Assembly: GCA_963845755.1 (NCBI GenBank) | Contig: CAWJTV010000034.1 | Coordinates: 512,001-576,000, forward strand | Origin: an uncultured Planctomycetota bacterium | Lineage (GTDB): Bacteria > Planctomycetota > Planctomycetia > Isosphaerales > Isosphaeraceae | DNA: 64,000 nucleotides | Direction: 5' to 3' | Shown: one piece after another, positions 1 to 64,000 of the stretch | How positions within the stretch are numbered: position 1 is the first letter of the stretch | How the letters are laid out: the number at the start of each line of letters is the position of its first letter | The notes under the pieces: model-generated | Told to the model about the DNA's origin: nothing | What the model saw: the letters and a program-made list of their open reading frames with translations, nothing else | Database searches by the model: none | Translations under genes and position numbers: made by a program

Positions 1-92
1 CAGTCTCCCCTCCGCCAAAGCATGGAGTCCCGGCCAAACTGAAGGTCTCCTATCGGGAGGATGGTTATGCGGTCATCGCCCGGACGCATACC

Positions 93-1271
93 TCATGTCG
101 ACGAATCCGGCGCCTGAACCGGTTGTTGCTCCTTGATCCATCGCAAGGCGATCTCGGTAGCAAGTTGCGCCGTGTGATGCAGCGCGGAGGAATCGACCCG
201 ATCCTCGCTTCGGACCCATTTCAAATAATCGTCGCCGATGAATGCAACAAAGTCTTGATGGCAGCGGTCAGACGGCCAGAGCTCGGCTCGCCGGAAGGAT
301 CGGGTCGCAAGGTGATTCGTGAGCCAGAGGCTCTCCGACGCTGCCTGGACCAGGTCACGAAGGTTCCGACTCGCGATCGTGAGTTTCTTGCCAATCCCCG
401 GAGCGAACCAGTTGAGCAGCAACGTCGGGATTCGAGGAGATTCCGACAGGACCCACCGAAACATGGCGCGGGAGCCGGCGAAATCGAGGACCTGTCCTCC
501 GGCTCCCGCAAAGATGATCTCGACGCGATGCGTTCTCGGAGACGACCACGTGCGTGCCAGCTCCATCAGGACTGCGACTCCGGTCCTGTCCGCCGGCTTA
601 GTCACTGGTCTCGACCGATTGGATCGCCACGCCGAGATCACCCGGCCGGCCACATAGATCCAGAGAAGTCCGATCAAACTCAATCCCCATAAGCGCGAAT
701 GAGACAAAGATCCAGGAGTATGATGAGAATCCAAGGTCAAGGAGAAGGCATCGTATACCAGGAAGATGCAAAGGATCTCGCCCCAGGCGGATGAAAGCCA
801 GGAAGACGATTCGTGTGAGTCCGCAGAGATCCGGCCGATCGGCGTCTGGAAGACGACTCGACAGCAAGGCGAGGAGTCGGGTCCCTTCCGTGCGACGATC
901 AGCGGTGCCGTGCTCTTAGGGGGCAAGTCCCAACCGAAACGGAAGCCGAGGCGGAGCGCCAGGATCAACCAGAGAATGGCCAGAATCAGGAGCGGCCAGC
1001 CGAAGACGTGAGTCGGCCACTCGCTCCTGAAGGTCCAGACGACTGCCATCGCCGCGGTCATGGCGAAGCCGAATCCCAGCCAGCTCACCCAGGAGACAGC
1101 CCATGCCGGAAAGCCGGATCCGACCACCGCCCGGTTCTCGACTTGAAAACCCATGCTCGCGAACTGCTCCGCGACGAGATCGGCGACCCGTGCCTCGCCG
1201 TCCGGCCCTGCGAACCGCGGATCACCCAGTTTCTGGAACATTTCCAGGGCCTTCGCGGCGTCGAACCTCAT
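93..1271 (-). CDS. Membrane protein, possibly M28 peptidase-like fold
   Basis: Likely start MRFDAAKAL (ATG 1271); 'PRFAGPDGEARVADLVAEQF' and 'GVAVLMELAR' resemble M28-family segments; several hydrophobic stretches. Confidence 0.5.
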   Translation of the reverse strand: MRFDAAKALEMFQKLGDPRFAGPDGEARVADLVAEQFASMGFQVENRAVVGSGFPAWAVSWVSWLGFGFAMTAAMAVVWTFRSEWPTHVFGWPLLILAILWLILALRLGFRFGWDLPPKSTAPLIVARKGPDSSPCCRVVFQTPIGRISADSHESSSWLSSAWGEILCIFLVYDAFSLTLDSHHTPGSLSHSRLWGLSLIGLLWIYVAGRVISAWRSNRSRPVTKPADRTGVAVLMELARTWSSPRTHRVEIIFAGAGGQVLDFAGSRAMFRWVLSESPRIPTLLLNWFAPGIGKKLTIASRNLRDLVQAASESLWLTNHLATRSFRRAELWPSDRCHQDFVAFIGDDYLKWVRSEDRVDSSALHHTAQLATEIALRWIKEQQPVQAPDSST

Positions 1272-1373
1272 GGACCTCGGCTTTCCACCCCAACTCCGGA
1301 TCTTCGACGATGTGAATCGGCCCAGGCGGAGAGACGGAGGTCTCCCGGCGCCTGGGCATCGCGAACGTACCAA

Positions 1374-2684
1374 TCAGGCGAACTCGGTGTACCCCGGCAC
1401 GGGGACACCGCGGGTCTTCAAGGGACCGTACTCATAGCTCGGCGGGCTCAGGTCTTCCTTGGAGTTGAGGATCATCTCCGGCGTGACGACCTTGCCCGTG
1501 TACGCGGCGGTGCGGGCCATCAGGGCGAGCAGGGTGCTCTGCGCCGCATGCTCGCCATTGTTGGCCGGCTTGCCGGCGCGGATTGCGGCGAACATCTCGT
1601 CGTGTTCGACTTGATACATGTTGGACTTGGGGCCGCGATAGCGCCACGACTTCTCGGCCCTGATGATGTTGCCGAAGACATCGGCCGTGCCCGTGCTGCC
1701 GAGGATGTAGTCCTTGACCCGATTGGGCGTGTTGACCCAGTGGCGGCACTGGTGGTAGCCGCGGACGTTGTCGGGGTACTCGAAGACGACCGAGAAATGG
1801 TCCCAGATGTTACCGTACTTCGCGTCGGTGCGCGATTGCCGACCGCCCACGCCCCAGCAACGGAGAGGCGGCTTGTCGCCCATGACCCAGCCCATGGTGT
1901 CGAGGCCGTGGATCGCCTGCTCGACGATATGATCACCGGAAAGCCAGCAATAGTAATACCAGTTCCTCATCTGATATTCCATGTCGGACGAGCATTCCTC
2001 GCGCTTCTTCCGCGGTTCCCACACACCCGAGGAGTCGTAGGTCGTCTCGATGGCGACGACCTTGCCGATCTGGCCGTCGAAGACGCGCTTCATGGTCTCG
2101 CGGCGAGGCCCGTCGTAGCGCCAGCAGAATCCGTTGACCAGCGAAAGGTTCTTCTCCTTGGCGACCTTGCACGCCGCGAGGTACTTGCGCAGGCCCGGCC
2201 CATCGACAGCCATCGGCTTCTCGACGAAGGCATTGACGCCCTTCTCCACGGCGTAGGCCAGGTGGATGGGCCGGAAGTGCGGGGGCGTGGTCAGGAGGAC
2301 CATGTCGACCTGGTCGATGACGTGCTTGTAAGCGTCGAAGCCGGTGTATTGCCGGTCCTTGGGGACCTCGACGCGTGAGCCCACGCCGGAGCCCTTGAGG
2401 CCCGAAAGGCTGTCCTCGAGCCGGTCCGGGAAGGCATCGGCCATGGCGACGAGCTTGGTGTTGGAGTCGGCGGTGAGGGCCTGCTCCGCCGCGCCGCTGC
2501 CCCGGCCGCCACAGCCGACCAGTCCGAGCTTGATCGTGCTGCTGCCGTCCGCGTGGACCATCGGCACGTAAAATCCGGTCGAGACGGTCGCGGCCGCGGC
2601 GGTGGTGCCTTTCAGGAAATCCCTGCGGGATGATGAGGAAGGAGCCGATTCGGCGGGGTTCGTCGCTTGGGGTCGGTCGGTCAC
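1374..2684 (-). CDS. Gfo/Idh/MocA family oxidoreductase with Tat signal
   Basis: SRRDFLK twin-arginine motif, GLVGCGGRG Rossmann motif, EKPMA motif; start approximate. Confidence 0.9.
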   Translation of the reverse strand: MTDRPQATNPAESAPSSSSRRDFLKGTTAAAATVSTGFYVPMVHADGSSTIKLGLVGCGGRGSGAAEQALTADSNTKLVAMADAFPDRLEDSLSGLKGSGVGSRVEVPKDRQYTGFDAYKHVIDQVDMVLLTTPPHFRPIHLAYAVEKGVNAFVEKPMAVDGPGLRKYLAACKVAKEKNLSLVNGFCWRYDGPRRETMKRVFDGQIGKVVAIETTYDSSGVWEPRKKREECSSDMEYQMRNWYYYCWLSGDHIVEQAIHGLDTMGWVMGDKPPLRCWGVGGRQSRTDAKYGNIWDHFSVVFEYPDNVRGYHQCRHWVNTPNRVKDYILGSTGTADVFGNIIRAEKSWRYRGPKSNMYQVEHDEMFAAIRAGKPANNGEHAAQSTLLALMARTAAYTGKVVTPEMILNSKEDLSPPSYEYGPLKTRGVPVPGYTEFA

Positions 2685-2998
2685 GGGAAGGTCTCCAGGT
2701 GAGCGAGAAGGCAGGGTGAATGGTCCCCGTGGGCCGCGATCTCCTCGACCCACACCAAGTCGTTTCATGGTAACGCCTTTCCGGGCAGGATGCTATGCGA
2801 CTCGGAGGTTTCGCCCAGGTCAGTCCGGGGATCGGATCGCCACGATAGACGTAGTGAGGGCGATCCTGAACGTCGAGCCAGACGAGGGTCGCCGACCGTT
2901 CCGGCGCGTGGTAGGATGAATTGCCCCACAGGGATCTTCCGCGGAGCGACATGGGTGCGCGAACTTCTCGCAACGGAGTCACCACGTTGAACCGACGA

Positions 2999-3732
2999 AT
3001 GACGATCGAGATCTGCGTGGGCGACGTCGAGTCGGCCATCGCAGCAGAGGTTGGGGGTGCGGATCGGGTCGAGCTGTGCGACAACCTGTCCGTCGGCGGG
3101 ACGACACCCAGCGCCGGCACGATCGCCGAGACTTGCCGGTGGCTGAGCATCCCCGTTCACGTCCTGATCCGACCGCGGGCGGGCGACTTCGTCTATTCGG
3201 AGCGCGAGCTGGCCGTCATGCGGCACGACATCGAGGCCGCCAAGGCGCTCGGGGCCGCCGGAGTCGTCCTGGGCGTGCTGACGGGCGAGTTCGGCATCGA
3301 CCGCGACCAGACCTCGGCGCTCATCGCCCTGGCGCGGCCCTTGAGCGTCACCTTTCACCGGGCGATCGACCAGGCCGCCGAAGCGCTCGAAGCGCTCGAG
3401 GCCTTGATGATCCTCGGCGCCGACCGCGTGCTGACGTCGGGCGGCCGGCCGACCGCCCTCGAGGGCATGGAGGCCTTGAAAACGCTCGTCGATCGGGCCG
3501 CGGAACGGATCGCGATCATGGCCGGCGGCCGACTCGATCTCGACAACCTCGAGACCATCATCCGAGGCAGCCGGGTCGCCGAGGTCCATCTCGGTTCGGC
3601 CGTGAGCCGAACGGTACCCGGCCCCGAGCCCGCCCGGCGCGCGACGGATCCGAGACGTCGTGGAATCGCGTCGACGCCCAGAGAGTCGCGGCGGTGGTGG
3701 CGCTGGTCCAGGGCCTCGGTGATGGTCGATGA
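2999..3732 (+). CDS. cutC: Copper homeostasis protein CutC (frameshift near 3630)
   Basis: EICV..., GADRVELC, GGTTPS, IRPRAGDFVYS, TFHRAID, RVLTSGG motifs. Confidence 0.9.
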
Positions 3733-3759
3733 AACGATCATGAATTCTCGCATGTTTAA

Positions 3760-6700
3760 TTAATCAATCAATGGCTGCGTGCTGCGCAGATAGGCGAACA
3801 GGTCGCGGACGTCCTGGTCGCCCAGGGTCTTCAGCAGGCCCTCGGGCATGATCGATTTCGGGCTGGTCTTGATCGCGTCGATCTCGTCACGGGCGATCGT
3901 CCGTTCTTTTCCGTCGTCGGCGCGGATGACCACGACATTCTTATCCTGCTCGGTCACGACGCCACTCACGACACGGCCGTCGGTCGTGGCGAGGATCGAC
4001 ATGGTGTAGCCCTCGCGGATCTCGGCGCTCGGGTTGACCATGTTCAGCAGCATGGTCTCGAGATCATCGCGACGGTAGGTCGTCAGGTCGGGGCCGACCT
4101 TGCCCCCGTTGCCGAAGAGGGTATGACAGCGGGCGCATTGCCGGTCGAAGATCGCCCTGCCGGGCTTTGGGATGCCGGAGCCGGCACGGACGACGGCGGC
4201 CAGCCGCTCGACTTCCGCGCGGAGCTCGGCCGACGTGGCGGGCCGGATCGGTCCGAAGAGCCGGGCCACGCGATCGGCGATCCCGGTCTCTCCCGGCACG
4301 AGCAGCTTCTCGACCACCTCGCGCGGTACCGTCTGTGGGTCGATGGACCGGGCCTCGATCGCCGCGAGGAAGAGGACGGCCCAGCCCGGTCGAGAGGCGA
4401 GCAGATTCTGAGCCGATGCCAGGACGTCGTCGGCCATGTTGGGATACGCCCCGAGCACCCTGGCGGGGATGGCCGGGTCGTCGTAGCCGGCCAGTGCCGC
4501 TCAGGGCGGCGCTGCGCAGAGCATTATCGGGCGACTCGCAGGCGATACGAAGCACGACCGGCACGCAGGCCGGCCGGCGCACTTCGGCCAGGACCTGGAG
4601 GAGCTGGAGCTGCCTGGCGCGATCGGCGCGTTCGTCGGTCAGCAGTCGGAGGGCTTCGGTCATCGCCTCGGGCTTCCCCTGGCGCAGGCCGATCGTGAGC
4701 GACTGTCCGCTGTACCTGGCCAGTGCGTCGACCAGCTCAGGCGGCAGCCCGGCCAGCGATCGTCCCGCGTAGGCCGACTCGAACCCGGCCATCAGGCGCT
4801 TGACGCGATCGGGGCCCGGAGCCAGGGCCAGGAGTCGGGCGCATCGGGTCAAATCCGGCCGCGTACCGGCCGCGGCGAACCGACGCATCAGGCGATCCAG
4901 CACCATCGACTTCGCGACCGGCAGGTCCCAGACGGTCCGATCCTCGAACATCGCCAGCACCGCTTCGGGATCGGTCCCGACCTTCGACTCGATCGCCCAC
5001 CAGAGCAGGAGCGGGATGTGGATGTCGCCGGCATCCTCGCCCCGGGCCAGGAGAGCCCGGACGATCGGCAACGCATCGCGTGCCGGTAGCCGCTTCGCCG
5101 AGCACGCGAGCTGGCTGCGGACCTCGACCTCCGGCTCGATCGCGGCGCGCCGTGCCAGCGAAGCGGCGACGGACGACGAGACTTTCGAGCCATCGCAGGC
5201 CAGCCGCGCCGTCCAAAGCCGCACGAAGGGGTCGGGATAATCGAGCGTCTTCAAGGTTGTCGCTTCGTCCAGTCCACCCATGAGGTTCAAAGCCCAGAGG
5301 GTCTCGAGCGCATCTTGACCGGTTCGCTTCCCGACCAGTTCCCGGAGTTGAGGTACGAGCGACTGGTCCTTCCGATCGCCGATCAACCGCAGCGCCGTCT
5401 CGCGCGTCCACTTGTTGGAATCCGCCAGGAGTTCGACCAGCGCGGGGGTGCTCAGGGTCGCCAGATCCGTGGATTTGGCTGCCGCTCGATCTCCCTTCGC
5501 GCGGAGCCGATAGATCCTCCCGTTGCCCGGCTCGATTTGACCCTGGTGGTTGAGGTAGTGATTGACCTGGCGGTCGTACCAATCGGCGATGTAGAGCGCA
5601 CCGTCGGGGCCGAGTTTGATATCCACGGGCCGGTACCACGGGTCGGACGACGACACGGCCAGACCGACGTCCCGCGTTTGAAACGAGGAGCCATCCGGTC
5701 GAATCGCGCTCGTCACGACGTGATTGAGCAACGGCGCGACCCCGAAGAGGAGCCCGCGATAACGCTCGGGGAACGCATCGGCCTCGTAGAAGACGAACGT
5801 GTGAGTGAACCGCGGGACGCGGTTGTGCTTCATCGCCGGAAAGTAGCCGAACGCATAGGGATTCGACAGCGGACCATGCTTGTTGAACCCCTTCTGGAGA
5901 TAGGCGCCCTGGACGTAGTGGAACCCGCGTGTGTCGCCTCCATTGTGTCCCGAGTAGATCCGCCCCTTGGCATCGATCTCGACGCCGAACGCGTTGCCGC
6001 CCCCTTCGGCGAAGACCTCGTAGCGCCGGGTCTCGGGGTGGTATCGCCAAATGAGCTGTCCCATCGAGTGCACCGGCTCCTTGCCGTCATCGAGGCCCGG
6101 CCGGGTGACGTGGCCGGTGACCGTCGAGCCCTGCGCGGCGTAGAGCCAGCCGTCGGGACCCCATCGCAGACTGTTGACCACGGAGTGGGTGTCTTCCAGC
6201 CCGAATCCCTTGAGGTGGACCTCGGGGTCGCCGTCGGGCACGTCGTCGCGGTTACGGTCGGGGTAGAAAAGCAAGTACGGCGGGTTCAACACCCAGACGC
6301 CGCCGCGTCCCTGCGCCACGGCGGTCGCGATGTTCAGCCCGTCCACGAAAGTCTTGTGCCGGTCGAACACGCCGTCGCCGTCGGTATCCTCATGGATCGT
6401 GATCTTGTCCTTGCCGCGGAAATGGTGGGGCGGGGCAGGGGGGACCTTATCGTAGACCGCACGCCAGACGCCGTCGTGGCTGACCATCCGCAGCCCCGCC
6501 GGGAACGGGTACTGGAGATACTGCACGACCCAGAGCCGCCCGCGTTCGTCGAAGTTGATCGAGACCGGCTGACGGACCACCGGCTCGGCCAAGACCAGGT
6601 CGAGCTGGAGGTCGTCGGGAACTGTGAATGAGGCCAGGGCCGCGCGAGGCGAGAGCGCGCCCTGGCCGCGATCAAAAGGGACGCGGGACTCCGGGGAGGC

Positions 6701-8327
6701 CGCGGCTGCGGCAGATCCCGTGCCGGGATGCGTGCGCAATTCGGCCGCAACGGGCGGAGCGGACTTCCGGTCCAGGGCCCAGAGCACCGCGTTGCGAAGG
6801 AGTCGGCGGAACGCAGGAATCGCGAAGTCGCCCGGGTGGCCCAGCGAGGTGTAGAAGATCCGCGCATTGCCCTTGGCGTTGATCCACGCGACCGGCTCGG
6901 CCGGATGGTCCGGGATCTTTCCCATCAACAGAGGGACGGTCGAGGACGCCAGCGGACTCACCTTGTAGAGCGAGCCCTGGCCACTGAACGGTGTCTCGAC
7001 CCCGTCAACGATCGGGACGGGCTTCTTGGTGATCACCCGTTCGATGACCGGCTTGAGGTCGTTCGCGTGATGATTGGTGTAATGGCCGCCGAGGACGTCC
7101 GGGTCGAACGTGGTCCATTCGGCGTGACCGGCCGGCGCCTTGCCGCGGGTGTCGAACGCATGACAGGCCGTGCGGATGCCGACGACCGGCTTGCCGGCCT
7201 CGATGTAACGGCGGATGATCGCCATCTCGGCGGCCTTCGGTGCGCGGCGGCGGACGCTCAAGACCAAGACGTCGGCGTCGTCGAGCGCCGCGACCCCCGG
7301 GAAATCGTGCGGCGTCTTCGGATCGGCGATCGCCATCGTGCAGCGGATGCCCAGCGGCTCCAGCTCCTTGGCGGCGAATGCCGGCAAGGTTTTTTCTGTC
7401 TGGTACTCGTCCTCGCCGATCACGAACACGGCGCGGGGGCAATCGTCGGTCTGGAACCGGAACGCGGGCTGGCCGGTGAGGTCGGTCGAGAGGATGCTCG
7501 GAGCCACGTACTTCTCGACGTGCTCGATCATCCGGTTCGTCCCCTCGAAGTGGCTGACATACGGCCAGCTCCGCGAGTTATACATGGTGTCGGTGAGGTC
7601 GCGGACGAGCACGACATTCTTGCCATGGCTGGCGAGCTGACGTAGTCCGAACGGTCGTCCCAGCACGCACATATTCAAGTGAACGCCCATCAGCATGACG
7701 TTCTTGATCCCGCGGGCTTCGAGCAGGTTCCAGATCTCGACGCCCGAGTCGCTGATGGCATCTTCGTCCCGGATCTCGATCGCGGCGACCTGCGACCTCC
7801 AGGGAGATCCCTGGGGGCACTGGGGACCGTCGTCACAGCCGCCGTCGGACTGGTCGATCGGGTAGACTCCCTTTTCCTCGGAGGGGATCCGGCTGCACCA
7901 GCCGGCGATATCCTTCGGGAGGTTCGCCGCCCGGGGGGCAGTCTGTGCGCGCTTCCGTCCAGGGTAGTCCTTGTAAGCCTCCATGCAACTGCTCGGCGCG
8001 TGGATGATCAGAACGCCCTTGGCCCGCGCCGCGGCGATCGTCCGGTTCATCGCCGGTGCCACCTCGCCGACCCGACGCGTCGCCCCCTGGCACCAGTGCT
8101 GGTTCCACATGTCGCAGATGATGATGGCCGTCTGGCCCGGGTCCCAGCGCAGGACCTCGTCCTTCACGACAGACCCGCCCGAGTCCGGCACCCGTGCCCG
8201 CGCATGGAGGACCAACGGTGCGCGCGGCGGGTCCTCGACCCGCGCTCCGGCCACCGCGGCGACTGCCATGACCAGGCCGCTGAGCCAGGCCACTGCCCCC
8301 GTCCTTGCCGCACCAGGTCACACGCAT
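3760..8327 (-). CDS. PVC-type heme-binding CxxCH protein with N-terminal isochorismatase-like and ThuA-like domains (frameshifts near 4497 and ~8295)
   Basis: IICDMW...HWC isochorismatase-like; ThuA-like FYTSLGHP; beta-propeller WGPDGWLY; CARCH heme motif in C-terminal ORF 3760-4458; AGGAGG upstream of ATG 8327. Confidence 0.85.
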
Positions 8328-8630
8328 GGCTGATCCTCCTTTCCTTCCCGACCGACCGGCTGCTCGATTTGCGATGTTAAACACTCGCTGGATAATCTAC
8401 CCCTCTCAACGCCAGATCGCCATGGTCGCGCGGGCTGTTCGAGCCGCGTTTACTGGAAGGCAATCCAATCAGAGAAATCGATTCAAGTACCCCAATCACT
8501 ACAAGCTTGATATACGGATTATTTTCTCCAGATTGCCGATGGGTTCGTTCGGTTCGTTTGCTGCATCTTGTCATTGAAGCGACCTCACACCGAACTCCAA
8601 TCGTTAAATTTTGCCGGATCGATACAATCG

Positions 8631-8781
8631 TGGCTTCGTTTGATCGATTTTCCGCGTCGGTTTCGTTCGCGGACCCTGTGGTTGACCGTGGTGTCTGGCT
8701 TCGTTTGATTGATTTCGGATGCGCGCGTCATCCTCTTGCATCAATCCATGCGATAGTCCCTGGCTTCGTTTTGATGATTTC
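8631..8781. repeat. Three TGGCTTCGTTT(GATYGATTT) direct repeats with a 65-bp period
   Basis: Copies start at 8631, 8696, 8761; related variants at 8540-8560 and ~8658. Confidence 0.75.
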
Positions 8782-9454
8782 GCCATGCTGATCTCGCAGT
8801 CGTGATTTCCGGGTGTGGGCTGTCGATGAGGTGGGCGCGCACGATGACTTACAGATATTATGGGACACTTGAGCGTGCCTGGCCACGAATTCTGGAAGAA
8901 AAGTTGGCGGCGACCGGGTGTCGCCGAGGGCGAGTCGGGAAGATATACCTTTGAAGGTCAAGGGCCGCCGGCCGTGATGGCGGTATGGGAGGAGTTCCGC
9001 TCGAGGTGTGGGCTGGCCATCAGTGCAACGTCGAACCGGGCGGACAGCACGGCGAGCCGGTGGCCCAGGCATGGGCTCACGTCCTCGGCTCGCCATCTGA
9101 ACACCAGAGCAGGGGGAACGGCCGGCGGATCATGCCCTGCTGCGCCGATTATCACGCGGGTGATCTGCTCGCGGCCTTGGTCAGGTCCCGGGTGACCATC
9201 GGAAGCCGTAGAGAAGGCGCCCGCATCAGGGGTCTTCGTCCGCCGGAACAGGGAAGAGTGCAGAGGGGGTTCGGGGGAGAGGGGACGTGTCACGCGACAC
9301 CAAGTTGGATCGCGAAATCCCGACACCCGGTTTGATCGTACCTGCTCATCGGTGCGCGTTTATGGGTCGAAGGTGACAGTCGTTCAGGAGCGAAAAGGGC
9401 GGCAGCGTCAGAGCCGATCCAGCCCGCAGAGGGCCAGAGGCAACCCCTGTGGGT

Positions 9455-9695
9455 GCTTCGGTGTCGTCGGACGAATGGCACTAGCTTAAGCGTAACACTT
9501 TATGCCATTTGAGCTTAAGTGCGGATCTCCAGACATATTTTCAACGATTGTAGATATTCGCTTGTAATATTGATAGAGAGTTTAGCCTCAAATCAAGCCA
9601 CATGGACCCAACCTCATATCCTCCTGAATACTATTAATGGGCAAACCGTCGCGACACAACTCGTTTTCTGAAAACGAGTTACGCTTAAGCTAGTG
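9455..9695. repeat. Arm-core-arm unit 1 (core 9484-9690, 207 bp, flanked by TA); right arm split by intron, resumes 12134-12156
   Basis: ACGAATGGCAC TA GCTTAAGCGTAAC ... GTTACGCTTAAGC TA GTG|CCATTCGT. Confidence 0.9.
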
Positions 9696-12133
9696 ATGAG
9701 GTAGGCGGCCAGCCCCTTGATCTCAAGGGAATCCAACCGCCCCCTCCCGAACCGGACAGGCACGTTTTCGTGCATCCGGCTCTCCAGACACAGGATCTAC
9801 ATTTGTGTCACGGTCCAACCCGGTATGCCAGGTCCGCCAGTCGGAGGCCATCATATTCTCCTCGGTGGATCTTACGGTGGCACTCTCGGCAGACGGGCAC
9901 TTGCTTCCGGTTCTGGAGTCGCATCAGCCAGGCAAACCCACCGACAGGTTTGCCCTCCATCTTTCGGATGTGACGGACGTGGTGCATCTGCACCCCGACC
10001 GTTGTTTCGCAGATGATGCATGGGTGGTCCAGGCGGGACCTTGTCCGGAATCGGACGTGCATCTCCAGTGGGTCGGTTTGATCTCTTCCCGTTAGAAATG
10101 CCGTGGGGTTCCGGGTCCAGTCGGAGTTGGCTTTGAAGAAGGTGTTCCGTTCCTTCCCCTCGCCGTCTTTCCAGTTGAATTGCAGAGTGCGTCCGTGTTC
10201 GCAGAGGAGCTGCTTAACGGGCTTCTGCAACTTGTGGGCTAAGGTCTTCGCAAGTGACAAATGCAGGATGTACTGGATACGGCTCATGGAGGCGAAGTTG
10301 TCAGCAAACCTGTAGTAGTTCAACAGCCCCCAATTGGTGCTGTTGAACAGTTCGATGATGTGCTTCACCTCCAGGCAGACCCACGCTGTCTTGGATCGGG
10401 CGATGCCCTCACCGTCACAGAAGCCCTTCTGGTGAAGACGCTTGACCAGTTTCCTGATCGGCGCTCGCATCAGCGGGCTCCACCCCGTACACCGGCGCCG
10501 GTAGTGCCGCCGTTGGTTGTGGCAGTGGGTAACCTTGGGCTGTGGGTTGACGGCCCCCACCTGAAGCCGCGTCCCGAGAAAGAAGGCCTCCTCGGTCTTG
10601 GCGTGAGTGACGACCGTCTTTTCCTGGCTGAGTTGCAGTTTCAGCCTGTCCCATAGGAACGCCTGAATCTCGTCCTTGATCTGTTCGGCCAGGGACCTCG
10701 GCCCCGTGACGCCGACGATCCAATCGTCTGCATATCTGATGTATTTGACTCTGACGAAGCCAGGGTCAAACGTGTCCATCGACGGGAGAGATCGCATCTG
10801 TTTCGTCAAAGCGCGAATCTCCGGCGTCATGATCCCACCTGACCGTTTCAACGCTCGCTGCCTGCGATAGTTGATCCGGTGATACTCGGGGCTGTCCTTC
10901 CGCTTGCTGCCCTTCTCGTACTTCTGCTGTAGTCCCTCGACGAAGAGGTCGAGTTCGTGCAGGTAGATGTTGGCGAGGATAGGGCTGGCCACGCTCCCCT
11001 GCGGGGTCCCGATAAACGAGGCCCCCGGTTCCTTCCTCCATAGGTAGCCTGCCCGGAGTGCTTTCCAGATCAGGCCGATGAAGCGTTCGTCCGAGATCCT
11101 CTTCCGGATCAGGGAAACCAGGACGTGGTGATCGATCTCGTCGAAGCAGGATTTTATATCCCCTTCGATGATCCACGTCACACCAGACCACTTGGTCCTG
11201 AACTCATGCAGGGCCGTGTGAGTCCCTCGACCAGGCCGAAAACCATGGCTACAGTCGCTAAAGGTAGGCCCTTTCGGACTGTCGTAGATCGCTTCGAGGA
11301 TCACATGGATGACCTCTTGGACGATCTTGTCCCTTGGGGATGAGATGCCGAGAGGCCGCATCTTGCCATTTGCCTTGGGAATGTATTCCCGCCGCGAAGG
11401 CTTGAATTGGAAACCCTCGTCTCGCAGGGTCGCCACGATGTCGTCGATGGCATCCATGGAGAACCCATCGAGAGTCATCCCGTCGGTGCCAGGAGTCAAG
11501 TTCCCGGGAGCGGATTTGATTTTCTCATACGCGACGATGTAGAGATCCGTCTTGTAGAGGAGTCGATACAGATCCGCGTTGACCCAGTTGAGGTCCGTGT
11601 TGCACTTCCGCAGTGCTTCAAGCCTGAGTAGGGCTGAATGACTCATCCGAGTCACCCCGTTCTTGGTGAAGCCCTGTGTCCTGTCCCCCTTGGGCCGATG
11701 CCTACTACGGGGACTCTGTCGCCTTGGGCATTGCTGCCGTTAGGCGATCCCGTGGTTGTCGGTCAGGTCCGGTCCACGTTGAGGGCCTCCGTTCATCCCT
11801 TGCCCCTGCTCATTGCAGGGTGTGTCCTGCCGGAAGATCACGGAGGTGAATGGCATGCCCCCGTGAGACAGGAATCCGGGTTTCAGCGTCATTCCCGGCG
11901 GTGATCGAGCACACCCACTGGGACTGGAGTTCAAGCAATCCAGCCTTACCCATGCGTGGCCTAACTTGCGAACGTCTCTCGGCCCTTTGACGCTGGGCCT
12001 CACGTCGCTTCTTCCGCATGCTGTTGTCCCCTCGATCCTTTCGGTTGAAGGTCAGCGGAACGTTTGACCCGCCTTCTTCCAGCGGGGTCGGGGCACTCCC
12101 GACAAGACCAGACAAACCTTAGCCACGGCGCAC
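9696..12133 (-). mobile_element. Group II intron copy 1 (2438 nt)
   Basis: 5' GTGCG, 3' ...ACCTCAT, domain V GAGCCGGATGC...GTCCGGTTC, RT ORF. Confidence 0.95.
9808..11655 (-). CDS. Group II intron-encoded RT/maturase/HNH endonuclease (LtrA-like, 615 aa)
   Basis: YIPKANGKMRPLG, EGDIKSCFD, PQGS, YIRYADD; C-terminal CIIC...HHVRH...CRECH. Confidence 0.95.
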   Translation of the reverse strand: MTRMSHSALLRLEALRKCNTDLNWVNADLYRLLYKTDLYIVAYEKIKSAPGNLTPGTDGMTLDGFSMDAIDDIVATLRDEGFQFKPSRREYIPKANGKMRPLGISSPRDKIVQEVIHVILEAIYDSPKGPTFSDCSHGFRPGRGTHTALHEFRTKWSGVTWIIEGDIKSCFDEIDHHVLVSLIRKRISDERFIGLIWKALRAGYLWRKEPGASFIGTPQGSVASPILANIYLHELDLFVEGLQQKYEKGSKRKDSPEYHRINYRRQRALKRSGGIMTPEIRALTKQMRSLPSMDTFDPGFVRVKYIRYADDWIVGVTGPRSLAEQIKDEIQAFLWDRLKLQLSQEKTVVTHAKTEEAFFLGTRLQVGAVNPQPKVTHCHNQRRHYRRRCTGWSPLMRAPIRKLVKRLHQKGFCDGEGIARSKTAWVCLEVKHIIELFNSTNWGLLNYYRFADNFASMSRIQYILHLSLAKTLAHKLQKPVKQLLCEHGRTLQFNWKDGEGKERNTFFKANSDWTRNPTAFLTGRDQTDPLEMHVRFRTRSRLDHPCIICETTVGVQMHHVRHIRKMEGKPVGGFAWLMRLQNRKQVPVCRECHRKIHRGEYDGLRLADLAYRVGP

Positions 12134-12380
12134 CCATTCGTCGATCACACCGAGGCAAGCAAGCAGTAGAGGGATGACGATCTGCCTGGCTCCGCGCGGC
12201 GGTTGCGGCGCGGGGGCGTTCCGTTCACGATTGACCCGCCAGGTCTTCGGTCTCGCGTCCATCCTCGGATCCTCTCCTGTGGTAAGAAGAAGGATGACGA
12301 AGAGGCCGCCAGCCGGATACCCGGTCCTTCAATACCTGCAATTCGGTAGGATCAGGAGAATCGCAAGGGAGCCTCGCATC

Positions 12381-13163
12381 ATGAGCATCTTCGACCGATT
12401 CAAATTGACGGGAAAGCGTCTCTTCATCACGGGAGGTAGTCGCGGCTTGGGACGGGAGATGGCACTCGCGATCGCCGAGGCCGGCGCCGACGTGATCCTC
12501 GTTGGCCGCGACCCGGCAGGTTTGGAGAAGGCAGCCGGCGACATCCGCGCCCTGGGCCGCCAATGCTGGACCCTCGCGGCGGACGTCGGAAAGCCGGCCG
12601 AATGCGAAGAGGCGTGCCGGTTGGCTCTGGATCATCACGGCCCGATCGACATTCTGATCAACAACGTGGGCGGCCGGCACGAGAACATCCCCACGGAAGC
12701 GATGTCGCTCGACAAATGGCGCGAGCTGATCGACCTGAACCTCACCAGCTGCATGCAATGTACGAAATGGCTCGGCGCGGCGATGATCGAGCGCGGCGGG
12801 GGCGGGCGAATCATTAACATCGCTTCGATCAACGCGCTCGTGGCGGGGCGTGGCATCACGGGCCGGCACTACGAGACAGCGAAGGCGGCGATGCTTCAGT
12901 TCACCCGCGCGGTCGCGGCCGACTGGGCGGTGCACAAGATCACGGTAAACGCCATCCTGCCGGGCGGCTTCATGACAGAGGCGAACCAGCGCTGGTCCGA
13001 AATCCATCCGGAGGTGATCGAGCAGTTCCGCGCCAATATCCCGCTGGGCGATTTCGGCCAGCCGGAGGATCTTGGGCCGCTCGCGGTGTACCTGGCCAGC
13101 GACGCCTCGCGCTACATGACCGGGGCAGCCCTGGTGATCGACGGCGGGTACACGTTGTGGTAG
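12381..13163 (+). CDS. SDR family oxidoreductase
   Basis: TGGSRGLG, NNVG, YETAK catalytic motif, DGG C-terminus. Confidence 0.92.
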   Translation: MSIFDRFKLTGKRLFITGGSRGLGREMALAIAEAGADVILVGRDPAGLEKAAGDIRALGRQCWTLAADVGKPAECEEACRLALDHHGPIDILINNVGGRHENIPTEAMSLDKWRELIDLNLTSCMQCTKWLGAAMIERGGGGRIINIASINALVAGRGITGRHYETAKAAMLQFTRAVAADWAVHKITVNAILPGGFMTEANQRWSEIHPEVIEQFRANIPLGDFGQPEDLGPLAVYLASDASRYMTGAALVIDGGYTLW

Positions 13164-13215
13164 GAAGACTGACGCGGGAATGTGATCACGCCAGTCTCCT
13201 TGTCGAGGACTTGAA

Positions 13216-14035
13216 ATGAACGGACCCAGAACGGTCAGATCGTTCGTGTCAAGTAGCCCGGAGTATCATCGGGCATTCCAAGCGTTCCTGGCCCACACTG
13301 ACCAGAAGGACAAGGCCAGGGAGTGGATAAGGCACGAGGTCGACGGGCTCGCGAATCGGTCGGTCATGATTGACGCGGGCGCCGGCAGCGGGCGGCTCAC
13401 TTCGTGGCTCACTCCGCTGTTCGGGACTGTGATCGCCATCGAACCGAACCCCTCCATGGAGTCGGAGCTTCGGATCGCTTGCCCAGACGCGGTGGTGATC
13501 GCCGCCACGATCGCCTCGGCCTCACCGCCGACGGCAGGGGACTTCGTGCTGTGCTCGCACGTGTTCTATCACATCCCCCGGTCGCAGTGGGAAGCGACCT
13601 TGCTGCACTTGATGGGCTGGCTAGCTCCCGGGGGCGTTCTCGCCGTCGCGTTGCAGAACCCCCGTGCTGACTGCATGCGCATGGTCAACCATTTCCTCGG
13701 GGGCCGCCTCGATCTGAGCGAGCTTTGCCCGATGGCGAACGCAGAGGATGGTGAGTATGAGGCACGGCTGGAGACCGTTCCTGCTCACATTCGCGCGCCC
13801 GACCTCGGGACAGCCTGCGAGATCGCCGAATTCTTCCTGAATGACCTGCCCATGCCCGCGCCACCGAGGTGGGAGGACCTGGAGCATTACGTTGAACGAG
13901 CATTTCAAGCAGGCCGAAGGTGGTTACCAGCTCTCGTGTCATCAAGACTTCTTACGAGTCTCCAGATCGATTGGATCGCCTCTATCGGCGATAAGAGCGG
14001 ACCGTCCGCACGGGGCGCGGCGGTCGTCCCCTTGA
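13216..14035 (+). CDS. Class I SAM-dependent methyltransferase (frameshift near 13900)
   Basis: IDAGAGSG motif I, IEPN, LCSHVFYHI, LAPGG. Confidence 0.8.
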
Positions 14036-14224
14036 TCTGGGGGCGAGAGCTTCTGCGCCAAACGGTGCAGGGACTGGACCACCGTTCGGCTCGTCTCGGG
14101 AGGCCGACGGTTGATTGGCGGCTGGATGGACCGGACTATCTGGGTCTGGGACGCGACGCCGCTGCCGGAATAGCAGCGAGGGTGGGGACACTGTTCGCAG
14201 TCGTCCTCAATCGGCCGGCTCCGC

Positions 14225-14420
14225 CCGTGCAGACCTCACCTTCCTCGCGATGACGCGGCAGCGGTTCGGTCGGCCGCAAGAGGCCCGAGAGGGCCTCGAC
14301 CGCCTCCGGGAGAACCTGGAGGACCCAGCCCGCGCTAGATGGCGAGGCCCCGGGCTTCTTGCGCGAGGCCCGAGCGGTCTTTGCCGCTTCACGCCGTTGG
14401 CCTGCGAGCCACGCTGCTGA
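14225..14420 (+). pseudogene. C-terminal TPR-like fragment of a planctomycete kinase/WD40-type protein
   Basis: 'DLTFLAMTRQRFGRPQEAREGLDRLRE' resembles such C-termini; no N-terminus present. Confidence 0.4.
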
Positions 14421-14481
14421 ACGATCAGCCCGGCGTGCCGCGTCGCCGTGATCTCGCCGCCGTGGAGCGCCTTCCTTTTGC

Positions 14482-14746
14482 GCGCGTCGGTCCGACGACA
14501 CGAATGGCACTAGCCTAAGCGTAAGTCGCTGATACTAAGTGACTTGTGTCTGTGACGGTCGGGGTTCTTGCAGAGAATACCCGACTATGATCATGATTTG
14601 ACGATGGGCTAGCCGGGAAACCAAGGCCTCAGATGGAGCCCCTAGGAATCCGGTCCATGGATCAAGGAAGTCCATTGTTTGCAAGTTCAATTTCTGCCAG
14701 AGGTTGCGCTTATGCTAGTGCCATTCGTGTCGTCGGACCGACGCGC
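14482..14746. repeat. Arm-core-arm unit 2 (core 14513-14715, 203 bp)
   Basis: Perfect 33-bp inverted repeat 14482-14514 / 14714-14746 containing ACGAATGGCACTAGC. Confidence 0.9.
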
Positions 14747-14841
14747 AGAGAGCCGTTCCACAAGACGCCGGTGAATCCAGAACTAACCGCGTCCCTGTTC
14801 CCCTCCCTTGGATACAAATTCAAGAGGACTCGGTTTCACGC

Positions 14842-15470
14842 TCAAGCGAATCCCTTGTCTTTGAGCCACTTCTCAATCACAGATGGAAGGGTGGTGCCCG
14901 GGTTTCTCGTGTCGAAGGGCTTGTAGAGTTTGCCGTTCAGATCGGCTTGAAGGGTCTTGAGAGTCTTGTCCTTCAGCAGTAAGACCGGCTTGTTGAGGGC
15001 CATCATGTAGCCGACCTCTAGGCCGACATTGGGATTGAACTCCTCTTGCTCGATCCGATCGAAGATGGCGATGCCGAAGCCGCAGCCGTGCATGTAGGTC
15101 TTGATATTGGAGAAGGTGTCGTCGTCGTATTCCTTGTGATCGGCCCGCATGGCGGCAATTCCATGCTTTGCGGTCGTCTCCTGGATCACACGGACGATGT
15201 CACTGTGAGCGTCGGTCTCGGTGAACCGCATCATATGAAGGCGGCCTTGCGTGGGTCGGGATGCTCAGCCTGGAACGCCTGGAGGCTTTCTTGGATATCG
15301 GGCGGCAAAGATGGAAGGCTTGGCTTCGGCGGTAATGCTTTGCTTCTTCGTCCAGATGGGCGAGTCGAGACTGAACCTGGATCAGGCATCTCAACGAGCG
15401 CAGCACTCGAATAGTTCGCCAGGCGCCGCCCCTTTCCTTCGTCCCACACGCATTCAAGATTGCTAAACAT
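14842..15470 (-). CDS. Nucleoside 2-deoxyribosyltransferase-like / TIR-like domain protein (1-nt frameshift at ~15233)
   Basis: The two ORFs join as ...KAAFI-MMRF...; motifs RAD and NPNVGLEVGYMMALNKPVLLL. Confidence 0.6.
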
Positions 15471-15565
15471 TGAGTCTACTTGCGCAGTATGGGTAAGCTG
15501 GCCCCCCCCTCAGACTACGCAGTCCGCTTGGAATATTAGCAATATCCCTCGGCAAAGACGAGGAA

Positions 15566-16660
15566 TCAGCTCGAGCCGAGTCCCTCATACTCGGGGGATA
15601 GCCGGTAACTCCGCGACTTCCTGGCCGGGTCAACCACGAGCACGAACCCGCCGCTCACCCATGAAGAGAGGATGTTCCGGGCCGTCCTCTGGGAGACGCC
15701 GAAGAGGCCCTCGACGTCGCGGCTGGTGATGACGACCGAGCGGCGGAAGAGCTCCAGGGCCCGGCGCCGGCGGGGGTCGAGGCGACGCAGCGCGGCCGAG
15801 TCATCCCTCATGCCCCGGTCGGCGGCCTCCCGGGCGCGGCGGCGGACGCTCTCGAAGCTGTCGGCCATGCCCGCGCAGAAGTATTCGACCCACGCCGTGA
15901 TGTCCGCCTCGGCACGGCCCTGATAGTAATTGTGCGACGGCCCGACCGCCAATGCCCGGTAGTAGGCCGACAGGTCTCTGGCGTAGTATTCTTCCAGCGA
16001 ATAGAGCCCCTTCAGGTCGTACCCGCCCCGGTGGAGGATCAGGGTCGTCAGGAGCCTCGCCGTGCGGCCGTTGCCGTCGTAGTAGGGGTGGATCGTGGCG
16101 AACTGGTAGTGGGCGATCCCGGCGCGGATCGGGCACGGGACGCCCTCGTGCTCGCTGCGCCGGAGCCAGTCGACGAGCTCCTCCATGAGCCGGGGGACAT
16201 CCGATGCCTCCGGGGGCATGTAGACGATCCGACGGCTGCCGGCGTCGCGGATCACGTTCTGCCCGCCCCGGTATGGGGTGGGCTTCTTCACCGCCTTGCC
16301 GCTGGCCATCACGAGGGCGTGAAGGGTTCGGACCTGGAGGTCCGTCACGTCCCCTCCCTGGGCCGCGAATCGTTCGAGCCGCTCGATCGCCGCGTAGTAG
16401 CCGAGGACCTCGGCCTCGTCTCGCTCCCGGCCCGGGAAATGCCTCCCCTGCTCGATCAACGAGGAGACCTCCTCCCGAGCGAGGCGGTTGCCCTCGATCA
16501 TCGTGGAGTAGTGGGTGGAGAAGAGCCGCGCGGTCTCGCGGAGGCCGGCGAGCACGGAGGACGTGATCGGCAGGTCCTCCACGGCCTGCCGGGCCGCCTC
16601 GATCCTCATGAGGTGGGTCGCGGTGCGGGGCGTGATCCGGTAGTTGGGCTCGAACGGCAT
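15566..16660 (-). CDS. Fic family protein with C-terminal HTH
   Basis: STMIEGN, HPYYDGNGRTAR, C-terminal 'VSQRTARNILS'. Confidence 0.92.
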   Translation of the reverse strand: MPFEPNYRITPRTATHLMRIEAARQAVEDLPITSSVLAGLRETARLFSTHYSTMIEGNRLAREEVSSLIEQGRHFPGRERDEAEVLGYYAAIERLERFAAQGGDVTDLQVRTLHALVMASGKAVKKPTPYRGGQNVIRDAGSRRIVYMPPEASDVPRLMEELVDWLRRSEHEGVPCPIRAGIAHYQFATIHPYYDGNGRTARLLTTLILHRGGYDLKGLYSLEEYYARDLSAYYRALAVGPSHNYYQGRAEADITAWVEYFCAGMADSFESVRRRAREAADRGMRDDSAALRRLDPRRRRALELFRRSVVITSRDVEGLFGVSQRTARNILSSWVSGGFVLVVDPARKSRSYRLSPEYEGLGSS

Positions 16661-17005
16661 TCGGCGGCACTTTCTCGGTCGGTTTCCTTGCCGTTATTGT
16701 GCCGTTAAAGTGCCGATAAATCAAGCGATCGGTGTGGGTCGAGGTAGGCACTCTGCTCACAACCTGGGACGCGTATCTGGATTGCGGCGTCGCCGGCGAG
16801 GCGGCGGGGGGTGAACGCCGACATTGCGATTAGTCCGACGCTTGGGCGGTCTAGACAAGCGCATGTCCCGCCGGGCCGGCTCGATGGCCGCCCCGCCCCG
16901 GGCCCGGCCCGGCCGATCGCCGGACGGAGCCGGTTCGTCCAACAGACGGGGCGGAGTCGGGCCGGAGCCGGCGACGTTGCTTGCTTCGGTGGGATCGACG
17001 AATGG

Positions 17006-19443
17006 GTGCGCCGTGGCTAAGGTTTGTCTGGTCTTGTCGGGAGTGCCCCGACCCCGCTGGAAGAAGGCGGGTCAAACGTTCCGCTGACCTTCAACCGAAA
17101 GGATCGAGGGGACAACAGCATGCGGAAGAAGCGACGTGAGGCCCAGCGTCAAAGGGCCGAGAGACGTTCGCAAGTTAGGCCACGCATGGGTAAGGCTGGA
17201 TTGCTTGAACTCCAGTCCCAGTGGGTGTGCCCGATCACCGCCGGGAATGACGCTGAAACCCGGATTCCTGTCTCACGGGGGCATGCCATTCACCTCCGTG
17301 ATCTTCCGGCAGGACACACCCTGCAATGAGCAGGGGCAAGGGATGAACGGAGGCCCTCAACGTGGACCGGACCTGACCGACAACCACGGGATCGCCTAAC
17401 GGCAGCAATGCCCAAGGCGACAGAGTCCCCGTAGTAGGCATCGGCCCAAGGGGGACAGGACACAGGGCTTCACCAAGAAAGGGGTGACTCGGATGAGTCA
17501 TTCAGCCCTACTCAGGCTTGAAGCACTGCGGAAGTGCAACACGGACCTCAACTGGGTCAACGCGGATCTGTATCGACTCCTCTACAAGACGGATCTCTAC
17601 ATCGTCGCGTATGAGAAAATCAAATCCGCTCCCGGGAACTTGACTCCTGGCACCGACGGGATGACTCTCGATGGGTTCTCCATGGATGCCATCGACGACA
17701 TCGTGGCGACCCTGCGAGACGAGGGTTTCCAATTCAAGCCTTCGCGGCGGGAATACATTCCCAAGGCAAATGGCAAGATGCGGCCTCTCGGCATCTCATC
17801 CCCAAGGGACAAGATCGTCCAAGAGGTCATCCATGTGATCCTCGAAGCGATCTACGACAGTCCGAAAGGGCCTACCTTTAGCGACTGTAGCCATGGTTTT
17901 CGGCCTGGTCGAGGGACTCACACGGCCCTGCATGAGTTCAGGACCAAGTGGTCTGGTGTGACGTGGATCATCGAAGGGGATATAAAATCCTGCTTCGACG
18001 AGATCGATCACCACGTCCTGGTTTCCCTGATCCGGAAGAGGATCTCGGACGAACGCTTCATCGGCCTGATCTGGAAAGCACTCCGGGCAGGCTACCTATG
18101 GAGGAAGGAACCGGGGGCCTCGTTTATCGGGACCCCGCAGGGGAGCGTGGCCAGCCCTATCCTCGCCAACATCTACCTGCACGAACTCGACCTCTTCGTC
18201 GAGGGACTACAGCAGAAGTACGAGAAGGGCAGCAAGCGGAAGGACAGCCCCGAGTATCACCGGATCAACTATCGCAGGCAGCGAGCGTTGAAACGGTCAG
18301 GTGGGATCATGACGCCGGAGATTCGCGCTTTGACGAAACAGATGCGATCTCTCCCGTCGATGGACACGTTTGACCCTGGCTTCGTCAGAGTCAAATACAT
18401 CAGATATGCAGACGATTGGATCGTCGGCGTCACGGGGCCGAGGTCCCTGGCCGAACAGATCAAGGACGAGATTCAGGCGTTCCTATGGGACAGGCTGAAA
18501 CTGCAACTCAGCCAGGAAAAGACGGTCGTCACTCACGCCAAGACCGAGGAGGCCTTCTTTCTCGGGACGCGGCTTCAGGTGGGGGCCGTCAACCCACAGC
18601 CCAAGGTTACCCACTGCCACAACCAACGGCGGCACTACCGGCGCCGGTGTACGGGGTGGAGCCCGCTGATGCGAGCGCCGATCAGGAAACTGGTCAAGCG
18701 TCTTCACCAGAAGGGCTTCTGTGACGGTGAGGGCATCGCCCGATCCAAGACAGCGTGGGTCTGCCTGGAGGTGAAGCACATCATCGAACTGTTCAACAGC
18801 ACCAATTGGGGGCTGTTGAACTACTACAGGTTTGCTGACAACTTCGCCTCCATGAGCCGTATCCAGTACATCCTGCATTTGTCACTTGCGAAGACCTTAG
18901 CCCACAAGTTGCAGAAGCCCGTTAAGCAGCTCCTCTGCGAACACGGACGCACTCTGCAATTCAACTGGAAAGACGGCGAGGGGAAGGAACGGAACACCTT
19001 CTTCAAAGCCAACTCCGACTGGACCCGGAACCCCACGGCATTTCTAACGGGAAGAGATCAAACCGACCCACTGGAGATGCACGTCCGATTCCGGACAAGG
19101 TCCCGCCTGGACCACCCATGCATCATCTGCGAAACAACGGTCGGGGTGCAGATGCACCACGTCCGTCACATCCGAAAGATGGAGGGCAAACCTGTCGGTG
19201 GGTTTGCCTGGCTGATGCGACTCCAGAACCGGAAGCAAGTGCCCGTCTGCCGAGAGTGCCACCGTAAGATCCACCGAGGAGAATATGATGGCCTCCGACT
19301 GGCGGACCTGGCATACCGGGTTGGACCGTGACACAAATGTAGATCCTGTGTCTGGAGAGCCGGATGCACGAAAACGTGCCTGTCCGGTTCGGGAGGGGGC
19401 GGTTGGATTCCCTTGAGATCAAGGGGCTGGCCGCCTACCTCAT
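17006..19443 (+). mobile_element. Group II intron copy 2 (2438 nt), inverted relative to copy 1
   Basis: GTGCG at 17006; domain V at ~19358-19391; ends CAT 19443; I saw differences from copy 1 only at 17231 and 17480. Confidence 0.95.
17484..19331 (+). CDS. Group II intron-encoded RT/maturase/HNH endonuclease (identical protein to copy 1)
   Basis: Same 615-aa translation, YADD motif. Confidence 0.95.
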   Translation: MTRMSHSALLRLEALRKCNTDLNWVNADLYRLLYKTDLYIVAYEKIKSAPGNLTPGTDGMTLDGFSMDAIDDIVATLRDEGFQFKPSRREYIPKANGKMRPLGISSPRDKIVQEVIHVILEAIYDSPKGPTFSDCSHGFRPGRGTHTALHEFRTKWSGVTWIIEGDIKSCFDEIDHHVLVSLIRKRISDERFIGLIWKALRAGYLWRKEPGASFIGTPQGSVASPILANIYLHELDLFVEGLQQKYEKGSKRKDSPEYHRINYRRQRALKRSGGIMTPEIRALTKQMRSLPSMDTFDPGFVRVKYIRYADDWIVGVTGPRSLAEQIKDEIQAFLWDRLKLQLSQEKTVVTHAKTEEAFFLGTRLQVGAVNPQPKVTHCHNQRRHYRRRCTGWSPLMRAPIRKLVKRLHQKGFCDGEGIARSKTAWVCLEVKHIIELFNSTNWGLLNYYRFADNFASMSRIQYILHLSLAKTLAHKLQKPVKQLLCEHGRTLQFNWKDGEGKERNTFFKANSDWTRNPTAFLTGRDQTDPLEMHVRFRTRSRLDHPCIICETTVGVQMHHVRHIRKMEGKPVGGFAWLMRLQNRKQVPVCRECHRKIHRGEYDGLRLADLAYRVGP

Positions 19444-19683
19444 CACTAGCTTAAGCGTAACAGCTTATGCCATTGGAGTTTAGGCACGGGTCGTCAGGCA
19501 TATTTTCAGCGATTGCAAATATTCGCTTGTAATATTGATAGAGGATTTGGCCTCAATTCAAGCCACATGGACCCAGCCTTATATCCTCCTGAGTACTACT
19601 GATGGGATAAACATTGCGACGCAACTCATTTTCTAAAAAAGAGTTACGCTTAAGCTAGTGCCATTCGTGGGATCGACCGAAGC
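19444..19683. repeat. Arm-core-arm unit 3 (core 19449-19655, 207 bp); left arm split by intron, begins 16983-17005
   Basis: Core aligns without gaps to core 1 in the same orientation (about 85% identity by hand count). Confidence 0.9.
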
Positions 19684-19925
19684 ACCTTCGAAACATGCCT
19701 TGTGGCTGGACGCCACTCTGTGCGTCTGTCACCTTCGACTCGTGAACGGGCACCGATGAAGAGGTTCGATCAAACCGGGTGTCGGGATTTCGCGATCCAA
19801 CTTGGTGTCGCGTGACAGGACGCGTCTCCTCCGAAACTCATCACGAGCGCGGGCGAAGCCCGCCACCGCTGGCGTTGGCGCCTAGAGCGATTCACGCTTG
19901 GGTGGCTGACGGTCGGGGGACAGAG

Positions 19926-21328
19926 CCCCATACGAAACTGGTTAAGCCGCAATCCTTGGTGCGAACAGCAGTTGTCGCGTACTGGGGCGTTTCTTCCGTC
20001 GGCCACGCCGGGGCAAACGACTCAAGCGGACTCGCAGTTTCTCCAACACCCGCCGCAACCGCGCTGGGTCGCTCAGCGCCGCGGCGATTTGCAATGCCAG
20101 CCGCTTCACCCGCCGAGCCGCCCGGACCAGGCTGATCCCACACAGGGGCCCTCCGCGCAGCAGCGTCCCCCAGTGCTGCACCAGCATCCCCAACAGCTTG
20201 GCATACCTCTCGCACAACACCCGCTGGCCCCGCCGACCCCGCGTCCGGTCCACACCCCCTCCCGATTTCCACGCCTTATACAACAACTCCACCTGCCAGC
20301 GGACACGATAAAGCACGCAGATTTCTTCAATTGTCAACGTGCCCGCCGGCAAATCGGTGATCAGCACCGTCCCCTGGCACATCACGCGCTGGCGATCACT
20401 CAGCGTCTTCCCCTTCTTCCGCAGCTCCTTTCGCAGCCGACGCAATCGGATCTCGGCCACCTCCCGGGGCACCCGCAGGGCCACCAACCGACAGCCCAAG
20501 GTCGCCTTGGTCCCCAGGACGACCGTAGTGTCGATCCGACCCTCCGTTTGCCGATCCAACCACGCGCTGATATTGACCCCACCCGGCTCACCGGCTCGCA
20601 CTTTCAACTGCGCCGGGACGCGGCTGATAAAGTGAATCCCCTTCTGCTGATCGGCGGCCAGTCGTTCCAGGTCGAAAAAGCCCAGGTCGCACAACCGCAG
20701 GCTGTTGGCAGGTAAGGGCGCCAGCTCCTCGGCCAGGGTTCGCTCAGAATCGCGCGCCGGTGCCGGTGGCTGAATCTCCAAGCGGCCGGTGGTCACATCC
20801 CACCGCGTCAAGAGCTTCCATCCCGCTTGACCGCCTTGGGGATCAGAGCCACCACAGCCGGGGAAGGATCCGGCCAATTCGGCCGGCAACCCGACGATGG
20901 TGACGTCCTCGACGGAAACGGTCGCGAAGCGGCGCAACAGCGGAATCATCTCGGGCCGGGCCGCGAACAGCAGGTTCAACGCCTTCTCGAGCACCCGACG
21001 CAAACAGTCCGCGGCGCGGGCGTTGAAGCGTTCGTTGAAAGCCGCCTCGCTGATGTCGAGGTCTTCAATGATCTCCTCAATGGTGGCGTCGGGATTCTCC
21101 AGCCAATGAAAGACCAGGGCCTGGACGAATCGGGACCCGGTGAGCTTGCGCTGGCGCCGAATCATGCCGGAATCCTTGGCAGCCTCATCGGCGTCGGTGG
21201 TGAAGAGGGCTTGCAAGGCATCAGCCAGTTGATCGATCGTGATGGTCATCCGGTACTCCTCCGGTGCGGAAATACTGATCAAATGTATTGTACCAGAGGA
21301 GTTACTTCTTAACCAGTTTCTCATGGGG
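19926..21328 (-). mobile_element. IS4-family insertion sequence
   Basis: TIR CCCCAT(AC/GA)GAAACTGGTTAAG at both ends; no clear target duplication. Confidence 0.85.
19942..21249 (-). CDS. IS4-family DDE transposase
   Basis: DLGF motif and Y-R-E-K signature YRVRWQVELLYKAWKS. Confidence 0.9.
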   Translation of the reverse strand: MTITIDQLADALQALFTTDADEAAKDSGMIRRQRKLTGSRFVQALVFHWLENPDATIEEIIEDLDISEAAFNERFNARAADCLRRVLEKALNLLFAARPEMIPLLRRFATVSVEDVTIVGLPAELAGSFPGCGGSDPQGGQAGWKLLTRWDVTTGRLEIQPPAPARDSERTLAEELAPLPANSLRLCDLGFFDLERLAADQQKGIHFISRVPAQLKVRAGEPGGVNISAWLDRQTEGRIDTTVVLGTKATLGCRLVALRVPREVAEIRLRRLRKELRKKGKTLSDRQRVMCQGTVLITDLPAGTLTIEEICVLYRVRWQVELLYKAWKSGGGVDRTRGRRGQRVLCERYAKLLGMLVQHWGTLLRGGPLCGISLVRAARRVKRLALQIAAALSDPARLRRVLEKLRVRLSRLPRRGRRKKRPSTRQLLFAPRIAA

Positions 21329-21383
21329 CGTCAGCCCCCTGTCCGGTGAGCGACGGACCTCCAAGACAGGGGGCTGACGCCCC
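21325..21383. repeat. REP-like 19-bp inverted repeat pair (GGGGCGTCAGCCCCCTGTC)
   Basis: 21325-21343 and 21365-21383 are perfect reverse complements. Confidence 0.7.
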
Positions 21384-22765
21384 TGTCACCCGACAGTAGG
21401 TTTTGCCGCGAATCCCGACAAAAAGGTTTTGCCGCCTCGTGGCGGGGGGTAGTCTGTGATGGTCCGATCCTGCCAACTCCTGCGAGGGTCACTATGCCCG
21501 CTCCACTCCCGCCGACAACCCGGCGCCTCATCTTGCTACGATCCCGTCGCGGCCAGACCGCGGCGGCCATCGCGGACGCCCTGCATCTCTGCCCCCGCAC
21601 GGTCCGGCACCTGCTCCAGCGGGCTCGCGACCCGGCGAGCCCTCAGGGGACCGCTTATCGGCCCGGTCCGGGGCGGCCCGCCGACGACCACCCGCTCCGA
21701 GCCCAGGCCCTGGCCCTGCGACAGCAGCATCCGACCTGGGGAGCGGGCTACATCCGCGTCCGCCTGGCCACCGAGGCCGACCCGGCGACGGTGCCTAGCG
21801 AGCGCGCACGTTGCGGCGCTGGTTCCGCCGCCAGCGGCACCCGCCTGCGGCGGGGGGACGGCGGTCGCCGTCGGCCGCCGACCGTGCCATCGCCCCGCAT
21901 GACATCTGGCAGAGGGACGCCGCGGAGCAACTCCGCACGGCCGACGGCCAGGGCGCTGCTGGCTGCGGCTGGTGGATGAATATACGGGGGCCTTCCTGGG
22001 CACCACGGTTTTCCCCCCACTACTACTGGGCCCACGTCCCCGAGGCCGAGGTGCAGCGGCACTTGCACCGCGCCTTCGAGCGGTGGGGGCTGCCGCGCCG
22101 CATGCGGGTCGATAACGGCAAGCCGTGGGGGTCCTGGAGCGACCTGCCCCCCGCGCTGGCGTTGTGGCTGATCGGCCTGGGGGTCGGCGTGATCTGGAAC
22201 GACCCGCGGCGGCCGCAACAGAACGGCGTGGTGGAGCGGTCGCAGGGGACGGCCAAGCGGTGGGCGGAGCCGCACGCCTGCGGCAACCCGGCGGAGCTGC
22301 AGGCCCGCCTGGACGCCGACGACCGGTTGCAGCGGGAGCGGTATCCCGTCGCCGGGGGACACAGCCGTTGGGAGCTGTTCCCGGGTCTGGCGCACAGCGG
22401 CCGCGCCTACCGCGAGGCGGACGAGGCCGGCGCGTGGTGCCGGGGGCGGGTGCGCGACCACCTAGCGGAGTGGGCCGTGCCGCGCCGGGTGGACAGCCAG
22501 GGAAAGGTGTCGATCTATAACAGGAATATCTATGTAGGAGTGTTATATGCGGGCCGGGACGTCTGGGTCCAGTTCGACCCGGGGCACGGCGAGTGGCTGA
22601 TCAACGACGGCGGGGGCCAGCAGCTGCGGGCCCGGCCGGCCCCCGAGATCGACGCGGAGTCGATCCGCGGGTTGCGATTGTCGGGACGGAAGTAGGGACC
22701 GCCGGGTGTCCATGCGGCAAAACCTTTATGTCGGGATTCGCGGCAAAACCTACTGTCGGGTGACA
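21384..22765 (+). mobile_element. IS481-like insertion sequence (TGT...ACA)
   Basis: 52-bp TIR with 1 mismatch; 5-bp GCCCC duplication (21379-21383 / 22766-22770). Confidence 0.88.
21494..22695 (+). CDS. IS481-like rve transposase (frameshifted)
   Basis: N-terminal HTH, HPTWGA, WQRD, RVDNG, PQQNGVVER. Confidence 0.8.
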
Positions 22766-23626
22766 GCCCCCCGCTCGCCCGGACCGGCCCTTCTGGGACA
22801 GACTCTTATTGCGGGCTTCCCAAATCACCTCTGTGTTTCGGTTCTCCCCGTACGGGGATGACCTGTCCGTTTCATCAGTGAATCACCGTTTACGGAGTAC
22901 GCCGCAGACCAGACGGCTCGGCTGCATGGCGGTTAAAGACTGCGCGGTCGCTTGGCTTCGTTTTGCAGAATTCAGGATGTGCTGCGCGGCGTTTTGGCTC
23001 GTTTCGCGGGTTCGGCATCCGGCAGGACGAGGATTCTTGGCTTCGTTTCAGCGATTCCGCGCGGCACGCTTCGCATTCCAGTGCGATCTCTCGTTGAAGT
23101 ACAAGAATATCGTGCGTGGATTAATAGTTCCTTGCACCCAAGATCTCAAGTGAGAATATTCCTTCATGACTGAGTGAACCCAAAGCGAGCGTGCTCGCAT
23201 TTTACCCGAATGGAGGCACCGATCGCATCGAACCGTCCTGGCAGACGACTTCCCGGGACTCAAAGCGGAAAACCTCGACCCGAGACGGGTGGTCGGTTGC
23301 ACGCACCCTGCGAATCCGCGGGGGATCCTCCTGACCAATCTCGGCCCATTAGCGAACCTCATATTCTTCAGGATGCCGCAACTTGGAAAAAACGTTAATG
23401 CATTTCGGGCGAATTGGGCTCGTTTATTGATTCAAGTCCCTACCTGACAAGGAAATAAAATCTTCGAAAACTTTTTCGGGCCGGTGGACTGATTCCTGTG
23501 CGCTGCCGGTCGGCCAACGCGCGTGCTCGCGTCCGATCCGGCCAACCCGCGTCACGATCGTGGCGATCACGTCCGATCGATCCGGCCTGCTCATCGATAT
23601 CGATGAGACTCGGGATCCCTCGTTCG

Positions 23627-24315
23627 TTATGGGGACGGTGCGTCCCGTCGTGTGAAGACGTCCAAGCTTTCCAATTCCGCCGTGAACGGTTTGGTTGACG
23701 AGTTTACTGCCGCGACACCGATCTTGACTTCGTCAGGCAGGTGGACTTCCAGAGGGGGAAACGGCGTCCAGTGAACGCCATCCTGACTGGCGGACGCATA
23801 GATTCTTCCCCCGCGACGTTCCAACCGCAAATGGGTGGGAAGGTCGTGGAGGGCATGTCCCTGGCTGAAGGCTGCCGGCCCTCCTTGAAATGCTCGAAAT
23901 TGACGTATGTGATGAATGCCTCGTCACGGATCAAGCCGGCTCGCTCGAGGCGGAAATAGTTGTCCCGGTCCACCCAGAGAAGCAGTCCGGTACCATGATA
24001 AGGGAGGCCATCCGCAACATTGGACTCGGGGCCCGGGTGAACACCACCGGTTGACTTGACCATCGCGATAAACTCTCCCTTGACGGGACTCAGGACGGTG
24101 GGGGAGTTGACCTGGCCGCTATCGGCGACAAGATTGTGGAGTGTGCCTGGGACGGCGATCGTCAGCTTGCCATCCTTCTGCTGGAAGCGGCAATCGCCAT
24201 CCGGATCGGAGGCCTGGCCCCACCCTTTGAGCACTGGCGGGGATGCAGCCCACAAGGTACACGTCGCGATGAGGAGGCCAGCCGCCCCCCAAAGGCATGA
24301 ACGAAACCGACTCAT
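23627..24315 (-). CDS. DUF1349/ConA-like secreted protein (frameshift near 23860)
   Basis: Signal peptide, DPDGDC, GLLLWVD, RLERRG...SQDG...IGVAAVN. Confidence 0.7.
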
Positions 24316-24664
24316 ATCGCCTCCCGAGAGTTGCATGGACATTGGCATGTGTTCTTGAGGACCCCTGTTGTCGCTGACGACTCGAGTGTCGGATTCGACG
24401 ATGGTTCACACGTGTAATGATTCAACGTGAAATGGGGAAACCGGGGTTGAGAGATCAGGTAGAGTGCACATGGGAACAGATGGGGGTCGATTTGCCGCTT
24501 TTGTGCCAATCCCGAAAGGGAAAGACAGGGCGGCATCGTGCCGCTCCCTTCGGTCTTGGCCCCTGAGTCGGCGCTCGCGTCGTGTCGCCTCGGAGCCCTA
24601 TCCCCGCCCAGGTCGTCGTCCATCATAGTCCCGCCCAACGACTCAGGCAACGACTCCGCGGCGA

Positions 24665-24880
24665 TCAGACCGCCGGCCGACTCGCCTCTCGTGCGGCTTT
24701 CTTCCGCTGGCGTGCCGCATCCAGCCTGGGGTCCCGCTCGGCGAGGATCGCCCGGTCGCGACCGGCCAGGTTGTCCGCCGGTGCGACGTAGCCGATCGCA
24801 CCGTGCAAGCGGAGTTCGTTGTCGTGGGCCACGAATTCCGTGACGAGTCGCCGCGCGTCTGAAGCAAGACACGGGCGCGT
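24665..24880 (-). pseudogene. C-terminal remnant of an rve/IS3-like transposase
   Basis: 'ARRLVTEFVAHDNELRLHGAIGYVAPAD' matches the YN..RLHS..GY.TP motif region. Confidence 0.65.
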
Positions 24881-24979
24881 CCGAGTGAATGTGGGCGGAA
24901 GACGCAGGTAAGTTGTCTTGAGATCAACGGGCCCGCAAGGAGGCTTACTTCGCGACTTTTCGAAAAAAACCTTGGACCA

Positions 24980-25008
24980 TTGACTCCCTATCATCTAATA
25001 GGTAAGGT
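24980..25008 (+). promoter_or_regulatory. Putative sigma70 promoter of TetR gene with palindromic operator in the spacer
   Basis: TTGACT-17 bp-TAAGGT; spacer contains CCTAT...ATAGG. Confidence 0.5.
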
Positions 25009-25107
25009 TCAGCGAACGAGGCGGAGAAATTACAGATGCCGAGGGTCTCAGGATTGGCTCCAGGCGGTCTTGAGCGCCTCCGATCCCTTCCCGATCGGAA
25101 TCGAGCG

Positions 25108-25683
25108 ATGAGCGATCGCGATACGCGCAGAGAGTTGCTGGATCTGGCCGACACGTTGGTGCGGACACGGGGCTATAACGGTTTCAGCTATCGCGACCTG
25201 GCCGAGCAGATCGGGATCAAGACGGCGAGCATCCACTATCATTTCCCCACCAAGGGTGACCTGGGCGAAGCCTTGATCGAGAATGAAAGGGAGGTGTTCG
25301 CCAGGAACCTCGCCCAACTCGACGCCGCGGAAAAGGACCCGCGACGCCGGCTGGAGCGATTCATCCAGCTCTTTCAGGCCAGCACGATCGGTTGTCATAA
25401 CCGGATGTGCCTGGGGGCCATGCTCGCGGTCGAGCAGGAGACCTTGCCGGACGCCGTCGGTCAAGGGGTCCGGCGACTCTTCGCGGACAACGAGGACTGG
25501 CTTGCGAAGTTGCTGGAAGAAGGGCGAAAGACGAGGCAATTCCGGTTCAAGGGGTCCGCGGATGTGGCCGCCCGGTCCTTGTTCTCGTCGCTCGAAGGGG
25601 CGTTGTTGACAGCCAGAGCCTTTCACGATACCGGCCGGTTCGAGGCCACCTCTCGATGGGTCCTTGAGACCCTGATTGCCTGA
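25108..25683 (+). CDS. TetR/AcrR family regulator
   Basis: GYNGFSYRDLAEQIGIKTASIHYHFPTK HTH. Confidence 0.92.
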   Translation: MSDRDTRRELLDLADTLVRTRGYNGFSYRDLAEQIGIKTASIHYHFPTKGDLGEALIENEREVFARNLAQLDAAEKDPRRRLERFIQLFQASTIGCHNRMCLGAMLAVEQETLPDAVGQGVRRLFADNEDWLAKLLEEGRKTRQFRFKGSADVAARSLFSSLEGALLTARAFHDTGRFEATSRWVLETLIA

Positions 25684-25773
25684 CATTTTTGGGGCCCAGC
25701 TCACCTACCTATTGATAGCTAGTCAGGATGGTACTGCCTTTGAATGGAGAGCAGCTTGCGGTGAACTCGTCTC

Positions 25774-25970
25774 TGAACCCGATGGCCTTCGCGATGCGAC
25801 ACCCGGTCAGTGTCAAGGCGGGCGTGGCGGCCCTGGCGGTTGCCAGCGCCCTCGCCGTGGAGCGCATGGCCGTCAATGTCTTCCCCGCCCTCGACCTGCC
25901 GGTCATCTACATTGCCCAGGCCTACGGCGGCATGGACCCGAGTCACAAGGAGAGCCAGCTCACTTCCTGA
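25774..25970 (+). pseudogene. N-terminal fragment of an RND permease
   Basis: 'NPMAFAMRHPVSV...VFPALDLPVIYIAQAYGGMDP' parallels the N-terminus of the RND permease at 52657; stops early. Confidence 0.7.
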
Positions 25971-26019
25971 TACGTGGGCCACTCGTTCTAAATGACATAC
26001 TCTCCAAGGACACCGCCCT

Positions 26020-26601
26020 ATGAATCGGACATTGCCCACCCCCTGGAAACCCACCAAAGCCCAGGTCCTCGCCGCGCGCAACAAGCTCGTCCCGGATCTC
26101 GCCGCCAAAGACCTCATCGTCCTCTTCGCGGGCATCAATCCCGGCCTCTACACCGCCGCCATCGGCCGCCACTTCGGCCGCCCCGGCAACCGCTTTTGGC
26201 CCGCCCTCCACGGCGGCGGCTTCACCCCGCGCGTCTTCTCACCCTTTGAAGAATCCCTCCTCCTCGACCTCAAATTCGGCATCACCAACATCGTCGAACG
26301 CGCCACGGCCCGCGCCGATGAACTCACCGACGACGAGCTTCGCGCCGGCGGCCAGCTCCTCCAAGCCAAAGTCGAACTCTGGCGCCCCACCGTCGTCGCC
26401 TTCGTCGGCATCGGCCCCTACCGCATCGTCTCCGGCATCAAAGACGCCCGCGTCGGCCTCCAAAAGGCCCCCTTCGGCGGCAGCCACGCCTGGGTCCTCC
26501 CCAACCCCAGCGGCCTCAACGCCCACTATCAGCCCGCCGCCCTCGCTCAACTCTTCGGAGACCTCCGCCTCTGGGCCATTGCAGAGCACGGGCGTCGATG
26601 A
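26020..26601 (+). CDS. mug: G/U mismatch-specific DNA glycosylase
   Basis: GINPG, NRFW, LPNPSGLNA. Confidence 0.9.
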   Translation: MNRTLPTPWKPTKAQVLAARNKLVPDLAAKDLIVLFAGINPGLYTAAIGRHFGRPGNRFWPALHGGGFTPRVFSPFEESLLLDLKFGITNIVERATARADELTDDELRAGGQLLQAKVELWRPTVVAFVGIGPYRIVSGIKDARVGLQKAPFGGSHAWVLPNPSGLNAHYQPAALAQLFGDLRLWAIAEHGRR

Positions 26602-26703
26602 AATACCTGTTGGTCGTCGTTGCATTCGAGGCGACCGAAGTTGACGATTACGGCCAGGTGTTCAGAAAAAAGCCAAACGGAAAATAGGAGGTAGGCGTCC
26701 ATT

Positions 26704-28468
26704 ATGACACGGTTATTGTCGGTCAATGTGGGTCAACCCCGCGAGATCGCGTGGCGCGGTAAGACTGTCTACACGTCCGTTTGGAAGGAGCCGGTGGAGG
26801 GACGTCGCCTGGTTCGGCGTCTCAACATCGATGGTGACGCACAGGGTGATCTAGCCGGTCACGGTGGAGAACACCGGGCTGTGTTTGTCTACCAGATGGA
26901 TTCCTATCACTATTGGCAGCGTGAACTGAAGCGAGCCGATTTCACTTTCGGGCAATTCGGAGAGAACTTCACGGTGGAAGGCCTCGCCGACAGCGAGGTC
27001 TGCGTCGGCGATCGCTATCGCATCGGCGGCGCCCTGTTCGAAGTTACGCAGCCGCGTGTGACCTGCTACCGCGTTGGCATACGAATGGATGAGCCCAGGA
27101 TGGCGGCGTTGCTGGTCGCGCATCACCGCCCGGGGTTCTATTTTCGCGTCATAGAAGAGGGTGAGGTGGGCGCCGGCGATGAAATCGTCAAAGTTGACCA
27201 GGGCCCCGAACGCCTCACGGTCGCCGCGGTCAACGGCGCTGCTCTATCTTCCGGGACCCGCCAAAGAAGAACTTGAGCGGGCTCTGCGCATCCCGGCCCT
27301 GAGCCCGGGCTGGAAGTCTTCCTTTGAGGCTCTTCTCCAACAGATGGCGCAGCCGGGATCGCGCACCGGGAATGCCGGATTGGCGTCACCAGAACAGATG
27401 ACCACGGCCGTTCCCGGATTCCGGCCTCTGAAAGTGGCCAGAATGGATCGCGAGAGCAGCAGTGCGGTCTCGCTGGTGCTGGAGCCTGTGGACGGTCGTC
27501 CTCTGACCGTCCCTCTCCCCGGGCAGTTCGTGGTGTTGCGACTCCGTCCTAACGCTGACGCGCCTCCGGTCCTGCGCAGCTACTCCTTGTCAAATCTGCC
27601 GGACCCCGGTCGTTATCGCATCACCATTCAGCAGGAGCCGCACGGAATCGCCAGCACCTACGTGAGCACACAGCTTCGTCCAGGCGACGTGCTGGATGTT
27701 AGCGAGCCCCGGGGCGCCTTCACACTGAGGCGCGGCGATCTTCCTGTGGTGCTATTGAGCGCAGGGGTGGGGGTGACTCCGGTGATGGCCATGCTCCACG
27801 CGCTGGCGGCCCAGGAGTCGGTGCGCCCGGTCTGGTGGATTTATGGAGCACGCAACTGCCTGGATCACATCTTCGCCCGGGAAGCACGCGATCTGCTGGC
27901 TAAACTACCCCACGCCCGGAGCCACGTCCAGTACAGCCGGCCCGATGCGACTGACCGATTGGGTCTCGATTTCGACGCTGCCGGCAGGCTGACTGTCACG
28001 GTTCTCAAAGAACTGGACGTACCTCGCGACTCCGATTTTTATCTGTGCGGCCCTCCGGCCTTCCTTGAGGACTTGACCGCCGGCCTCGTCCGATGGGGTG
28101 TCATCCACGATCGCATCCACACGGAAGCTTTCGGTTCAGGCAAGGCTATGACGCCGGGTGTGAACGCGGTGCCGCGACCCCTACCGCACGCGCCGACCGA
28201 CTCCCACGGTGAAGGTCCAAGAATCTCCTTTGCTCGCGCCGGGCTTACGGTTTCCTGGGACTCGAACTTCCAGAACCTGCTGGAACTCGCCGAAGCCTGC
28301 GACGTCCCGGTGCGCTGGTCTTGCCGGACCGGAGTTTGCCATACCTGCGAGTGCGGGTTGATTTCCGGGTCGGTGAAGTATGATCCCGAGCCGCTCGAAC
28401 CTCCGGCGGCAGGGAACCTATTGATGTGCTGCTCGCGCCCCCAGGAAGACGTGGTAATCGACATGTAG
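26704..28468 (+). CDS. MOSC + FAD/NAD-binding + 2Fe-2S oxidoreductase (frameshift ~27235)
   Basis: GENFT, QPRVTC (MOSC); RSYSLS, AGVGVTP, YLCGP; CRTGVCHTC...C. Confidence 0.88.
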
Positions 28469-28512
28469 AACGCAATGATTGGAAGCAAGAGTCACCGGCG
28501 TGGCACGGGTTC

Positions 28513-28637
28513 CTAAGCAACTCCGCAGAAATAACTTGACAAAAGTCCCACGATCTCGCGGAAAACTGGCTCTATCTCAGGCAGACGCCAGCTCGAAAGG
28601 CGCGGCGATGTCAAATCAATTCTGCCGAGTTGCTTAG
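28513..28637. mobile_element. ~120-bp MITE flanked by TA in CTAG context
   Basis: Imperfect 29-bp TIR CTAAGCAACTC(C/G)GCAGAA(A/T)T(A/G)A(C/T)TTGACA. Confidence 0.75.
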
Positions 28638-28805
28638 TCGATGGGGCTTTCTTTACCCGGTTAGTGCGGATGGGGAGCCGGAAGGCTTCTCGCATAGCCC
28701 AGACTTGCGTCCCGAGGGACGCCGGAACCCCGATGACTCTCGAAACGTGCGAGCGCTCGCGCGGTAATGAAGGTCCACCGTGTCCTGAGGGGCAGATTGT
28801 TGCGC

Positions 28806-28973
28806 GCGTCAGTCGGATCGACGAATGACAGTAGACTAGGCGCAAGTGTTTTCTGATAAATGACTTGGACCTGTACAGGGCCGGTCGTTTAGGGGAAAAA
28901 TCTTAGTCTGTTCACATTATGATTAATTGGCTGGCCGGGAAACATAGGGCTCCAGATGGAGACCCCGAGAATC
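28806..28973. repeat. Degenerate, truncated arm-core unit 4
   Basis: GCGTCAGT-N7-ACGAATGACAG TA GACTAGGCGCAAG; interior resembles core 2 (GCCGGGAAAC...CAGATGGAG...GAATC). Confidence 0.75.
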
Positions 28974-28989
28974 AAGCACGCGAGGAACA

Positions 28990-29523
28990 GGAAGCAGCAT
29001 CGCGAATGGTAACGGGCAGACGACGCTCAGCCCCGTGTATGAGTTCTGGTACGCCGGACTCCCCGGCGGAGGGGTGATCCGGGGCGGCACCGGCGTGACG
29101 GTCCCGACAAGCGGTGCGGCTGGGGCCCGGACGCTTTACAAATACGACTTCTCCGTCGGGAAGTACTGGACCCCACACGATGCGTGGCCGGGCGACTTGG
29201 TCACCTATCTCTCGATCAACGGCTTTACCACCCTGGACGACCGCGGTCCGACTTACTCGTATCTCAGAGGCTGTCTCGGAAGGTCTTTGTAGGGTGCTCT
29301 GTGAGCACCAAGCCGGCGTAGTTTGCCGAATTCGGTGCTCACAGAGCACCCTACGGGACGGCCATCGAGGCTTCCGGGACAGACTCTAAGTTTGACACCG
29401 GGCCCGCGCTTCCACGTGCGAAACAACGACTATTTCTCCGCAGGAGTCGAGGTTCCTGTAACCGGACCCAAGACCGAGAACTACGCCTTCGCGCCGATGT
29501 TCTGGATCACCAAGTCCTGGTGA
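28990..29523 (+). pseudogene. 5'-truncated outer-membrane-type protein gene interrupted by a MITE
   Basis: ORFs 29035-29292 and 29323-29523 share a frame; removing 29267-29389 restores ...TYSYL-SLTPG...; ends in aromatic residue. Confidence 0.6.
29267..29386. mobile_element. 120-bp MITE containing a GTAG-type REP doublet
   Basis: TIR GAG(G/T)CTGTC(T/C)CGGAAG, TCA/TAA flanks; perfect 21-bp IR 29289-29309 / 29334-29354. Confidence 0.75.
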
Positions 29524-29834
29524 CCGACCGAACGAGACCGGCGCGATTAGCTCGGCGCGGGCCCGATGTCCCGGGCCGGGGCCGGTCCCAGGATCAGCGA
29601 GTATCCCGCCATCTCCTTGCCATCCCCAGACCTCCTAGCTACAACCGTTGAAGGGGCCCTCCCTCGTTATTCGCGATATTCCTTGAGCAGATAACCAGCG
29701 GAGGCCCCAGTCATCGCGCGTCCGGAGGCAGACCAGGTGGCCGGATGCGAGCGAAGCCCCTCGATGAGTGGGCGCTCTTGATCGCGGCTTCGTGCGTGCT
29801 CATTCTACACACGGACCAACGAAGGAGACTTCCC

Positions 29835-31010
29835 ATGTCCAACATGCAGAGGCGTGAATTCCTGGCGGGTGCGGGGCTCACGGCCGCGGCGGCCGCGGCG
29901 CTGGCGAGCCCGAGGGCTGCCGAGGCCGGCGATCCGAGCTTCATGAACAACGTCCCGGACCCGCTTCTCGCGGGCGAAGAGCTGCCGACGTTCAAGTACG
30001 AGCTGGAGAAGTCGGCGGGGAAGGTCATGGACGGCAGCGAAGCCAGAGAGGCCACGGTCAAGCAGCTTCCGATCTCCAAGGGGATCGCCGGGGTTTCGAT
30101 GACGCTGGCCCCGGGCGCCATGCGCGAGCTCCACTGGCACGCCACCGCAGCCGAGTGGGCGTTCGTGGACAAGGGGCGAGTCCGGACGACCGTCCTCGCC
30201 CCGGGGGGTTACACCGAGACGAATGACTTTGAGCCGGGGGACGTCTGGTACTTCCCGCGCGGCCACGGCCACATGCTCGAGTGCGTCGGCCAGGAGGCGT
30301 GCCACTTCGTCCTGATCTTCGACAACGGCTACTTCTCCGAGTTCGGCACCTTCAGCATCACCGACTGGATGGCCCACACCCCCAAGGCGCTCCTGGCGAA
30401 GAACTTCGGCGTCCCCGAATCGACCTTCGATGGGTACCCGAAGAAGGAGGTGTATTTCGCCCGGGGTGAGGTGCCGCCCAAGAAGGCGGCTGACCCGCTC
30501 GCGGGACCGAAAAAGCCGCCGATGACGCACAAGTGGCAACTCCTCGCCAGCGACCCGCTCGTCGACAACACGGGAGGCCGGCTGTGGCTGGTCGATTCCA
30601 CCAAGTTTCCCATCTCCAAGACCATCACAGGCGCGGTCCTCGAACTCGAGCCCGGGGCGCTGCGGGAGTTGCACTGGCACCCCACCGCCGACGAGTGGCA
30701 GTACGTCCTCGAGGGTAAGGTCAGCATGACGCTGTTCGGCTCGGGCGGGCGCTACCGGACGGAGACGTTCGAGAAGGGTGACGTCGGTTACTCCCCCCAA
30801 GGGTACGGGCACTCGATCGAGAACGTCGGCGACGGGAAGTGCCGCGTCCTCATCGGGTTCAACTCCGGGGTCTACGAGGAGATCGACCTGTCGGAATGGA
30901 TCGCCGGCAATCCGCCCGACGTGCTCGCCACCAACTTCGGTAAGCCGGCTTCGCATTTCGAGCAGTTTCCCCGCCGCGACGTGTTCATCACGTCCAAGGG
31001 CGGGACTTGA
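29835..31010 (+). CDS. Oxalate decarboxylase family bicupin with Tat signal
   Basis: QRREFL; two RELHWH...EW cupin motifs; GGAG RBS. Confidence 0.88.
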   Translation: MSNMQRREFLAGAGLTAAAAAALASPRAAEAGDPSFMNNVPDPLLAGEELPTFKYELEKSAGKVMDGSEAREATVKQLPISKGIAGVSMTLAPGAMRELHWHATAAEWAFVDKGRVRTTVLAPGGYTETNDFEPGDVWYFPRGHGHMLECVGQEACHFVLIFDNGYFSEFGTFSITDWMAHTPKALLAKNFGVPESTFDGYPKKEVYFARGEVPPKKAADPLAGPKKPPMTHKWQLLASDPLVDNTGGRLWLVDSTKFPISKTITGAVLELEPGALRELHWHPTADEWQYVLEGKVSMTLFGSGGRYRTETFEKGDVGYSPQGYGHSIENVGDGKCRVLIGFNSGVYEEIDLSEWIAGNPPDVLATNFGKPASHFEQFPRRDVFITSKGGT

Positions 31011-31255
31011 AGACCTTGGCCTGGTCTCCCGGGACCGCCGTCAAGAGGGCATGATCGGTGGGATCTGGCGACCTTGCTCACCGGCTCCGCCATGGGCACG
31101 AGGGAGGAGATCGCATGACCCTCGCGATCGGCTCGGCCGCTCCACCCCGGTCGGTCATCACCTGGAAATCGCGGCGGAGGCGGCTCCAGCAGACCTGGTG
31201 GTGGGGCCGGGGTTCCGATCGCAATCCGGGGATGGAGAAGCCGAGCCGTCGCGGA

Positions 31256-32517
31256 TCAGAAGTAGACCTGGAACCGCAACCAATACAGATCGTTCGACTT
31301 CTGGAAGCCACCTGCGTTGTAGAAGACGGGGCTGCCGAACATGGCGTGCTCCCAGTCGAGGTAGACCTTGACGAACTTGTTGAGATACCAGTTGAAGCCG
31401 ACGTCGACCATCTGGGCGCGGTTGGTCCAGAGGTTCGGGTCGGCCAGCCCGCCGGTGAAGACCGACCGGCCCAGCGTCAGCTCGCTGTATCGGGCCGTCA
31501 TCTCAAGGGCCCCCAGGCCGAAGTGCCCCGGACGCAGGTCGAAGGGGCGCAGGGGATCGATCAGCGTCCGGTCGCGGATCGTCTCGCCGGTCAGGATGTA
31601 CCCGGCCTGGACGAAATAGCCGCTCGTCGGCACACGGACCGGCGGCGGCCCGGAGCTGCCCTGGGCGTAATCCTGGAACCCGCTGTCCCAGGCCCCCAGC
31701 AGGGAGAGGCCCTGATAGTAGTAGGCCATGTGCAGCTCCCAGAGGGCGCGATACCCGCCGCTCCATCACGCCGTTGTTGAAGGCCAGGAAGGGGACCTGC
31801 GCGGATCCCGGGCTCAGTGTCGAGGTGGCTGCCGGTGGCGCCGAGGTCGTCAAGACGGCCGGCGAGAGGGGATTGTTCTCGATCCCCGCGTCGACTGAGC
31901 CGCCGATCTGCAGGTTCTGCAGGAAGGAATCCGTCCACGGATCGAACGGCTTGAAGTTGAGGAAGGCCATGACATCCTGGTGGCTGCTGAAGTTCAAGTA
32001 CGAGTTCCGCTGCCCGTCGAAGGATCCGACGGCGTACTCCAGCCGTTTCTCGAACAGGCTCCCCCACCCCATGAAGCCGAAGCGGCGGTTGCCCTCGAAG
32101 TTGGTGGCGAACAGCGACCGCTCGGGGGCGAGCAGGTGCCAGACGTGGACTCGGTACCATTCATAGGTGAAGGGGGTCTTGTAGCGGCCGAGCCGGAGCT
32201 GGAACCCGTCGCTAAATCGGTAGTTGAGGTAGCTATCCAGCAGGTTGAGAGTGGCGTAGGTCTGCTGGAACGAGAACTCGTAGGAGATGGGCCGGATCAG
32301 GTTGCCTTCGAAGTAGAAGCGGGTCCGCGGGTTGAAGATGCCGCTGCTGGCGAATTCCTGGTTGGAGTTGGCATAGATCCGCGCGTCGAGCTGCTGGAGC
32401 GCGCGGACGCCGAAGGTGATCTCGTTGTCCTCGGTACCCCAGCGGAACCCGTCGTTGGCGAAGTCGTACGTTCCGCCCAGCAAGGGGATCCTGCCGCGCT
32501 GGCGATTGCCCACAAGC
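31256..32517 (-). pseudogene. OprO/OprP-like porin, 5' end removed at the IS630 junction (also frameshift ~31755)
   Basis: GRYKTPF, ERSL, GFNWYLN, C-terminal RFQVYF; no signal peptide before the IS end. Confidence 0.75.
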
Positions 32518-32519
32518 TA

Positions 32520-33745
32520 GTGCTTTGTCACAGCTAAAAATTGGGGTTGGGGAAACCTCCGCGACCGTGGATGATACGGGGAACAAGGAGGCCCCCATGA
32601 ACAAGAAGTACATTGTCCGGCTTACGGCTGAGGAACGGGACGAGTTGGCGGCCGTGATCAAGAAGTTGAAGGGAACCAGCGAGAAGGTTCGAACGCGCCC
32701 AGATCCTGTTCAAGGCCGATGCGGACGGTCCGAACTGGACCGATCGTCGCATCGCCGAGGCGTTCGGATGCCGAACGCAGACCGTCGAGAACATTCGTCA
32801 GCGTCTCGTGGAGTACGGCTTTCGAGAGGCATTGGACCGCAGCAGGCACAGATGCCGCCGGTCGAGAAGCGACTCAACGGCGAACAGGAGGCGAAGATCA
32901 TCGCCACACGGCTCGGGTCACCGCCCCCGGGTTATGCCAACTGGACGCTGCGGCTCTTAGCTCGAAAGGTGGTGGAACTGGGGATCGTCGAAACCGTCAG
33001 TTACGAGACGGTGCGGCGGACTCTGAAAAAAAAACGGGATGACCAACCGCAAGATCGAGTACTGGGTCATCCCGCCCGAGGCTGACGGTGAGTTCGTGGC
33101 CCACATGGAAGAGGTGCTGGAGACCTACGCCAAGCCTTACGACTCGATGCGGCCGATCCTGTCCATGGACGAACAGCCGGTGCAATTGCTGAAGGAGTCC
33201 CGCGTGCCGATCCCTGCCACGCGCCGACACGCCAAGCGCGTCAACTACGAATACGAGCGTGCCGGGACGGCGAACATCTTTATGTTCACCGAGCCGCTGG
33301 CGGGCTGGCGCGAGGTGGCCGTCCGGGATACCAAGACCGAAGGTTGACTGGGCGATCGAGATGGCCGCGCTGTTGGAGGGCCGTTATGCCAGTGCCGAGC
33401 GAGTGATCGTGGTATGCGACAACTTGAACACGCACACCAAGGGTGCCTTCTACGAAGTCTTTGCACCGCCCCGTGCTCGCCAGTTGGTCCGCCGCATCGA
33501 GTTCTGCTACACCCCCAAGCACGGCAGTTGGCTGAACATCGCCGAGAACGAGCTCAGCTCGTTGACGCGGCAGTGTATAGCCGGCCGCCGCTTCGGTGAT
33601 GCCCAGGCGCTGCGCGAGTGGAGACCACCGCTTGGTCAACCGACGTCAACAGCACCCAGCGCGGAGTGGATTGGCAGATGAAGATCGACGATGCCCGCTC
33701 CAAATTGAAGTCGATCTACCCCAAAATTAAGCTGTGACAGAGCAC
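32520..33745 (+). mobile_element. IS630-family insertion sequence
   Basis: TIR GTGCT(T/C)TGTCACAGCT; TA duplication at 32518-19 and 33746-47. Confidence 0.9.
32597..33737 (+). CDS. IS630-family transposase (A-run at ~33026-33034 plus extra frameshifts)
   Basis: WTLRLLA, MDE, CDNLNTH, TPKHGSWLNIAENE. Confidence 0.85.
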
Positions 33746-33773
33746 TAGTGCCATTCGTCGGATCGACCGAAGC
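33746..33773. repeat. Isolated right 'arm' (TA GTGCCATTCGT-N7-ACCGAAGC)
   Basis: Near-identical to 19656-19683. Confidence 0.9.
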
Positions 33774-34844
33774 AGGGTTTCCGAGAGGTGATGTTGGACG
33801 GCGACTGTCGGTCTGATCGGCGTTACCTCGAAACCCGTGCATCATTGGCGGTGGCCCTGTCTACTACGCCCCGACTCACCGAGCTCGAACGCCTGGCCGG
33901 CCCGTCCGCGCCATGCTCGTCGCGCCACATCATTTGACCAATTTCACTTCGCCGCTTTTCACCGCGTGCCGAGCTGGATGCCGGTATGCGCTGCTTTTTC
34001 GAATCTGCCCCAGATCTTCAAATGGCTCTGCCTTCCTGATCGAATGTCACTCTGATTACGCGATCGGTATCAGAGTTCGACTACGCGGAAATCGGGGCGC
34101 GAATACTCGAATGATTTTGTCCGAGATCAACCCGATTTGGCGATGTTTAGAATAGCCGGAACACCGATCCGCGCCGGGACAATCACCACCGAGGACTTGA
34201 CTGCCTCGATGGATTTACGGTGACCTCGCGCACAGCTTGATTCTTGATATGTCGTTCCGAGATTACGAACGTGATCAGAGGTTCCGTTCGTTGACGGGCG
34301 AGCTGGCAAGTTCCGGACGGGTGTCAGGATCTAACCAGGTACGTCAGTGCGCTGGACGGTGGACCTGACGACAACGTCCCCCCCTTCAGCGACCGACCCA
34401 ACCCCAGGCCAGGCCCAAAGTTGGGGCGGACCCTACTAAATCAGGAGGGCTAATGCATGTCCGCGTGTGGTCGAGGGGCTGACGCCTCGGCTACGTTCTG
34501 ACGTCTTGTTCGGGGCCTGAGGATGACTTCCCGCATAGCCTCCGAGAGCCGAAGGGCTTCTTGGGCCCGAACCTCCAACTCGAACGGCTCGGCATCGGAT
34601 CTCACCGAGACGCAGACGAAGTTAGGACCAAACCGGCCGGCGAGAACAGACGGCGGCAGGTTGCGATTCATCAACCACCCACTCGACTTACTTAGACTTC
34701 GGTTTTTTCCTCGGCGTTCTGATTAACTCTGGAGCAGCTGCACTCTGGCTCGGCAACTACGAATTTTGGCGTCTTGGACCTTCGGAATTCGAATGGCACA
34801 ACGACCAGAGTGTCTGCAGAGGATTGAGTTGGACGGGAGGGTCA

Positions 34845-35141
34845 ATGATGAGAGGACAGCAGTTCGATCCCCTGGCGTTACGGGTGCGAGAGGTCCGGCG
34901 GAAGTTGTACGGCGAACGGGGGGCACCCCTGCTGGCGGAGGACCTGGAACTGCCCGCTCGTACCTGGCTGAATTACGAGTCGGGCGTCGTCATCCCCGCC
35001 ACAGTGATTCTCCGCTTCATCGACCTTACGGGAGTGGAGCCTCGCTGGCTTCTCACTGGCCAGGGGGACGCTATGCAACAGCTTCCCGCGTTGAGGATTG
35101 GGCGTCCCGCAGGGCCTCCACCTCAGGTAGCCGGAGCATGA
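34845..35141 (+). CDS. Small XRE-like HTH protein
   Basis: [18 protein letters not shown]...WLLTGQG. Confidence 0.65.
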
Positions 35142-35331
35142 ACTCCTCGGCTTCGTTGATGAGGAACCAACTCCCGCACTCCATGCAGGTGCCGAGCAGG
35201 TGGTCGGGCGACCGCTCGTCGGGTTGATGGATCAAGAGGAGGCCATCGCAGATCGGGCATTCGCTACCCGAGTGATCCAGGAGACCAGATGTCAGCCGGA
35301 TCAGGTCCAAACTGAATAGAATCGAGGTCAT
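35071..35331 (-). CDS. Small Zn-ribbon-like protein
   Basis: CPIC...CMEC. Confidence 0.5.
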
Positions 35332-35893
35332 CGGCGAGCCCCATATGGATTAAGCTGGCAGCCTAGCCAACCAAAGGCTTCGGACGAGATATAATTTAGG
35401 CCAGGCAACGTCGAAATGTCACGCTATTTTCTGTCGGATTTGCAAGAATCAGTCGTGCTCCTCATCGTGCATGCCATAAGTCATGTGGCGACTGCCAGTT
35501 AAACAAAGTGCGCCGCTCCGGATTTCGTCCAAGATTAGACTGGACCAATCGGCCGGCCTGATTGGGATCGAGGCTGACTCCACTGCCTCGAAGAAATGGG
35601 CGGGTTAGGCGAGAAGTCCCGAGGCGCGGTACAAATAGCCAGGATCAGGTTCCCGTGTCGGTCGGCGTCGACGATCCGGACCGCTCGAGTCCGATTCGGC
35701 GCCGGGCGCGGCTCCTGATCAAACCGACCGCAAGACGGAAGGTCTGCTCCTCTCTTCGCACACGAAATCCCGCACATCCGCCATGGGATTCACCGGTAAA
35801 TCCCGCGCAGACCTTCGACCCCTTTTTGGTTTGAGTCCAGGGAAGTCCTATAATTTCTATCGAGATAGTACGCGAGGAACCCCTCGGCCTAAC

Positions 35894-36220
35894 ATGATGC
35901 CAGAGGCTGATAGCATGCGTGTCCCCAAACAAGAACTTCCCGATGTGGAATCGATCCGGGAGCGGGCTGGTTGGAATCTGCCAGCCCATTATCGGCTGAT
36001 CGATGTTCGATGCGAGTACGGCTCGATGGCTTTGCCGGGCGTTCCGGATGACTTCCAGATCGTGATCGAGTACGAGAATCTTCTCGAAAAGCCATACCAA
36101 GGCGGCAAGGAGATCGAGTATCACCAGGCCTGGGCGGAACCGCTGGTCTCCAGGATCCGGGAGGAGTGGCCCGCCTCGACATTGCGCATCCTATTGCACG
36201 AGACCGTGGACAGCGCGTGA
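35894..36220 (+). CDS. Hypothetical protein
   Basis: Protein-like ORF with plausible codon usage; no recognised motif. Confidence 0.45.
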   Translation: MMPEADSMRVPKQELPDVESIRERAGWNLPAHYRLIDVRCEYGSMALPGVPDDFQIVIEYENLLEKPYQGGKEIEYHQAWAEPLVSRIREEWPASTLRILLHETVDSA

Positions 36221-36252
36221 TCTGACGTAGGTCAACAACAATCAAGGCATTG

Positions 36253-37551
36253 TCAGCCCGGATTGAGGATGGACCGCTCCAGACTGGCGAAGTCGTGGGT
36301 GCGTGTGCCCTGACGAAGCGCACCGTCGAGTGCATCGCGAAGCGATTCGCCCAGTCCGCGCTGCCGGATCGCTGCGAGTCGGTCGCGGCATCGGAAATAC
36401 GCGTCAATCACGACGGGGTCCCACTGGGTCCCGGCTCCCTGGCGAAGGATCTCATCGATGCGTTCCGGCGGCATCGCAATGCGATAGGGGCGTGAGGTGT
36501 TCATGGCGTCGAAGCTGTCGGCTACCGCAAGGATGCGTGGGAGCATTGGTATGGCCTCTCCCTTCAGTCCTTCGGGATAGCCGCTACCGTCGTAGCGTTC
36601 GTGGTGATACAGGACTCCGGGCAGCAGATGGGCGATCGCGTGGAGATCCGTCAGGATGCCGTGCCCGATCACCACATGTTGTTGTATGTGTTTGAGCTCG
36701 TCGGAGGTCAGGGGCCCGGACTTGGTGAGGACGTCGTCGCGGATGCCGATCTTCCCGATGTCGTGCAGGAGGCCGGCCAGATAGACGTCGCTCAATTCAT
36801 CCTCGGGCAATCCGAGCGCGCAGCCCAGCTCGACGGCTGTGCGGGCCACGCGCTCGCTATGGCCGTAGGTGTAGGCATCCTTGGCATCGATCGCCGCGGT
36901 CAGCGAGCGGGTCAGGCCGACCAGAAGTTCCTTGATGTGATGGTAGCGGTGATAGGATTGAGCATGGAAGCCCAGGAGCGAGGCAAATGGCATGAGCAGT
37001 GCGGCGTCCCTGCGACGGAATGGGACGATCTGCGGGGTTGTCGATGCGGGCTCGCCGGGCCCCGGGGTCGAACCTCTGCGCGCGGCGGGGTTACCCGGGC
37101 TGCGGCCGGCGACCACCCGATTGTTGAAGGCCAGGATCCATCCTGGCCGCTTCCTGGCCGCGACCGGCACCGCCAGCAGATTCACGTATACGCGAGAACC
37201 GAACCCCCCAGCTCGTTTCTCGAACGTTGTTGATGATGCACATAACCCGATTCCGCGAACAGGCTCGGATCGTTCAGGATGGTGGCGATCTGAGTGCAGT
37301 CCCAGGACGTCAGGAGCGGTTCGCCCTGGAAGACGACTTCCTCATCCTGCTGGGGCGGGATTCCGACGAATGACTGCGCATTCGACCAGCTCGCTGGCGG
37401 CCTGGAGGATGCGCCTTCGCTCCCGGACGGGTTCCTTGTGGATGCTCGTGACACGGTGCAGTCGCTCGAGGCTCATGATCGCCTCCCAGGCGAGCATCGA
37501 CTGGCGGTTCGCCTCGGCGTTCGACGAGTTCCTGATGACGGTGGAATTCAT
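36253..37551 (-). CDS. HD-GYP domain phosphodiesterase (frameshifts in 5' part)
   Basis: HSERV, LLHDIGK, HHERYDGSGYP, ADSFDAM. Confidence 0.88.
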
Positions 37552-37599
37552 GGGTTTCGCGACTCCGCGACGTGATCGGTTGGTTCCACATGACGCTGA

Positions 37600-40500
37600 C
37601 TAAGGCCGCTCGGACGACGAGACGACCCCCTGATCCTGGCTTCGTCCGACCAGGTTCAGGAACCGAGGCTGCCGGCGGATCGCGACGAGGTCGGGGTCCT
37701 GCGCGGCCCGCGAGAGGTCGGCACCTTCGGCCAGGGCCCGATCGAGGAGATCCAGCGACTGGTCCGCGGTCGCGATGGTGCCGAAGACGGCGTAGGCCCT
37801 GGCAGCGACGCAGGCGGCCGCATAGAGCGTAGCCGGGGACCGAGGCTCGCGTTGGAGGCAATGGTTGATCTCGAGGGACGCCGCTTTCCAGTCGCCCTTG
37901 CGAGCCAGCAGGATCGCGCGGTAGCGTCGGGCTTCATTGCGGTTGGGGTCGGCCTCGATGGCGCGGTCGAAGTCCCGGAGGGCGCCCGCATTCTCGTCCC
38001 GGCCCATCGCGATCATGGCGCGTCCATAGAGGGCCTGGGCGTTGCGGGGATCGAAACGCAGGGCATCGTCGAAGGCCGCTCGCGCCCTGACGGCGTCTCG
38101 CGTTGAGATGGCGAAACCGTAAGCCCAGGCCAGCCGCGCACAGGTCGGGGCGGAAGGTGGTCGCCCTCCGCACGCGCGAACCCTCGGGCGAAGGCCGCAT
38201 CGGCCTCTTCATGGCGACCCAGGCCCTCAAGGGCGATGCCGCGGCCGATGGAGGTGATCGCGTCGTTCGCGCCCATGTCTCGCGCCCGATCGAAGTCCCC
38301 TAGCGCCGCGGCATGCTGTTTCAATTCCAGTCGGGCGAGGCCGCGGTTGACGTATGCGGGCACAAGGTCGGGATCCCGCTCGAGGGCGGCCGTGTAGTCC
38401 TGGACGGCCGCGATCTTGCTACCCACTCGGTCGAGCACGCAGCCGCGGTTGAAATAGCCCCAGGAGAATTCCGGCCAGATGCCCGTGCACTGGCCGAAGT
38501 CGCCCGCAGCCTCGATGAGCTCCCCACGCTCCAGGTGGCAGATTCCCCTCTGGACGAGCGACCAGTAATGGCGTGGGTTCAGCCGGAGGGCTTCGTCCAG
38601 CTCGGCAATGGCCGCCCGCAAGGTCTCCGCGCTGCCGCGCCGCACCATTGCAGCCGCGATCAGGTAGTGATCCCGCGCCGTGGTGGCGGGTGTCTCCTCG
38701 GCGCGCCGGCGGGCCAGGGAAGCCCTCTCCGTCTCGCCCCGCAGGGACAAGTAACGGACGCGGTCGAGCCAGAGCGCCCGCGACGGAAGCAGGCCGGGGA
38801 TCGATTCGGCCCGATCGAGGAGCCGCAGCGCCGCGATTGAGGATTCCTTGGTCCCGACGGCCTGACGGACGCGGGCGTCGGCCAGGAGCAGGAGCAGCTC
38901 GCGACGGTCTTCCGCCACGCGGAGTTGCTCCTTCGGTGCGAGCCGGAGCCAGGCGGGGTTCTGCTCCCAATCTGGATCATCGGGGGCGCCGAAAAGGGAG
39001 AGAGTCCGCTCGCAGGCGATGATCCCCGCGCTCAGGTGGTCCTGCATCTCCAGGCGCGTATTGACCAGGCAGAGTGCCTTCAGTACGCCCGCGTCATGAT
39101 CGTGGAGCAGGTCGCGCGCCTGTGCGTCGGCCAGTTGAGAACGGGCGGCCGCCAGTGCCGTGCCAACCGCCAGCAGGATCAGTATCGCCCCGACGGCCAC
39201 GCTGGCCGAGGAGGCCAGCCGCGGGTGCCGGCGCGCGAATTTCCGCAGGCGCTCCAGCCGGCTTAACTCGGGCGCGTACTTGAGGGGGCGATCCTCCAGG
39301 AAGCGGCGCAGGTCGTCGGCCAGATGGTCGGCTTCCTGGTATCGCCGTGACGGCTCCGGGGCCAGGCACTTGCGTGCGATGCTTTCGAGACCCCAGGAAA
39401 GATCCGGCCGATCTCGACGGATCGAAGGGACCGTCTGGCTCCGCTCCGCGGCCATTGCCTTGATTTGCAAGGGGAGCGCGGAGTAGCTCCCGCTCTGGTC
39501 GAACGGTCGGTGGCCGGTGAGCATCTCGGCCAGGACCATTCCCAGTGAATAGATGTCCGATCGGCAATCCACCTGGCCGATCAGCTCCGGCGTTCGTCCA
39601 ACGAGGGCGCGGAGGTGTTCCGGGGCCATGTAGGCCACGGTCCCTCCGATCGTCGCATGCGCCGGGTCGTCGTCCTGGGTCTGAGCGAGGTTGAAGTCGA
39701 GGAGTAGCGGCTGACCCTCGGCACTCATGAGGATGTTGGACGGCTTGATATCGCGGTGGAGGATGCCACGCTGATGGGCATGGTGCAGTCCCTCGGCGAG
39801 CTGAGCCACGATCCAGGCCGCGGCGCGCTCATAACTCATCGTCCGCAGGAGGGACAGGGGAATCGCCGGGTCCTGTCGGCGGGTCGAGGGAAGAGCGTTC
39901 TGCCTTGCTTCCCGCTCGTCCCGCGGCGCTGCTTCCTCGGCCCTCGAGGTGGGTTTGGGCGCCTCGACTGACTCGAGCGCGCGCACGAACGCTTCACCGG
40001 TGACCACACGCCGGGAATCGGTCCAGAGCCTGGCCAGGACCGCGGAGAGGCTCGCCCCACCCAGGTAGGGCATGCAGACGGCCCGGAGGCCCGCGCGGAG
40101 ATCCTCGTGGAGGGAATAGATGGGGACGATATTGGTGTGGAGCAACTGGGCGAGGGTCTGCGGCTCGGTCCCCTCGATATCGCTGACCTTCAAGACGACC
40201 GGTTGACCCGCCAGATCGGCCTGATTCGCCAGGAATACCCGAGCGAAGGCGACTTCTCCGAGCGGACGGCACAGGCGGAATCCGAACACCTCGTCACCCA
40301 CGTCGGGCAGGCGGAGGGGGCATGACGTGCCGTCGTGCTCGCCGCCCATGGAGCGGAGCAGGGTCTCCTTCGCGAGCAGCTTCCCGAACGTCCTCGTCTG
40401 TTCCGGGAATCGTTCGTGATAATCCGAGAGGCTGGTCTCGTGGCCGCGGCGTCGCTTCTGGAAGTAGTCCTCCAGCAGCAGGCTGGCGGCGTCCGGGTCG

Positions 40501-40685
40501 TCGACCGGGTCATTGGGCCATCGGTCGAGGAGCTCCTCGGGCTGGGCCGGTCGGCCCTCGACCCAGCCCGAACGCAGCTCGTCGAGCAATTCCCGCTTGC
40601 GAGCCCTCAGCATCGAGAAGCTCCCCTTCGCGAGCCGTCGGGAATCGCGCGAATCTTCACTCTGATCGTCGAATCCGAGGTCCAT
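37600..40685 (-). CDS. Ser/Thr protein kinase with TPR repeats (frameshift ~38100-38150)
   Basis: HRDIKPSN, DFNLA, GGTVAYMAPE, DIYSLG; TPR repeats; start approximate. Confidence 0.88.
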
Positions 40686-40749
40686 AAGATACCGGCAAGC
40701 GAAGAGGTTAGAGTCGTCCTCCGTAGGATCCCTCCGCCTCCGCGCCTCT

Positions 40750-40832
40750 GGGGATTCCGAATTCCGGATTCGCGATTCCGGATTCCCGGATCCTTCCCCT
40801 TCGGGAATCCGGAATCGCGAATCGGGAATCCC
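40750..40832. repeat. Inverted heptamer (GATTCCG / CGGAATC) repeat hairpin
   Basis: Degenerate GATTCC(G) tandem followed by its reverse complement. Confidence 0.75.
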
Positions 40833-41159
40833 GATGGGGTTGCGGCCGAAGGCCGCGTTAGGCTTTCCAGCCTGAAGGAACGGGGAGTCAGGCTGGAAGG
40901 CCTCGACTACTGGACTCTGCAACGGGATCGGCGCGAGACGGAATCGGCGAAACCGCCGGCCGGCCACAAGTGCGACATTCGAGCGAAGCGAGGTTGAGGC
41001 ACGAGCGGTCCCTCCGATCGGATCGTCCTCCCCAACACCTTCTTCCTCCACTCTAGGCCGCGAACGGTCGCTCGCGTCCGGAAAGCGGCGGCAAAGATCG
41101 CCCCGGTGATCACCAACCGCGCCACCCAGGTCCCGGTCCCGATTGACTTCTGGTCCCGA

Positions 41160-44100
41160 TCAACGGCCGCGGCCGCCGCCGTCGCGAGTTCGGCACCCGA
41201 GACAAACGATGCCGCCGCGGGAATCTTCGGTCAGGGTGGCCTCGGCCGGATCGATCGGAACCTCCCGCCCGGGTTTGGGTCGAAGGGTATTCGACGGCGA
41301 TGGCTCCGCGGCCAGGAGGTCCCCTGCCGTCCCGGAATCGACCACGGCGCCCGGGGACGGTTCTACGGCACGCGTCGAGGGCTGGTCGAGCGCCTGAATC
41401 GTGACTTTGTCGAAGGGCTGCACCGGCTCGATCCCCTCGCCGTCGCGATCGAACGGCAATACCTGTGTCAGCGTGACCAGATTGAGAGCGAGTCGGCTGA
41501 AAACCGGCGACGTAGACTGGGTCGGTCCAAGGACGAGCTGGATCGTTGTCGCCGACCCTGGACTGGCTTCGCCGCTGTTGGCTCCGCCGAGCGGGCCCAT
41601 GCCCAGGACCGTCAGGCTGCTCGCGGACTGGACCTGTGCCAGGGTCAAAGCGGGTCCCGTAGTGGAATCGACCGGAGAGCCGCTGCCGGAACCGACCAAG
41701 GTCGAGCCTGTCCCTCCGGCTCCGCCGGAAAAGGGGCCCACGATGCTGAAACCGTTCGAGGGCGAAAACCCCGCGCCGCCGGCAACGCCTTCCAGTTGGA
41801 TCTGGAGTGCGGGGGACGGACCGTCCACCAGCGCGGGCGGATTGTCCTGTTGCCCGGAGAGAGCGACGGTCAACTGGTAGGACAGGCCCGGGGACTGGGT
41901 TGGGGACCATCCGCTGACGATGACTGTATAGTCCCCGGCCAGGAGGGGGGCAAAGAAGAGCAGTTGGTCGAACGAGGGCGACAGGTCAATGACCTGCCCA
42001 GAAGCTGCCTCCACGGCTACTCGTATTCCCGCCGGCAGGTCATTGCCGCTCAGCAAGAATGAGTAGCTCTGCGTCTGAAGGAGCTGGATCGCATATTCGT
42101 CCTGCATGGAATACGCCGAAGGATTCGCGGGCGATTCCGTCCCGCGCGTGATGGTCACGCCGGCCTGAAGCTCGTCGGGGAAGAGGACCCCAATCGGCTG
42201 GGCATTCGCCTGGCCGACTTGTGCGACGATCGCGTATCCCTCGGCCATGTTGCCCGAGACCTCGCCGTCGGGCCCATCGACCGTGAAAGGAATTACGTTG
42301 TCGCCACTCGGATCGTTACCGACTAGCGGGTTGCCGCCGAGGTCCATCAAGCCTCCCGGCCCCGAGAGATGCAGCGTGTAGGAGCCATTCGGCAGTCGGT
42401 CGACCATCAGGAACGTGGCCGTGTCAGTGGCAGGGTCGTACGACAGGAAACGCGGATTATACTCTGTTCCGTCCGATCCCTCGACGAAGACCTCGGGGAG
42501 CGACTCCTGACCGGTCATCGTGAACGCCTGGTAGGCAAGCTGCGGGATGTTGACGGGTTCCGAGAATTGCACGGTCATTTGTGTGGGCTCCTGGTCGTAA
42601 ACCTGGCCGCTGGCCGGCGACGAAGTCGCAACTCGCGGTGGCGTCGTGGCCGGCTGTACGAGGAGATTCAGGACGTAAGAGCCGGTGCTCCAGCCGAGCT
42701 GCGCGCTCTGAGCCTGGTTGGGATCGAAGAGGCCGGGACTGCCGGGCGGCTGGTACTCGAGGGGAGAGGGTGTGTTGGAGCCGTCGGCGACGGCGAGGTA
42801 GTAGGTTCCGGCCGTCAGGCCGATGGTCAACGCCGAGTCCGTGAACAAGGGGGTCGAACCGTCGGTGCCCGGGGTCGGATCGAGCGTGTTGTTGTTGCCG
42901 GCGAGGAACACGAGCTGGCCATCGGCGGAGTCGAGCTCCCACAGGCTGATGCCGGGATCCAGGGGCGAGCCGATCCGGCCCGCGAAGGCCTCGGCGAGCA
43001 TCGCGTACCGCCCGGGCCCCTCGACCTGGAATTGATAGAGATCCACCTGGTTGGCCGGGTTGAATTGCGGGTCGGGATCAGTCGGGTTGTAGAACGGATC
43101 GACACCGATGGCGCCGCTGACATGTACGATCCCGGTGCCTGTCACATCGCCCAGATTGCGCACCGTGGCCGCCGTGTCATCCGACGTGGTCGCGCCGGCG
43201 ATACCGTCGATGCCGGCGATCTGGAACGTGATGAACTCATCCGCACCGGCCGGCTGCTGTGCGGACTCACCGAGCGGGACGCCGTCCGGATCGGCCATCA
43301 CGGCCGAATCCGTGCTCGAGTTGCCGGAGAGCTGCACCACGTAATTGCCGGGCCCCAGTGGCGCCAGGGGGAAGAGCTGGAGCTCGTCGGCCGCAGCGGA
43401 GAAATTCACGGAGGCCAGCGCGACGGGACTCCCGGATCCGTCGAAGAGATGGCCATCCGGGTTCGCGAGGAGCTCGACCGTCTGGCCGGGAATGATCGTG
43501 TTAGGATCGAGCGCATTGCTCATCTCCAGCCGGATCGCCAGCGGAGAGCTGTCGAAGACCGAACCTTCCGCGGGATTGGACGAGAGGACCGTGGGACCAT
43601 CACCGGAAAGGCCGAGGTCGGTCGCGTCGATCGTGAGCTCATAATTCCCGGTCGTACCGTCGAAGCCGCTCGCTGCGATCACGGGAGAGAAGTAAAGGTT
43701 CCCCGCGCCGCTGATGGCTACGAAATAATCGCCCGGTCCGAGGTCCTGGCTCTGGTCAGCGATCCCATCCGATGGGTTCGCCTCGACCTGCGTGAGCAAA
43801 CGGTAGCCGTCCACGTCATACGGGTCGCTGAAATCCTGGGGATCGTCGTTAAAGAGGCTGAGAACGCTCGCGAAAGGCGGACTTCCGGCGGGTGTGTTCA
43901 CCCGGAAATCGACCCGACTGGCGTCGTCCAGATGGAAGTGGAACCAGGTGACGTCCGCGGCCCCAGCCGGACCGTTGCCGATCGAGCCCAGAACGCCCAC
44001 CGGCTGGGTCAACGTGCCGAGATCCTGGGCCAGATCGATCGTCTCGTTCGGCTCAACCGTCAGCATCGGCGCGAGTGATGGCGAGGCATTCAACAGCGCA

Positions 44101-44222
44101 CGCACTTCGAGGAACTCGACGGAGAGGCCCGCCATGAGGCCGCGTCGATTCCTCCGTCGGGGGCGAATCGCGAGGGTATTCAGGGTTTTGTCGGTTTCGA
44201 AGGTCAACATCGAGTTGCTCAT
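41160..44222 (-). CDS. Large secreted protein with PPC-like and Ig-like domains
   Basis: Planctomycete export-type 'EFLEVRALL', EPNET, D.D.Y.F repeats, FSEPV; start approximate. Confidence 0.7.
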   Translation of the reverse strand: MSNSMLTFETDKTLNTLAIRPRRRNRRGLMAGLSVEFLEVRALLNASPSLAPMLTVEPNETIDLAQDLGTLTQPVGVLGSIGNGPAGAADVTWFHFHLDDASRVDFRVNTPAGSPPFASVLSLFNDDPQDFSDPYDVDGYRLLTQVEANPSDGIADQSQDLGPGDYFVAISGAGNLYFSPVIAASGFDGTTGNYELTIDATDLGLSGDGPTVLSSNPAEGSVFDSSPLAIRLEMSNALDPNTIIPGQTVELLANPDGHLFDGSGSPVALASVNFSAAADELQLFPLAPLGPGNYVVQLSGNSSTDSAVMADPDGVPLGESAQQPAGADEFITFQIAGIDGIAGATTSDDTAATVRNLGDVTGTGIVHVSGAIGVDPFYNPTDPDPQFNPANQVDLYQFQVEGPGRYAMLAEAFAGRIGSPLDPGISLWELDSADGQLVFLAGNNNTLDPTPGTDGSTPLFTDSALTIGLTAGTYYLAVADGSNTPSPLEYQPPGSPGLFDPNQAQSAQLGWSTGSYVLNLLVQPATTPPRVATSSPASGQVYDQEPTQMTVQFSEPVNIPQLAYQAFTMTGQESLPEVFVEGSDGTEYNPRFLSYDPATDTATFLMVDRLPNGSYTLHLSGPGGLMDLGGNPLVGNDPSGDNVIPFTVDGPDGEVSGNMAEGYAIVAQVGQANAQPIGVLFPDELQAGVTITRGTESPANPSAYSMQDEYAIQLLQTQSYSFLLSGNDLPAGIRVAVEAASGQVIDLSPSFDQLLFFAPLLAGDYTVIVSGWSPTQSPGLSYQLTVALSGQQDNPPALVDGPSPALQIQLEGVAGGAGFSPSNGFSIVGPFSGGAGGTGSTLVGSGSGSPVDSTTGPALTLAQVQSASSLTVLGMGPLGGANSGEASPGSATTIQLVLGPTQSTSPVFSRLALNLVTLTQVLPFDRDGEGIEPVQPFDKVTIQALDQPSTRAVEPSPGAVVDSGTAGDLLAAEPSPSNTLRPKPGREVPIDPAEATLTEDSRGGIVCLGCRTRDGGGRGR

Positions 44223-44415
44223 AAGATCCCCTGACATGATGAGGACTGACTCGGGGTCTTCGAGATACCCGTCTCCCTTTCTTGAGGCACTCGAGCGATG
44301 CGTGATCAGGAATATGGCCGACCCAGTCGGCCCGTCGCTCCCCGACAAGCCAGGCCCACACGAAGGCCCGCCGGGTCCGGACTTCACGAGAGACCAGATC
44401 GTCTCCGAAAACATC

Positions 44416-47217
44416 TCATGCGTTTACGGTCAATCCGCCCGACAGCAGGCTCGTGTTTCCGTTGCTGTTCGTGGCCGACGCCATGATGGTATGCTTGCCA
44501 CTCGACAGCGTGGGGGTAAACTTCCAGGCGCCGGACGCACTGGCCGACACGATGCCGAGGACAACATCGCCGTCAACGATCGTGACCAGGCTGCCGGCGG
44601 TCGCCTGGCCCGAGAGGGTCCCCGAGGAATAACGAGGCGTTGCCGCCGTCGGGGCCCCGGAACCACCGACCTGGATCTGGATAACCGGAGACGGCGAACT
44701 GTCGTTCCCCGATCCGTCCGTCGTGACCGCCGAGAAGGCGTAGATCCCGTTCGCGACCTTGGACGACGAGGGCACATAGCTGAAACTCCAGTTCCCTTGC
44801 CCGTTCACGCTCGCGGTTCCCACCGAGGAACCATTGAGGAGGACCTGCACGCTCTGGTTCGGCGTCGCGGTGCCGACGACCGACAACGACTGCTGGCTCG
44901 GAATGAGGACGATGCCGAGGAGACTGAGGCCGGCGCTGGTGGACAGGCTCACCCCGGCCATGGCGGGCTGATACATCGTCTCGACCGTCGCCTTGTACGG
45001 CGACGACCCGGTGCTCATATTGCCCGCAACGTCCTCCGCCTGCGCGGTGATGTTGTAGTTCCCGTCGGGCAGGGTGACCGCCATATCATTGAACGTCCAG
45101 GCGCCGTTCGTCCCCGCCATCGACGTGCCCAGGAACTCGCCGTTGAGCATGACGTCGATCAAGTCGCCCGCCTCGGCCGTCCCGGAGAACGTCAAGTTGT
45201 GTGCCGTGGTGACGCCGTCGTGGTTGCTGCTGGTGTCGGGGCTGATGCCGGTGATCACGGGTGCCGGCGGGGGCTGCGTGTCGATGACGACCGTCAAGGT
45301 CGAGGACGAGGCGCTGGTAGTGCCGGCGATGTCCATGGCGGTCGCCGTCACGTTGTACGTCCCGTCGGGCAATCCCGGAGAGGACGAGGTCGTACCACCC
45401 AGCAGGCCGACGACGTCTCCCAGCAGCGAACCGACGAGCCCAAGGAGACCCCCGACCAGATTCGAGGACTGACCCGAATTCGAGGACTGACCCGAATTCG
45501 AGGATTGCGTCGATTGACCGACCGTGTACGACCAGTGGCCGGAGATGTCGGCTTCTGTCGTCGCGAACGGCTGACTGCCGCCGTTGCTGTACAGGTTGAT
45601 GACGTCGAACGGCTCGGACGTGCCCGAGAACGTGGGCGTATTCACGTCGGTGACGCCGTCCGTACTGCTGAGTCCCGTGTCCGGCGTGATGTCGTTGAGC
45701 ACGGGGATTTGCGGCATGTGGGTGTCAATCGTCACCTCGTAAGAGTAAGAGAGCGGCGTCGTATACCCGGTCGGGTCGGTCGCCATCGCCGTGAAAAAGT
45801 AGATGCCATCGCTGAGCGTGGTCGCGGTGTTGTCGAAGGTCCACGTATCGGTGAGGAATGCCGTAGTCGTGCCGATCACATTGCCATCGCAGTAGAGCGT
45901 GATGACGTCATTCGAAGGCGCCGAACCGAAGAGCGAGATGTTTGGGACGTTGGTGATGCCGTCCTGATTGCTCACGCCATTGTCGGGCGTGATGCCGGTG
46001 ATGACCGGGCTGGCGATGCCGTACTCGAAGCTGCCCGAGTTGTCGGCCTGGCCGCCGCCGGTGTGCTCGGGAGTACCGTCGGCCTCCGCGATGATGGGCG
46101 AGGCCTGCGTGGGCGGGGTGGCCCCCTTGAAGTTCAGGCCCAGTGCATAGTCGCCCGTGCCCATCTGCGTCGTATCCGCCCCCTGAGCCAGGATGTAGAA
46201 TTTCTCGCCCGCAGTCACATTCGAGAGGCTCACCGTGAGCGTCGCGCCGAACTGTCCTTCGCCACTGGCGGTGGCCAGCACGGTCGAGCCGTTCGAGGCG
46301 TAGACCGTCACTTTGGGCGACAGCATGCTCAGGCCACTGCTCTGCATGTCGAGCTCGAGTGTGCTCCCCGCTCCGGAAGGAGCCGTAAAGGTGAAATACT
46401 CCGATTGGCCGGCGGTCGAGATGTCGAGGTTCGTTACGAGTGCCGTCAAGGTCGACGTGGAGATCGTCGAGTTGATCGACGCGGCCGTGCTCAGGGTACT
46501 GTTGGAAGCACCGCCCGTGTTGTAGGCGTCGGCAGTGCGCGGTCCATTGCCGCTGTAGATGGACCGGATCCCGGAGATGTCATCGCTGGCCAGGGCGGTC
46601 TTCCGTCCGGTGTAGGTACCGAACATCACCGCGTTGCTGACGCTGCTCTCGTTGAGCCCGAGCGCGTGGCCGAACTCGTGCATCGCCACGGTGTACAGGT
46701 CGTAAGTCGAATTGATGTTGAAGGTCTGGCCGGTGTTGAAGGTCATGTCGCCGGCGATCGAGAAGTTGTTGTCCTGCGGCGGCTGATAGGTCAGTGCCAG
46801 CGTGGAGCAGTTGAAGTTATAGCCGCCGATCCGGATATCGCCGAACCCGGAAGCGCCCTGCTCCTGTGGGCCCGATCCCGCCGGAGCGCCGTTATCCGGG
46901 ACGACCTCGAAGTTGATGTTCGTCTGCTGGGCCCAGACCTGGGCGGCCTGAAGGATGACGTTCTCCCACTTGCCGGCCAGCGTCGATTTGCTGTTGAACG
47001 TCGAGAAGAGATTGCTCGCGACCCCACCGCCCAGATTGGTCCCGTCCGGCATGAAGCTGATCGTGATAAGTTGCGGATTCGGCCAGACGCTGCCGGTGGC
47101 CGAGTACATGACAACGCGGGATTCCAGACCCTCGAGGACAGGACAGACCCGGTTCCGCCGCCGGACGGGAGTACGAGGTCTCCGGTCCTCGCGGGACGAC
47201 CGTCGAATTGAGATCAT
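44416..47217 (-). CDS. Matrixin (M10) metalloprotease with Ig-like repeats
   Basis: LEGLESR signal, HEFGHALGL, repeated 'DTG.S.TDG.T...P.F.G' Ig-like units. Confidence 0.85.
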   Translation of the reverse strand: MISIRRSSREDRRPRTPVRRRNRVCPVLEGLESRVVMYSATGSVWPNPQLITISFMPDGTNLGGGVASNLFSTFNSKSTLAGKWENVILQAAQVWAQQTNINFEVVPDNGAPAGSGPQEQGASGFGDIRIGGYNFNCSTLALTYQPPQDNNFSIAGDMTFNTGQTFNINSTYDLYTVAMHEFGHALGLNESSVSNAVMFGTYTGRKTALASDDISGIRSIYSGNGPRTADAYNTGGASNSTLSTAASINSTISTSTLTALVTNLDISTAGQSEYFTFTAPSGAGSTLELDMQSSGLSMLSPKVTVYASNGSTVLATASGEGQFGATLTVSLSNVTAGEKFYILAQGADTTQMGTGDYALGLNFKGATPPTQASPIIAEADGTPEHTGGGQADNSGSFEYGIASPVITGITPDNGVSNQDGITNVPNISLFGSAPSNDVITLYCDGNVIGTTTAFLTDTWTFDNTATTLSDGIYFFTAMATDPTGYTTPLSYSYEVTIDTHMPQIPVLNDITPDTGLSSTDGVTDVNTPTFSGTSEPFDVINLYSNGGSQPFATTEADISGHWSYTVGQSTQSSNSGQSSNSGQSSNLVGGLLGLVGSLLGDVVGLLGGTTSSSPGLPDGTYNVTATAMDIAGTTSASSSTLTVVIDTQPPPAPVITGISPDTSSNHDGVTTAHNLTFSGTAEAGDLIDVMLNGEFLGTSMAGTNGAWTFNDMAVTLPDGNYNITAQAEDVAGNMSTGSSPYKATVETMYQPAMAGVSLSTSAGLSLLGIVLIPSQQSLSVVGTATPNQSVQVLLNGSSVGTASVNGQGNWSFSYVPSSSKVANGIYAFSAVTTDGSGNDSSPSPVIQIQVGGSGAPTAATPRYSSGTLSGQATAGSLVTIVDGDVVLGIVSASASGAWKFTPTLSSGKHTIMASATNSNGNTSLLSGGLTVNA

Positions 47218-47456
47218 GAGCCGATTTTCCCGATTAAATTTCAATGGATGCGTTTCAGAGAATTCAAAAACGTTCGATCAACCAAGTGAAGTCTTCCGAG
47301 TCCGACGGGCCTACCATGGGACTGCGGCCGTTGAGAGATGGGCCGCTGAGCCCTTTCAGTTTTCATAGCTCGCGAGAAGGCGCTCGTCTGATCGTGTTGC
47401 ACGATTGCAACCGCGTGGTGAGGTGTCGCACCACGTCTTCCTCTGGGAAGCTGGCA

Positions 47457-47570
47457 TGACCGACGGCCCGGGACCGATCGATCTCCGCCCCAGGTCCGTC
47501 CCGGAGGGTTACGATCTCCTCGAGGTCCTCGGCCGCGGCGAAATGGGCGTGGTCCACGACCGGGGCGAGT
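47457..47570 (+). pseudogene. N-terminal remnant of a Ser/Thr kinase
   Basis: 'GYDLLEVLGRGEMGVV' glycine-loop-like motif, then similarity is lost. Confidence 0.45.
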
Positions 47571-47715
47571 GCAACGGCCTGCCCGCCTGCGCGATCGAGG
47601 GCCTCGGGGCGGACAACCTGAGACGACGGATTGGGCGCACTCCCTGGCCGGCGGTCGCGGCGGCGCAGGCCTTCGAGCGGGTGGAGTGCGAAGTCGCCGA
47701 GGCGGCGTCCGGCAT

Positions 47716-49126
47716 TTATCGATTTTGCGAGTTCTTGGCCGAATCAGCCTGGCTCTTGGAGAGGACTTCGAAGTTGCCGACCAGCACCCGCTCGGTGCCG
47801 TCGAAGGTCGGCCAGTCAACGGTGTTGGCCAGTGGGGGGTTCTTCGGGTCGCCGGGGACGTACTTGCGGAGGATCTCGGTATGGGTGTCGTCGGAGGGGC
47901 CGATGATGACCGCCACGCGGACCGGCTTATCGTCGATCTGGAGGAAGACGAAGTAGTCCTGACCGCCCTGGAACTGGATGGCATTCGAAGGGACGGTCCA
48001 GACCTGCTTACGGGCGATCGCGATGGTGACGGTTACGTACCAGCCGGGGTGGAGATATCCGTCGGCGTTGGAGATATCGATCTCGGTCTGGAGGGTGCGG
48101 GTGGACGGGTTGAGCGAGAAGCCGGAGCGGACGACCTTGCCCTCCCGCGTCGCGCCCGGGATCGCCTGGAAGCGGATGAGGGCCGTGTCGTGATCGTGGA
48201 CGAAGAAGGACGCCAACTCGGGGACCCCGACGAAGGCGCGGAGCGGGTCAGTTTGCTCGAGGACGAACAAGGGCCGGCCGTTGGTGCCGCCGCCGGGCTC
48301 GAGGTAGTCGCCCGGGCTGACGTTCCGCTGGGTGATCACCCCGTCATAAGGGGCCTTGATCTGGCCGTATTCGACGTTGACCCGGGCCTCGTGCTCGTTG
48401 GCCTTGGCGACGATCAGCGCAGAGCGCGCGGCCTCGAGATCGGCCCCGGCCCGGTCGAGATCGGCCGCCGCCTGGTCGCGCGCGGATTCCATCTCGGAAA
48501 CCATCGCGTTGGCCTGGTCGCGGGCCGCGATGGCTTCCTCGAACTGGCGATACGTCTCGTCGCGGACCTGCACGTCGAGGACGCGCTGGGTGACGAGCTG
48601 CTCGAGCCGTTTGTATTCCGACTCCCATCGCGTGTAACTGGCTTGCGACCGCTTCACCCCGGCCTCGGCCGATCGGATCCGGGCCTTGGCCGTCTCGAGC
48701 TTCGCCTGGGTGGCCCGTAGCGCCGCTCTGGGCCACTCCGATCTGGACCTCGGCGGATTTCACTTCCGCTGTTCGCTGGGCGAGGTGCGCGTCCAGGTCG
48801 GGGATCCACATGTCGATCAGGACATCGCCTGCCTTGACGCGGTCGCCGATGTTGTACCGGTACTTCTGGACGTAGCCGGCGATTCGCGAGTAGATCGGGG
48901 TCACCTCGAACGCCTGGAGCGTCCCCGGCTGGACGACCATCCAGCGGATGTCGCGCTTCTCGGGCCGCACGACCTGAATCCCGGCGGTCTTCCCGGCCTC
49001 ACTCCTGGCCGTCGCGCCTTTCTCTCCGGGCGAACGGTCGGAATGCTGGCAGCCGACTGCCAGGAGCAGGCTCAGGGAGATGAGCGCCAGGGCCGGACCT
49101 TGTCTGGAGAAATCGCCGTTGCCCAA
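47716..49126 (-). CDS. RND efflux periplasmic adaptor subunit (frameshift ~48725)
   Basis: Lipobox AVGC, IGDRVKAGDVL, IKAPYDGVIT, TRTLQTEI. Confidence 0.88.
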
Positions 49127-49129
49127 CTT

Positions 49130-49335
49130 GCGGATTCGAGATTTCGGATTCGAGATTCCCGATGAGGACGATTGAGGGATCTGGGATCTCGAATCCGGAA
49201 TCGGGGATCTCGAATCCGGAATCCCTTGCGGGATCGGAAGTCTCGAATCCGGAATCGGGGATCTCGAATCCGGAATCCCTTGCGGGATCGGAAGTCTCGA
49301 ATCCGGAATCGGGGATCTCGAATCCGGAATCCCTC
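49130..49335. repeat. Heptamer-derived inverted repeat with a ~2.7x 54-bp tandem expansion
   Basis: Unit TCTCGAATCCGGAATCGGGGATCTCGAATCCGGAATCCCTTGCGGGATCGGAAG. Confidence 0.85.
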
Positions 49336-49356
49336 CTCGGTTCGCCGAAGACCGCG

Positions 49357-52300
49357 TCAGGGCTCATCGGCAGGTTCCTGGTGGATGGGGTCATAGTGGG
49401 TACTCTGCGGGTCGTCCGGGTCGAGCGAGGGGGATTGATTGGAGGCGCGGCCGAGCAAGAGGGCGAAGACGGCCGGCAGGACCAGTAGCGTGGCGAAGGT
49501 CGCCAGGGCCATGCCGCCGATCACGGCCCGGGCGAGTGGGGCGTTCTGCTCGCTCCCCTCTTCCAGGCCCAGCGACATCGGGATCATCCCGGCGATCATC
49601 GCACAGCCGGTCATGATGATCGGCCTGAGCCGCCCCTTGGCCGCGGTGATGACGGCACGGTCGGCCGGCATCCCCTCCTCGCGGCGATGACGGTCGCCGA
49701 AGCTGACCAGCATGATCGCGTTGGAGACCGCCACGCCGACGGCCATGATCGCGCCCATGAACGACTCGATGTTCAACGTCGTTCGCGTGATCCAGAGCGC
49801 CAACTCCACGCCGCACAGGACCGCCGGCACCGAGGCCACGGCCGTGATGGCCAGCAGGGGGGCCTGGAAGTAGGCCGTCAGCATGATCAGGATCACGATC
49901 ACGGCGACGAGCAGGCCGATCCCCAGCGACTGGAACATCTCTCGCATCGGCCGGACCTGTCCGCGCAGCTCGACCTCGATCCCGCGGGGGGGCTCGCCGG
50001 CGCGTCGGATCGCCGCATCGAGCCGGTCGATCACGCGGCCGAGGTCCTCTCCCTCGATGTTGGCCGTCAAGCTCAGGTCAGCGCCTCATGTTGTAGCGGT
50101 CAACCTCGCCGGGCATCTCGCTCCGCATGACGCGGGCGACGTCGCGGATCAGCAAGGGGGGAGTCGGGTTGGATGGGGAGTCGGTCACTTTCGCCGCCTG
50201 CCGGCGATTGGCCGTCGTGGTCAGGGGCACGAGCTCGACGTCGGTCGCCTCGGTCATCTTCGGCTGCGGGACCTGCACCTGGACCTGGTAGGAATTGCCG
50301 CTGACCTCGTCGCGCCAGTAGATTCGCGTGGTGTAACGGCTGGAGTAGGTGGCCGCGATCAGCGATTGGCCGACATCGCGGGCCGTCACCTCACTGAGGC
50401 CGGCCCGCTGCCGGTCGAGGATGACCTGGACGGTCGGGTAGTGGAGCGATTGCTGGATCTGCACGTCGCGGAGCGAGCCAATCCCATCGAACTCCGCGCG
50501 GAGCTTGTCCATGAAGTTGCTGGAGTCGGCCATGTTCCGACCGCTCACAACGACCTCCACCGGCGCAGGGGCGCCCAGGCTCATGGTCTCGGAGATCAGG
50601 TCGCCCGGCTCGAACGCGAAGATCATATCGGCGACCCGGCGGTCGGCTTGCTCGCGGTTGAGTCCCAGGAGCCGCAGCTCCTGACGGAACCAGGGGCCGA
50701 CCTTCTCGGGCAAGGCTTTCCGCAACCGCTCCTGGAGCTCGAAGATATCGACTCCGCTCCCCTCGCGGAGACCGACGCGGAGCAGGCTGTCGTCGGATCC
50801 GCGGCTCCAAAGATAGGCCATGTTGATGGTGAACTGCGGCGGGTTCGCCCCGGCGTAGCCCATGGTGACGTCGATGTTGTCGGGCCCCGCCTCCTCGGCG
50901 ATCACCTCGAGCGTCTTCTGCGCCACCTTGGCGGTCAGCTCGAAGTGGGTCCCCTGGGGCGGCCGGACGCGGAGCTGGAACTGTCCGGTATCGACCCTGG
51001 GGAAGAGCTCGCGGCCCAGATGTCCCCAGATGACGACGACCGCGGTTCCGGTGGCCAGAAGGTAGGCCAGCACGACCACAAAGCGATGCGCCACCGTCCA
51101 TTCGACGACTCGCTCGAATCGGTTCTGAATCCGCGTGAAGAACCCCGGCTTCGCCTCAGTCCCGTTTCCGTGGCCGTGCGTCCCGGGCCGGTTCGCCAGC
51201 AGCCAGACGCTCATCACCGGCACGAAGGTGCTGGAGAGCAGGTATGAGGTGATCATCGCCCCGCCGACGGCCAGTGACAGCGGCACGAACAGCGAGCGCA
51301 CCGCCCCCTTCATGATGAACGACGGGATGAACACCGAGAGGATGCACAACAGGGCCAGCAGCCGCGGGACCGCCGTCTCCATGTTCCCTTGCCGCACGGC
51401 GCGCGACATCGACGGCGTGTGCTCCATCTGGGTGTGAATGTTCTCGATCTCGACCGTCGCCTCGTCGACCAGGATGCCGATGGCGAGCGCCAGGCCGCCC
51501 AGGGTCATGATGTTGATCGTGTTGCCCGTCAGGTCCAGGATGACGATCGACCCCAGGAGGGCCAGCGGGATGTTCAGCACGACGACGATCACCGCCCGCA
51601 GGTCGCGGAGGAACAGCAGCACCATCAGTCCGGTCAGGCCGGCACCCAGCGCCCCCTCGACGCCGACGCTCTCGATGGCACGATAGACGATCGGCGACTC
51701 GTCGAACTGGTAGGAGACCTTCACGTCGTCGGGCATGGCGGCCTGGAACCGCGGCAGGTTTTGCTTGACCGCGTCGACGACCGTCAGCGTCGAGGCACTG
51801 GCCTGCTTGACCACGGGCAGATAGACCGACTTGCGGCCATTGACCAGCGCATAACCGACCGGGATATCGGTCGAGTCGGCCACGGTGCCGACATCGCGGA
51901 TATAGACGTTCTCCCCGAGCTTGAGCGGGACGTTCCGCAGCTCTTGCGGGTCAACGACCAGGGTATTGGCCGGCACGATCGTCATCTGATCCTTGATCGT
52001 GACGTTGCCGGAGGGGCTGATAAAGTTGCCGCGTTCGATGGCATCGACGACGTCCTGGGGCGAGAGGTTGTAGGAGCGGAGGCGGTCGGGGTCCACGTTG
52101 ACGACGATCGTCCGGATGTTGCCGCCGAACGGCGGCGGCGACGAGATGCCTGCCAGTCCGGAGAACATCGGCCGGACCCGGTACAGGGCCAGGTCCTGCA
52201 TTTCGCCGACCGAACGGCTCGGGCTCTCGAAGACCAGGTAGCCGACCGGCAGGCTGCCCGCGTCAAGCCGGACCACATAGGGCGGCAGTGACCCGACCGG

Positions 52301-52657
52301 CATGATCGAGAGGGCACGGTTGCAGTAGGCGACCGTCTGGGCCGTCGCCTCGGCCATGTCGGTCCCGGGCTGGAAGAACAGCTTGAGCATCACCATGCTC
52401 TGGATCGACCGGGATTCCACGTGCTCCACGCTGTTGATGTACTGGAAGAACAATTCGTACTGGTTGGTGATCAGGCCCTCGATCTGCTTCGGATCCATCC
52501 CGCCATAGTTGTGGATGACGTAGAGCTGCGGCTGGTTGAGCGACGGAAAGATGTCCTTCTGCATCCGGAAGATGCTGAAGAGGCCGCCCAGGCCCAGGGC
52601 CAGTACCAGCATCATCACAGTGATCGGCCGGCGCAGTGCGAAGACGATGGGGTTCAT
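49357..52657 (-). CDS. RND efflux permease (AcrB/CusA-like; frameshift ~50075)
   Basis: GILVDEATVEIEN, RLRPIIMT, PLARAVIGG. Confidence 0.92.
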
Positions 52658-52795
52658 AAGTGATTCGCTTGCCTTGCAGACAGATCATTCATGCTGGCGT
52701 GGATACGCCACGCGAAGTCGCGTTGACACACGAAGGATACGCAGGTCCGACGGAAGAGTCCATGTGCGTATTTGGACTCGGTGCGTGCCGTCACG

Positions 52796-54433
52796 TCAAC
52801 GTGTCGGCGGTGTGGCCGGACTCGCGCCCGCGTTCGAGTCCGCGAGGGGTGCGTGGCCCTGGGCAGCTTGCGAGGTCAACCACTGCGCCGGTTGGCCGAG
52901 TGCTCGGTAGAGGTCGAACTGGGCGGTGTTGTATTCGCCGATGGCGAACGCGTATTGCTCGTAGGCGCCCTCGAGTGCAATGATCGCGGCGACGACCTCC
53001 TGGGGGCGGACGATCAGGCGGAGCAGCTCGCCGGCGGGCCGGGCCGTCTCGCGCAGGCCGATGAAGTTCTTGTCGGCCGATTCGATCGCCTGGCGAACGC
53101 CTTCTTCGGTCTCGACCACCCGGAGGCGGGCTGTCTGGAGCCGGGCGACGGCCTGTGTCACCTCGGACTTGACCCGGAAGACGGTCCGGGTGAACGTGAT
53201 CGACGCCAGGTCTTTCTCGGCCCGGCGCTGGCGGATCAGCCCCATATTGCCGATCCCGCCGTTGCGGAGCTGCCAGACCGCAGAGAGCTCGACATTGAAC
53301 GCCGAGCCGTTGCTGTTCAGCAGGCCATTCGGGCCGGCGGAGAGGTTGCCGGCGGCGAGCTGACCGGTCGCCGAGGTCGGGCTGATGACGTAGACCTCGG
53401 GCAGGAACGGACGATGCGTCTCCCGGCGGAGGAGCTGCTCGGCCGCGGCGACGAGCTCGCGCTGCGAGGCGATCTCGGGGCGATTGTGCACGGCGACCGG
53501 CACCAGCTCCTCAAGCGTCTGATCGCACGGTACGAGCGTGACCTGGAGGAACGGAGGCTCGATCGGTTCCAGCAGAGTGGACGGCTCGAGCAGCAGGATT
53601 TCGGCCAGTTGGGCGCTGGCCACCCGCCAGTCGCGGATCGCGACCTGCTGGGTCTGACGCAGGCTCTGGAGCTCGGTCTGCGCCCGATTGATCTCCAGTG
53701 GAGCGATCAAGCTCGGGGCCAGCCCCTTGGTGAAGTTCACCAGCAGTTCGGCGCGGTCGATCGAGGCCCCGGCACCAAGCAGCCGCCCGCGCGCCGCCTG
53801 GAGGTTGAAGAACGCCTGCGAGACCTGAAGCAAGACGTCGTTCCGCGCCGTCTGCAGATCGGCCCGTCGCGACTCGACCACCCGCCGCGCCGCCAGAGGA
53901 GAGAAGATGGCGTCGGTGAGCCCAACGTTCAGGAACGGACCGCCTCCGACGAAGAACGACTGACGCCCCTTGCGGAAGTTCTCGCCGCTGAAGATGTTCT
54001 GCTGCACGCCGTCATGCCGGAAATAATCGACGCCGGCATTGACGTTCGGAATCCACAATGCCTTGGCCTGGAGATGCAAGGCCAGGGCCTGCTGGAGAAA
54101 GGCCGTCGCCGCGGCGATGTCGAGCGGCCGGAGTCCGGCCAGGGACATCGCGGTCGCGAGGTTGATCGGCAAGCCGCTCGGGACGTGGGCGTCCATCCCA
54201 CCGCGCGACAGGCCGGCCCCCGCGGGGCCGGGAATGGGCCGCGGCGCCGCCGGTACCGGCATCATTCTCTCCACCGCGCCGAGCTCCGACCGCTGATCTC
54301 CTGCACTCGGCGGAGAGACCCGCTCATCCAGCGCGGGCGGGAGAGGACCCGGCTGCGCATGAGCCTCCGGACCCAGCAGCATGGCACCCAACGTCAACGG
54401 CAACAGCCAGCGGCGATGGCGTCTCCGACGCAT
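52796..54433 (-). CDS. TolC family outer membrane factor
   Basis: Signal peptide, helical repeats, YNTAQFDLYRALG; first gene of RND operon. Confidence 0.8.
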   Translation of the reverse strand: MRRRRHRRWLLPLTLGAMLLGPEAHAQPGPLPPALDERVSPPSAGDQRSELGAVERMMPVPAAPRPIPGPAGAGLSRGGMDAHVPSGLPINLATAMSLAGLRPLDIAAATAFLQQALALHLQAKALWIPNVNAGVDYFRHDGVQQNIFSGENFRKGRQSFFVGGGPFLNVGLTDAIFSPLAARRVVESRRADLQTARNDVLLQVSQAFFNLQAARGRLLGAGASIDRAELLVNFTKGLAPSLIAPLEINRAQTELQSLRQTQQVAIRDWRVASAQLAEILLLEPSTLLEPIEPPFLQVTLVPCDQTLEELVPVAVHNRPEIASQRELVAAAEQLLRRETHRPFLPEVYVISPTSATGQLAAGNLSAGPNGLLNSNGSAFNVELSAVWQLRNGGIGNMGLIRQRRAEKDLASITFTRTVFRVKSEVTQAVARLQTARLRVVETEEGVRQAIESADKNFIGLRETARPAGELLRLIVRPQEVVAAIIALEGAYEQYAFAIGEYNTAQFDLYRALGQPAQWLTSQAAQGHAPLADSNAGASPATPPTR

Positions 54434-55440
54434 GGGCGCCTCTCTATCCTGGAGCCCGAAGAGTTCTCAAGACCGGGCGGACCCTGCCGAGAAGGGCCCG
54501 CACCTCGGGACCTGGCTCTTCGCTGTAGACCGGACACACACTCACACACGGACTGACGCCAATCGTCCAAGGATCTCCCAGTTCCCTCCCCGTTCGCAAG
54601 AACCGGAGTCGTCGGCATCATCGATAGGATTATCGACCAGAGGAACAGCCTTACCATGAGGGAAACTCGCCCCAATTCCCTGAAGGTTCGAGAGTGGCCT
54701 TCGCGGCGGGATCACTTCCCAAGTCTCCAGTACCGAGCGTTGAGCCTTACGTCCGCTGATCTTGCGACTGCCGCCCGCGACATGCTCGGCGCCGGGCCAC
54801 ACTCCCAATTTAGATGAACATATTTATATTTATCGTATTAATGGTCATCTGCGGCCTCAAATCGGCCGGATACGCCCGACCGGGAGCACCAGCTCGTTCC
54901 GTTCGAAAATAGATCGATGCATAGATGGTTGGTGGCGAACCCGTGCTCGGGAAAGTGAATCAGGAATCTTGAAAAAAATGCCCCGAGCAAGAAGAATTTC
55001 CTTGGAAATGGTTCAAGTCTTGCGTAGGATGATAAGATGCGATTTTATCGGAAGGCGAGCTGGCAAGATGGAGGCAGCGAGGTTGCCGCCGCTGTCGCGC
55101 TTCTGGCGCTGCTGGGAACAAGAAAGACATCCGGGAGCCCGGTCAAGGAGGATGCCGGTTGGACGATTGGGGTCTGGGACGACCTGTTTTCGACCGCGAC
55201 AATCCTCATGGCGTGTCCGGAGGATTGCCCGCGGACTTTTTTCGTCAACATCTTGCGAACCGGCTCGGGATCGATCCGTGATCGGCTGATACAACCGGAC
55301 GCATTGATGATGCAACGTGATGTGAGCGGACACACCGGGCGGCCATTCTGAATCCGTCGGGATGGGGAAGACCGCCGCTTTCACCCACCAACCACCCCCC
55401 CACTTCGGCACGGCCAGGGACGTGCAGAGGAGAGTGTCTC

Positions 55441-59697
<4,257 letters not shown>

Positions 59698-59730
59698 TCC
59701 CCAGTCCCGACAGCTCGTGAGTTTACTCTC

Positions 59731-59767
59731 GACCGGCCTGGCTCCTCTCCGGGAGCGCAGGCCGGTC
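59731..59767. terminator. Hairpin between convergent rpoC and glycosyltransferase
   Basis: GACCGGCCTG...CAGGCCGGTC stem. Confidence 0.55.
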
Positions 59768-59782
59768 TGATTTCACCAAGGA

Positions 59783-61030
59783 TCAGGACGTTTTATTGGC
59801 CTCGATCCCAGCCACTCGCTCGAAGAACTCCTTGAGCGGCGGGATGCAAACCTCGAGGCTGTAGTGTTCCTCGATCGTGCGGCGGGCGACCTGGCCCAGT
59901 GGGGCGAATTCGGCCGGGTCGTCGAGCACCCGCAGGGCCGTCTCGGTCAGGCGTTCGACGTCGAACAGAGGCTCGACCAGCCCGTTCTCGCCCGGACGGA
60001 TCACCTCGCGGACCGGCGGTACGTCCGAGCCCAGCACGACGCAGCCGCAGGCCATCGCATTCAACAGCGACCACGAGAGCACAAACGGGGCCGTCAGGTA
60101 GATGTGCAGATCGCTGATCCGCATGATGTCGGCCAGTTGCTCGGGGAGAATGCGTCCCAGGAACAGGAACCGCGACAGGTCGTAGCTCCCCCGACTCAGG
60201 ACCCACTGCTTGAAGCTAGGTGCCCCGGTGTGGAGCTTATCCCATCCGTAGTGGATCTCCTCGCCACCGACCACCACGAAGAGCACGTCGGACCTCTGCC
60301 GAGCGATCCGATCGGCCGTCTGCATGAACACGTCGAACCCCCGGATCGACTCCAGTCCCCGCGAGACGAACGTGACCACGCGCGAGCCCGGCGGAATCGA
60401 CGTCGTCCCGATTCGTCGCGGCGCCGGACCAGGATGGTAGAGCTCCAGGTCGATCCCATCGAAGTGCACCTCGATCTTGGACTGAAACCGCGCCGGGAAC
60501 GAGGCTTTCTGCCAGTGTGTCGCCGAGTAGCCGGCGTCGCAGTTAACCAGCGTCGCCAGGGTCGGCGCGTTGATGCAGCGCGGGAAGAACGGGGCCGGCT
60601 CGGCCGGCGGCAGGTCGATTCGGTAAGAGATGTCGCGATGGTTGTTCGCGAAGTAATACTCACAATAATTGATGATGGGGCAGTCGAGCAACTCGCGGAG
60701 GAACAGCGTGGGCGCGCCACGACCGCCGTGAGCGACAACCAGCTCGGGGCGGAGCTGGGTCTTGGCCTTGATGGTGTCGTGGACCGAGCGGCATTGTTCG
60801 AGGTATTGGCCGTAAATCTGGGGCCAGGGGATGCCCTCGCCGGACTTGTGCTCGGCCGTCAGGGGCATTTGGTACAACTCGAGGACCTGGAGCATCTCGG
60901 GCGTCGGCGTCGGACAGCTCGAGAGGCTTTGCACCAGGAACTGGCACTTCCAACCGTATCGTCGGTGTAGCTCGAATCCGAGTCGTCCGAACTGGGCGGG
61001 GAAAGCGTCATGGATGAAGAGGACGTTCAT
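59783..61030 (-). CDS. Glycosyltransferase family 4
   Basis: FPAQF, RGLESIRGF, SWSLLNAMACG. Confidence 0.88.
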   Translation of the reverse strand: MNVLFIHDAFPAQFGRLGFELHRRYGWKCQFLVQSLSSCPTPTPEMLQVLELYQMPLTAEHKSGEGIPWPQIYGQYLEQCRSVHDTIKAKTQLRPELVVAHGGRGAPTLFLRELLDCPIINYCEYYFANNHRDISYRIDLPPAEPAPFFPRCINAPTLATLVNCDAGYSATHWQKASFPARFQSKIEVHFDGIDLELYHPGPAPRRIGTTSIPPGSRVVTFVSRGLESIRGFDVFMQTADRIARQRSDVLFVVVGGEEIHYGWDKLHTGAPSFKQWVLSRGSYDLSRFLFLGRILPEQLADIMRISDLHIYLTAPFVLSWSLLNAMACGCVVLGSDVPPVREVIRPGENGLVEPLFDVERLTETALRVLDDPAEFAPLGQVARRTIEEHYSLEVCIPPLKEFFERVAGIEANKTS

Positions 61031-62303
61031 CACCATCCTCCCCGGGCGGCGGCCAGGCTGCCGAGCTGCTCGGCGAGTTGGGGTAGACACGCGTCCTGGC
61101 TGAATCGCTCGCGCACGAATTGCGCCGCGGCGTCGCCGAGCGGCCGGTGGGCTTCCGGGTCATCCAGCACGGCCAGAGCCCGTCGCGCCAGGGTGTCGGC
61201 GTCTCGAGCGTCAACTAGCAGGCCGGTCTCTCCAGGACGGATGACCTGGCGGTGCGGCTCGGTGTCCGAGACCAGCACGACGCAGCCGGCGGCCATCGCC
61301 TCGAGCAGCGACCGCGCGACCGGATAGACACGCCCCGGCGCGACGTGCAGATCGCTGGCCGCCAGGACCTCCGCTACGGTCGCCGGCGTCGAGGCGCCCA
61401 GGAACCAGAGCCGATGCGGGTCCACGACCGGTCGCCCGGCCAGCAAATGTGCGGGGTAATCCTTGTTATGGAACGCGACATCCAGACTCCGTTTGACGAT
61501 CGGGTCGCCCACCACGACGATCAAGGCGTCGGGCCGGTCGCGGAGCACCGCGTCGGCGGTTGCCAGGAACCGGTCGAACCCGCGAACCTGGTCCAACGAC
61601 CGGGCTACGAAGCTGACGACCCTCGTCGAATCGGCGATCGCACGACCGGCAATGGTGCGACCGCCGGTCCTCGCGGCATGCCAGGCCGAACGCACGAAAC
61701 GGCGCGTGTCAACGCCGTCGTGCAACACCAGGAGCCCGTCACGATATTCGGTCGGGAACAGCCCGCGCTGCCAGTCCGTCGGTGTCCAGCCCAGCGTGGC
61801 CTGTTCGAGGTCGAGGAGATCGATCGCGGCCATCGACCGTCGCCAGTGGAAGTAAGCCGGCGGAGTCTCGGGCCCGGTCTCGTCGGCCAGGTCGTTTCGG
61901 TGGGCGTGATAGTAATAATCCAGGAAGTTGACCACCGGCGCGGCGGGCCAGTAGACCGGCGCGAACAAGGACGAGCCCAACCCCGCGGAACGGCCGACGA
62001 TCAGGTCAATCGGGCGGGGCCGGCGCTGTTCCAGGACCTCCCAGCATCCGTAGGAGTAGCACAGGCTGCGTTCCATCGCGCGAGACCAGGTCACGGCCGA
62101 TTCGCGCCAACACCCCCCACGCCGAAGACCTGAACCTCCAGCCCCTGGCCGACCGAGGCGGGCCAGGTTTCGCGCGGATCGAGCGAATGGCAGTAGAACC
62201 ACGACCGATATCCCCGTCGGCGGACCAGCCAGTCGGCAACGGCACCCAGCCGGCCCGGAAACGTGGGCTCTACCCAGAGCACGTTGAGCGGGTCTTGAGC
62301 CAT
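61030..62303 (-). CDS. Glycosyltransferase family 4 paralog (frameshift ~62115)
   Basis: RSLDQVRGF, SLLEAMAAG; stop overlaps next start (TGATG). Confidence 0.85.
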
Positions 62304-62363
62304 GAGTGCGGCGGGGTTTCGGGGCCCGACAGTCGGAGGCTTCGCGCGAGCGATCGGGCTCGC

Positions 62364-62837
62364 TCACCACGCGAAATGGGCGAACGCCTTGTTGGCATCG
62401 GCCATGCGGTGGACGTTCTCGCGGCGGGTGATGGCGGCCCCTTCCCGGTTGTAGGCGGCAACCAGCTCGTCGGCGAGCTTGATCGCCATCGGCCGCCCCT
62501 TCTTCTCGCGGGCGGCCATCAGGAGCCATCGGATCGACAAGGTCTGCTGCCGGTTCTTGTTAACCTGCATCGGGACCTGGTACGTCGCACCGCCAACGCG
62601 CTTGGAGCGGACCTCGATCAGCGGCTTGACGTTCTCCACCGCACGCGTGAACACATCGATCGGGTTTTCATTCGGGAGCCGCTTGTGGATCAGCTCCATC
62701 GCGTCATAGAAGATCTTGATCGCTACGCTCTTCTTGCCGTCGTGCATGACGCAGTTGATGAACTTGCCGGCCAGCTTCGAGCCGAATCGCGGGTCCGGGC
62801 GGAGGTGGGTCTTGCTGGCGGTGAACTTCCGGGCCAT
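62364..62837 (-). CDS. rpsG: 30S ribosomal protein S7
   Basis: [23 protein letters not shown]. Confidence 0.98.
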
Positions 62838-62859
62838 ACGGGTCAGTCCCTCTCAGCTT

Positions 62860-62980
62860 GGGATTCCAGATTGCCGATTCCAGATTCCAGAATTCGCGGA
62901 TTCCCGATTCCAAGGCACAAGAACCAGACTGGAGGGATCGTCTCTCCATGGGGAATCTGGAATCTCGAATCTGGAATCCG
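62860..62980. repeat. Inverted heptamer (GATTCCA / TGGAATC) repeat hairpin between rpsL and rpsG
   Basis: Tandem GATTCC(A/G) then reverse-complement tandem. Confidence 0.75.
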
Positions 62981-62986
62981 TGAACG

Positions 62987-63385
62987 TTATTTCTTCTTGG
63001 CCCCCGGCGCGGCGGCCTTCTTGCGGGGAGCGCCATACTTGGAACGCGCCTGTTTCCGCTCGCCGACACCCTGGCAGTCGAGCACGCCGCGGACGATGTG
63101 ATAGCGCACGCCCGGCAAGTCGCGGACGCGACCGCCCCGCACGAGGACGATCGAGTGTTCCTGGAGATTGTGCCCTTCGCCACCGATGTAAGCGGTGATC
63201 TCCTTGCCGTTGGATAGCCGCACACGTGCGACTTTCCGCAGCGCCGAGTTGGGCTTCTTGGGCGTCATCGTCTTGACCTGGAGGCACACGCCCCGCTTGA
63301 ACGGCGAGGACTCCAGGACGGGCGCCTTGGTCTTATACTTGACCGGCCGGCGCGGTTTTCGGACAAGCTGGTTGATCGTGGGCAT
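62987..63385 (-). CDS. rpsL: 30S ribosomal protein S12
   Basis: [27 protein letters not shown]. Confidence 0.98.
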
Positions 63386-63579
63386 GTATCCGTCGTTCCG
63401 TTCCCTTGACCTCACCGCCGCGACATCGGGTCCCAACGGCTGGTTCGAACCGATGCTCCAACAGGCTCGCCCCGCACGCATTCCCTGCTCTAGCACGGCG
63501 CGCAGCGAGACTGATTCTCAGAGTGCCAAAGTTCTTAAGATACCGCCAACCCTGAGAATGTCAAGCATTCGACCAGGCT

Positions 63580-64000
63580 TCAGGCCAGTTTGGGCACGGG
63601 AAGCGAGCTTAGAGCCGTGAGGGTCGCCACCAGGCCGATATACTGCATGAGAATCCCCGGATCCGGCTCTTGAGCCGGCCTTTCCACGACCGTGCGAGCG
63701 GCTCCAACCACCATTAACACGAGCAGCAGGAGCGAGAGGCCTTCTTCCTGAGCCAGGGCCCAGGCGGTGGCGATGGCGGCAACCGCCAGCCAGCGTTGCG
63801 GGCGGGTCAGGCTGCGGAATGCGCGTCCGCCGTCGAGCTGCCAGATCGGAATCAGGTTGAATAAGTTGATGAGAGCTCCCACTTGCGCCAGCGCGGCCCA
63901 GATCGGTTGGTGGGACAGGGCGTAGATGCCGGCGCAGGCCACGGCGGCGAAGAGGCCCCAGATCGGGCCAGCCAATCCGACGCGTGCGTCTTGCCTCGGA
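63580..64000 (-). CDS. Site-2 protease (M50) family protein, C-terminal part
   Basis: LAGP, NLFNLIPIWQLDGG. Confidence 0.8.
   Translation of the reverse strand, partial: PRQDARVGLAGPIWGLFAAVACAGIYALSHQPIWAALAQVGALINLFNLIPIWQLDGGRAFRSLTRPQRWLAVAAIATAWALAQEEGLSLLLLVLMVVGAARTVVERPAQEPDPGILMQYIGLVATLTALSSLPVPKLA

Follow-up and report, generated by a model that had tools for sequence, protein, structure and literature searches.

The analysed stretch of DNA (64,000 nucleotides from an uncultured bacterium of the Isosphaeraceae, hereafter the window) carries a 10,530-bp mobile element (C34:521288-531817, within 9283..19822 of the window). After comparing this element with its relatives, we consider it probable that it was assembled in three tiers, namely an IS481-like shell, a unit with IS66-like ends and cassettes bounded by two kinds of site, and that the copy in the window later lost its transposase end. 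The identity of the ends, the anatomy of complete partners, the 8-bp duplication around the inner unit, the clade of its arms, the borders of the cargo and the empty target were each established by sequence comparison. We infer that the window copy is mobilised in trans, that an IS66-type enzyme acts on the arms, and that a site-specific recombinase, probably a tyrosine recombinase, acts on the cassette sites a and b.

Ends and insertion of the window element

The element is bounded by perfect terminal inverted repeats (TIRs) of exactly 51 bp (9288..9338 on the forward strand and 19767..19817 on the reverse strand). The 5-bp target duplication GGACG lies directly outside them (9283..9287 and 19818..19822), its left copy within a G/C-stem repeat. 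As a rough figure, the chance of a perfect 51-bp inverted pair in 11 kb is ~1e-20. Each TIR holds two repeats of ~20 bp, identical at 16 of 20 positions and starting 26 bp apart, which are likely transposase-binding sites. The initial annotation had reported the TIRs, their internal repeats and the duplication, together with ~40 bp of further similarity inside the TIRs. That similarity exists (36 of 44 bases identical at positions 52-95), but it stems from 13 bp of the right end of an insertion sequence (IS) and from the terminal repeat of an inner element. The imperfect hairpin described for the rejoined flanks also folds (-12.8 kcal/mol with DNA parameters and without a shuffle control).

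A single insertion event had been proposed as well, to be checked by finding a site with one GGACG. Two relatives, L071 and L072, have the target repeat uninterrupted, with both flanks joined through a single GGACG, and uninterrupted homologues in L073 and L075 join both flanks with a close variant of it. On this evidence, the insertion is one TGT...ACA transposon-type event with a true target duplication. In agreement with the earlier view of a transposase-less element that carries the array, no transposase gene was present among the scanned inner ORFs, which comprised the group II intron reverse transcriptase (RT; one of two copies), an SDR oxidoreductase, a methyltransferase, a Fic protein and a weak nucleoside-deoxyribosyltransferase-like match. 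No reads spanning the stretch were found in public runs (at most 0.16 of sampled words matched); the contigs from these runs were short pieces from other organisms, in which neither inversion nor excision was seen.

Parent insertion sequence and inner unit

The ends of the window element belong to an IS481-like IS of ~1.39 kb. Plain copies of this IS, free of the inner unit, occur three times in G021 and once as L066, and a fragment of the native right end (IRR) was found in L032. Complete partners of 7-9 kb, with ends identical to those of the window element, have the order IRL, transposase, R arm, cassettes, L arm and IRR. The initial annotation had suggested a search for such an autonomous partner, and three were recovered, each with a transposase gene and the identical 51-bp ends: L039 and L041 (6,990 bp, 99.8% alike, with differing flanks) and L033 (8,862 bp). 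L039 encodes one IS-type transposase, an ECF sigma factor and a kinase; the tniA/B/Q/R module of Tn402/Tn5053 is absent from it. The partner's single transposase gene is of IS type, which sets the element apart from the Mu, Tn7 and Tn5053 kinds that had been put forward from its ends; the IS481-like origin named beside these is the part that stands. The analogy drawn with Tn402 holds at the level of function.

The window element has the TGT...ACA inverted repeats of the IS481 family, and the partner transposase combines an HTH with an integrase-type DDE domain in which the D, D and E motifs are visible. NF033577 was the top NCBIfam match for both transposase halves, which, scanned separately, scored 56 and 42 bits and did not reach the IS481 cut-off of 224. 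Over most of orfB, the protein shares only ~28-30% identity with annotated IS481 proteins, and its annotated plasmid matches are of the IS481 family. IS481 transposases are generally encoded by a single uninterrupted ORF. Such an ORF is also described for IS481EU (excerpt of PMC10045372), whereas the partner transposase is split over two frames. The frame offset lies at a T4-C6 run and is the same in six composite copies and the three G021 copies; L066 has it too. The source assembly (88% complete) yielded no intact cognate transposase; it contains a 5′ transposase fragment of 147 codons on C45 and a sister IS, present five times, whose ends differ.

Target duplications of 2-15 bp, mostly 6, are given for the IS481 family (excerpt of PMC10045372). 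Those observed here fall within this range, with 4-5 bp in three of five single-record composites and in the composite spread over C10 and C45, and 5 bp in two of four plain IS copies; none was seen at L039, L041 and L066, which are possibly collapsed assemblies. The C10 and C45 composite matches L033 (segments 89-96% identical, contiguous over the contig gap) and occupies a REP-like repeat, where a 5-bp duplication flanks it, so that its target differs from that of L033. By this comparison, the same composite is found at different targets. Of 22 unique flanks, 18-19 have G at positions -14 to -11, and 13 have GGGG, compared with a background of 3.3%. Judged by its flanks, the IS family lands in G/C-stem intergenic repeats.

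The L arm (9352..9470, forward strand) and the R arm (19669..19753, reverse strand) are the ends of a separate inner unit with IS66-like termini, inserted between the transposase stop codon and IRR. In composites the same 8-mer flanks this unit on both sides, and the native IS has one copy of it. IS66-family elements generally duplicate 8 bp of their target. In the window, the last 8 bp of 9339..9351 (forward strand) are one copy of the duplication; this stretch is the inner 13 bp of IRR and matches the native IRR of L032 at 12 of 13 positions. For free inner units, 18 facing arm pairs were compared with 306 cross pairs: seven or eight of the eight flank bases match in five of the former and in one of the latter, and 12 of the facing pairs match at five of eight or fewer. 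One of the five matching pairs is the IS-embedded case. No duplication was seen in any IS66-type pair picked for this comparison. The arm consensus begins GTAC[G/C]CG, with variants that have the GTAA of IS66-type termini, and the first 11 arm bases also end IS66-type elements of the source genome. An IS66 transposase match is faced within 3 kb by 10 of 41 genomic matches to these 11 bases, where ~0.7% was expected.

The IS-linked arms lie on one side of a branch, both for R arms (7 of 22 rows, support 99/97) and for L arms (9 of 37 rows, support 98/90), and this single clade points to a single capture of the inner unit. Arms also occur many times without TIRs. No inner-unit transposase recurred in the inspected loci, where visual inspection or clustering was used for most ORFs, and no autonomous inner unit was found among 37 clustered loci and eight inspected regions. 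The arm motif was absent from viral contigs, the left end had no match in plasmids, and the L arm was found in none of 400 genomes of the phylum (two candidates scored per genome). An exact scan for the arm motif returned bins labelled Gemmataceae, Gemmatales, Acidobacteriota and Acidimicrobiales, which may be mis-binned.

Cassettes and their sites

Two lox-like sites bound the cargo, site a with an 8-bp spacer and site b with a 7-bp spacer. The cargo changes just inside them and varies among elements (the initial annotation had suggested looking for versions with other cargo), with divergence starting ~13 bp inside the sites. The L arm of the window element ends in site a (spacer 9463-9470), and the R arm carries site b (19669-19675). 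Cassette 1 (12142..14499, forward strand) runs from site b (12142-12148) to site a (14492-14499), the reverse of the order usually seen, and contains an SDR oxidoreductase gene (~12381-13163) and a SAM methyltransferase ORF (13216-14253). Cassette 2 (16997..14729, reverse strand) lies between site a (14729-14736) and site b (16991-16997) and encodes a Fic protein (15566-16660) and a nucleoside-deoxyribosyltransferase-like ORF (14842-15234; weak, below cut-off).

The arms and cassettes are separated by junction modules. J1 (9471..12141) has palindromic ends and contains an AT-rich insert of ~217 bp (9479-9695) and the first group II intron copy (9696..12133, reverse strand; RT/maturase/HNH ORF 9808-11655). 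J2 (14500..14728) contains an insert of ~213 bp (14508-14720). J3 (16998..19668), flanked by two identical direct b spacers, contains the second intron copy (17006..19443, forward strand; ORF 17484-19331), which lies 4.8 kb from the first and differs from it at two positions, and an insert of ~217 bp (19444-19660). The junction palindrome is itself a cassette-like module.

The Pfam family PF00589 has 43 matches in the genome and none inside the element, and the tyrosine recombinase IntI was not among the scanned inner ORFs. By the same searches, the element lacks the IntI-attI pair of integrons. Its cassette borders lie at sites a and b. Among the genomes surveyed for such sites, 27 had them and 94 did not. 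No recombinase was consistently linked to the cassettes across 37 clustered loci or in the eight inspected regions that lie close to tyrosine recombinases or arm-like motifs. At L144 an arm-like motif abuts a recombinase gene, and the sites are absent; L145 has one case of a recombinase ORF that follows an L arm and site a. A sequence search of the PDB returned only a short propeller-like match, which we judged irrelevant.

Assembly of the tiers and comparison with known systems

We propose a probable sequence of events for the element. The outer tier would be the IS of ~1.39 kb, which inserts in G/C-stem intergenic repeats with its 51-bp TIRs and duplicates 4-5 bp. The middle tier, an enzyme-less unit with IS66-like ends, would have entered this IS once, after the stop codon and ahead of IRR, and generated an 8-bp duplication; with this unit as a passenger, the IS would have become a unit transposon. 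In the inner tier, cassettes would be exchanged or stacked between the arms at the recombination-type sites a and b. In the window copy, IRL and the transposase would later have been replaced by an IRR-type end, by a presumed route, leaving a copy movable only with transposase supplied in trans. At its right end, where relatives have IRL and the 1.3-kb transposase gene, a 13-bp linker (19754..19766, reverse strand) is identical to native IRR at 11 of 13 positions, to IRL at 6 and to the 3′ end of the transposase gene at 1. Junctions of the IRR type are thus present at both ends of the window copy. This linker identity led us to reject a simple deletion from IRL, and an independent insertion of another cassette unit in opposite orientation, as the origin of the right end, was rejected by the position of the window R arm in the IS-linked clade.

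The transposase might instead have been lost in place. An autonomous composite would have inserted and made the duplication, and recombination or gene conversion, with one exchange within the identical 51 bp and one in the first bases of the arm, would then have swapped in the IRR-type end, so that the transposase-less form would never have moved. Since IRL and IRR share the same 51 bp, such a swap would leave the flanks and the duplication intact. The junction between IRR and R arm occurs in only 1 of 22 ends, and transposase parts are missing from other copies too (C45, L026 and L034). However, the right and left linkers differ at 3 of 13 positions, while the TIRs and the duplication are perfect, which fits slightly better with an old junction and a newer insertion; we regard loss in place as unlikely, though worth keeping in mind. 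We give still less credit to the reading of sites a and b as resolution or accessory sites of the inner transposon, with cargo gained by ordinary transposition or homologous exchange. Within the arms, the spacing of the sites from the ends is indeed constant, which is also possible for res sites, and our searches identified no recombinase. Against this, many sites occur away from the arms and in arrays, 97 of the 114 segments bounded by sites share one orientation of their sites, 14 of the 19 junction modules have a direct copy of the same site type on either side, and cassette 1 is 96% identical in G107, bordered exactly at the two spacers amid unrelated flanks.

The origin suggested by the initial annotation, a near-palindromic MITE of ~350 bp with the junction palindrome at its centre and cargo loaded later, is very improbable. 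In its favour, the two ends share the IRR type and resemble each other over 95 bp, and arms plus one palindrome would total ~355 bp. However, the parent is an autonomous transposon of 7-9 kb, and the empty form, which should be short, non-coding and multicopy, was not found in the genome (five ends), among 22 unique ends, in 120 family genomes or in scans of GTDB and metagenomes. The arms occur repeatedly away from TIRs, and none of the sequences compared had a junction palindrome free of an insert. Relatives carry transposase and cassettes but no junction module at site a, and in most relatives the palindrome is missing from the first site. Two unrelated IS ends with a coincidental GGACG would be the least credible account. 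Solo IS ends do occur (C29), but the four uninterrupted homologues (L071 and L072 with a single GGACG, L073 and L075 with the close variant) join both flanks, and both arms of the window element belong to the IS-linked clade.

Each ingredient of the nested element is already known by itself, namely a REP-targeting IS481, a passenger-carrying IS and a defective transposon; what is added here is an IS481-like carrier of a cassette unit and the nesting of the tiers. The IS481 family includes a REP-targeting element of Pseudomonas fluorescens SBW25 and shares TGT...ACA ends, an HTH and integrase-type DDE transposase, a short duplication and insertion in palindromic repeats (excerpt of PMC11708052). 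In contrast, our transposase is divided between two frames at a conserved offset, a whole cassette unit is carried, and the window copy has two IRR-type ends and no transposase. In the IS1202 family, the ISAba32 subgroup and pdif modules likewise combine TGT ends and a 5-bp duplication with arrays of module-bounding recombination sites (excerpt of bioRxiv 2022.12.17.520857). Their transposase is a single protein of 400-500 aa with a Q seven residues after the catalytic E, and ISAba32 elements insert 5-6 bp from xrs sites (same excerpt), whereas ours is two-framed, lacks this Q and scores lower with NF033594 than with NF033577; the IS encloses the array, and its flanks are G-run stems of REP-like repeats. 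IS66 passenger elements (tIS66, e.g., ISPa75) have termini, GTAAGCG or GTAACCG, that resemble the inner arms, and passenger DNA between them (excerpt of PMC12888890). Unlike them, the inner unit is without transposase in every copy seen and has recombination-type sites and exchangeable cargo. Tn402, defective class 1 integron transposons and integrons flanked by MITEs or IMUs are also transposon shells that bear a site-specific cassette platform, many copies lacking transposition genes and needing the enzyme in trans (excerpt of PMC3575428). Here there is no tni module and no intI, the sites differ and are of two types around the cargo, a single-gene IS forms the shell, and the flanks are single IS ends, not two complete MITEs.

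The layout parallels that of integron-carrying transposons but is made from different parts. Sites a and b do not resemble dif. In Cre/lox and Flp/FRT, inverted half-sites surround an asymmetric spacer, and heterospecific sites allow cassette exchange. The same design appears here, with asymmetric spacers of 7-8 bp in two types and cargo between one of each, but in a natural, dispersed system whose two spacers differ in length and whose recombinase was not found.

The capture of an integron by Tn402 is the textbook event behind mobile gene capture, and the window element looks like a separate occurrence of this logic with unrelated parts. We speculate, tentatively and short of even confidence, that soil planctomycetes independently evolved an equivalent of the mobile integron, in which a two-site exchange platform (8- and 7-bp spacers) on IS66-type ends was captured once by a repeat-targeting IS481-like transposon, which now carries multi-gene cassettes for signalling and enzymes to intergenic sites that are safe. 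If so, an enzyme not yet described would serve as recombinase, acting in trans on spacers of two lengths. The ends, the sites and the complete partner offer concrete substrates for finding this recombinase, which could itself be a natural dual-site exchange tool. Such a system may help to explain the movement of ECF sigma factor and Ser-Thr kinase modules between planctomycete genomes of very large size. The intermediates are still readable, from the plain IS and the free cassette unit to the composite and its defective form.

The element, its ends and its target

The transposon at positions 9288-19817 of the window is 10,530 bp long, carries a gene-cassette array, and is a real, defective member of an apparently undescribed family of composite transposons; no published description of it was found in a search mostly outside subscription papers. 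The terminal inverted repeats (TIRs) described in the initial annotation proved perfect over exactly 51 bp, and the further similarity claimed inside them extends to 36 of the following 44 bases. Each also contains the two proposed 20-bp repeats 26 bp apart. GGACG is present at both flanks, as had been reported, and is a real target duplication. The flanks themselves are two halves of one dispersed repeat, and in agreement with the proposed insertion, uninterrupted repeat copies carrying a single GGACG exist in two other genomes (L071 in G015 and L072 in G085). Close variants lie in G107 (L073) and at another source-genome site (L075), while at a fifth repeat locus, L074, only the left flank matches. 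The uninterrupted copies L071, L072, L073 and L075 are paralogous repeats, and no orthologous empty locus was found among 120 family genomes. Left of the element, three 23-bp repeats occur at an exact 65-bp spacing (8630-8782), and an IS4-family transposase gene adjoins its right side (19942-21324).

Across the family, 18-19 of 22 unique flanks have G at positions -14 to -11, and GGGG falls within -17 to -7 in 13 of the 22 versus 3.3% of random positions. A sister IS481-like insertion sequence (IS) with different ends has five source-genome copies, one of which lies in the window (21384-22765; 1,382 bp) in a REP-like repeat with a 5-bp duplication. All five show a 5-bp duplication at the same position within this repeat, which is also the target of the C10/C45 element discussed below. 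REP targeting by an IS481 element has already been published (excerpt of PMC11708052). Several sister copies contain extra frame breaks.

The outer insertion sequence and its autonomous partners

The 51-bp TIR occurs five times in the source assembly (14.3 Mb, 64% GC, 49 contigs), twice in the window and once each on contigs C10, C29 and C45; on C45 it precedes the first 147 codons (5′) of an HTH protein. Four of the 120 other family genomes and eight metagenome loci have near-identical ends. Those records sharing the ends that carry a name are bins of Planctomycetota and Isosphaeraceae, from which the host family is inferred. These ends belong to an IS that also occurs plain in relatives, at 1,386 bp (three copies in G021) and 1,389 bp (L066). 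NCBIfam ranks IS481 first for both transposase halves with scores far under the cut-off, and annotated plasmid matches to the transposase are IS481 family at ~30% identity. The outer IS is IS481-like, and we do not class it as an IS481 member; an excerpt of PMC10045372 served as the reference for IS481 duplication lengths. Membership in IS1202/ISAba32 was rejected on comparison with the portion consulted of bioRxiv 2022.12.17.520857. In nine compared copies the reading frame of the transposase gene is offset identically at a T4-C6 run, and L066 shows this offset too; this conservation suggests programmed recoding or slippage. The offset divides the gene across divergent family members (L039:49-1380 and relatives).

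The autonomous partner with the same ends that had been envisaged was found, in the order IRL, transposase, R arm, site b, cargo, site a, L arm, IRR. L039 and L041 (6,990 bp) are 99.8% alike, L035 is the same element interrupted by a contig end, and L033 is a complete partner of 8,862 bp. Only the IRL half is visible in L027 and L038, which have a common flank, and in L037; L026, L034 and C45 miss transposase parts. C10 and C45 jointly match L033 across a contig gap (segments 89-96%), in a different target, the REP-like repeat, with a 5-bp duplication; their rejoined target site is spanned by 102 of 137 BLAST matches. C29 resembles the L034 cargo (93.5% over 8.8 kb), and no second end for it was found in the assembly. 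The target duplication measures 5 bp in the window copy and L026 and 4 bp in L033. L039 and L041 show none; there, one flank is joined to opposite element ends, the pattern expected from a collapsed assembly.

The inner unit and replacement of the right end

In the native IS (L032), one 8-mer is present once, between the stop codon and IRR, and in composites the same 8-mer stands on both outer sides of the arms of the inserted inner unit. Arms without the IS were also found in the source genome and related genomes. Among 18 facing arm pairs, the flanking bases matched at 8/8 in three, 7/8 in two, 6/8 in one and at most 5/8 in 12, and a cross-pair control gave 1/306 at 7 or more matching bases; the weak match in the 12 could reflect arm re-assortment at the sites. 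Of 41 matches to the first 11 bases of the arms, 10 face an IS66 transposase match within 3 kb versus ~0.7% expected, and published IS66 ends begin similarly (excerpt of PMC12888890). In arm trees that excluded partial and low-scoring arms, a supported branch separates the IS-linked rows, the window's included, from all others (7/22 rows for R, 9/37 for L). A single capture of the inner unit by the IS explains this most simply. Inspected copies of the inner unit revealed no transposase of its own. A separate 195-675-bp family in the source genome has arm-like, IS66-like ends (C11:1000649-1000843, C28:386194-386661, C40:54053-54520 and C11:657068-657742) and no visible duplications. The 90-bp element at L149:529-618 has two termini resembling the arms and a hairpin between them; it is possibly a minimal inner unit.

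The 22 unique ends comprise seven IRL with transposase start, 12 IRR-L arm, two native IRR and one IRR-R arm, the last being the window's right end. Of the 13 bp in the linker of this right end, 11 agree with IRR, six with IRL and one with the transposase 3′ end, which makes it an end replacement and rules out plain deletion. Judging from this one copy's sequence, the element may either have moved after the replacement or have lost its transposase gene in place. No intact cognate transposase is present in the source assembly (88% complete). In function, the window element resembles Tn402 with its integron and IMU- or MITE-flanked integrons (excerpt of PMC3575428), but it differs from Tn402 in lacking a tni module and from integrons in lacking intI.

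Sites, cassettes and junction modules

Sites a and b, here called lox-like, are inverted half-sites around an 8-bp (a) or 7-bp (b) spacer and are abundant in the source genome. The exact a site is present in 26 of the 120 other family genomes, the control giving no match, and conservation between relatives ends ~13 bp inside the sites. Cassette 1 (12142-12148, site b, to 14492-14499, site a) recurs in G107 at 96% identity from spacer to spacer between unrelated flanks. The cargo varies and includes an ECF sigma factor with a Ser/Thr kinase, an esterase, DUF1800/DUF1501 and others. Often it holds an ECF sigma factor, a Ser/Thr kinase combined with WD40 or TPR repeats, or both, as called by Pfam (L005, L026 and L039) or by eye (L033, L043 and L048).

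With b orientation calls being weak and some long segments perhaps not being cassettes, 97 of 114 site-bounded segments are co-oriented and cargo runs mostly a-to-b (36/75); subject to the same weak b calls, short linkers run mostly b-to-a (13/20) and 14 of 19 junction modules are flanked by direct copies of a single site type. One flip of cassette 1 between the inverted halves of junction modules J1 and J2 would make the window array fully co-oriented. J1 and J3 hold near-identical, mutually inverted group II intron copies (9696-12133 and 17006-19443) with two base differences; these flank 4.8 kb, and homologous recombination between them could cause inversion. Full, interrupted or partial intron copies lie on ~10 source-genome contigs.

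At L001:6260-8119, the CTAG of a junction module is occupied by a 1.8-kb IS4-family element instead of the ~215-bp insert, and this element is a candidate mover of such inserts. Elsewhere in the window, a degenerate site b and a junction end lie near 28809, and an element that by eye looks like IS630 (32516-33770) sits between CTAG motifs, adjoining a site b and one half of a junction module.

Follow-up and report, generated by a model that had tools for sequence, protein, structure and literature searches.

We describe a group II intron of class ML/IIA type whose homing site is very probably created by another mobile element. Two intact copies of 2438 nt lie in the stretch of DNA analysed here (the window; 64 kb), one on the reverse strand (copy 1; 9696-12133) and one on the forward strand (copy 2; 17006-19443), within a genome (G000) of 14.3 Mb, 64% G+C and 49 contigs. 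They have only two mismatches, at intron nt 226 and 475, and share an identical, intergenic insertion point in a repeated arm, as an earlier note made from the letters of the window had stated. That note took the arm for the recombination site of a gene array. Instead, it combines an IS4-subgroup element's terminal inverted repeat (TIR) with the target-site duplication of that element.

Each window copy has canonical termini and catalytic domains V-VI, with Rfam RF00029 scoring 62 bits at the 3′ end. In class ML/IIA the bulged A stands 7 nt from the 3′ end, and the same distance was found in the DV-DVI fold (9696-9784 in copy 1, 19355-19443 in copy 2). The IEP (9808-11655 and 17484-19331) is intact at 615 residues, with RT, maturase and HNH domains (Pfam PF00078, PF01348 and PF21368) and an intact YADD motif. 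Compared with solved structures, its top match is LtrA (PDB 5g2x, 326 bits) and the next scores 113. On these domains and structure-match scores, the IEP is placed in the LtrA clade, and the introns belong to class ML/IIA, LtrA-like with HNH. Membership of the IIC-attC introns was rejected, as neither a class C IEP nor attC insertion was found: class C RTs score only ~100-110 bits against the IEP, and the target site is without attC boxes.

The arm is as abundant and conserved as predicted, occurring in 22/120 other genomes of the family (0 in the backwards control), mostly in opposed pairs ~230 bp apart. Four opposed pairs ~1.86 kb apart (G000:C47, G009, G011 and G014) flank one IS4 transposase family. 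These elements measure 1830-1842 bp and have the same TIR, exact duplications and transposases that are 68-76% identical; those of G000 and G014 match NF033592 above cut-off. The YREK motif is complete in G014 and changed from Y to F in G000, where similarity is also lost after ~residue 430. Close relatives of the transposase were found in 10/121 family genomes, and no IS4 relatives were found in viral contigs. The IS4 subgroup, in Table 1 and the other parts of the source available, has a 10-13-bp duplication, the YREK motif and a typical size of 1.40-1.65 kb (PMC2266710). The present elements agree with its end consensus, duplication length, YREK motif and strong target-arm specificity; however, they exceed 1400-1650 bp in 4/4 cases (1.83-1.84 kb), and differ further in having many MITEs and a module-bordering palindrome as target.

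The cores between opposed arms are 225-229-bp MITEs of the IS4-subgroup element, in at least two subfamilies. They insert into a dispersed palindrome with an 11-12-bp duplication each; since TIR and duplication are both palindromic, the border between them can be placed only to within 2 bp. In other genomes, 26/32 opposed TIR pairs, counted by eye, have exactly duplicated spacers, rare spacers included; the remaining six comprise three near-matches, two mixed-class pairs and one inverted pair. Within G000 the duplication is exact at 6/13 paired ends, and the pairs lacking it need a later rearrangement or mutation. A reading of the arms as IS630 ends facing the cargo was rejected, since IS630 merely inserts in the TIR. 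Similarly, the TA dinucleotide 3 nt away, which had been remarked upon before, is relevant to IS630 insertions and not to the intron.

When empty, the IS4 target is palindromic, with a 13-bp arm on either side of a 7- or 8-bp spacer, and the spacers form two classes, "begin" and "end". The insertion point of the intron lies between TIR nt 6 and 7; EBS1 complements TIR nt 1-6, delta complements nt 7, and EBS2 complements the palindrome spacer within the IS4 target duplication. The stem-loop proposed in the earlier note as carrying EBS1 and delta does fold in copy 2, where 17273-17281 and 17293-17301 form the stem. Within the loop, an 8-nt stretch (17284-17291; delta 17285, EBS1 17286-17291) is complementary to the junction; it occurs once in the intron against a chance expectation of 0.003 in the first 480 nt; the copy 1 equivalent is at 11848-11855. 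EBS2 of copy 1 had also been placed correctly (11901-11908) and makes 8 pairs with its own exon; that of copy 2 (17231-17238), in which nt 226 is altered, makes 5. The IIA-type EBS1/delta and EBS2 pairings are thus upheld.

The claim that only matching arms are invaded holds in the window, where two of the eight arms contain introns. Genome-wide it weakens to a preference: 11/16 G000 junctions with the spacer in the favoured orientation are invaded and 3/27 other junctions (Fisher p 1.7e-4, leaving out one false row, C49:144929, and with loci that are not fully independent; p 1.0e-3 with duplicated loci collapsed). Orientation is not exclusive, given that 5/16 favoured junctions are empty and 3/27 others are invaded. 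Pairing of EBS2 in particular is loose. The G046 copy occupies a begin-class spacer though its EBS2 suits end-class exons better (5.0 vs 8.0), the same is true of the G109 copy (4.5 vs 7.0), and the related introns L111 and L116 have 4 EBS2 pairs only, L116 with one additional base at the junction. A variant on C6 has an EBS2 suited to its own exon of the begin class (5.0) and unsuited to those of the end class (3-4). Moreover, in one covarying case (L092), an altered delta pairs with an altered first base of the 3′ exon.

G000 contains three intact copies (two in the window, one on C7), three interrupted ones (on C11 by a large-serine-recombinase element, on C36 by an IS21-type element, and on C42 cut near the 5′ end), two ORF-less ones (C45 and C6) and several 5′ fragments. 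All recognisable intron 5′ ends (14/14) are at one position of one motif, the TIR/palindrome junction, with C9:311655 and C42:394854 sharing flanks and representing one event duplicated. The same junction was found for 5/5 5′ ends of close relatives, in 4/120 family genomes (G032, G046 with two, G087 and G109), and the suggestion that this is a site-specialised intron therefore stands. An ORF-less copy is also present in a relative (G046:C15), and of 121 family genomes only G000 yielded the lineage's IEP at full length. On C7 and C45, MITEs that are 95% identical and oppositely oriented carry the intron at opposite ends, which fits the homing prediction and not co-duplication. Pattern matches in G076 and G107 were rejected as introns, being chance matches.

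Eight proteins and the window IEP form a well-supported clade with 82-92% protein identity, in a quick tree that leaves the sister clade unresolved. Among named organisms, Planctomycetota MAGs are the closest to carry related introns, and the host is presumably a planctomycete, probably Isosphaeraceae-like. The flanks of distant IEP relatives (36-69%) are unrelated. All three sister introns with a visible 5′ junction (L111, L113 and L116) are sited in a bare palindrome arm, and their insertion keeps the same distance from the spacer as that of TIR-type introns (one with an extra base). They differ in EBS1, which scores 5.5-6 on their own exons vs 2.5-4 on TIR exons. In three sister introns whose 3′ junction can be seen, a further palindrome follows a short way downstream, and a contig from soil run X11 contains an intron 5′ end in a bare arm adjoining an IS4 end. 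Aligned by their junctions, then, close copies all lie where TIR meets palindrome and sisters lie in the bare palindrome in the same register. Taken together, these introns appear to record a natural target switch between the palindrome in its bare and in its IS-occupied state, and the switch may have run in either direction.

We propose a mechanism in three steps. In the first, legible in the sequence itself, an IS4-subgroup transposon or its MITEs enter the palindrome centre and duplicate 11-12 bp. In the second, borne out by complementarity and covariation, the spacer now set beside the IS end pairs with EBS2, TIR nt 1-6 with EBS1 and TIR nt 7 with delta. In the third, following the LtrA paradigm, the RNP would reverse-splice between TIR nt 6 and 7, HNH would cut the other strand and the RT would copy the intron. 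A full site needs both an IS4 insertion and a correctly oriented spacer side, because EBS1/delta read the TIR and EBS2 reads the duplicated spacer. Spacer orientation would therefore pick the MITE end that is used, resulting in one intron per MITE and in the inverted pair of the window. The split TIR probably immobilises the invaded MITE end. Sister introns with the other EBS1 take the palindrome's own arm, one lineage having switched between the two states.

Targeting could instead be mainly protein-driven, by the IEP or by a palindrome-bound protein that recruits the RNP, with EBS matches having drifted in later through selection on splicing. A register that is constant across two EBS1 types would fit such a scheme, as would the EBS2 mismatches tolerated in G046, G109, L111 and L116. 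However, spacer preference tracks EBS2 (11/16 vs 3/27), no TIR-type intron was seen in the bare palindromes of G000, as EBS1 would predict, and the left arms vary among the targets of sister introns. We therefore regard a mainly protein-driven choice of target as unlikely and favour recognition by RNA pairing.

The window introns lie inside a 10,530-bp non-autonomous transposon with outer ends of IS481/Tn7 style. Its left outer end (9288-9351, forward strand) has repeated binding sites and recurs at C10, C29 and C45, its right outer end is at 19754-19817, and a 5-bp target duplication borders the transposon (9283-9287 and 19818-19822); given these ends and the duplication, the block 9288-19817 moved as a unit. 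Immediately within are IS66-type ends, the left one (9352-9378, forward) also found ahead of an IS66 transposase in G069 and the right one running to 19753, so that the two right ends together span 19727-19817 on the reverse strand. The left half of a begin-class palindrome (9450-9472, forward; 8-bp spacer 9463-9470; duplication partner 14487-14501) precedes MITE 1 (core 1; 9473-9695), which totals 229 bp including its last 6 nt at 12134-12139, and intron copy 1. The 5′ exon of this copy (12134-12161, reverse) consists of TIR nt 1-6 (IBS1, 12134-12139) and half an end-class palindrome whose 7-bp spacer provides IBS2 (12142-12148). Next comes cargo A (12162-14478, forward), where a short-chain dehydrogenase reaching to 13163 is followed by an ORF with a methyltransferase domain (13216-14253). 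Beyond it lie half a begin-class site in reverse orientation (14479-14501, reverse strand; spacer 14492-14499), the 225-bp MITE 2 (core 2; 14502-14726) of the second subfamily with both TIRs intron-free, and the right half of a begin-class site (14727-14749, forward; spacer 14729-14736). Cargo A would have been inverted between its flanking TIRs, which would explain the mismatched duplications of cores 1 and 2.

Cargo B (14750-16977, reverse) contains a small ORF with a weak nucleoside deoxyribosyltransferase-like match below cut-off (14842-15234) and a Fic-domain ORF (15566-16660). In the 5′ exon of copy 2 (16978-17005, forward), an end-class left half-palindrome, whose spacer (16991-16997) provides IBS2, is joined to TIR nt 1-6 (17000-17005, IBS1). 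Past the intron are MITE 3 (core 3; 19444-19666), 229 bp including its first 6 nt at 17000-17005 and with an exact 11-bp target duplication, and the right half of the end-class site (19667-19688, forward; spacer 19669-19675). Further along the window, an end-class half site with a degenerate TIR and a truncated MITE (28809-28834, forward) has the same spacer as the two invaded arms but an altered last IBS1 base and is uninvaded, and a TIR with an end-class half site (33745-33770, reverse) is abutted by an IS630 element (32518-33747).

Arms thus alternate with cargo in the window, and the palindrome half of the target borders cassette-like modules, which lends some appeal to the earlier idea that arm plus core is an array recombination junction, parasitised by the intron as attC is by IIC introns. 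Nevertheless, in four genomes these arms flank genes for IS4 transposases and show exact duplications, most palindromes are core-free (47-74 empty sites), no arm-spacer-arm circle junction was found, and the intron is ML/IIA, not class C. This idea is largely refuted and we consider it very improbable. The IIC-attC analogy fails for the arm, for which RmInt2/ISRm17 is the nearest precedent, and survives one level down, where sister introns insert directly in the module-bordering palindrome. A TnpS/T, RIT or invertible-promoter nature of arms plus core was also rejected: the 229 neighbouring ORFs scanned, of 256 called, included no linked recombinase, and promoter-like sites numbered 0 vs 2.6 in shuffles. 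Finally, it is extremely improbable that the two window copies stem from a single event at the DNA level, be it an inverted duplication, a gene conversion or a mis-assembly, for although they form a 2485-nt near-perfect inverted repeat and no contig from four sequencing runs crosses either window intron junction, identity extends no more than ~30 nt beyond either intron end, the MITEs invaded are 85% alike and carry their introns at opposite ends, the two variable positions read as in the C7 copy in copy 1 but not in copy 2, and 12 further 5′ junctions lie on other G000 contigs with distinct flanks in nearly all. RNA run X15 yields contigs of relatives only. Cores 1 and 3 are diverged and co-oriented as first described, and the separate retrohoming events then favoured are supported by the use of opposite ends of the same MITE subfamily and by intron-free copies 99% identical to core 1 on C2 and C47.

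G000 has ~65 of the palindromes. Empty ones gave 74 PWM matches vs 9 in the reversed genome, and other spacer lengths from 4 to 12 gave 3-7 matches each. One exact spacer class was found in 40/120 other family genomes and the generic site in 17/47 good genomes; the exact begin-class site was found in 0/400 genomes sampled from the rest of the phylum, and the palindrome matched no viral contig and no plasmid. Sites are co-oriented and alternating, in the order begin, cargo, end, short linker, begin, with up to about five modules (G036:C5 and G043:C8), and arrays are often bounded by IS66-type ends. Among the cargo are metabolic and regulatory genes as well as TIR-domain and beta-lactamase-family ones. 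The consensus of cargo-facing arms departs from that of linker-facing arms at positions -13 to -9 (57 sites).

Site doublets fold as long hairpins without attC core boxes. Integron cassettes were rejected as an explanation of the arrays on this ground and because no linked IntI was found; at E<=1e-60, IntI was absent from the site-rich genomes G043, G025, G026 and G009, three of them 54-70% complete. Single palindromes were rejected as hairpins, there being no between-arm compensation in 59 sites by a test that arm asymmetry biases. A host dif was likewise rejected: matches to the canonical dif pattern are only weak, GC skew on contigs is uninformative and singleton spacers differ in complete genomes. 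Tyrosine recombinases had no consistent link to sites in G000 (among 21 of 34 listed), G043 or G071, and for the 10 RAYT/Y1 transposase matches no link to sites was noted. G043 linkers repeatedly contain a serine resolvase, accompanied by a res-like region of its own, which is absent near G000 sites and is no more than a candidate for action on the palindromes. A cognate recombinase of the palindromes was not found among the recombinase candidates near G000, G043 and G071 sites.

A joint reading, which we put forward tentatively and hold to be slightly short of an even chance, is that the palindromes serve this bacterial family as crossover sites in a so far undescribed system for shuffling gene modules. 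Each module would run from begin-class site through cargo to end-class site, in co-oriented arrays of up to about five that ride in IS66-type ends, and modules would be exchanged by a putative, possibly heterodimeric tyrosine recombinase. IS4/MITEs and the ML intron would converge on these sites as parasites, the intron with separate alleles for the site when empty and when filled by the IS, much as integrons and pdif arrays attract site hunters.

A literature search found nothing on this intron, IS4 element or arrays, with most subscription journals, ISfinder, TnCentral and supplements outside its scope. IS insertion in REP palindromes has reportedly been seen before, as have IIB introns at integrons. 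Introns in IS inverted repeats are already known; the novelty lies in the composite site and the target switch. The homing target of Ll.LtrB is a relaxase gene, and that of the window intron a non-coding composite repeat. The two are alike in their full-length RT-maturase-HNH protein and in an EBS1 loop that pairs with both exons, as far as the available part of a source on intron class definitions and three known target modes describes LtrA (PMC4424553). In the available portion of its description, every copy of RmInt2 of Sinorhizobium meliloti lies in the inverted repeats of ISRm17, and EBS2 pairing is relaxed, as here (PMC4615759). However, RmInt2 is of class D, without endonuclease, uses EBS3 and occupies both repeats, whereas the window intron is ML/IIA with HNH and delta pairing and uses one end per element; moreover, its host is mostly a MITE, and the target duplication, not the IS itself, supplies IBS2. 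Introns of Thermosynechococcus elongatus, by what was accessible of PMC2882425, also retarget via EBS divergence and include ORF-less copies moved in trans (here C45, C6 and G046:C15), but are CL/IIB and moved between unrelated sites rather than between the empty and IS-filled state of one repeat.

For the arrays, the closest likeness is to Acinetobacter pdif modules, in which, according to the part of PMC10132070 available, short two-arm sites border genes and are hunted by IS elements, and to integron attC sites with IIC-attC introns; in each, modules at two-arm sites attract specialised parasites. Two arm classes and alternating module types are features shared with pdif. In contrast, the spacer is 7 or 8 bp and not 6, the 11-6-11 format was not found, there is no likeness to dif, and attC core boxes are lacking. 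Since one survey, in the part available, predicts no dif for Planctomycetes (PMC3025954), the sites may bear on this gap. The palindrome-bordered module system is a more novel lead than the intron, which lives as a parasite on top of two further mobile systems, the IS4/MITE elements and the palindrome modules. Intron and IS4 element together flag a family-wide cassette architecture that is neither integron nor pdif. For intron biology, this is a clear natural example of two elements jointly making up a homing site, and of six changed bases redirecting an intron from one state of a repeat to the other, and an EBS swap offers a direct test of the shares of RNA and protein in IIA targeting. Lastly, sequence variation among soil relatives is concentrated at EBS1 and EBS2, and a contig from run X1 has a TIR junction bearing a third spacer.

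The entire block at window 9288-19817, which carries both introns, three MITEs and cargo, forms one non-autonomous transposon; its ends are of IS481/Tn7 style and it is flanked by a 5-bp duplication. These outer ends enclose IS66-type ends, and the outer end recurs on contigs C10, C29 and C45 of the source genome (G000). Adjoining the block, window 19942-22766 contains another, different IS4-family transposase gene, together with an IS481-like element whose own ends resemble those that bound the block. A 23-bp motif also occurs four times, at window 8630-8782 and 23037-23059, with three of the copies spaced 65 bp apart.

IS630 and other insertion sequences are found within the terminal inverted repeat (TIR) of the IS4-subgroup element, at the same few bases (window 32518-33747; G000 contigs C9 and C42; genomes G045 and G109). 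The IS4 TIR is therefore a hot spot for several parasites. Some copies of the intron in G000 are themselves interrupted. In the C11 copy the reverse transcriptase gene is split by a large-serine-recombinase element of ~2.45 kb (L008:8070-10115; G000:C11 965,048-967,501), whilst the C36 copy is interrupted by an IS21-type element (G000:C36 46,510-49,020; L014). The ORF-less C6 copy has another group II intron, unrelated to it, beginning within its domain V-VI (G000:C6 61,739; L004); in L029 and L031, domain V is followed by an intron of this second type.

Arrays of co-oriented begin and end palindromes with cargo genes between them were identified at G036:C5 953,400-963,450 (L176), at G043:C8 764,100-785,100 (L172, L173) and on G000 contigs C8, C13, C19 and C39. 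Their linkers measure 39, 43 or 103 bp, and empty 43-bp units occur in tandem. In G043, a serine resolvase gene and its res-like AT-rich region, complete or truncated, make up a linker module that separates end from begin sites (L237:6907-8086; L172:11469-12398; also L173, L175 and L179). One cargo module in L173 ends in an apparent canonical attC (~5930-6000), and looks as if it were a captured integron cassette. Lastly, a canonical integron, with IntI over the cut-off and attC-like sites, lies at G000:C3 159,200-162,200 (L186 in part), where one attC-like site has been invaded by a group II intron other than that of the window.

Follow-up and report, generated by a model that had tools for sequence, protein, structure and literature searches.

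What bounds the gene cassettes of this planctomycete locus, and what moves them? In the window, the 64,000-nucleotide stretch of DNA that was analysed, six copies of a TA-centred junction (ACGAATGGCAC-TA-GCTTAAGCG) alternate in orientation along one block, with the TA at 9482, 9691, 14511, 14716, 19447 and 19656, each in the context given by the first-pass annotation; the core lengths computed from these coordinates are 207, 203 and 207 bp from TA to TA. Two near-identical group II introns are present in the window (Table 1). The SDR, methyltransferase and Fic reading frames pass Pfam cut-offs, the NDT/TIR-like frame has Pfam matches that all fall below cut-off, and the frame at 14136-14510 called a TPR remnant has no Pfam match. 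Taken as a whole, the earlier observation is partly confirmed and its interpretation partly supported. What was first described as a TA-centred junction system is a set of ordinary IS4 MITE ends. The cassettes were rightly read as mobile modules, whose true borders are not the TA junctions but probably the palindrome GC(G/T)TCGGT-N7/8-ACCGA(A/C)GC, which is the target of the MITEs and has two spacer types, A and B.

Each arm-core-arm unit is an IS4-subgroup MITE of 225-229 bp with ends GAATGGCACTAGCTTAAG and an 11-12 bp target duplication, GT-N7/8-AC; it is short and non-coding and shares its ends with an autonomous IS. Versions of 1.8 kb with the same ends encode an IS4 transposase, which also disposes of the cores as attP-like minimal integrative elements. 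The second option of the earlier reading, that the cores are MITEs, was therefore the right one, with IS4 in place of IS630 as the family and 11-12 bp in place of TA as the duplication. The TA itself sits 9 bp inside the terminal repeat; the element ends where GT-N7/8-AC meets GAATGG, and the supposed arm ACGAATGGCAC belongs to the MITE end, not to a cassette end. At one locus in a relative (L463) TC replaces AC on both sides, which fixes the IS end at GAATGG.

Table 1. Features of the block, in positions of the window and named according to the preferred reading
Feature	Position	Strand	Remarks
5-bp target duplication, left	9283..9287	+	GGACG
Outer element, left terminal repeat	9288..9338	+	TGT start, IS481-like
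Platform flank Y2	9352..9454	+	begins at worn IS66-type end
A half-site	9455..9472	+	Y arm 9455-9462, spacer GTCGTCGG, AC
MITE1	9473..12139	+	IS4 subgroup, 229 bp without intron
Group II intron copy 1	9696..12133	-	ORF 9808-11655 (RT, maturase, HNH)
B half-site	12140..12156	+	GT, spacer CGATCAC, X-side arm; left border of cassette 1
Cassette 1 (X...X module)	12157..14483	+	
Truncated IS end in cassette 1	12171-12356		
SDR in cassette 1	12381-13163		Pfam
Methyltransferase in cassette 1	13216-14253		Pfam
A half-site	14484..14501	+	X arm, spacer CCGACGAC, AC; right border of cassette 1
MITE2	14502..14726	+	225 bp, both ends intact
A half-site	14727..14744	+	GT, spacer GTCGTCGG, X arm; left border of cassette 2
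Cassette 2 (X...X module)	14745..16982	-	
NDT/TIR-like ORF in cassette 2	14842-15234		below Pfam cut-off
Fic ORF in cassette 2	15566-16660		Pfam
B half-site	16983..16999	+	X-side arm, spacer GGGATCG, AC
MITE3	17000..19666	+	229 bp without intron
Group II intron copy 2	17006..19443	+	ORF 17484-19331
EBS2 of intron copy 2	17231-17236		
EBS1 of intron copy 2	17286-17291		CCAUUC, in predicted loop
B half-site, other half	19667..19683	+	GT, spacer GGGATCG, Y arm
Platform flank Y4	19684..19753	-	terminates in IS66-type end
Outer element, right terminal repeat	19767..19817	-	ACA end
5-bp target duplication, right	19818..19822	+	GGACG

The ends fit the signature -AATR--------WTW, which together with direct repeats of 10-13 bp and YREK characterises the IS4 subgroup in the available text of PMC2266710. 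The transposase of one relative (L006) scores 217 bits against an NCBIfam IS4 cut-off of 115 (NF033592) and is a single-ORF DDE enzyme with a Y(2)R(3)E(6)K motif at residue 315; the copy in our own genome, on contig C47, appears frameshifted. Autonomous copies (five elements, 1839-1851 bp) are longer than the typical 1400-1650 bp, which is a usual range rather than a strict criterion. Among 52 distinct elements in relatives, 35 have an identical 11-12 bp repeat, 4 have repeats differing at 1-2 bases and 13 have repeats that differ; in this genome the repeat is identical in 7 of 14 elements and the flanks are unlike in the other 7. MITE3 is 86% identical to MITE1, MITE2 belongs to a second subfamily (57-59% aligned identity to the other two), and several size classes exist, at about 100-130 and 205-232 bp. 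From the shared ends and the dispersed copies, the MITEs would be mobilised in trans by the partner transposase. More distant members of the clade also target GT-N7-AC palindromes (L457, L460, L462), and the clade illustrates clearly how DDE transposition can be sequence-specific, its target being short and defined. Its end signature, duplication and YREK transposase are those of the IS4 subgroup, and strong specificity for both target arms is shared with some members described in PMC2266710; unlike the subgroup as described there, its target is a palindrome at module borders and its MITEs come in several size classes. No planctomycete is named in the main text of that survey.

It is scarcely credible, on this evidence, that recombination takes place at the TA-centred junction itself, or that the junction is a TA target of IS630 type in the middle of a palindrome. 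The six alternating copies are real, and an IS630-like element that inserts at CTAG does occupy this TA twice in the genome (among 28 listed ends). However, the empty palindrome that such a reading predicts has no copy in this genome with up to two mismatches allowed per arm, and its 20-bp centre occurs in 0 of 121 family genomes; both arms always accompany the core, and the IS4 transposase in long versions, and the duplicated bases fall outside the arms. An IS630-type MITE was rejected for the same absence of the empty form and for the position of the TA inside the repeat. Arm-core-arm units are dispersed genome-wide and often single, as the first-pass annotation had foreseen for the case that it was wrong, but its accompanying expectation of cassettes without breakpoints does not hold: in a relative, cassette 1 breaks exactly at the outer GC(G/T)TCGGT-N7/8-ACCGA(A/C)GC sites, which had been folded into the junction consensus, and not at the TA junctions.

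A scan for the site family gives 106 matches in this genome (65 bare, 41 IS-adjacent), and 1 match each in the reversed and the complemented genome, so that the family is far above chance here. The spacer is 8 or 7 bp in A and 7 bp in B. An exact bare site is present in 54 of the 121 family genomes; 19 have at least 8 of them, and control matches occur in 4. In a sample of the phylum, 13 of 300 other genomes have 1-2 exact sites, near the control level. IS-adjacent sites are present in other planctomycete lineages. Single site copies are not a chromosomal dif, as their contexts in 15 loci are not syntenic.

The sites are oriented, with an X and a Y arm, and follow a grammar. Inward-facing X...X modules pair A with B in all 20 cases in this genome and in all 50 at other loci, and Y...Y segments do so in 10 of 11 and 48 of 50; site pairs in this genome are inverted in 31 cases and direct in 9. 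Strict alternation does not hold everywhere, because only 12 of the 37 direct-orientation segments are accompanied, within 120 nt of their Y end, by a decayed partner (control 4 of 150). The 354 distinct bare sites include same-type pairs with a shared X flank; the Y flanks of these pairs are unrelated in 42 cases for A and 15 for B, and related in 3, counts that are of non-independent pairs and were made after removal of exact duplicates, which lowers the number with both flanks shared. The recurrence of one X flank with unrelated Y flanks places the break within the palindrome. Flank families are confined to one side and one type in 58 of 61. The X-arm motif (104/164 AX, 84/190 BX, 18/164 AY, 23/190 BY) backs the X/Y labels only in part, and spacer conservation is partly circular since scan and labels were both built from the A and B spacers. 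B spacers track the Y flank (36/92) more than the X flank (3/15; background 0.23), and A spacers are uninformative in this inheritance test. Modules join through short B-linker-A doublets, several of which fold as a single long hairpin as single-stranded DNA, or through longer platform flanks.

Cassette 1 occurs whole, at 96% identity, in another genus (G071), where it lies between bare B and A sites; the identity stops within the spacers, and the bare site there has the same spacer, CGATCAC, as the left border of cassette 1 here. The earlier proposal that MITE pairs mobilise the DNA between them probably holds for this cassette, moved as a composite. Cassette 2 was not found whole in the 120 other family genomes. 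Its Fic gene is present in relatives at 92-97%, with no A/B sites at the two flanks examined; the cassette is a mosaic, a point against the site-bounded reading. Module cargo is diverse: 191 predicted proteins in 94 segments fall into 170 clusters, including oxidoreductases, methyltransferases, hydrolases, a beta-lactamase-fold protein, restriction-modification and TIR proteins.

Both introns sit 6 bp from an IS tip, one in the right end of MITE1 and one in the left end of MITE3. The intron RNA matches Rfam RF00029 at 62 bits, the RT-maturase ORF is recognised by Pfam, and EBS1 and IBS1 match. All 13 true intron 5' ends found directly follow the IS tip (the 5'-end word has 16 matches, the other 3 not intron), and a spacer ending in ATCG adjoins 11 of 14 intron-bearing versus 5 of 31 intron-free ends (p=1e-4). 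Homing of the intron into this position belongs to the part of the history (layers 2-4, below) of which, jointly, we are highly confident. The Intron_maturas2 domain and AI2M-like HNH lead us to suspect class ML/IIA. IIC-attC introns and RmInt1 are group II introns that home into mobile elements, and the EBS-programmed homing seen here resembles theirs; unlike theirs, this target is made up of the IS tip as IBS1 and the duplicated host spacer as IBS2, and so exists only once the IS has inserted.

The block is larger than first delimited. An outer element of 10.5 kb, from 9288 to 19817, is wrapped by IS66-like and IS481-like ends. Its TGT...ACA termini and 5-bp duplication are the hallmark of IS481, and its 51-bp left repeat is identical to the end (G000:C45:6250-6300) adjoining an IS481-like transposase fragment of 140 aa, whose best match is IS481 at 43.5 bits against a cut-off of 224. 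The platform flank Y2 has 7 aligned copies in the genome, always adjoining an A site, and Y4 has 6, always adjoining a B site.

We explain the locus by five nested layers, a history that we hold to be somewhat probable as a whole. The first is a set of gene modules bordered by an asymmetric palindromic site, A at one end and B at the other with X arms inward, as the site grammar and the flank swapping show; that these are true recombination-bounded modules is likely. The modules most probably move through site-specific recombination within the sites, each type recombining with its own kind (A-A and B-B), by way of an enzyme encoded elsewhere, for which a tyrosine recombinase acting in trans is the best candidate at a little under an even chance. 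The second to fourth layers carry our high confidence. In the second, the IS4-subgroup clade and its MITEs insert into the site centre and duplicate 11-12 bp. In the third, MITE1, cassette 1 and MITE2 probably entered the A site before cassette 2 as one composite transposon, and MITE3 the B site behind cassette 2 alone, because the 12-bp duplication outside MITE1 (9461-9472) is matched outside MITE2 (14727-14738) and the 11-bp duplication at 16989-16999 is matched at 19667-19677 across MITE3; the A-type duplication is the commonest spacer, so that the composite match could be chance. In the fourth, EBS1 of the intron would recognise the IS tip and EBS2 the B spacer, and the intron probably disables the IS4 end. 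In the fifth, IS66-type and then, it would seem, IS481-like ends made the platform a non-autonomous transposon, whose last move left the 5-bp duplication.

The search for the moving enzyme found no recombinase linked to the sites. Tyrosine-recombinase matches number 9 in 2.03 Mb of site-flanking DNA and 43 in 14.3 Mb genome-wide, about the same density; there is none among the 123 module proteins scanned, of about 170, and clustering the proteins of 283 site-flanking regions gives no recombinase cluster among the 60 largest, the top ones being kinase/TPR, IS4 and SDR. One tyrosine recombinase (G000:C33:117191-117775) occurs in 13 of the 19 site-rich genomes, in 5 of the 35 that are site-poor and in 4 of the 67 without sites; it is not favoured, since no more than 3 of its 30 loci have a site within 150 nt downstream and its family carries a dif-like palindrome of its own upstream. 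A second, beside an array in L347, likewise has its own dif-like motif. No HUH or serine recombinase gene of the genome lies beside a site, save one inside an intron insertion on contig C11, and an IntI-like gene (G000:C3:161170-162195) is on a contig without a site in the site-family scan. Joints of excision, circles or inversion were not seen in four contig sets, which cannot show absence; in public sequencing runs at most 16% of words matched.

Three other movers might have produced this grammar. The sites could be REP-like, a dimorphic palindrome family that a HUH enzyme of the RAYT type disseminates in the form of hairpin doublets, with modules merely caught between them and moved by repeat-mediated rearrangement, and IS4 merely targeting the repeats. 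About 100 copies in two variants, alternating orientation and doublets match the dimorphic REPs and BIMEs of PMC2817692, as far as its available text describes them, and the hairpin folds, as well as the cut-off IS end with which cassette 1 starts, as though pre-existing DNA had received a site, fit such an origin. We nevertheless think it unlikely. Unlike REP/BIME/RAYT systems as that text presents them, the site logos have no GT(A/G)G head, the sites cluster at module borders and the breaks fall within the palindrome, as the shared X flanks with unrelated Y flanks indicate; none of the 10 Y1 transposase genes in the genome (88% complete) is flanked by a full site, and no rayt gene is found among the 123 module proteins. 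Random doublet orientation also predicts AA and BB modules, of which 0 were observed in 70. The same zero weighs on a slightly less probable alternative, in which IS4 is the engine: MITE pairs would move modules as composites and then excise, repair across the 11-12 bp repeats leaving bare sites with no separate recombinase. Since both outer ends receive one and the same spacer in a composite move, inward-facing AA or BB modules should be a frequent outcome of the repair. IS4 clade ends or transposase do occur in 19 of 19 site-rich versus 14 of 67 site-free genomes, unlike flanks in 13 of 52 elements of relatives and 7 of 14 here are what composite moves give, and even the distant clade members target GT-N7-AC palindromes. 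Six site-rich genomes without the exact IS4 end (G005, G006, G008, G029, G030, G044) were withdrawn as proof of independence from IS4, as they hold a more distant clade member. But a site-hunting IS follows its target whatever made the target, and IS4 alone leaves B-linker-A doublets, X/Y asymmetry and one-sided flank families unexplained.

The third mover, a divergent pdif system in which XerC and XerD of the organism itself read the sites, amounts to one version of the enzyme clause in the layered history, and we rate it no higher than the IS4 engine. Pdif and dif sites consist of a XerC arm, a 6-bp spacer and a XerD arm. The analogy drawn earlier with pdif arrays fits the grammar of the underlying sites (oriented, like arms inward, alternating module types, with exceptions among direct segments) but not their sequence, as the arms are GC-rich with logos unlike XerC and XerD arms, and the spacers are 7-8 bp. 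As with the dif modules of Acinetobacter in the portion of PMC13141974 available, two unlike arms flank oriented spacers, no recombinase is encoded in cis and the accessory cargo is diverse; a dif prediction failed for the single planctomycete in PMC3025954, and 5 near-complete family genomes yield no conserved canonical dif-like site. Against it, the XerC- and XerD-like genes (G000:C34:357572-358648 and C33:301921-303234) show nothing unusual, an exact site is lacking in 67 of the 121 family genomes, and the contexts of single copies do not share synteny. The system also differs from the modules described in PMC13141974 in its unrelated arm sequences, in two fixed spacer types common to several genera, in a second module type that is usually a 14-20 bp linker or transposon-end platform, and in its presence in chromosome-sized contigs.

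Other known systems share parts of the layered picture. As the available text of PMC10132070 has it, IS1202-family "pdif hunters" such as ISAjo2 also seek module-border recombination sites, inserting 5 bp outside with a 5-bp duplication and leaving the site whole; the IS4 elements here insert mid-site and duplicate the spacer. A B-linker-A doublet (about 75 bp) resembles an integron attC in being two simple sites, one a base longer, in its hairpin fold and in being parasitised by an IS and an intron. The attC site, itself parasitised by an IS and an intron, has R boxes (RYYYAAC ... GTTRRRY) at its ends; the doublets have no GTTRRRY-form R box at theirs, and here a single site can form a border, breaks are seen at both halves, modules frequently hold several genes and no integrase lies beside the arrays. 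The rAID-1 arrays of Bacteroidales are likewise non-integron gene arrays with repeat borders, and have a recombinase gene at the head, unlike the arrays here, where none was found. A full-text literature search returned nothing describing the A/B site, the IS4 target or the intron target; ISfinder and supplements were outside its scope, so the IS may already be catalogued.

A bolder version of the layered reading is tentative and rather unlikely: an undescribed planctomycete module-exchange system, independent of integrons and XerCD, in which two fixed and mutually incompatible sites, A and B, bracket every module and an unlinked recombinase would swap cargo by double crossover, a natural recombinase-mediated cassette exchange. 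Such a system would have enough age and activity behind it to have gained a dedicated IS4 clade that hunts its sites, several MITE families and an intron that hunts the IS in the site. The target of the IS4 clade is short and defined, and hence testable, and a natural incompatible site pair with a new enzyme would serve cassette exchange in genome engineering. The mobile DNA of Planctomycetes has been little studied, and if A and B are recombination sites they would add to integrons and pdif arrays another means of capturing genes as modules.

The TA junction of the first-pass annotation is an ordinary IS4 end. Its description survives rechecking of the sequence in part (all six TA positions, the alternating orientation, the core lengths), and its two introns are group II introns, with RT, maturase and HNH domains in their ORFs. 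Among the named cassette genes, SDR and methyltransferase (cassette 1) and Fic (cassette 2) are recovered, the NDT/TIR-like ORF only below cut-off, and the TPR remnant has no match. The interpretation is supported only in part: the predicted empty palindrome was not found in the source genome (G000; 14.3 Mb, 88% complete, with the window at C34:512001-576000) at up to 2 mismatches per arm, and its 20-bp centre occurs in 0 of 121 genomes of the family, labelled Isosphaeraceae.

With up to one mismatch allowed, the genome has 27 copies of the arm motif; most form inverted pairs separated by about 230 bp, and one pair, spaced 1.8 kb, encloses a transposase. A GTDB scan found the motif in at least 105 stretches, and among those listed the DNA between paired arms is either non-coding and about 100-230 bp long or measures 0.9-4.4 kb; in the longer cases it mostly contains a transposase of one family. 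The intact transposase of relative locus L006 carries the YREK motif and scores above the NCBIfam cut-off for IS4. The element end, GAATGGCACTAGCTTAAG, matches the IS4-subgroup end signature in Table 1 of PMC2266710, where direct repeats are 10-13 bp. The GT-N7/8-AC repeat is identical in 35 of 52 distinct two-ended elements, 1-2 bases off in 4 and unlike in 13 (five more, with doubtful ends, are left out of this set; three have identical repeats). At least one such end is present at 14 of 20 loci chosen by transposase similarity rather than motif, including 5 from a distant clade (42-46%). Because of the shared ends, the transposase in long versions, these repeats and the missing empty palindrome, each core with both arms is recognized as a MITE, and the cores are new members of an already known kind.

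Features of the block, in window coordinates
Feature	Position	Description
MITE1	9473-12139	core + both arms
MITE2	14502-14726	core + both arms
MITE3	17000-19666	core + both arms
Group II intron RNA match	9696-9784 and 19355-19443	Rfam RF00029

Immediately inward of the MITE ends (window 9490-9520, 14520-14550, 9660-9685) are imperfect palindromes that resemble host-factor (IHF) binding sites. A fourth IS4-type unit, at 28823-33756, sits in a B-type site (see below) with an identical 11-bp duplication; between its worn left half and its right end it contains genes for a cupin and a porin-like protein, together with an IS630-like element (about 32518-33747) that has inserted at the right end's CTAG. 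A different IS4 transposase (19942-21324), immediately to the right of the block, also exceeds the NCBIfam cut-off. At L035:4966-5024 a MITE has shrunk to 30 bp, its ends fused at TTAA, not at the annotation's TA.

The two intron copies differ at 2 positions and are inserted between GAATGG and CACTAG. EBS1 (CCAUUC), placed in a predicted loop, complements the IS tip; the EBS2 of copy 1 reads UCGAUC and that of copy 2 CCGAUC. Spacers ending in ATCG accompany 11 of 14 intron-bearing ends vs 5 of 31 intron-free ends, about 3 of the 31 resembling chance matches.

IS4 elements here sit within GC(G/T)TCGGT-N7/8-ACCGA(A/C)GC, a site with two spacer classes, A (CCGACGAC, replaced in some relatives by CCGACAC) and B (N3-ATCG in most cases), and usually an extra TTGCGC on one arm (X, the other being Y). 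An A site can also be divided as 11-6-11. A tuned scan of the genome finds 65 bare and 41 IS-adjacent copies; each control genome (reversed, complemented) yields 1. Of the 121 family genomes, 54 carry exact bare sites (maximum 84 copies); in 300 other phylum members the sites are near background.

These sites behave as module borders. X-inward segments longer than 70 bp in the source genome pair an A end with a B end in 20 of 20 cases, and Y...Y segments in 10 of 11; other loci give 50/50 and 48/50. Long segments in direct orientation also exist (37); in 12 of them a decayed partner lies near the Y end. Among 354 distinct bare sites (exact duplicates removed beforehand, pairs not independent), a common X flank joins an unrelated Y flank in 42 pairs at A and 15 at B, and a related one in 3; no X flank crosses between types, and 58 of 61 flank families keep one side and one type. 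Cassette 1 occurs whole, at 96%, in G071, from another genus, with a bare B site at one end and a bare A at the other; a doublet and a further module come next. No whole copy of cassette 2 was found among 120 other family genomes; its two ends (A and B) and its Fic gene are seen separately. Elsewhere, L417-L418 (G043:C8:764000-786000) carry B sites in a direct-repeat run with one common Y-flank family, a tandem layout like that of integrons in which no A partner was recognised. A 190-bp non-coding segment adjoins A sites at nine loci, followed by unrelated cargo (e.g. G000:C39:198438-198645), and at L434:4757-5073 is part of a 270-bp A-to-B mini-module.

The site pair beneath the junctions is a real module system, probably an undescribed one; full-text literature searches found no published description. 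The annotation's comparison with pdif arrays holds for the workings, which resemble those of pdif modules (PMC13141974), and an IS hunts the A/B sites, as happens with pdif sites (PMC10132070). In sequence, though, the A/B sites fail the tests for pdif, attC and REP.

The block (outer element 9288-19817) would have started as Y2-A-cassette 2-B-Y4, Y2 and Y4 being its left and right platform flanks; a Y4...Y2 unit with other cargo is present at G000:C39:193076-198661. Each of these two flanks terminates in an IS66-type end, outside which are IS481-like ends and a GGACG duplication. MITE3 would have entered the B site, leaving GTGGGATCGAC on both sides; its repeats match across 2.4 kb of intron, an argument that the assembly has the stretch flanked by the inverted introns in its correct orientation. 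The two flanks of MITE1 differ from each other, and so do those of MITE2. Because the 12 bp to the left of MITE1 reappear on the right of MITE2, and the flanks facing cassette 1 are the B and A borders that it has in G071, MITE1-cassette 1-MITE2 would have gone into the A site together, as a composite. Homologous recombination between MITE1 and MITE2 was rejected as the cause, the two being too unlike (57-59%). Just to the right of the block, an IS481-like element (21384-22765) whose duplication is GCCCC lies inside a hairpin repeat; the IS481-like end at G000:C45:6300 sits in this hairpin too. L465 (G000:C16:1242-2774), an IS66 element with one ORF and an 8-bp duplication, has ends matching the outer ends of Y2/Y4.

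As to what moves the modules, tyrosine recombinases use oriented short spacers between inverted arms, spacer type restricting exchange. We favour such an enzyme, acting in trans, because the sites have oriented 7-8 bp spacers between inverted arms and exchange appears limited by spacer type. Protein clustering of 283 site-flanking regions made no recombinase cluster stand out among the 60 largest, and tyrosine recombinase density near sites is no higher than genome-wide. A scan of 123 of about 170 module proteins gave a resolvase fragment, an IS110 fragment and several IS transposases, but neither tyrosine nor HUH recombinases. A mobile family of tyrosine recombinases is associated with site-rich genomes, yet has its own site. 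The IS4 clade is present in 19 of 19 site-rich genomes, a pattern that a parasite of the sites would also show, and both co-occurrences are confounded by kinship and genome size. At many loci of a planctomycete tyrosine recombinase family (L319-L325, L328, L332, L333, L338, L339, L341), a conserved dif-like palindrome just upstream of the gene is probably its own putative resolution site. A separate family of dif-like palindromes occurs in G000 (C40:96689, 108021, 123504, 131800; C41:370871; C24:7807; C39:272953).

A tentative and rather doubtful extension of the trans-acting recombinase is a planctomycete module exchange, undescribed and independent of integrons and XerCD, in which an unlinked recombinase would swap cargo between incompatible A and B sites. 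At its start, cassette 1 has the truncated left end of a widespread element with a 427-aa transposase (window 12171-12356; weak IS256 match), which hints at how new modules arise.
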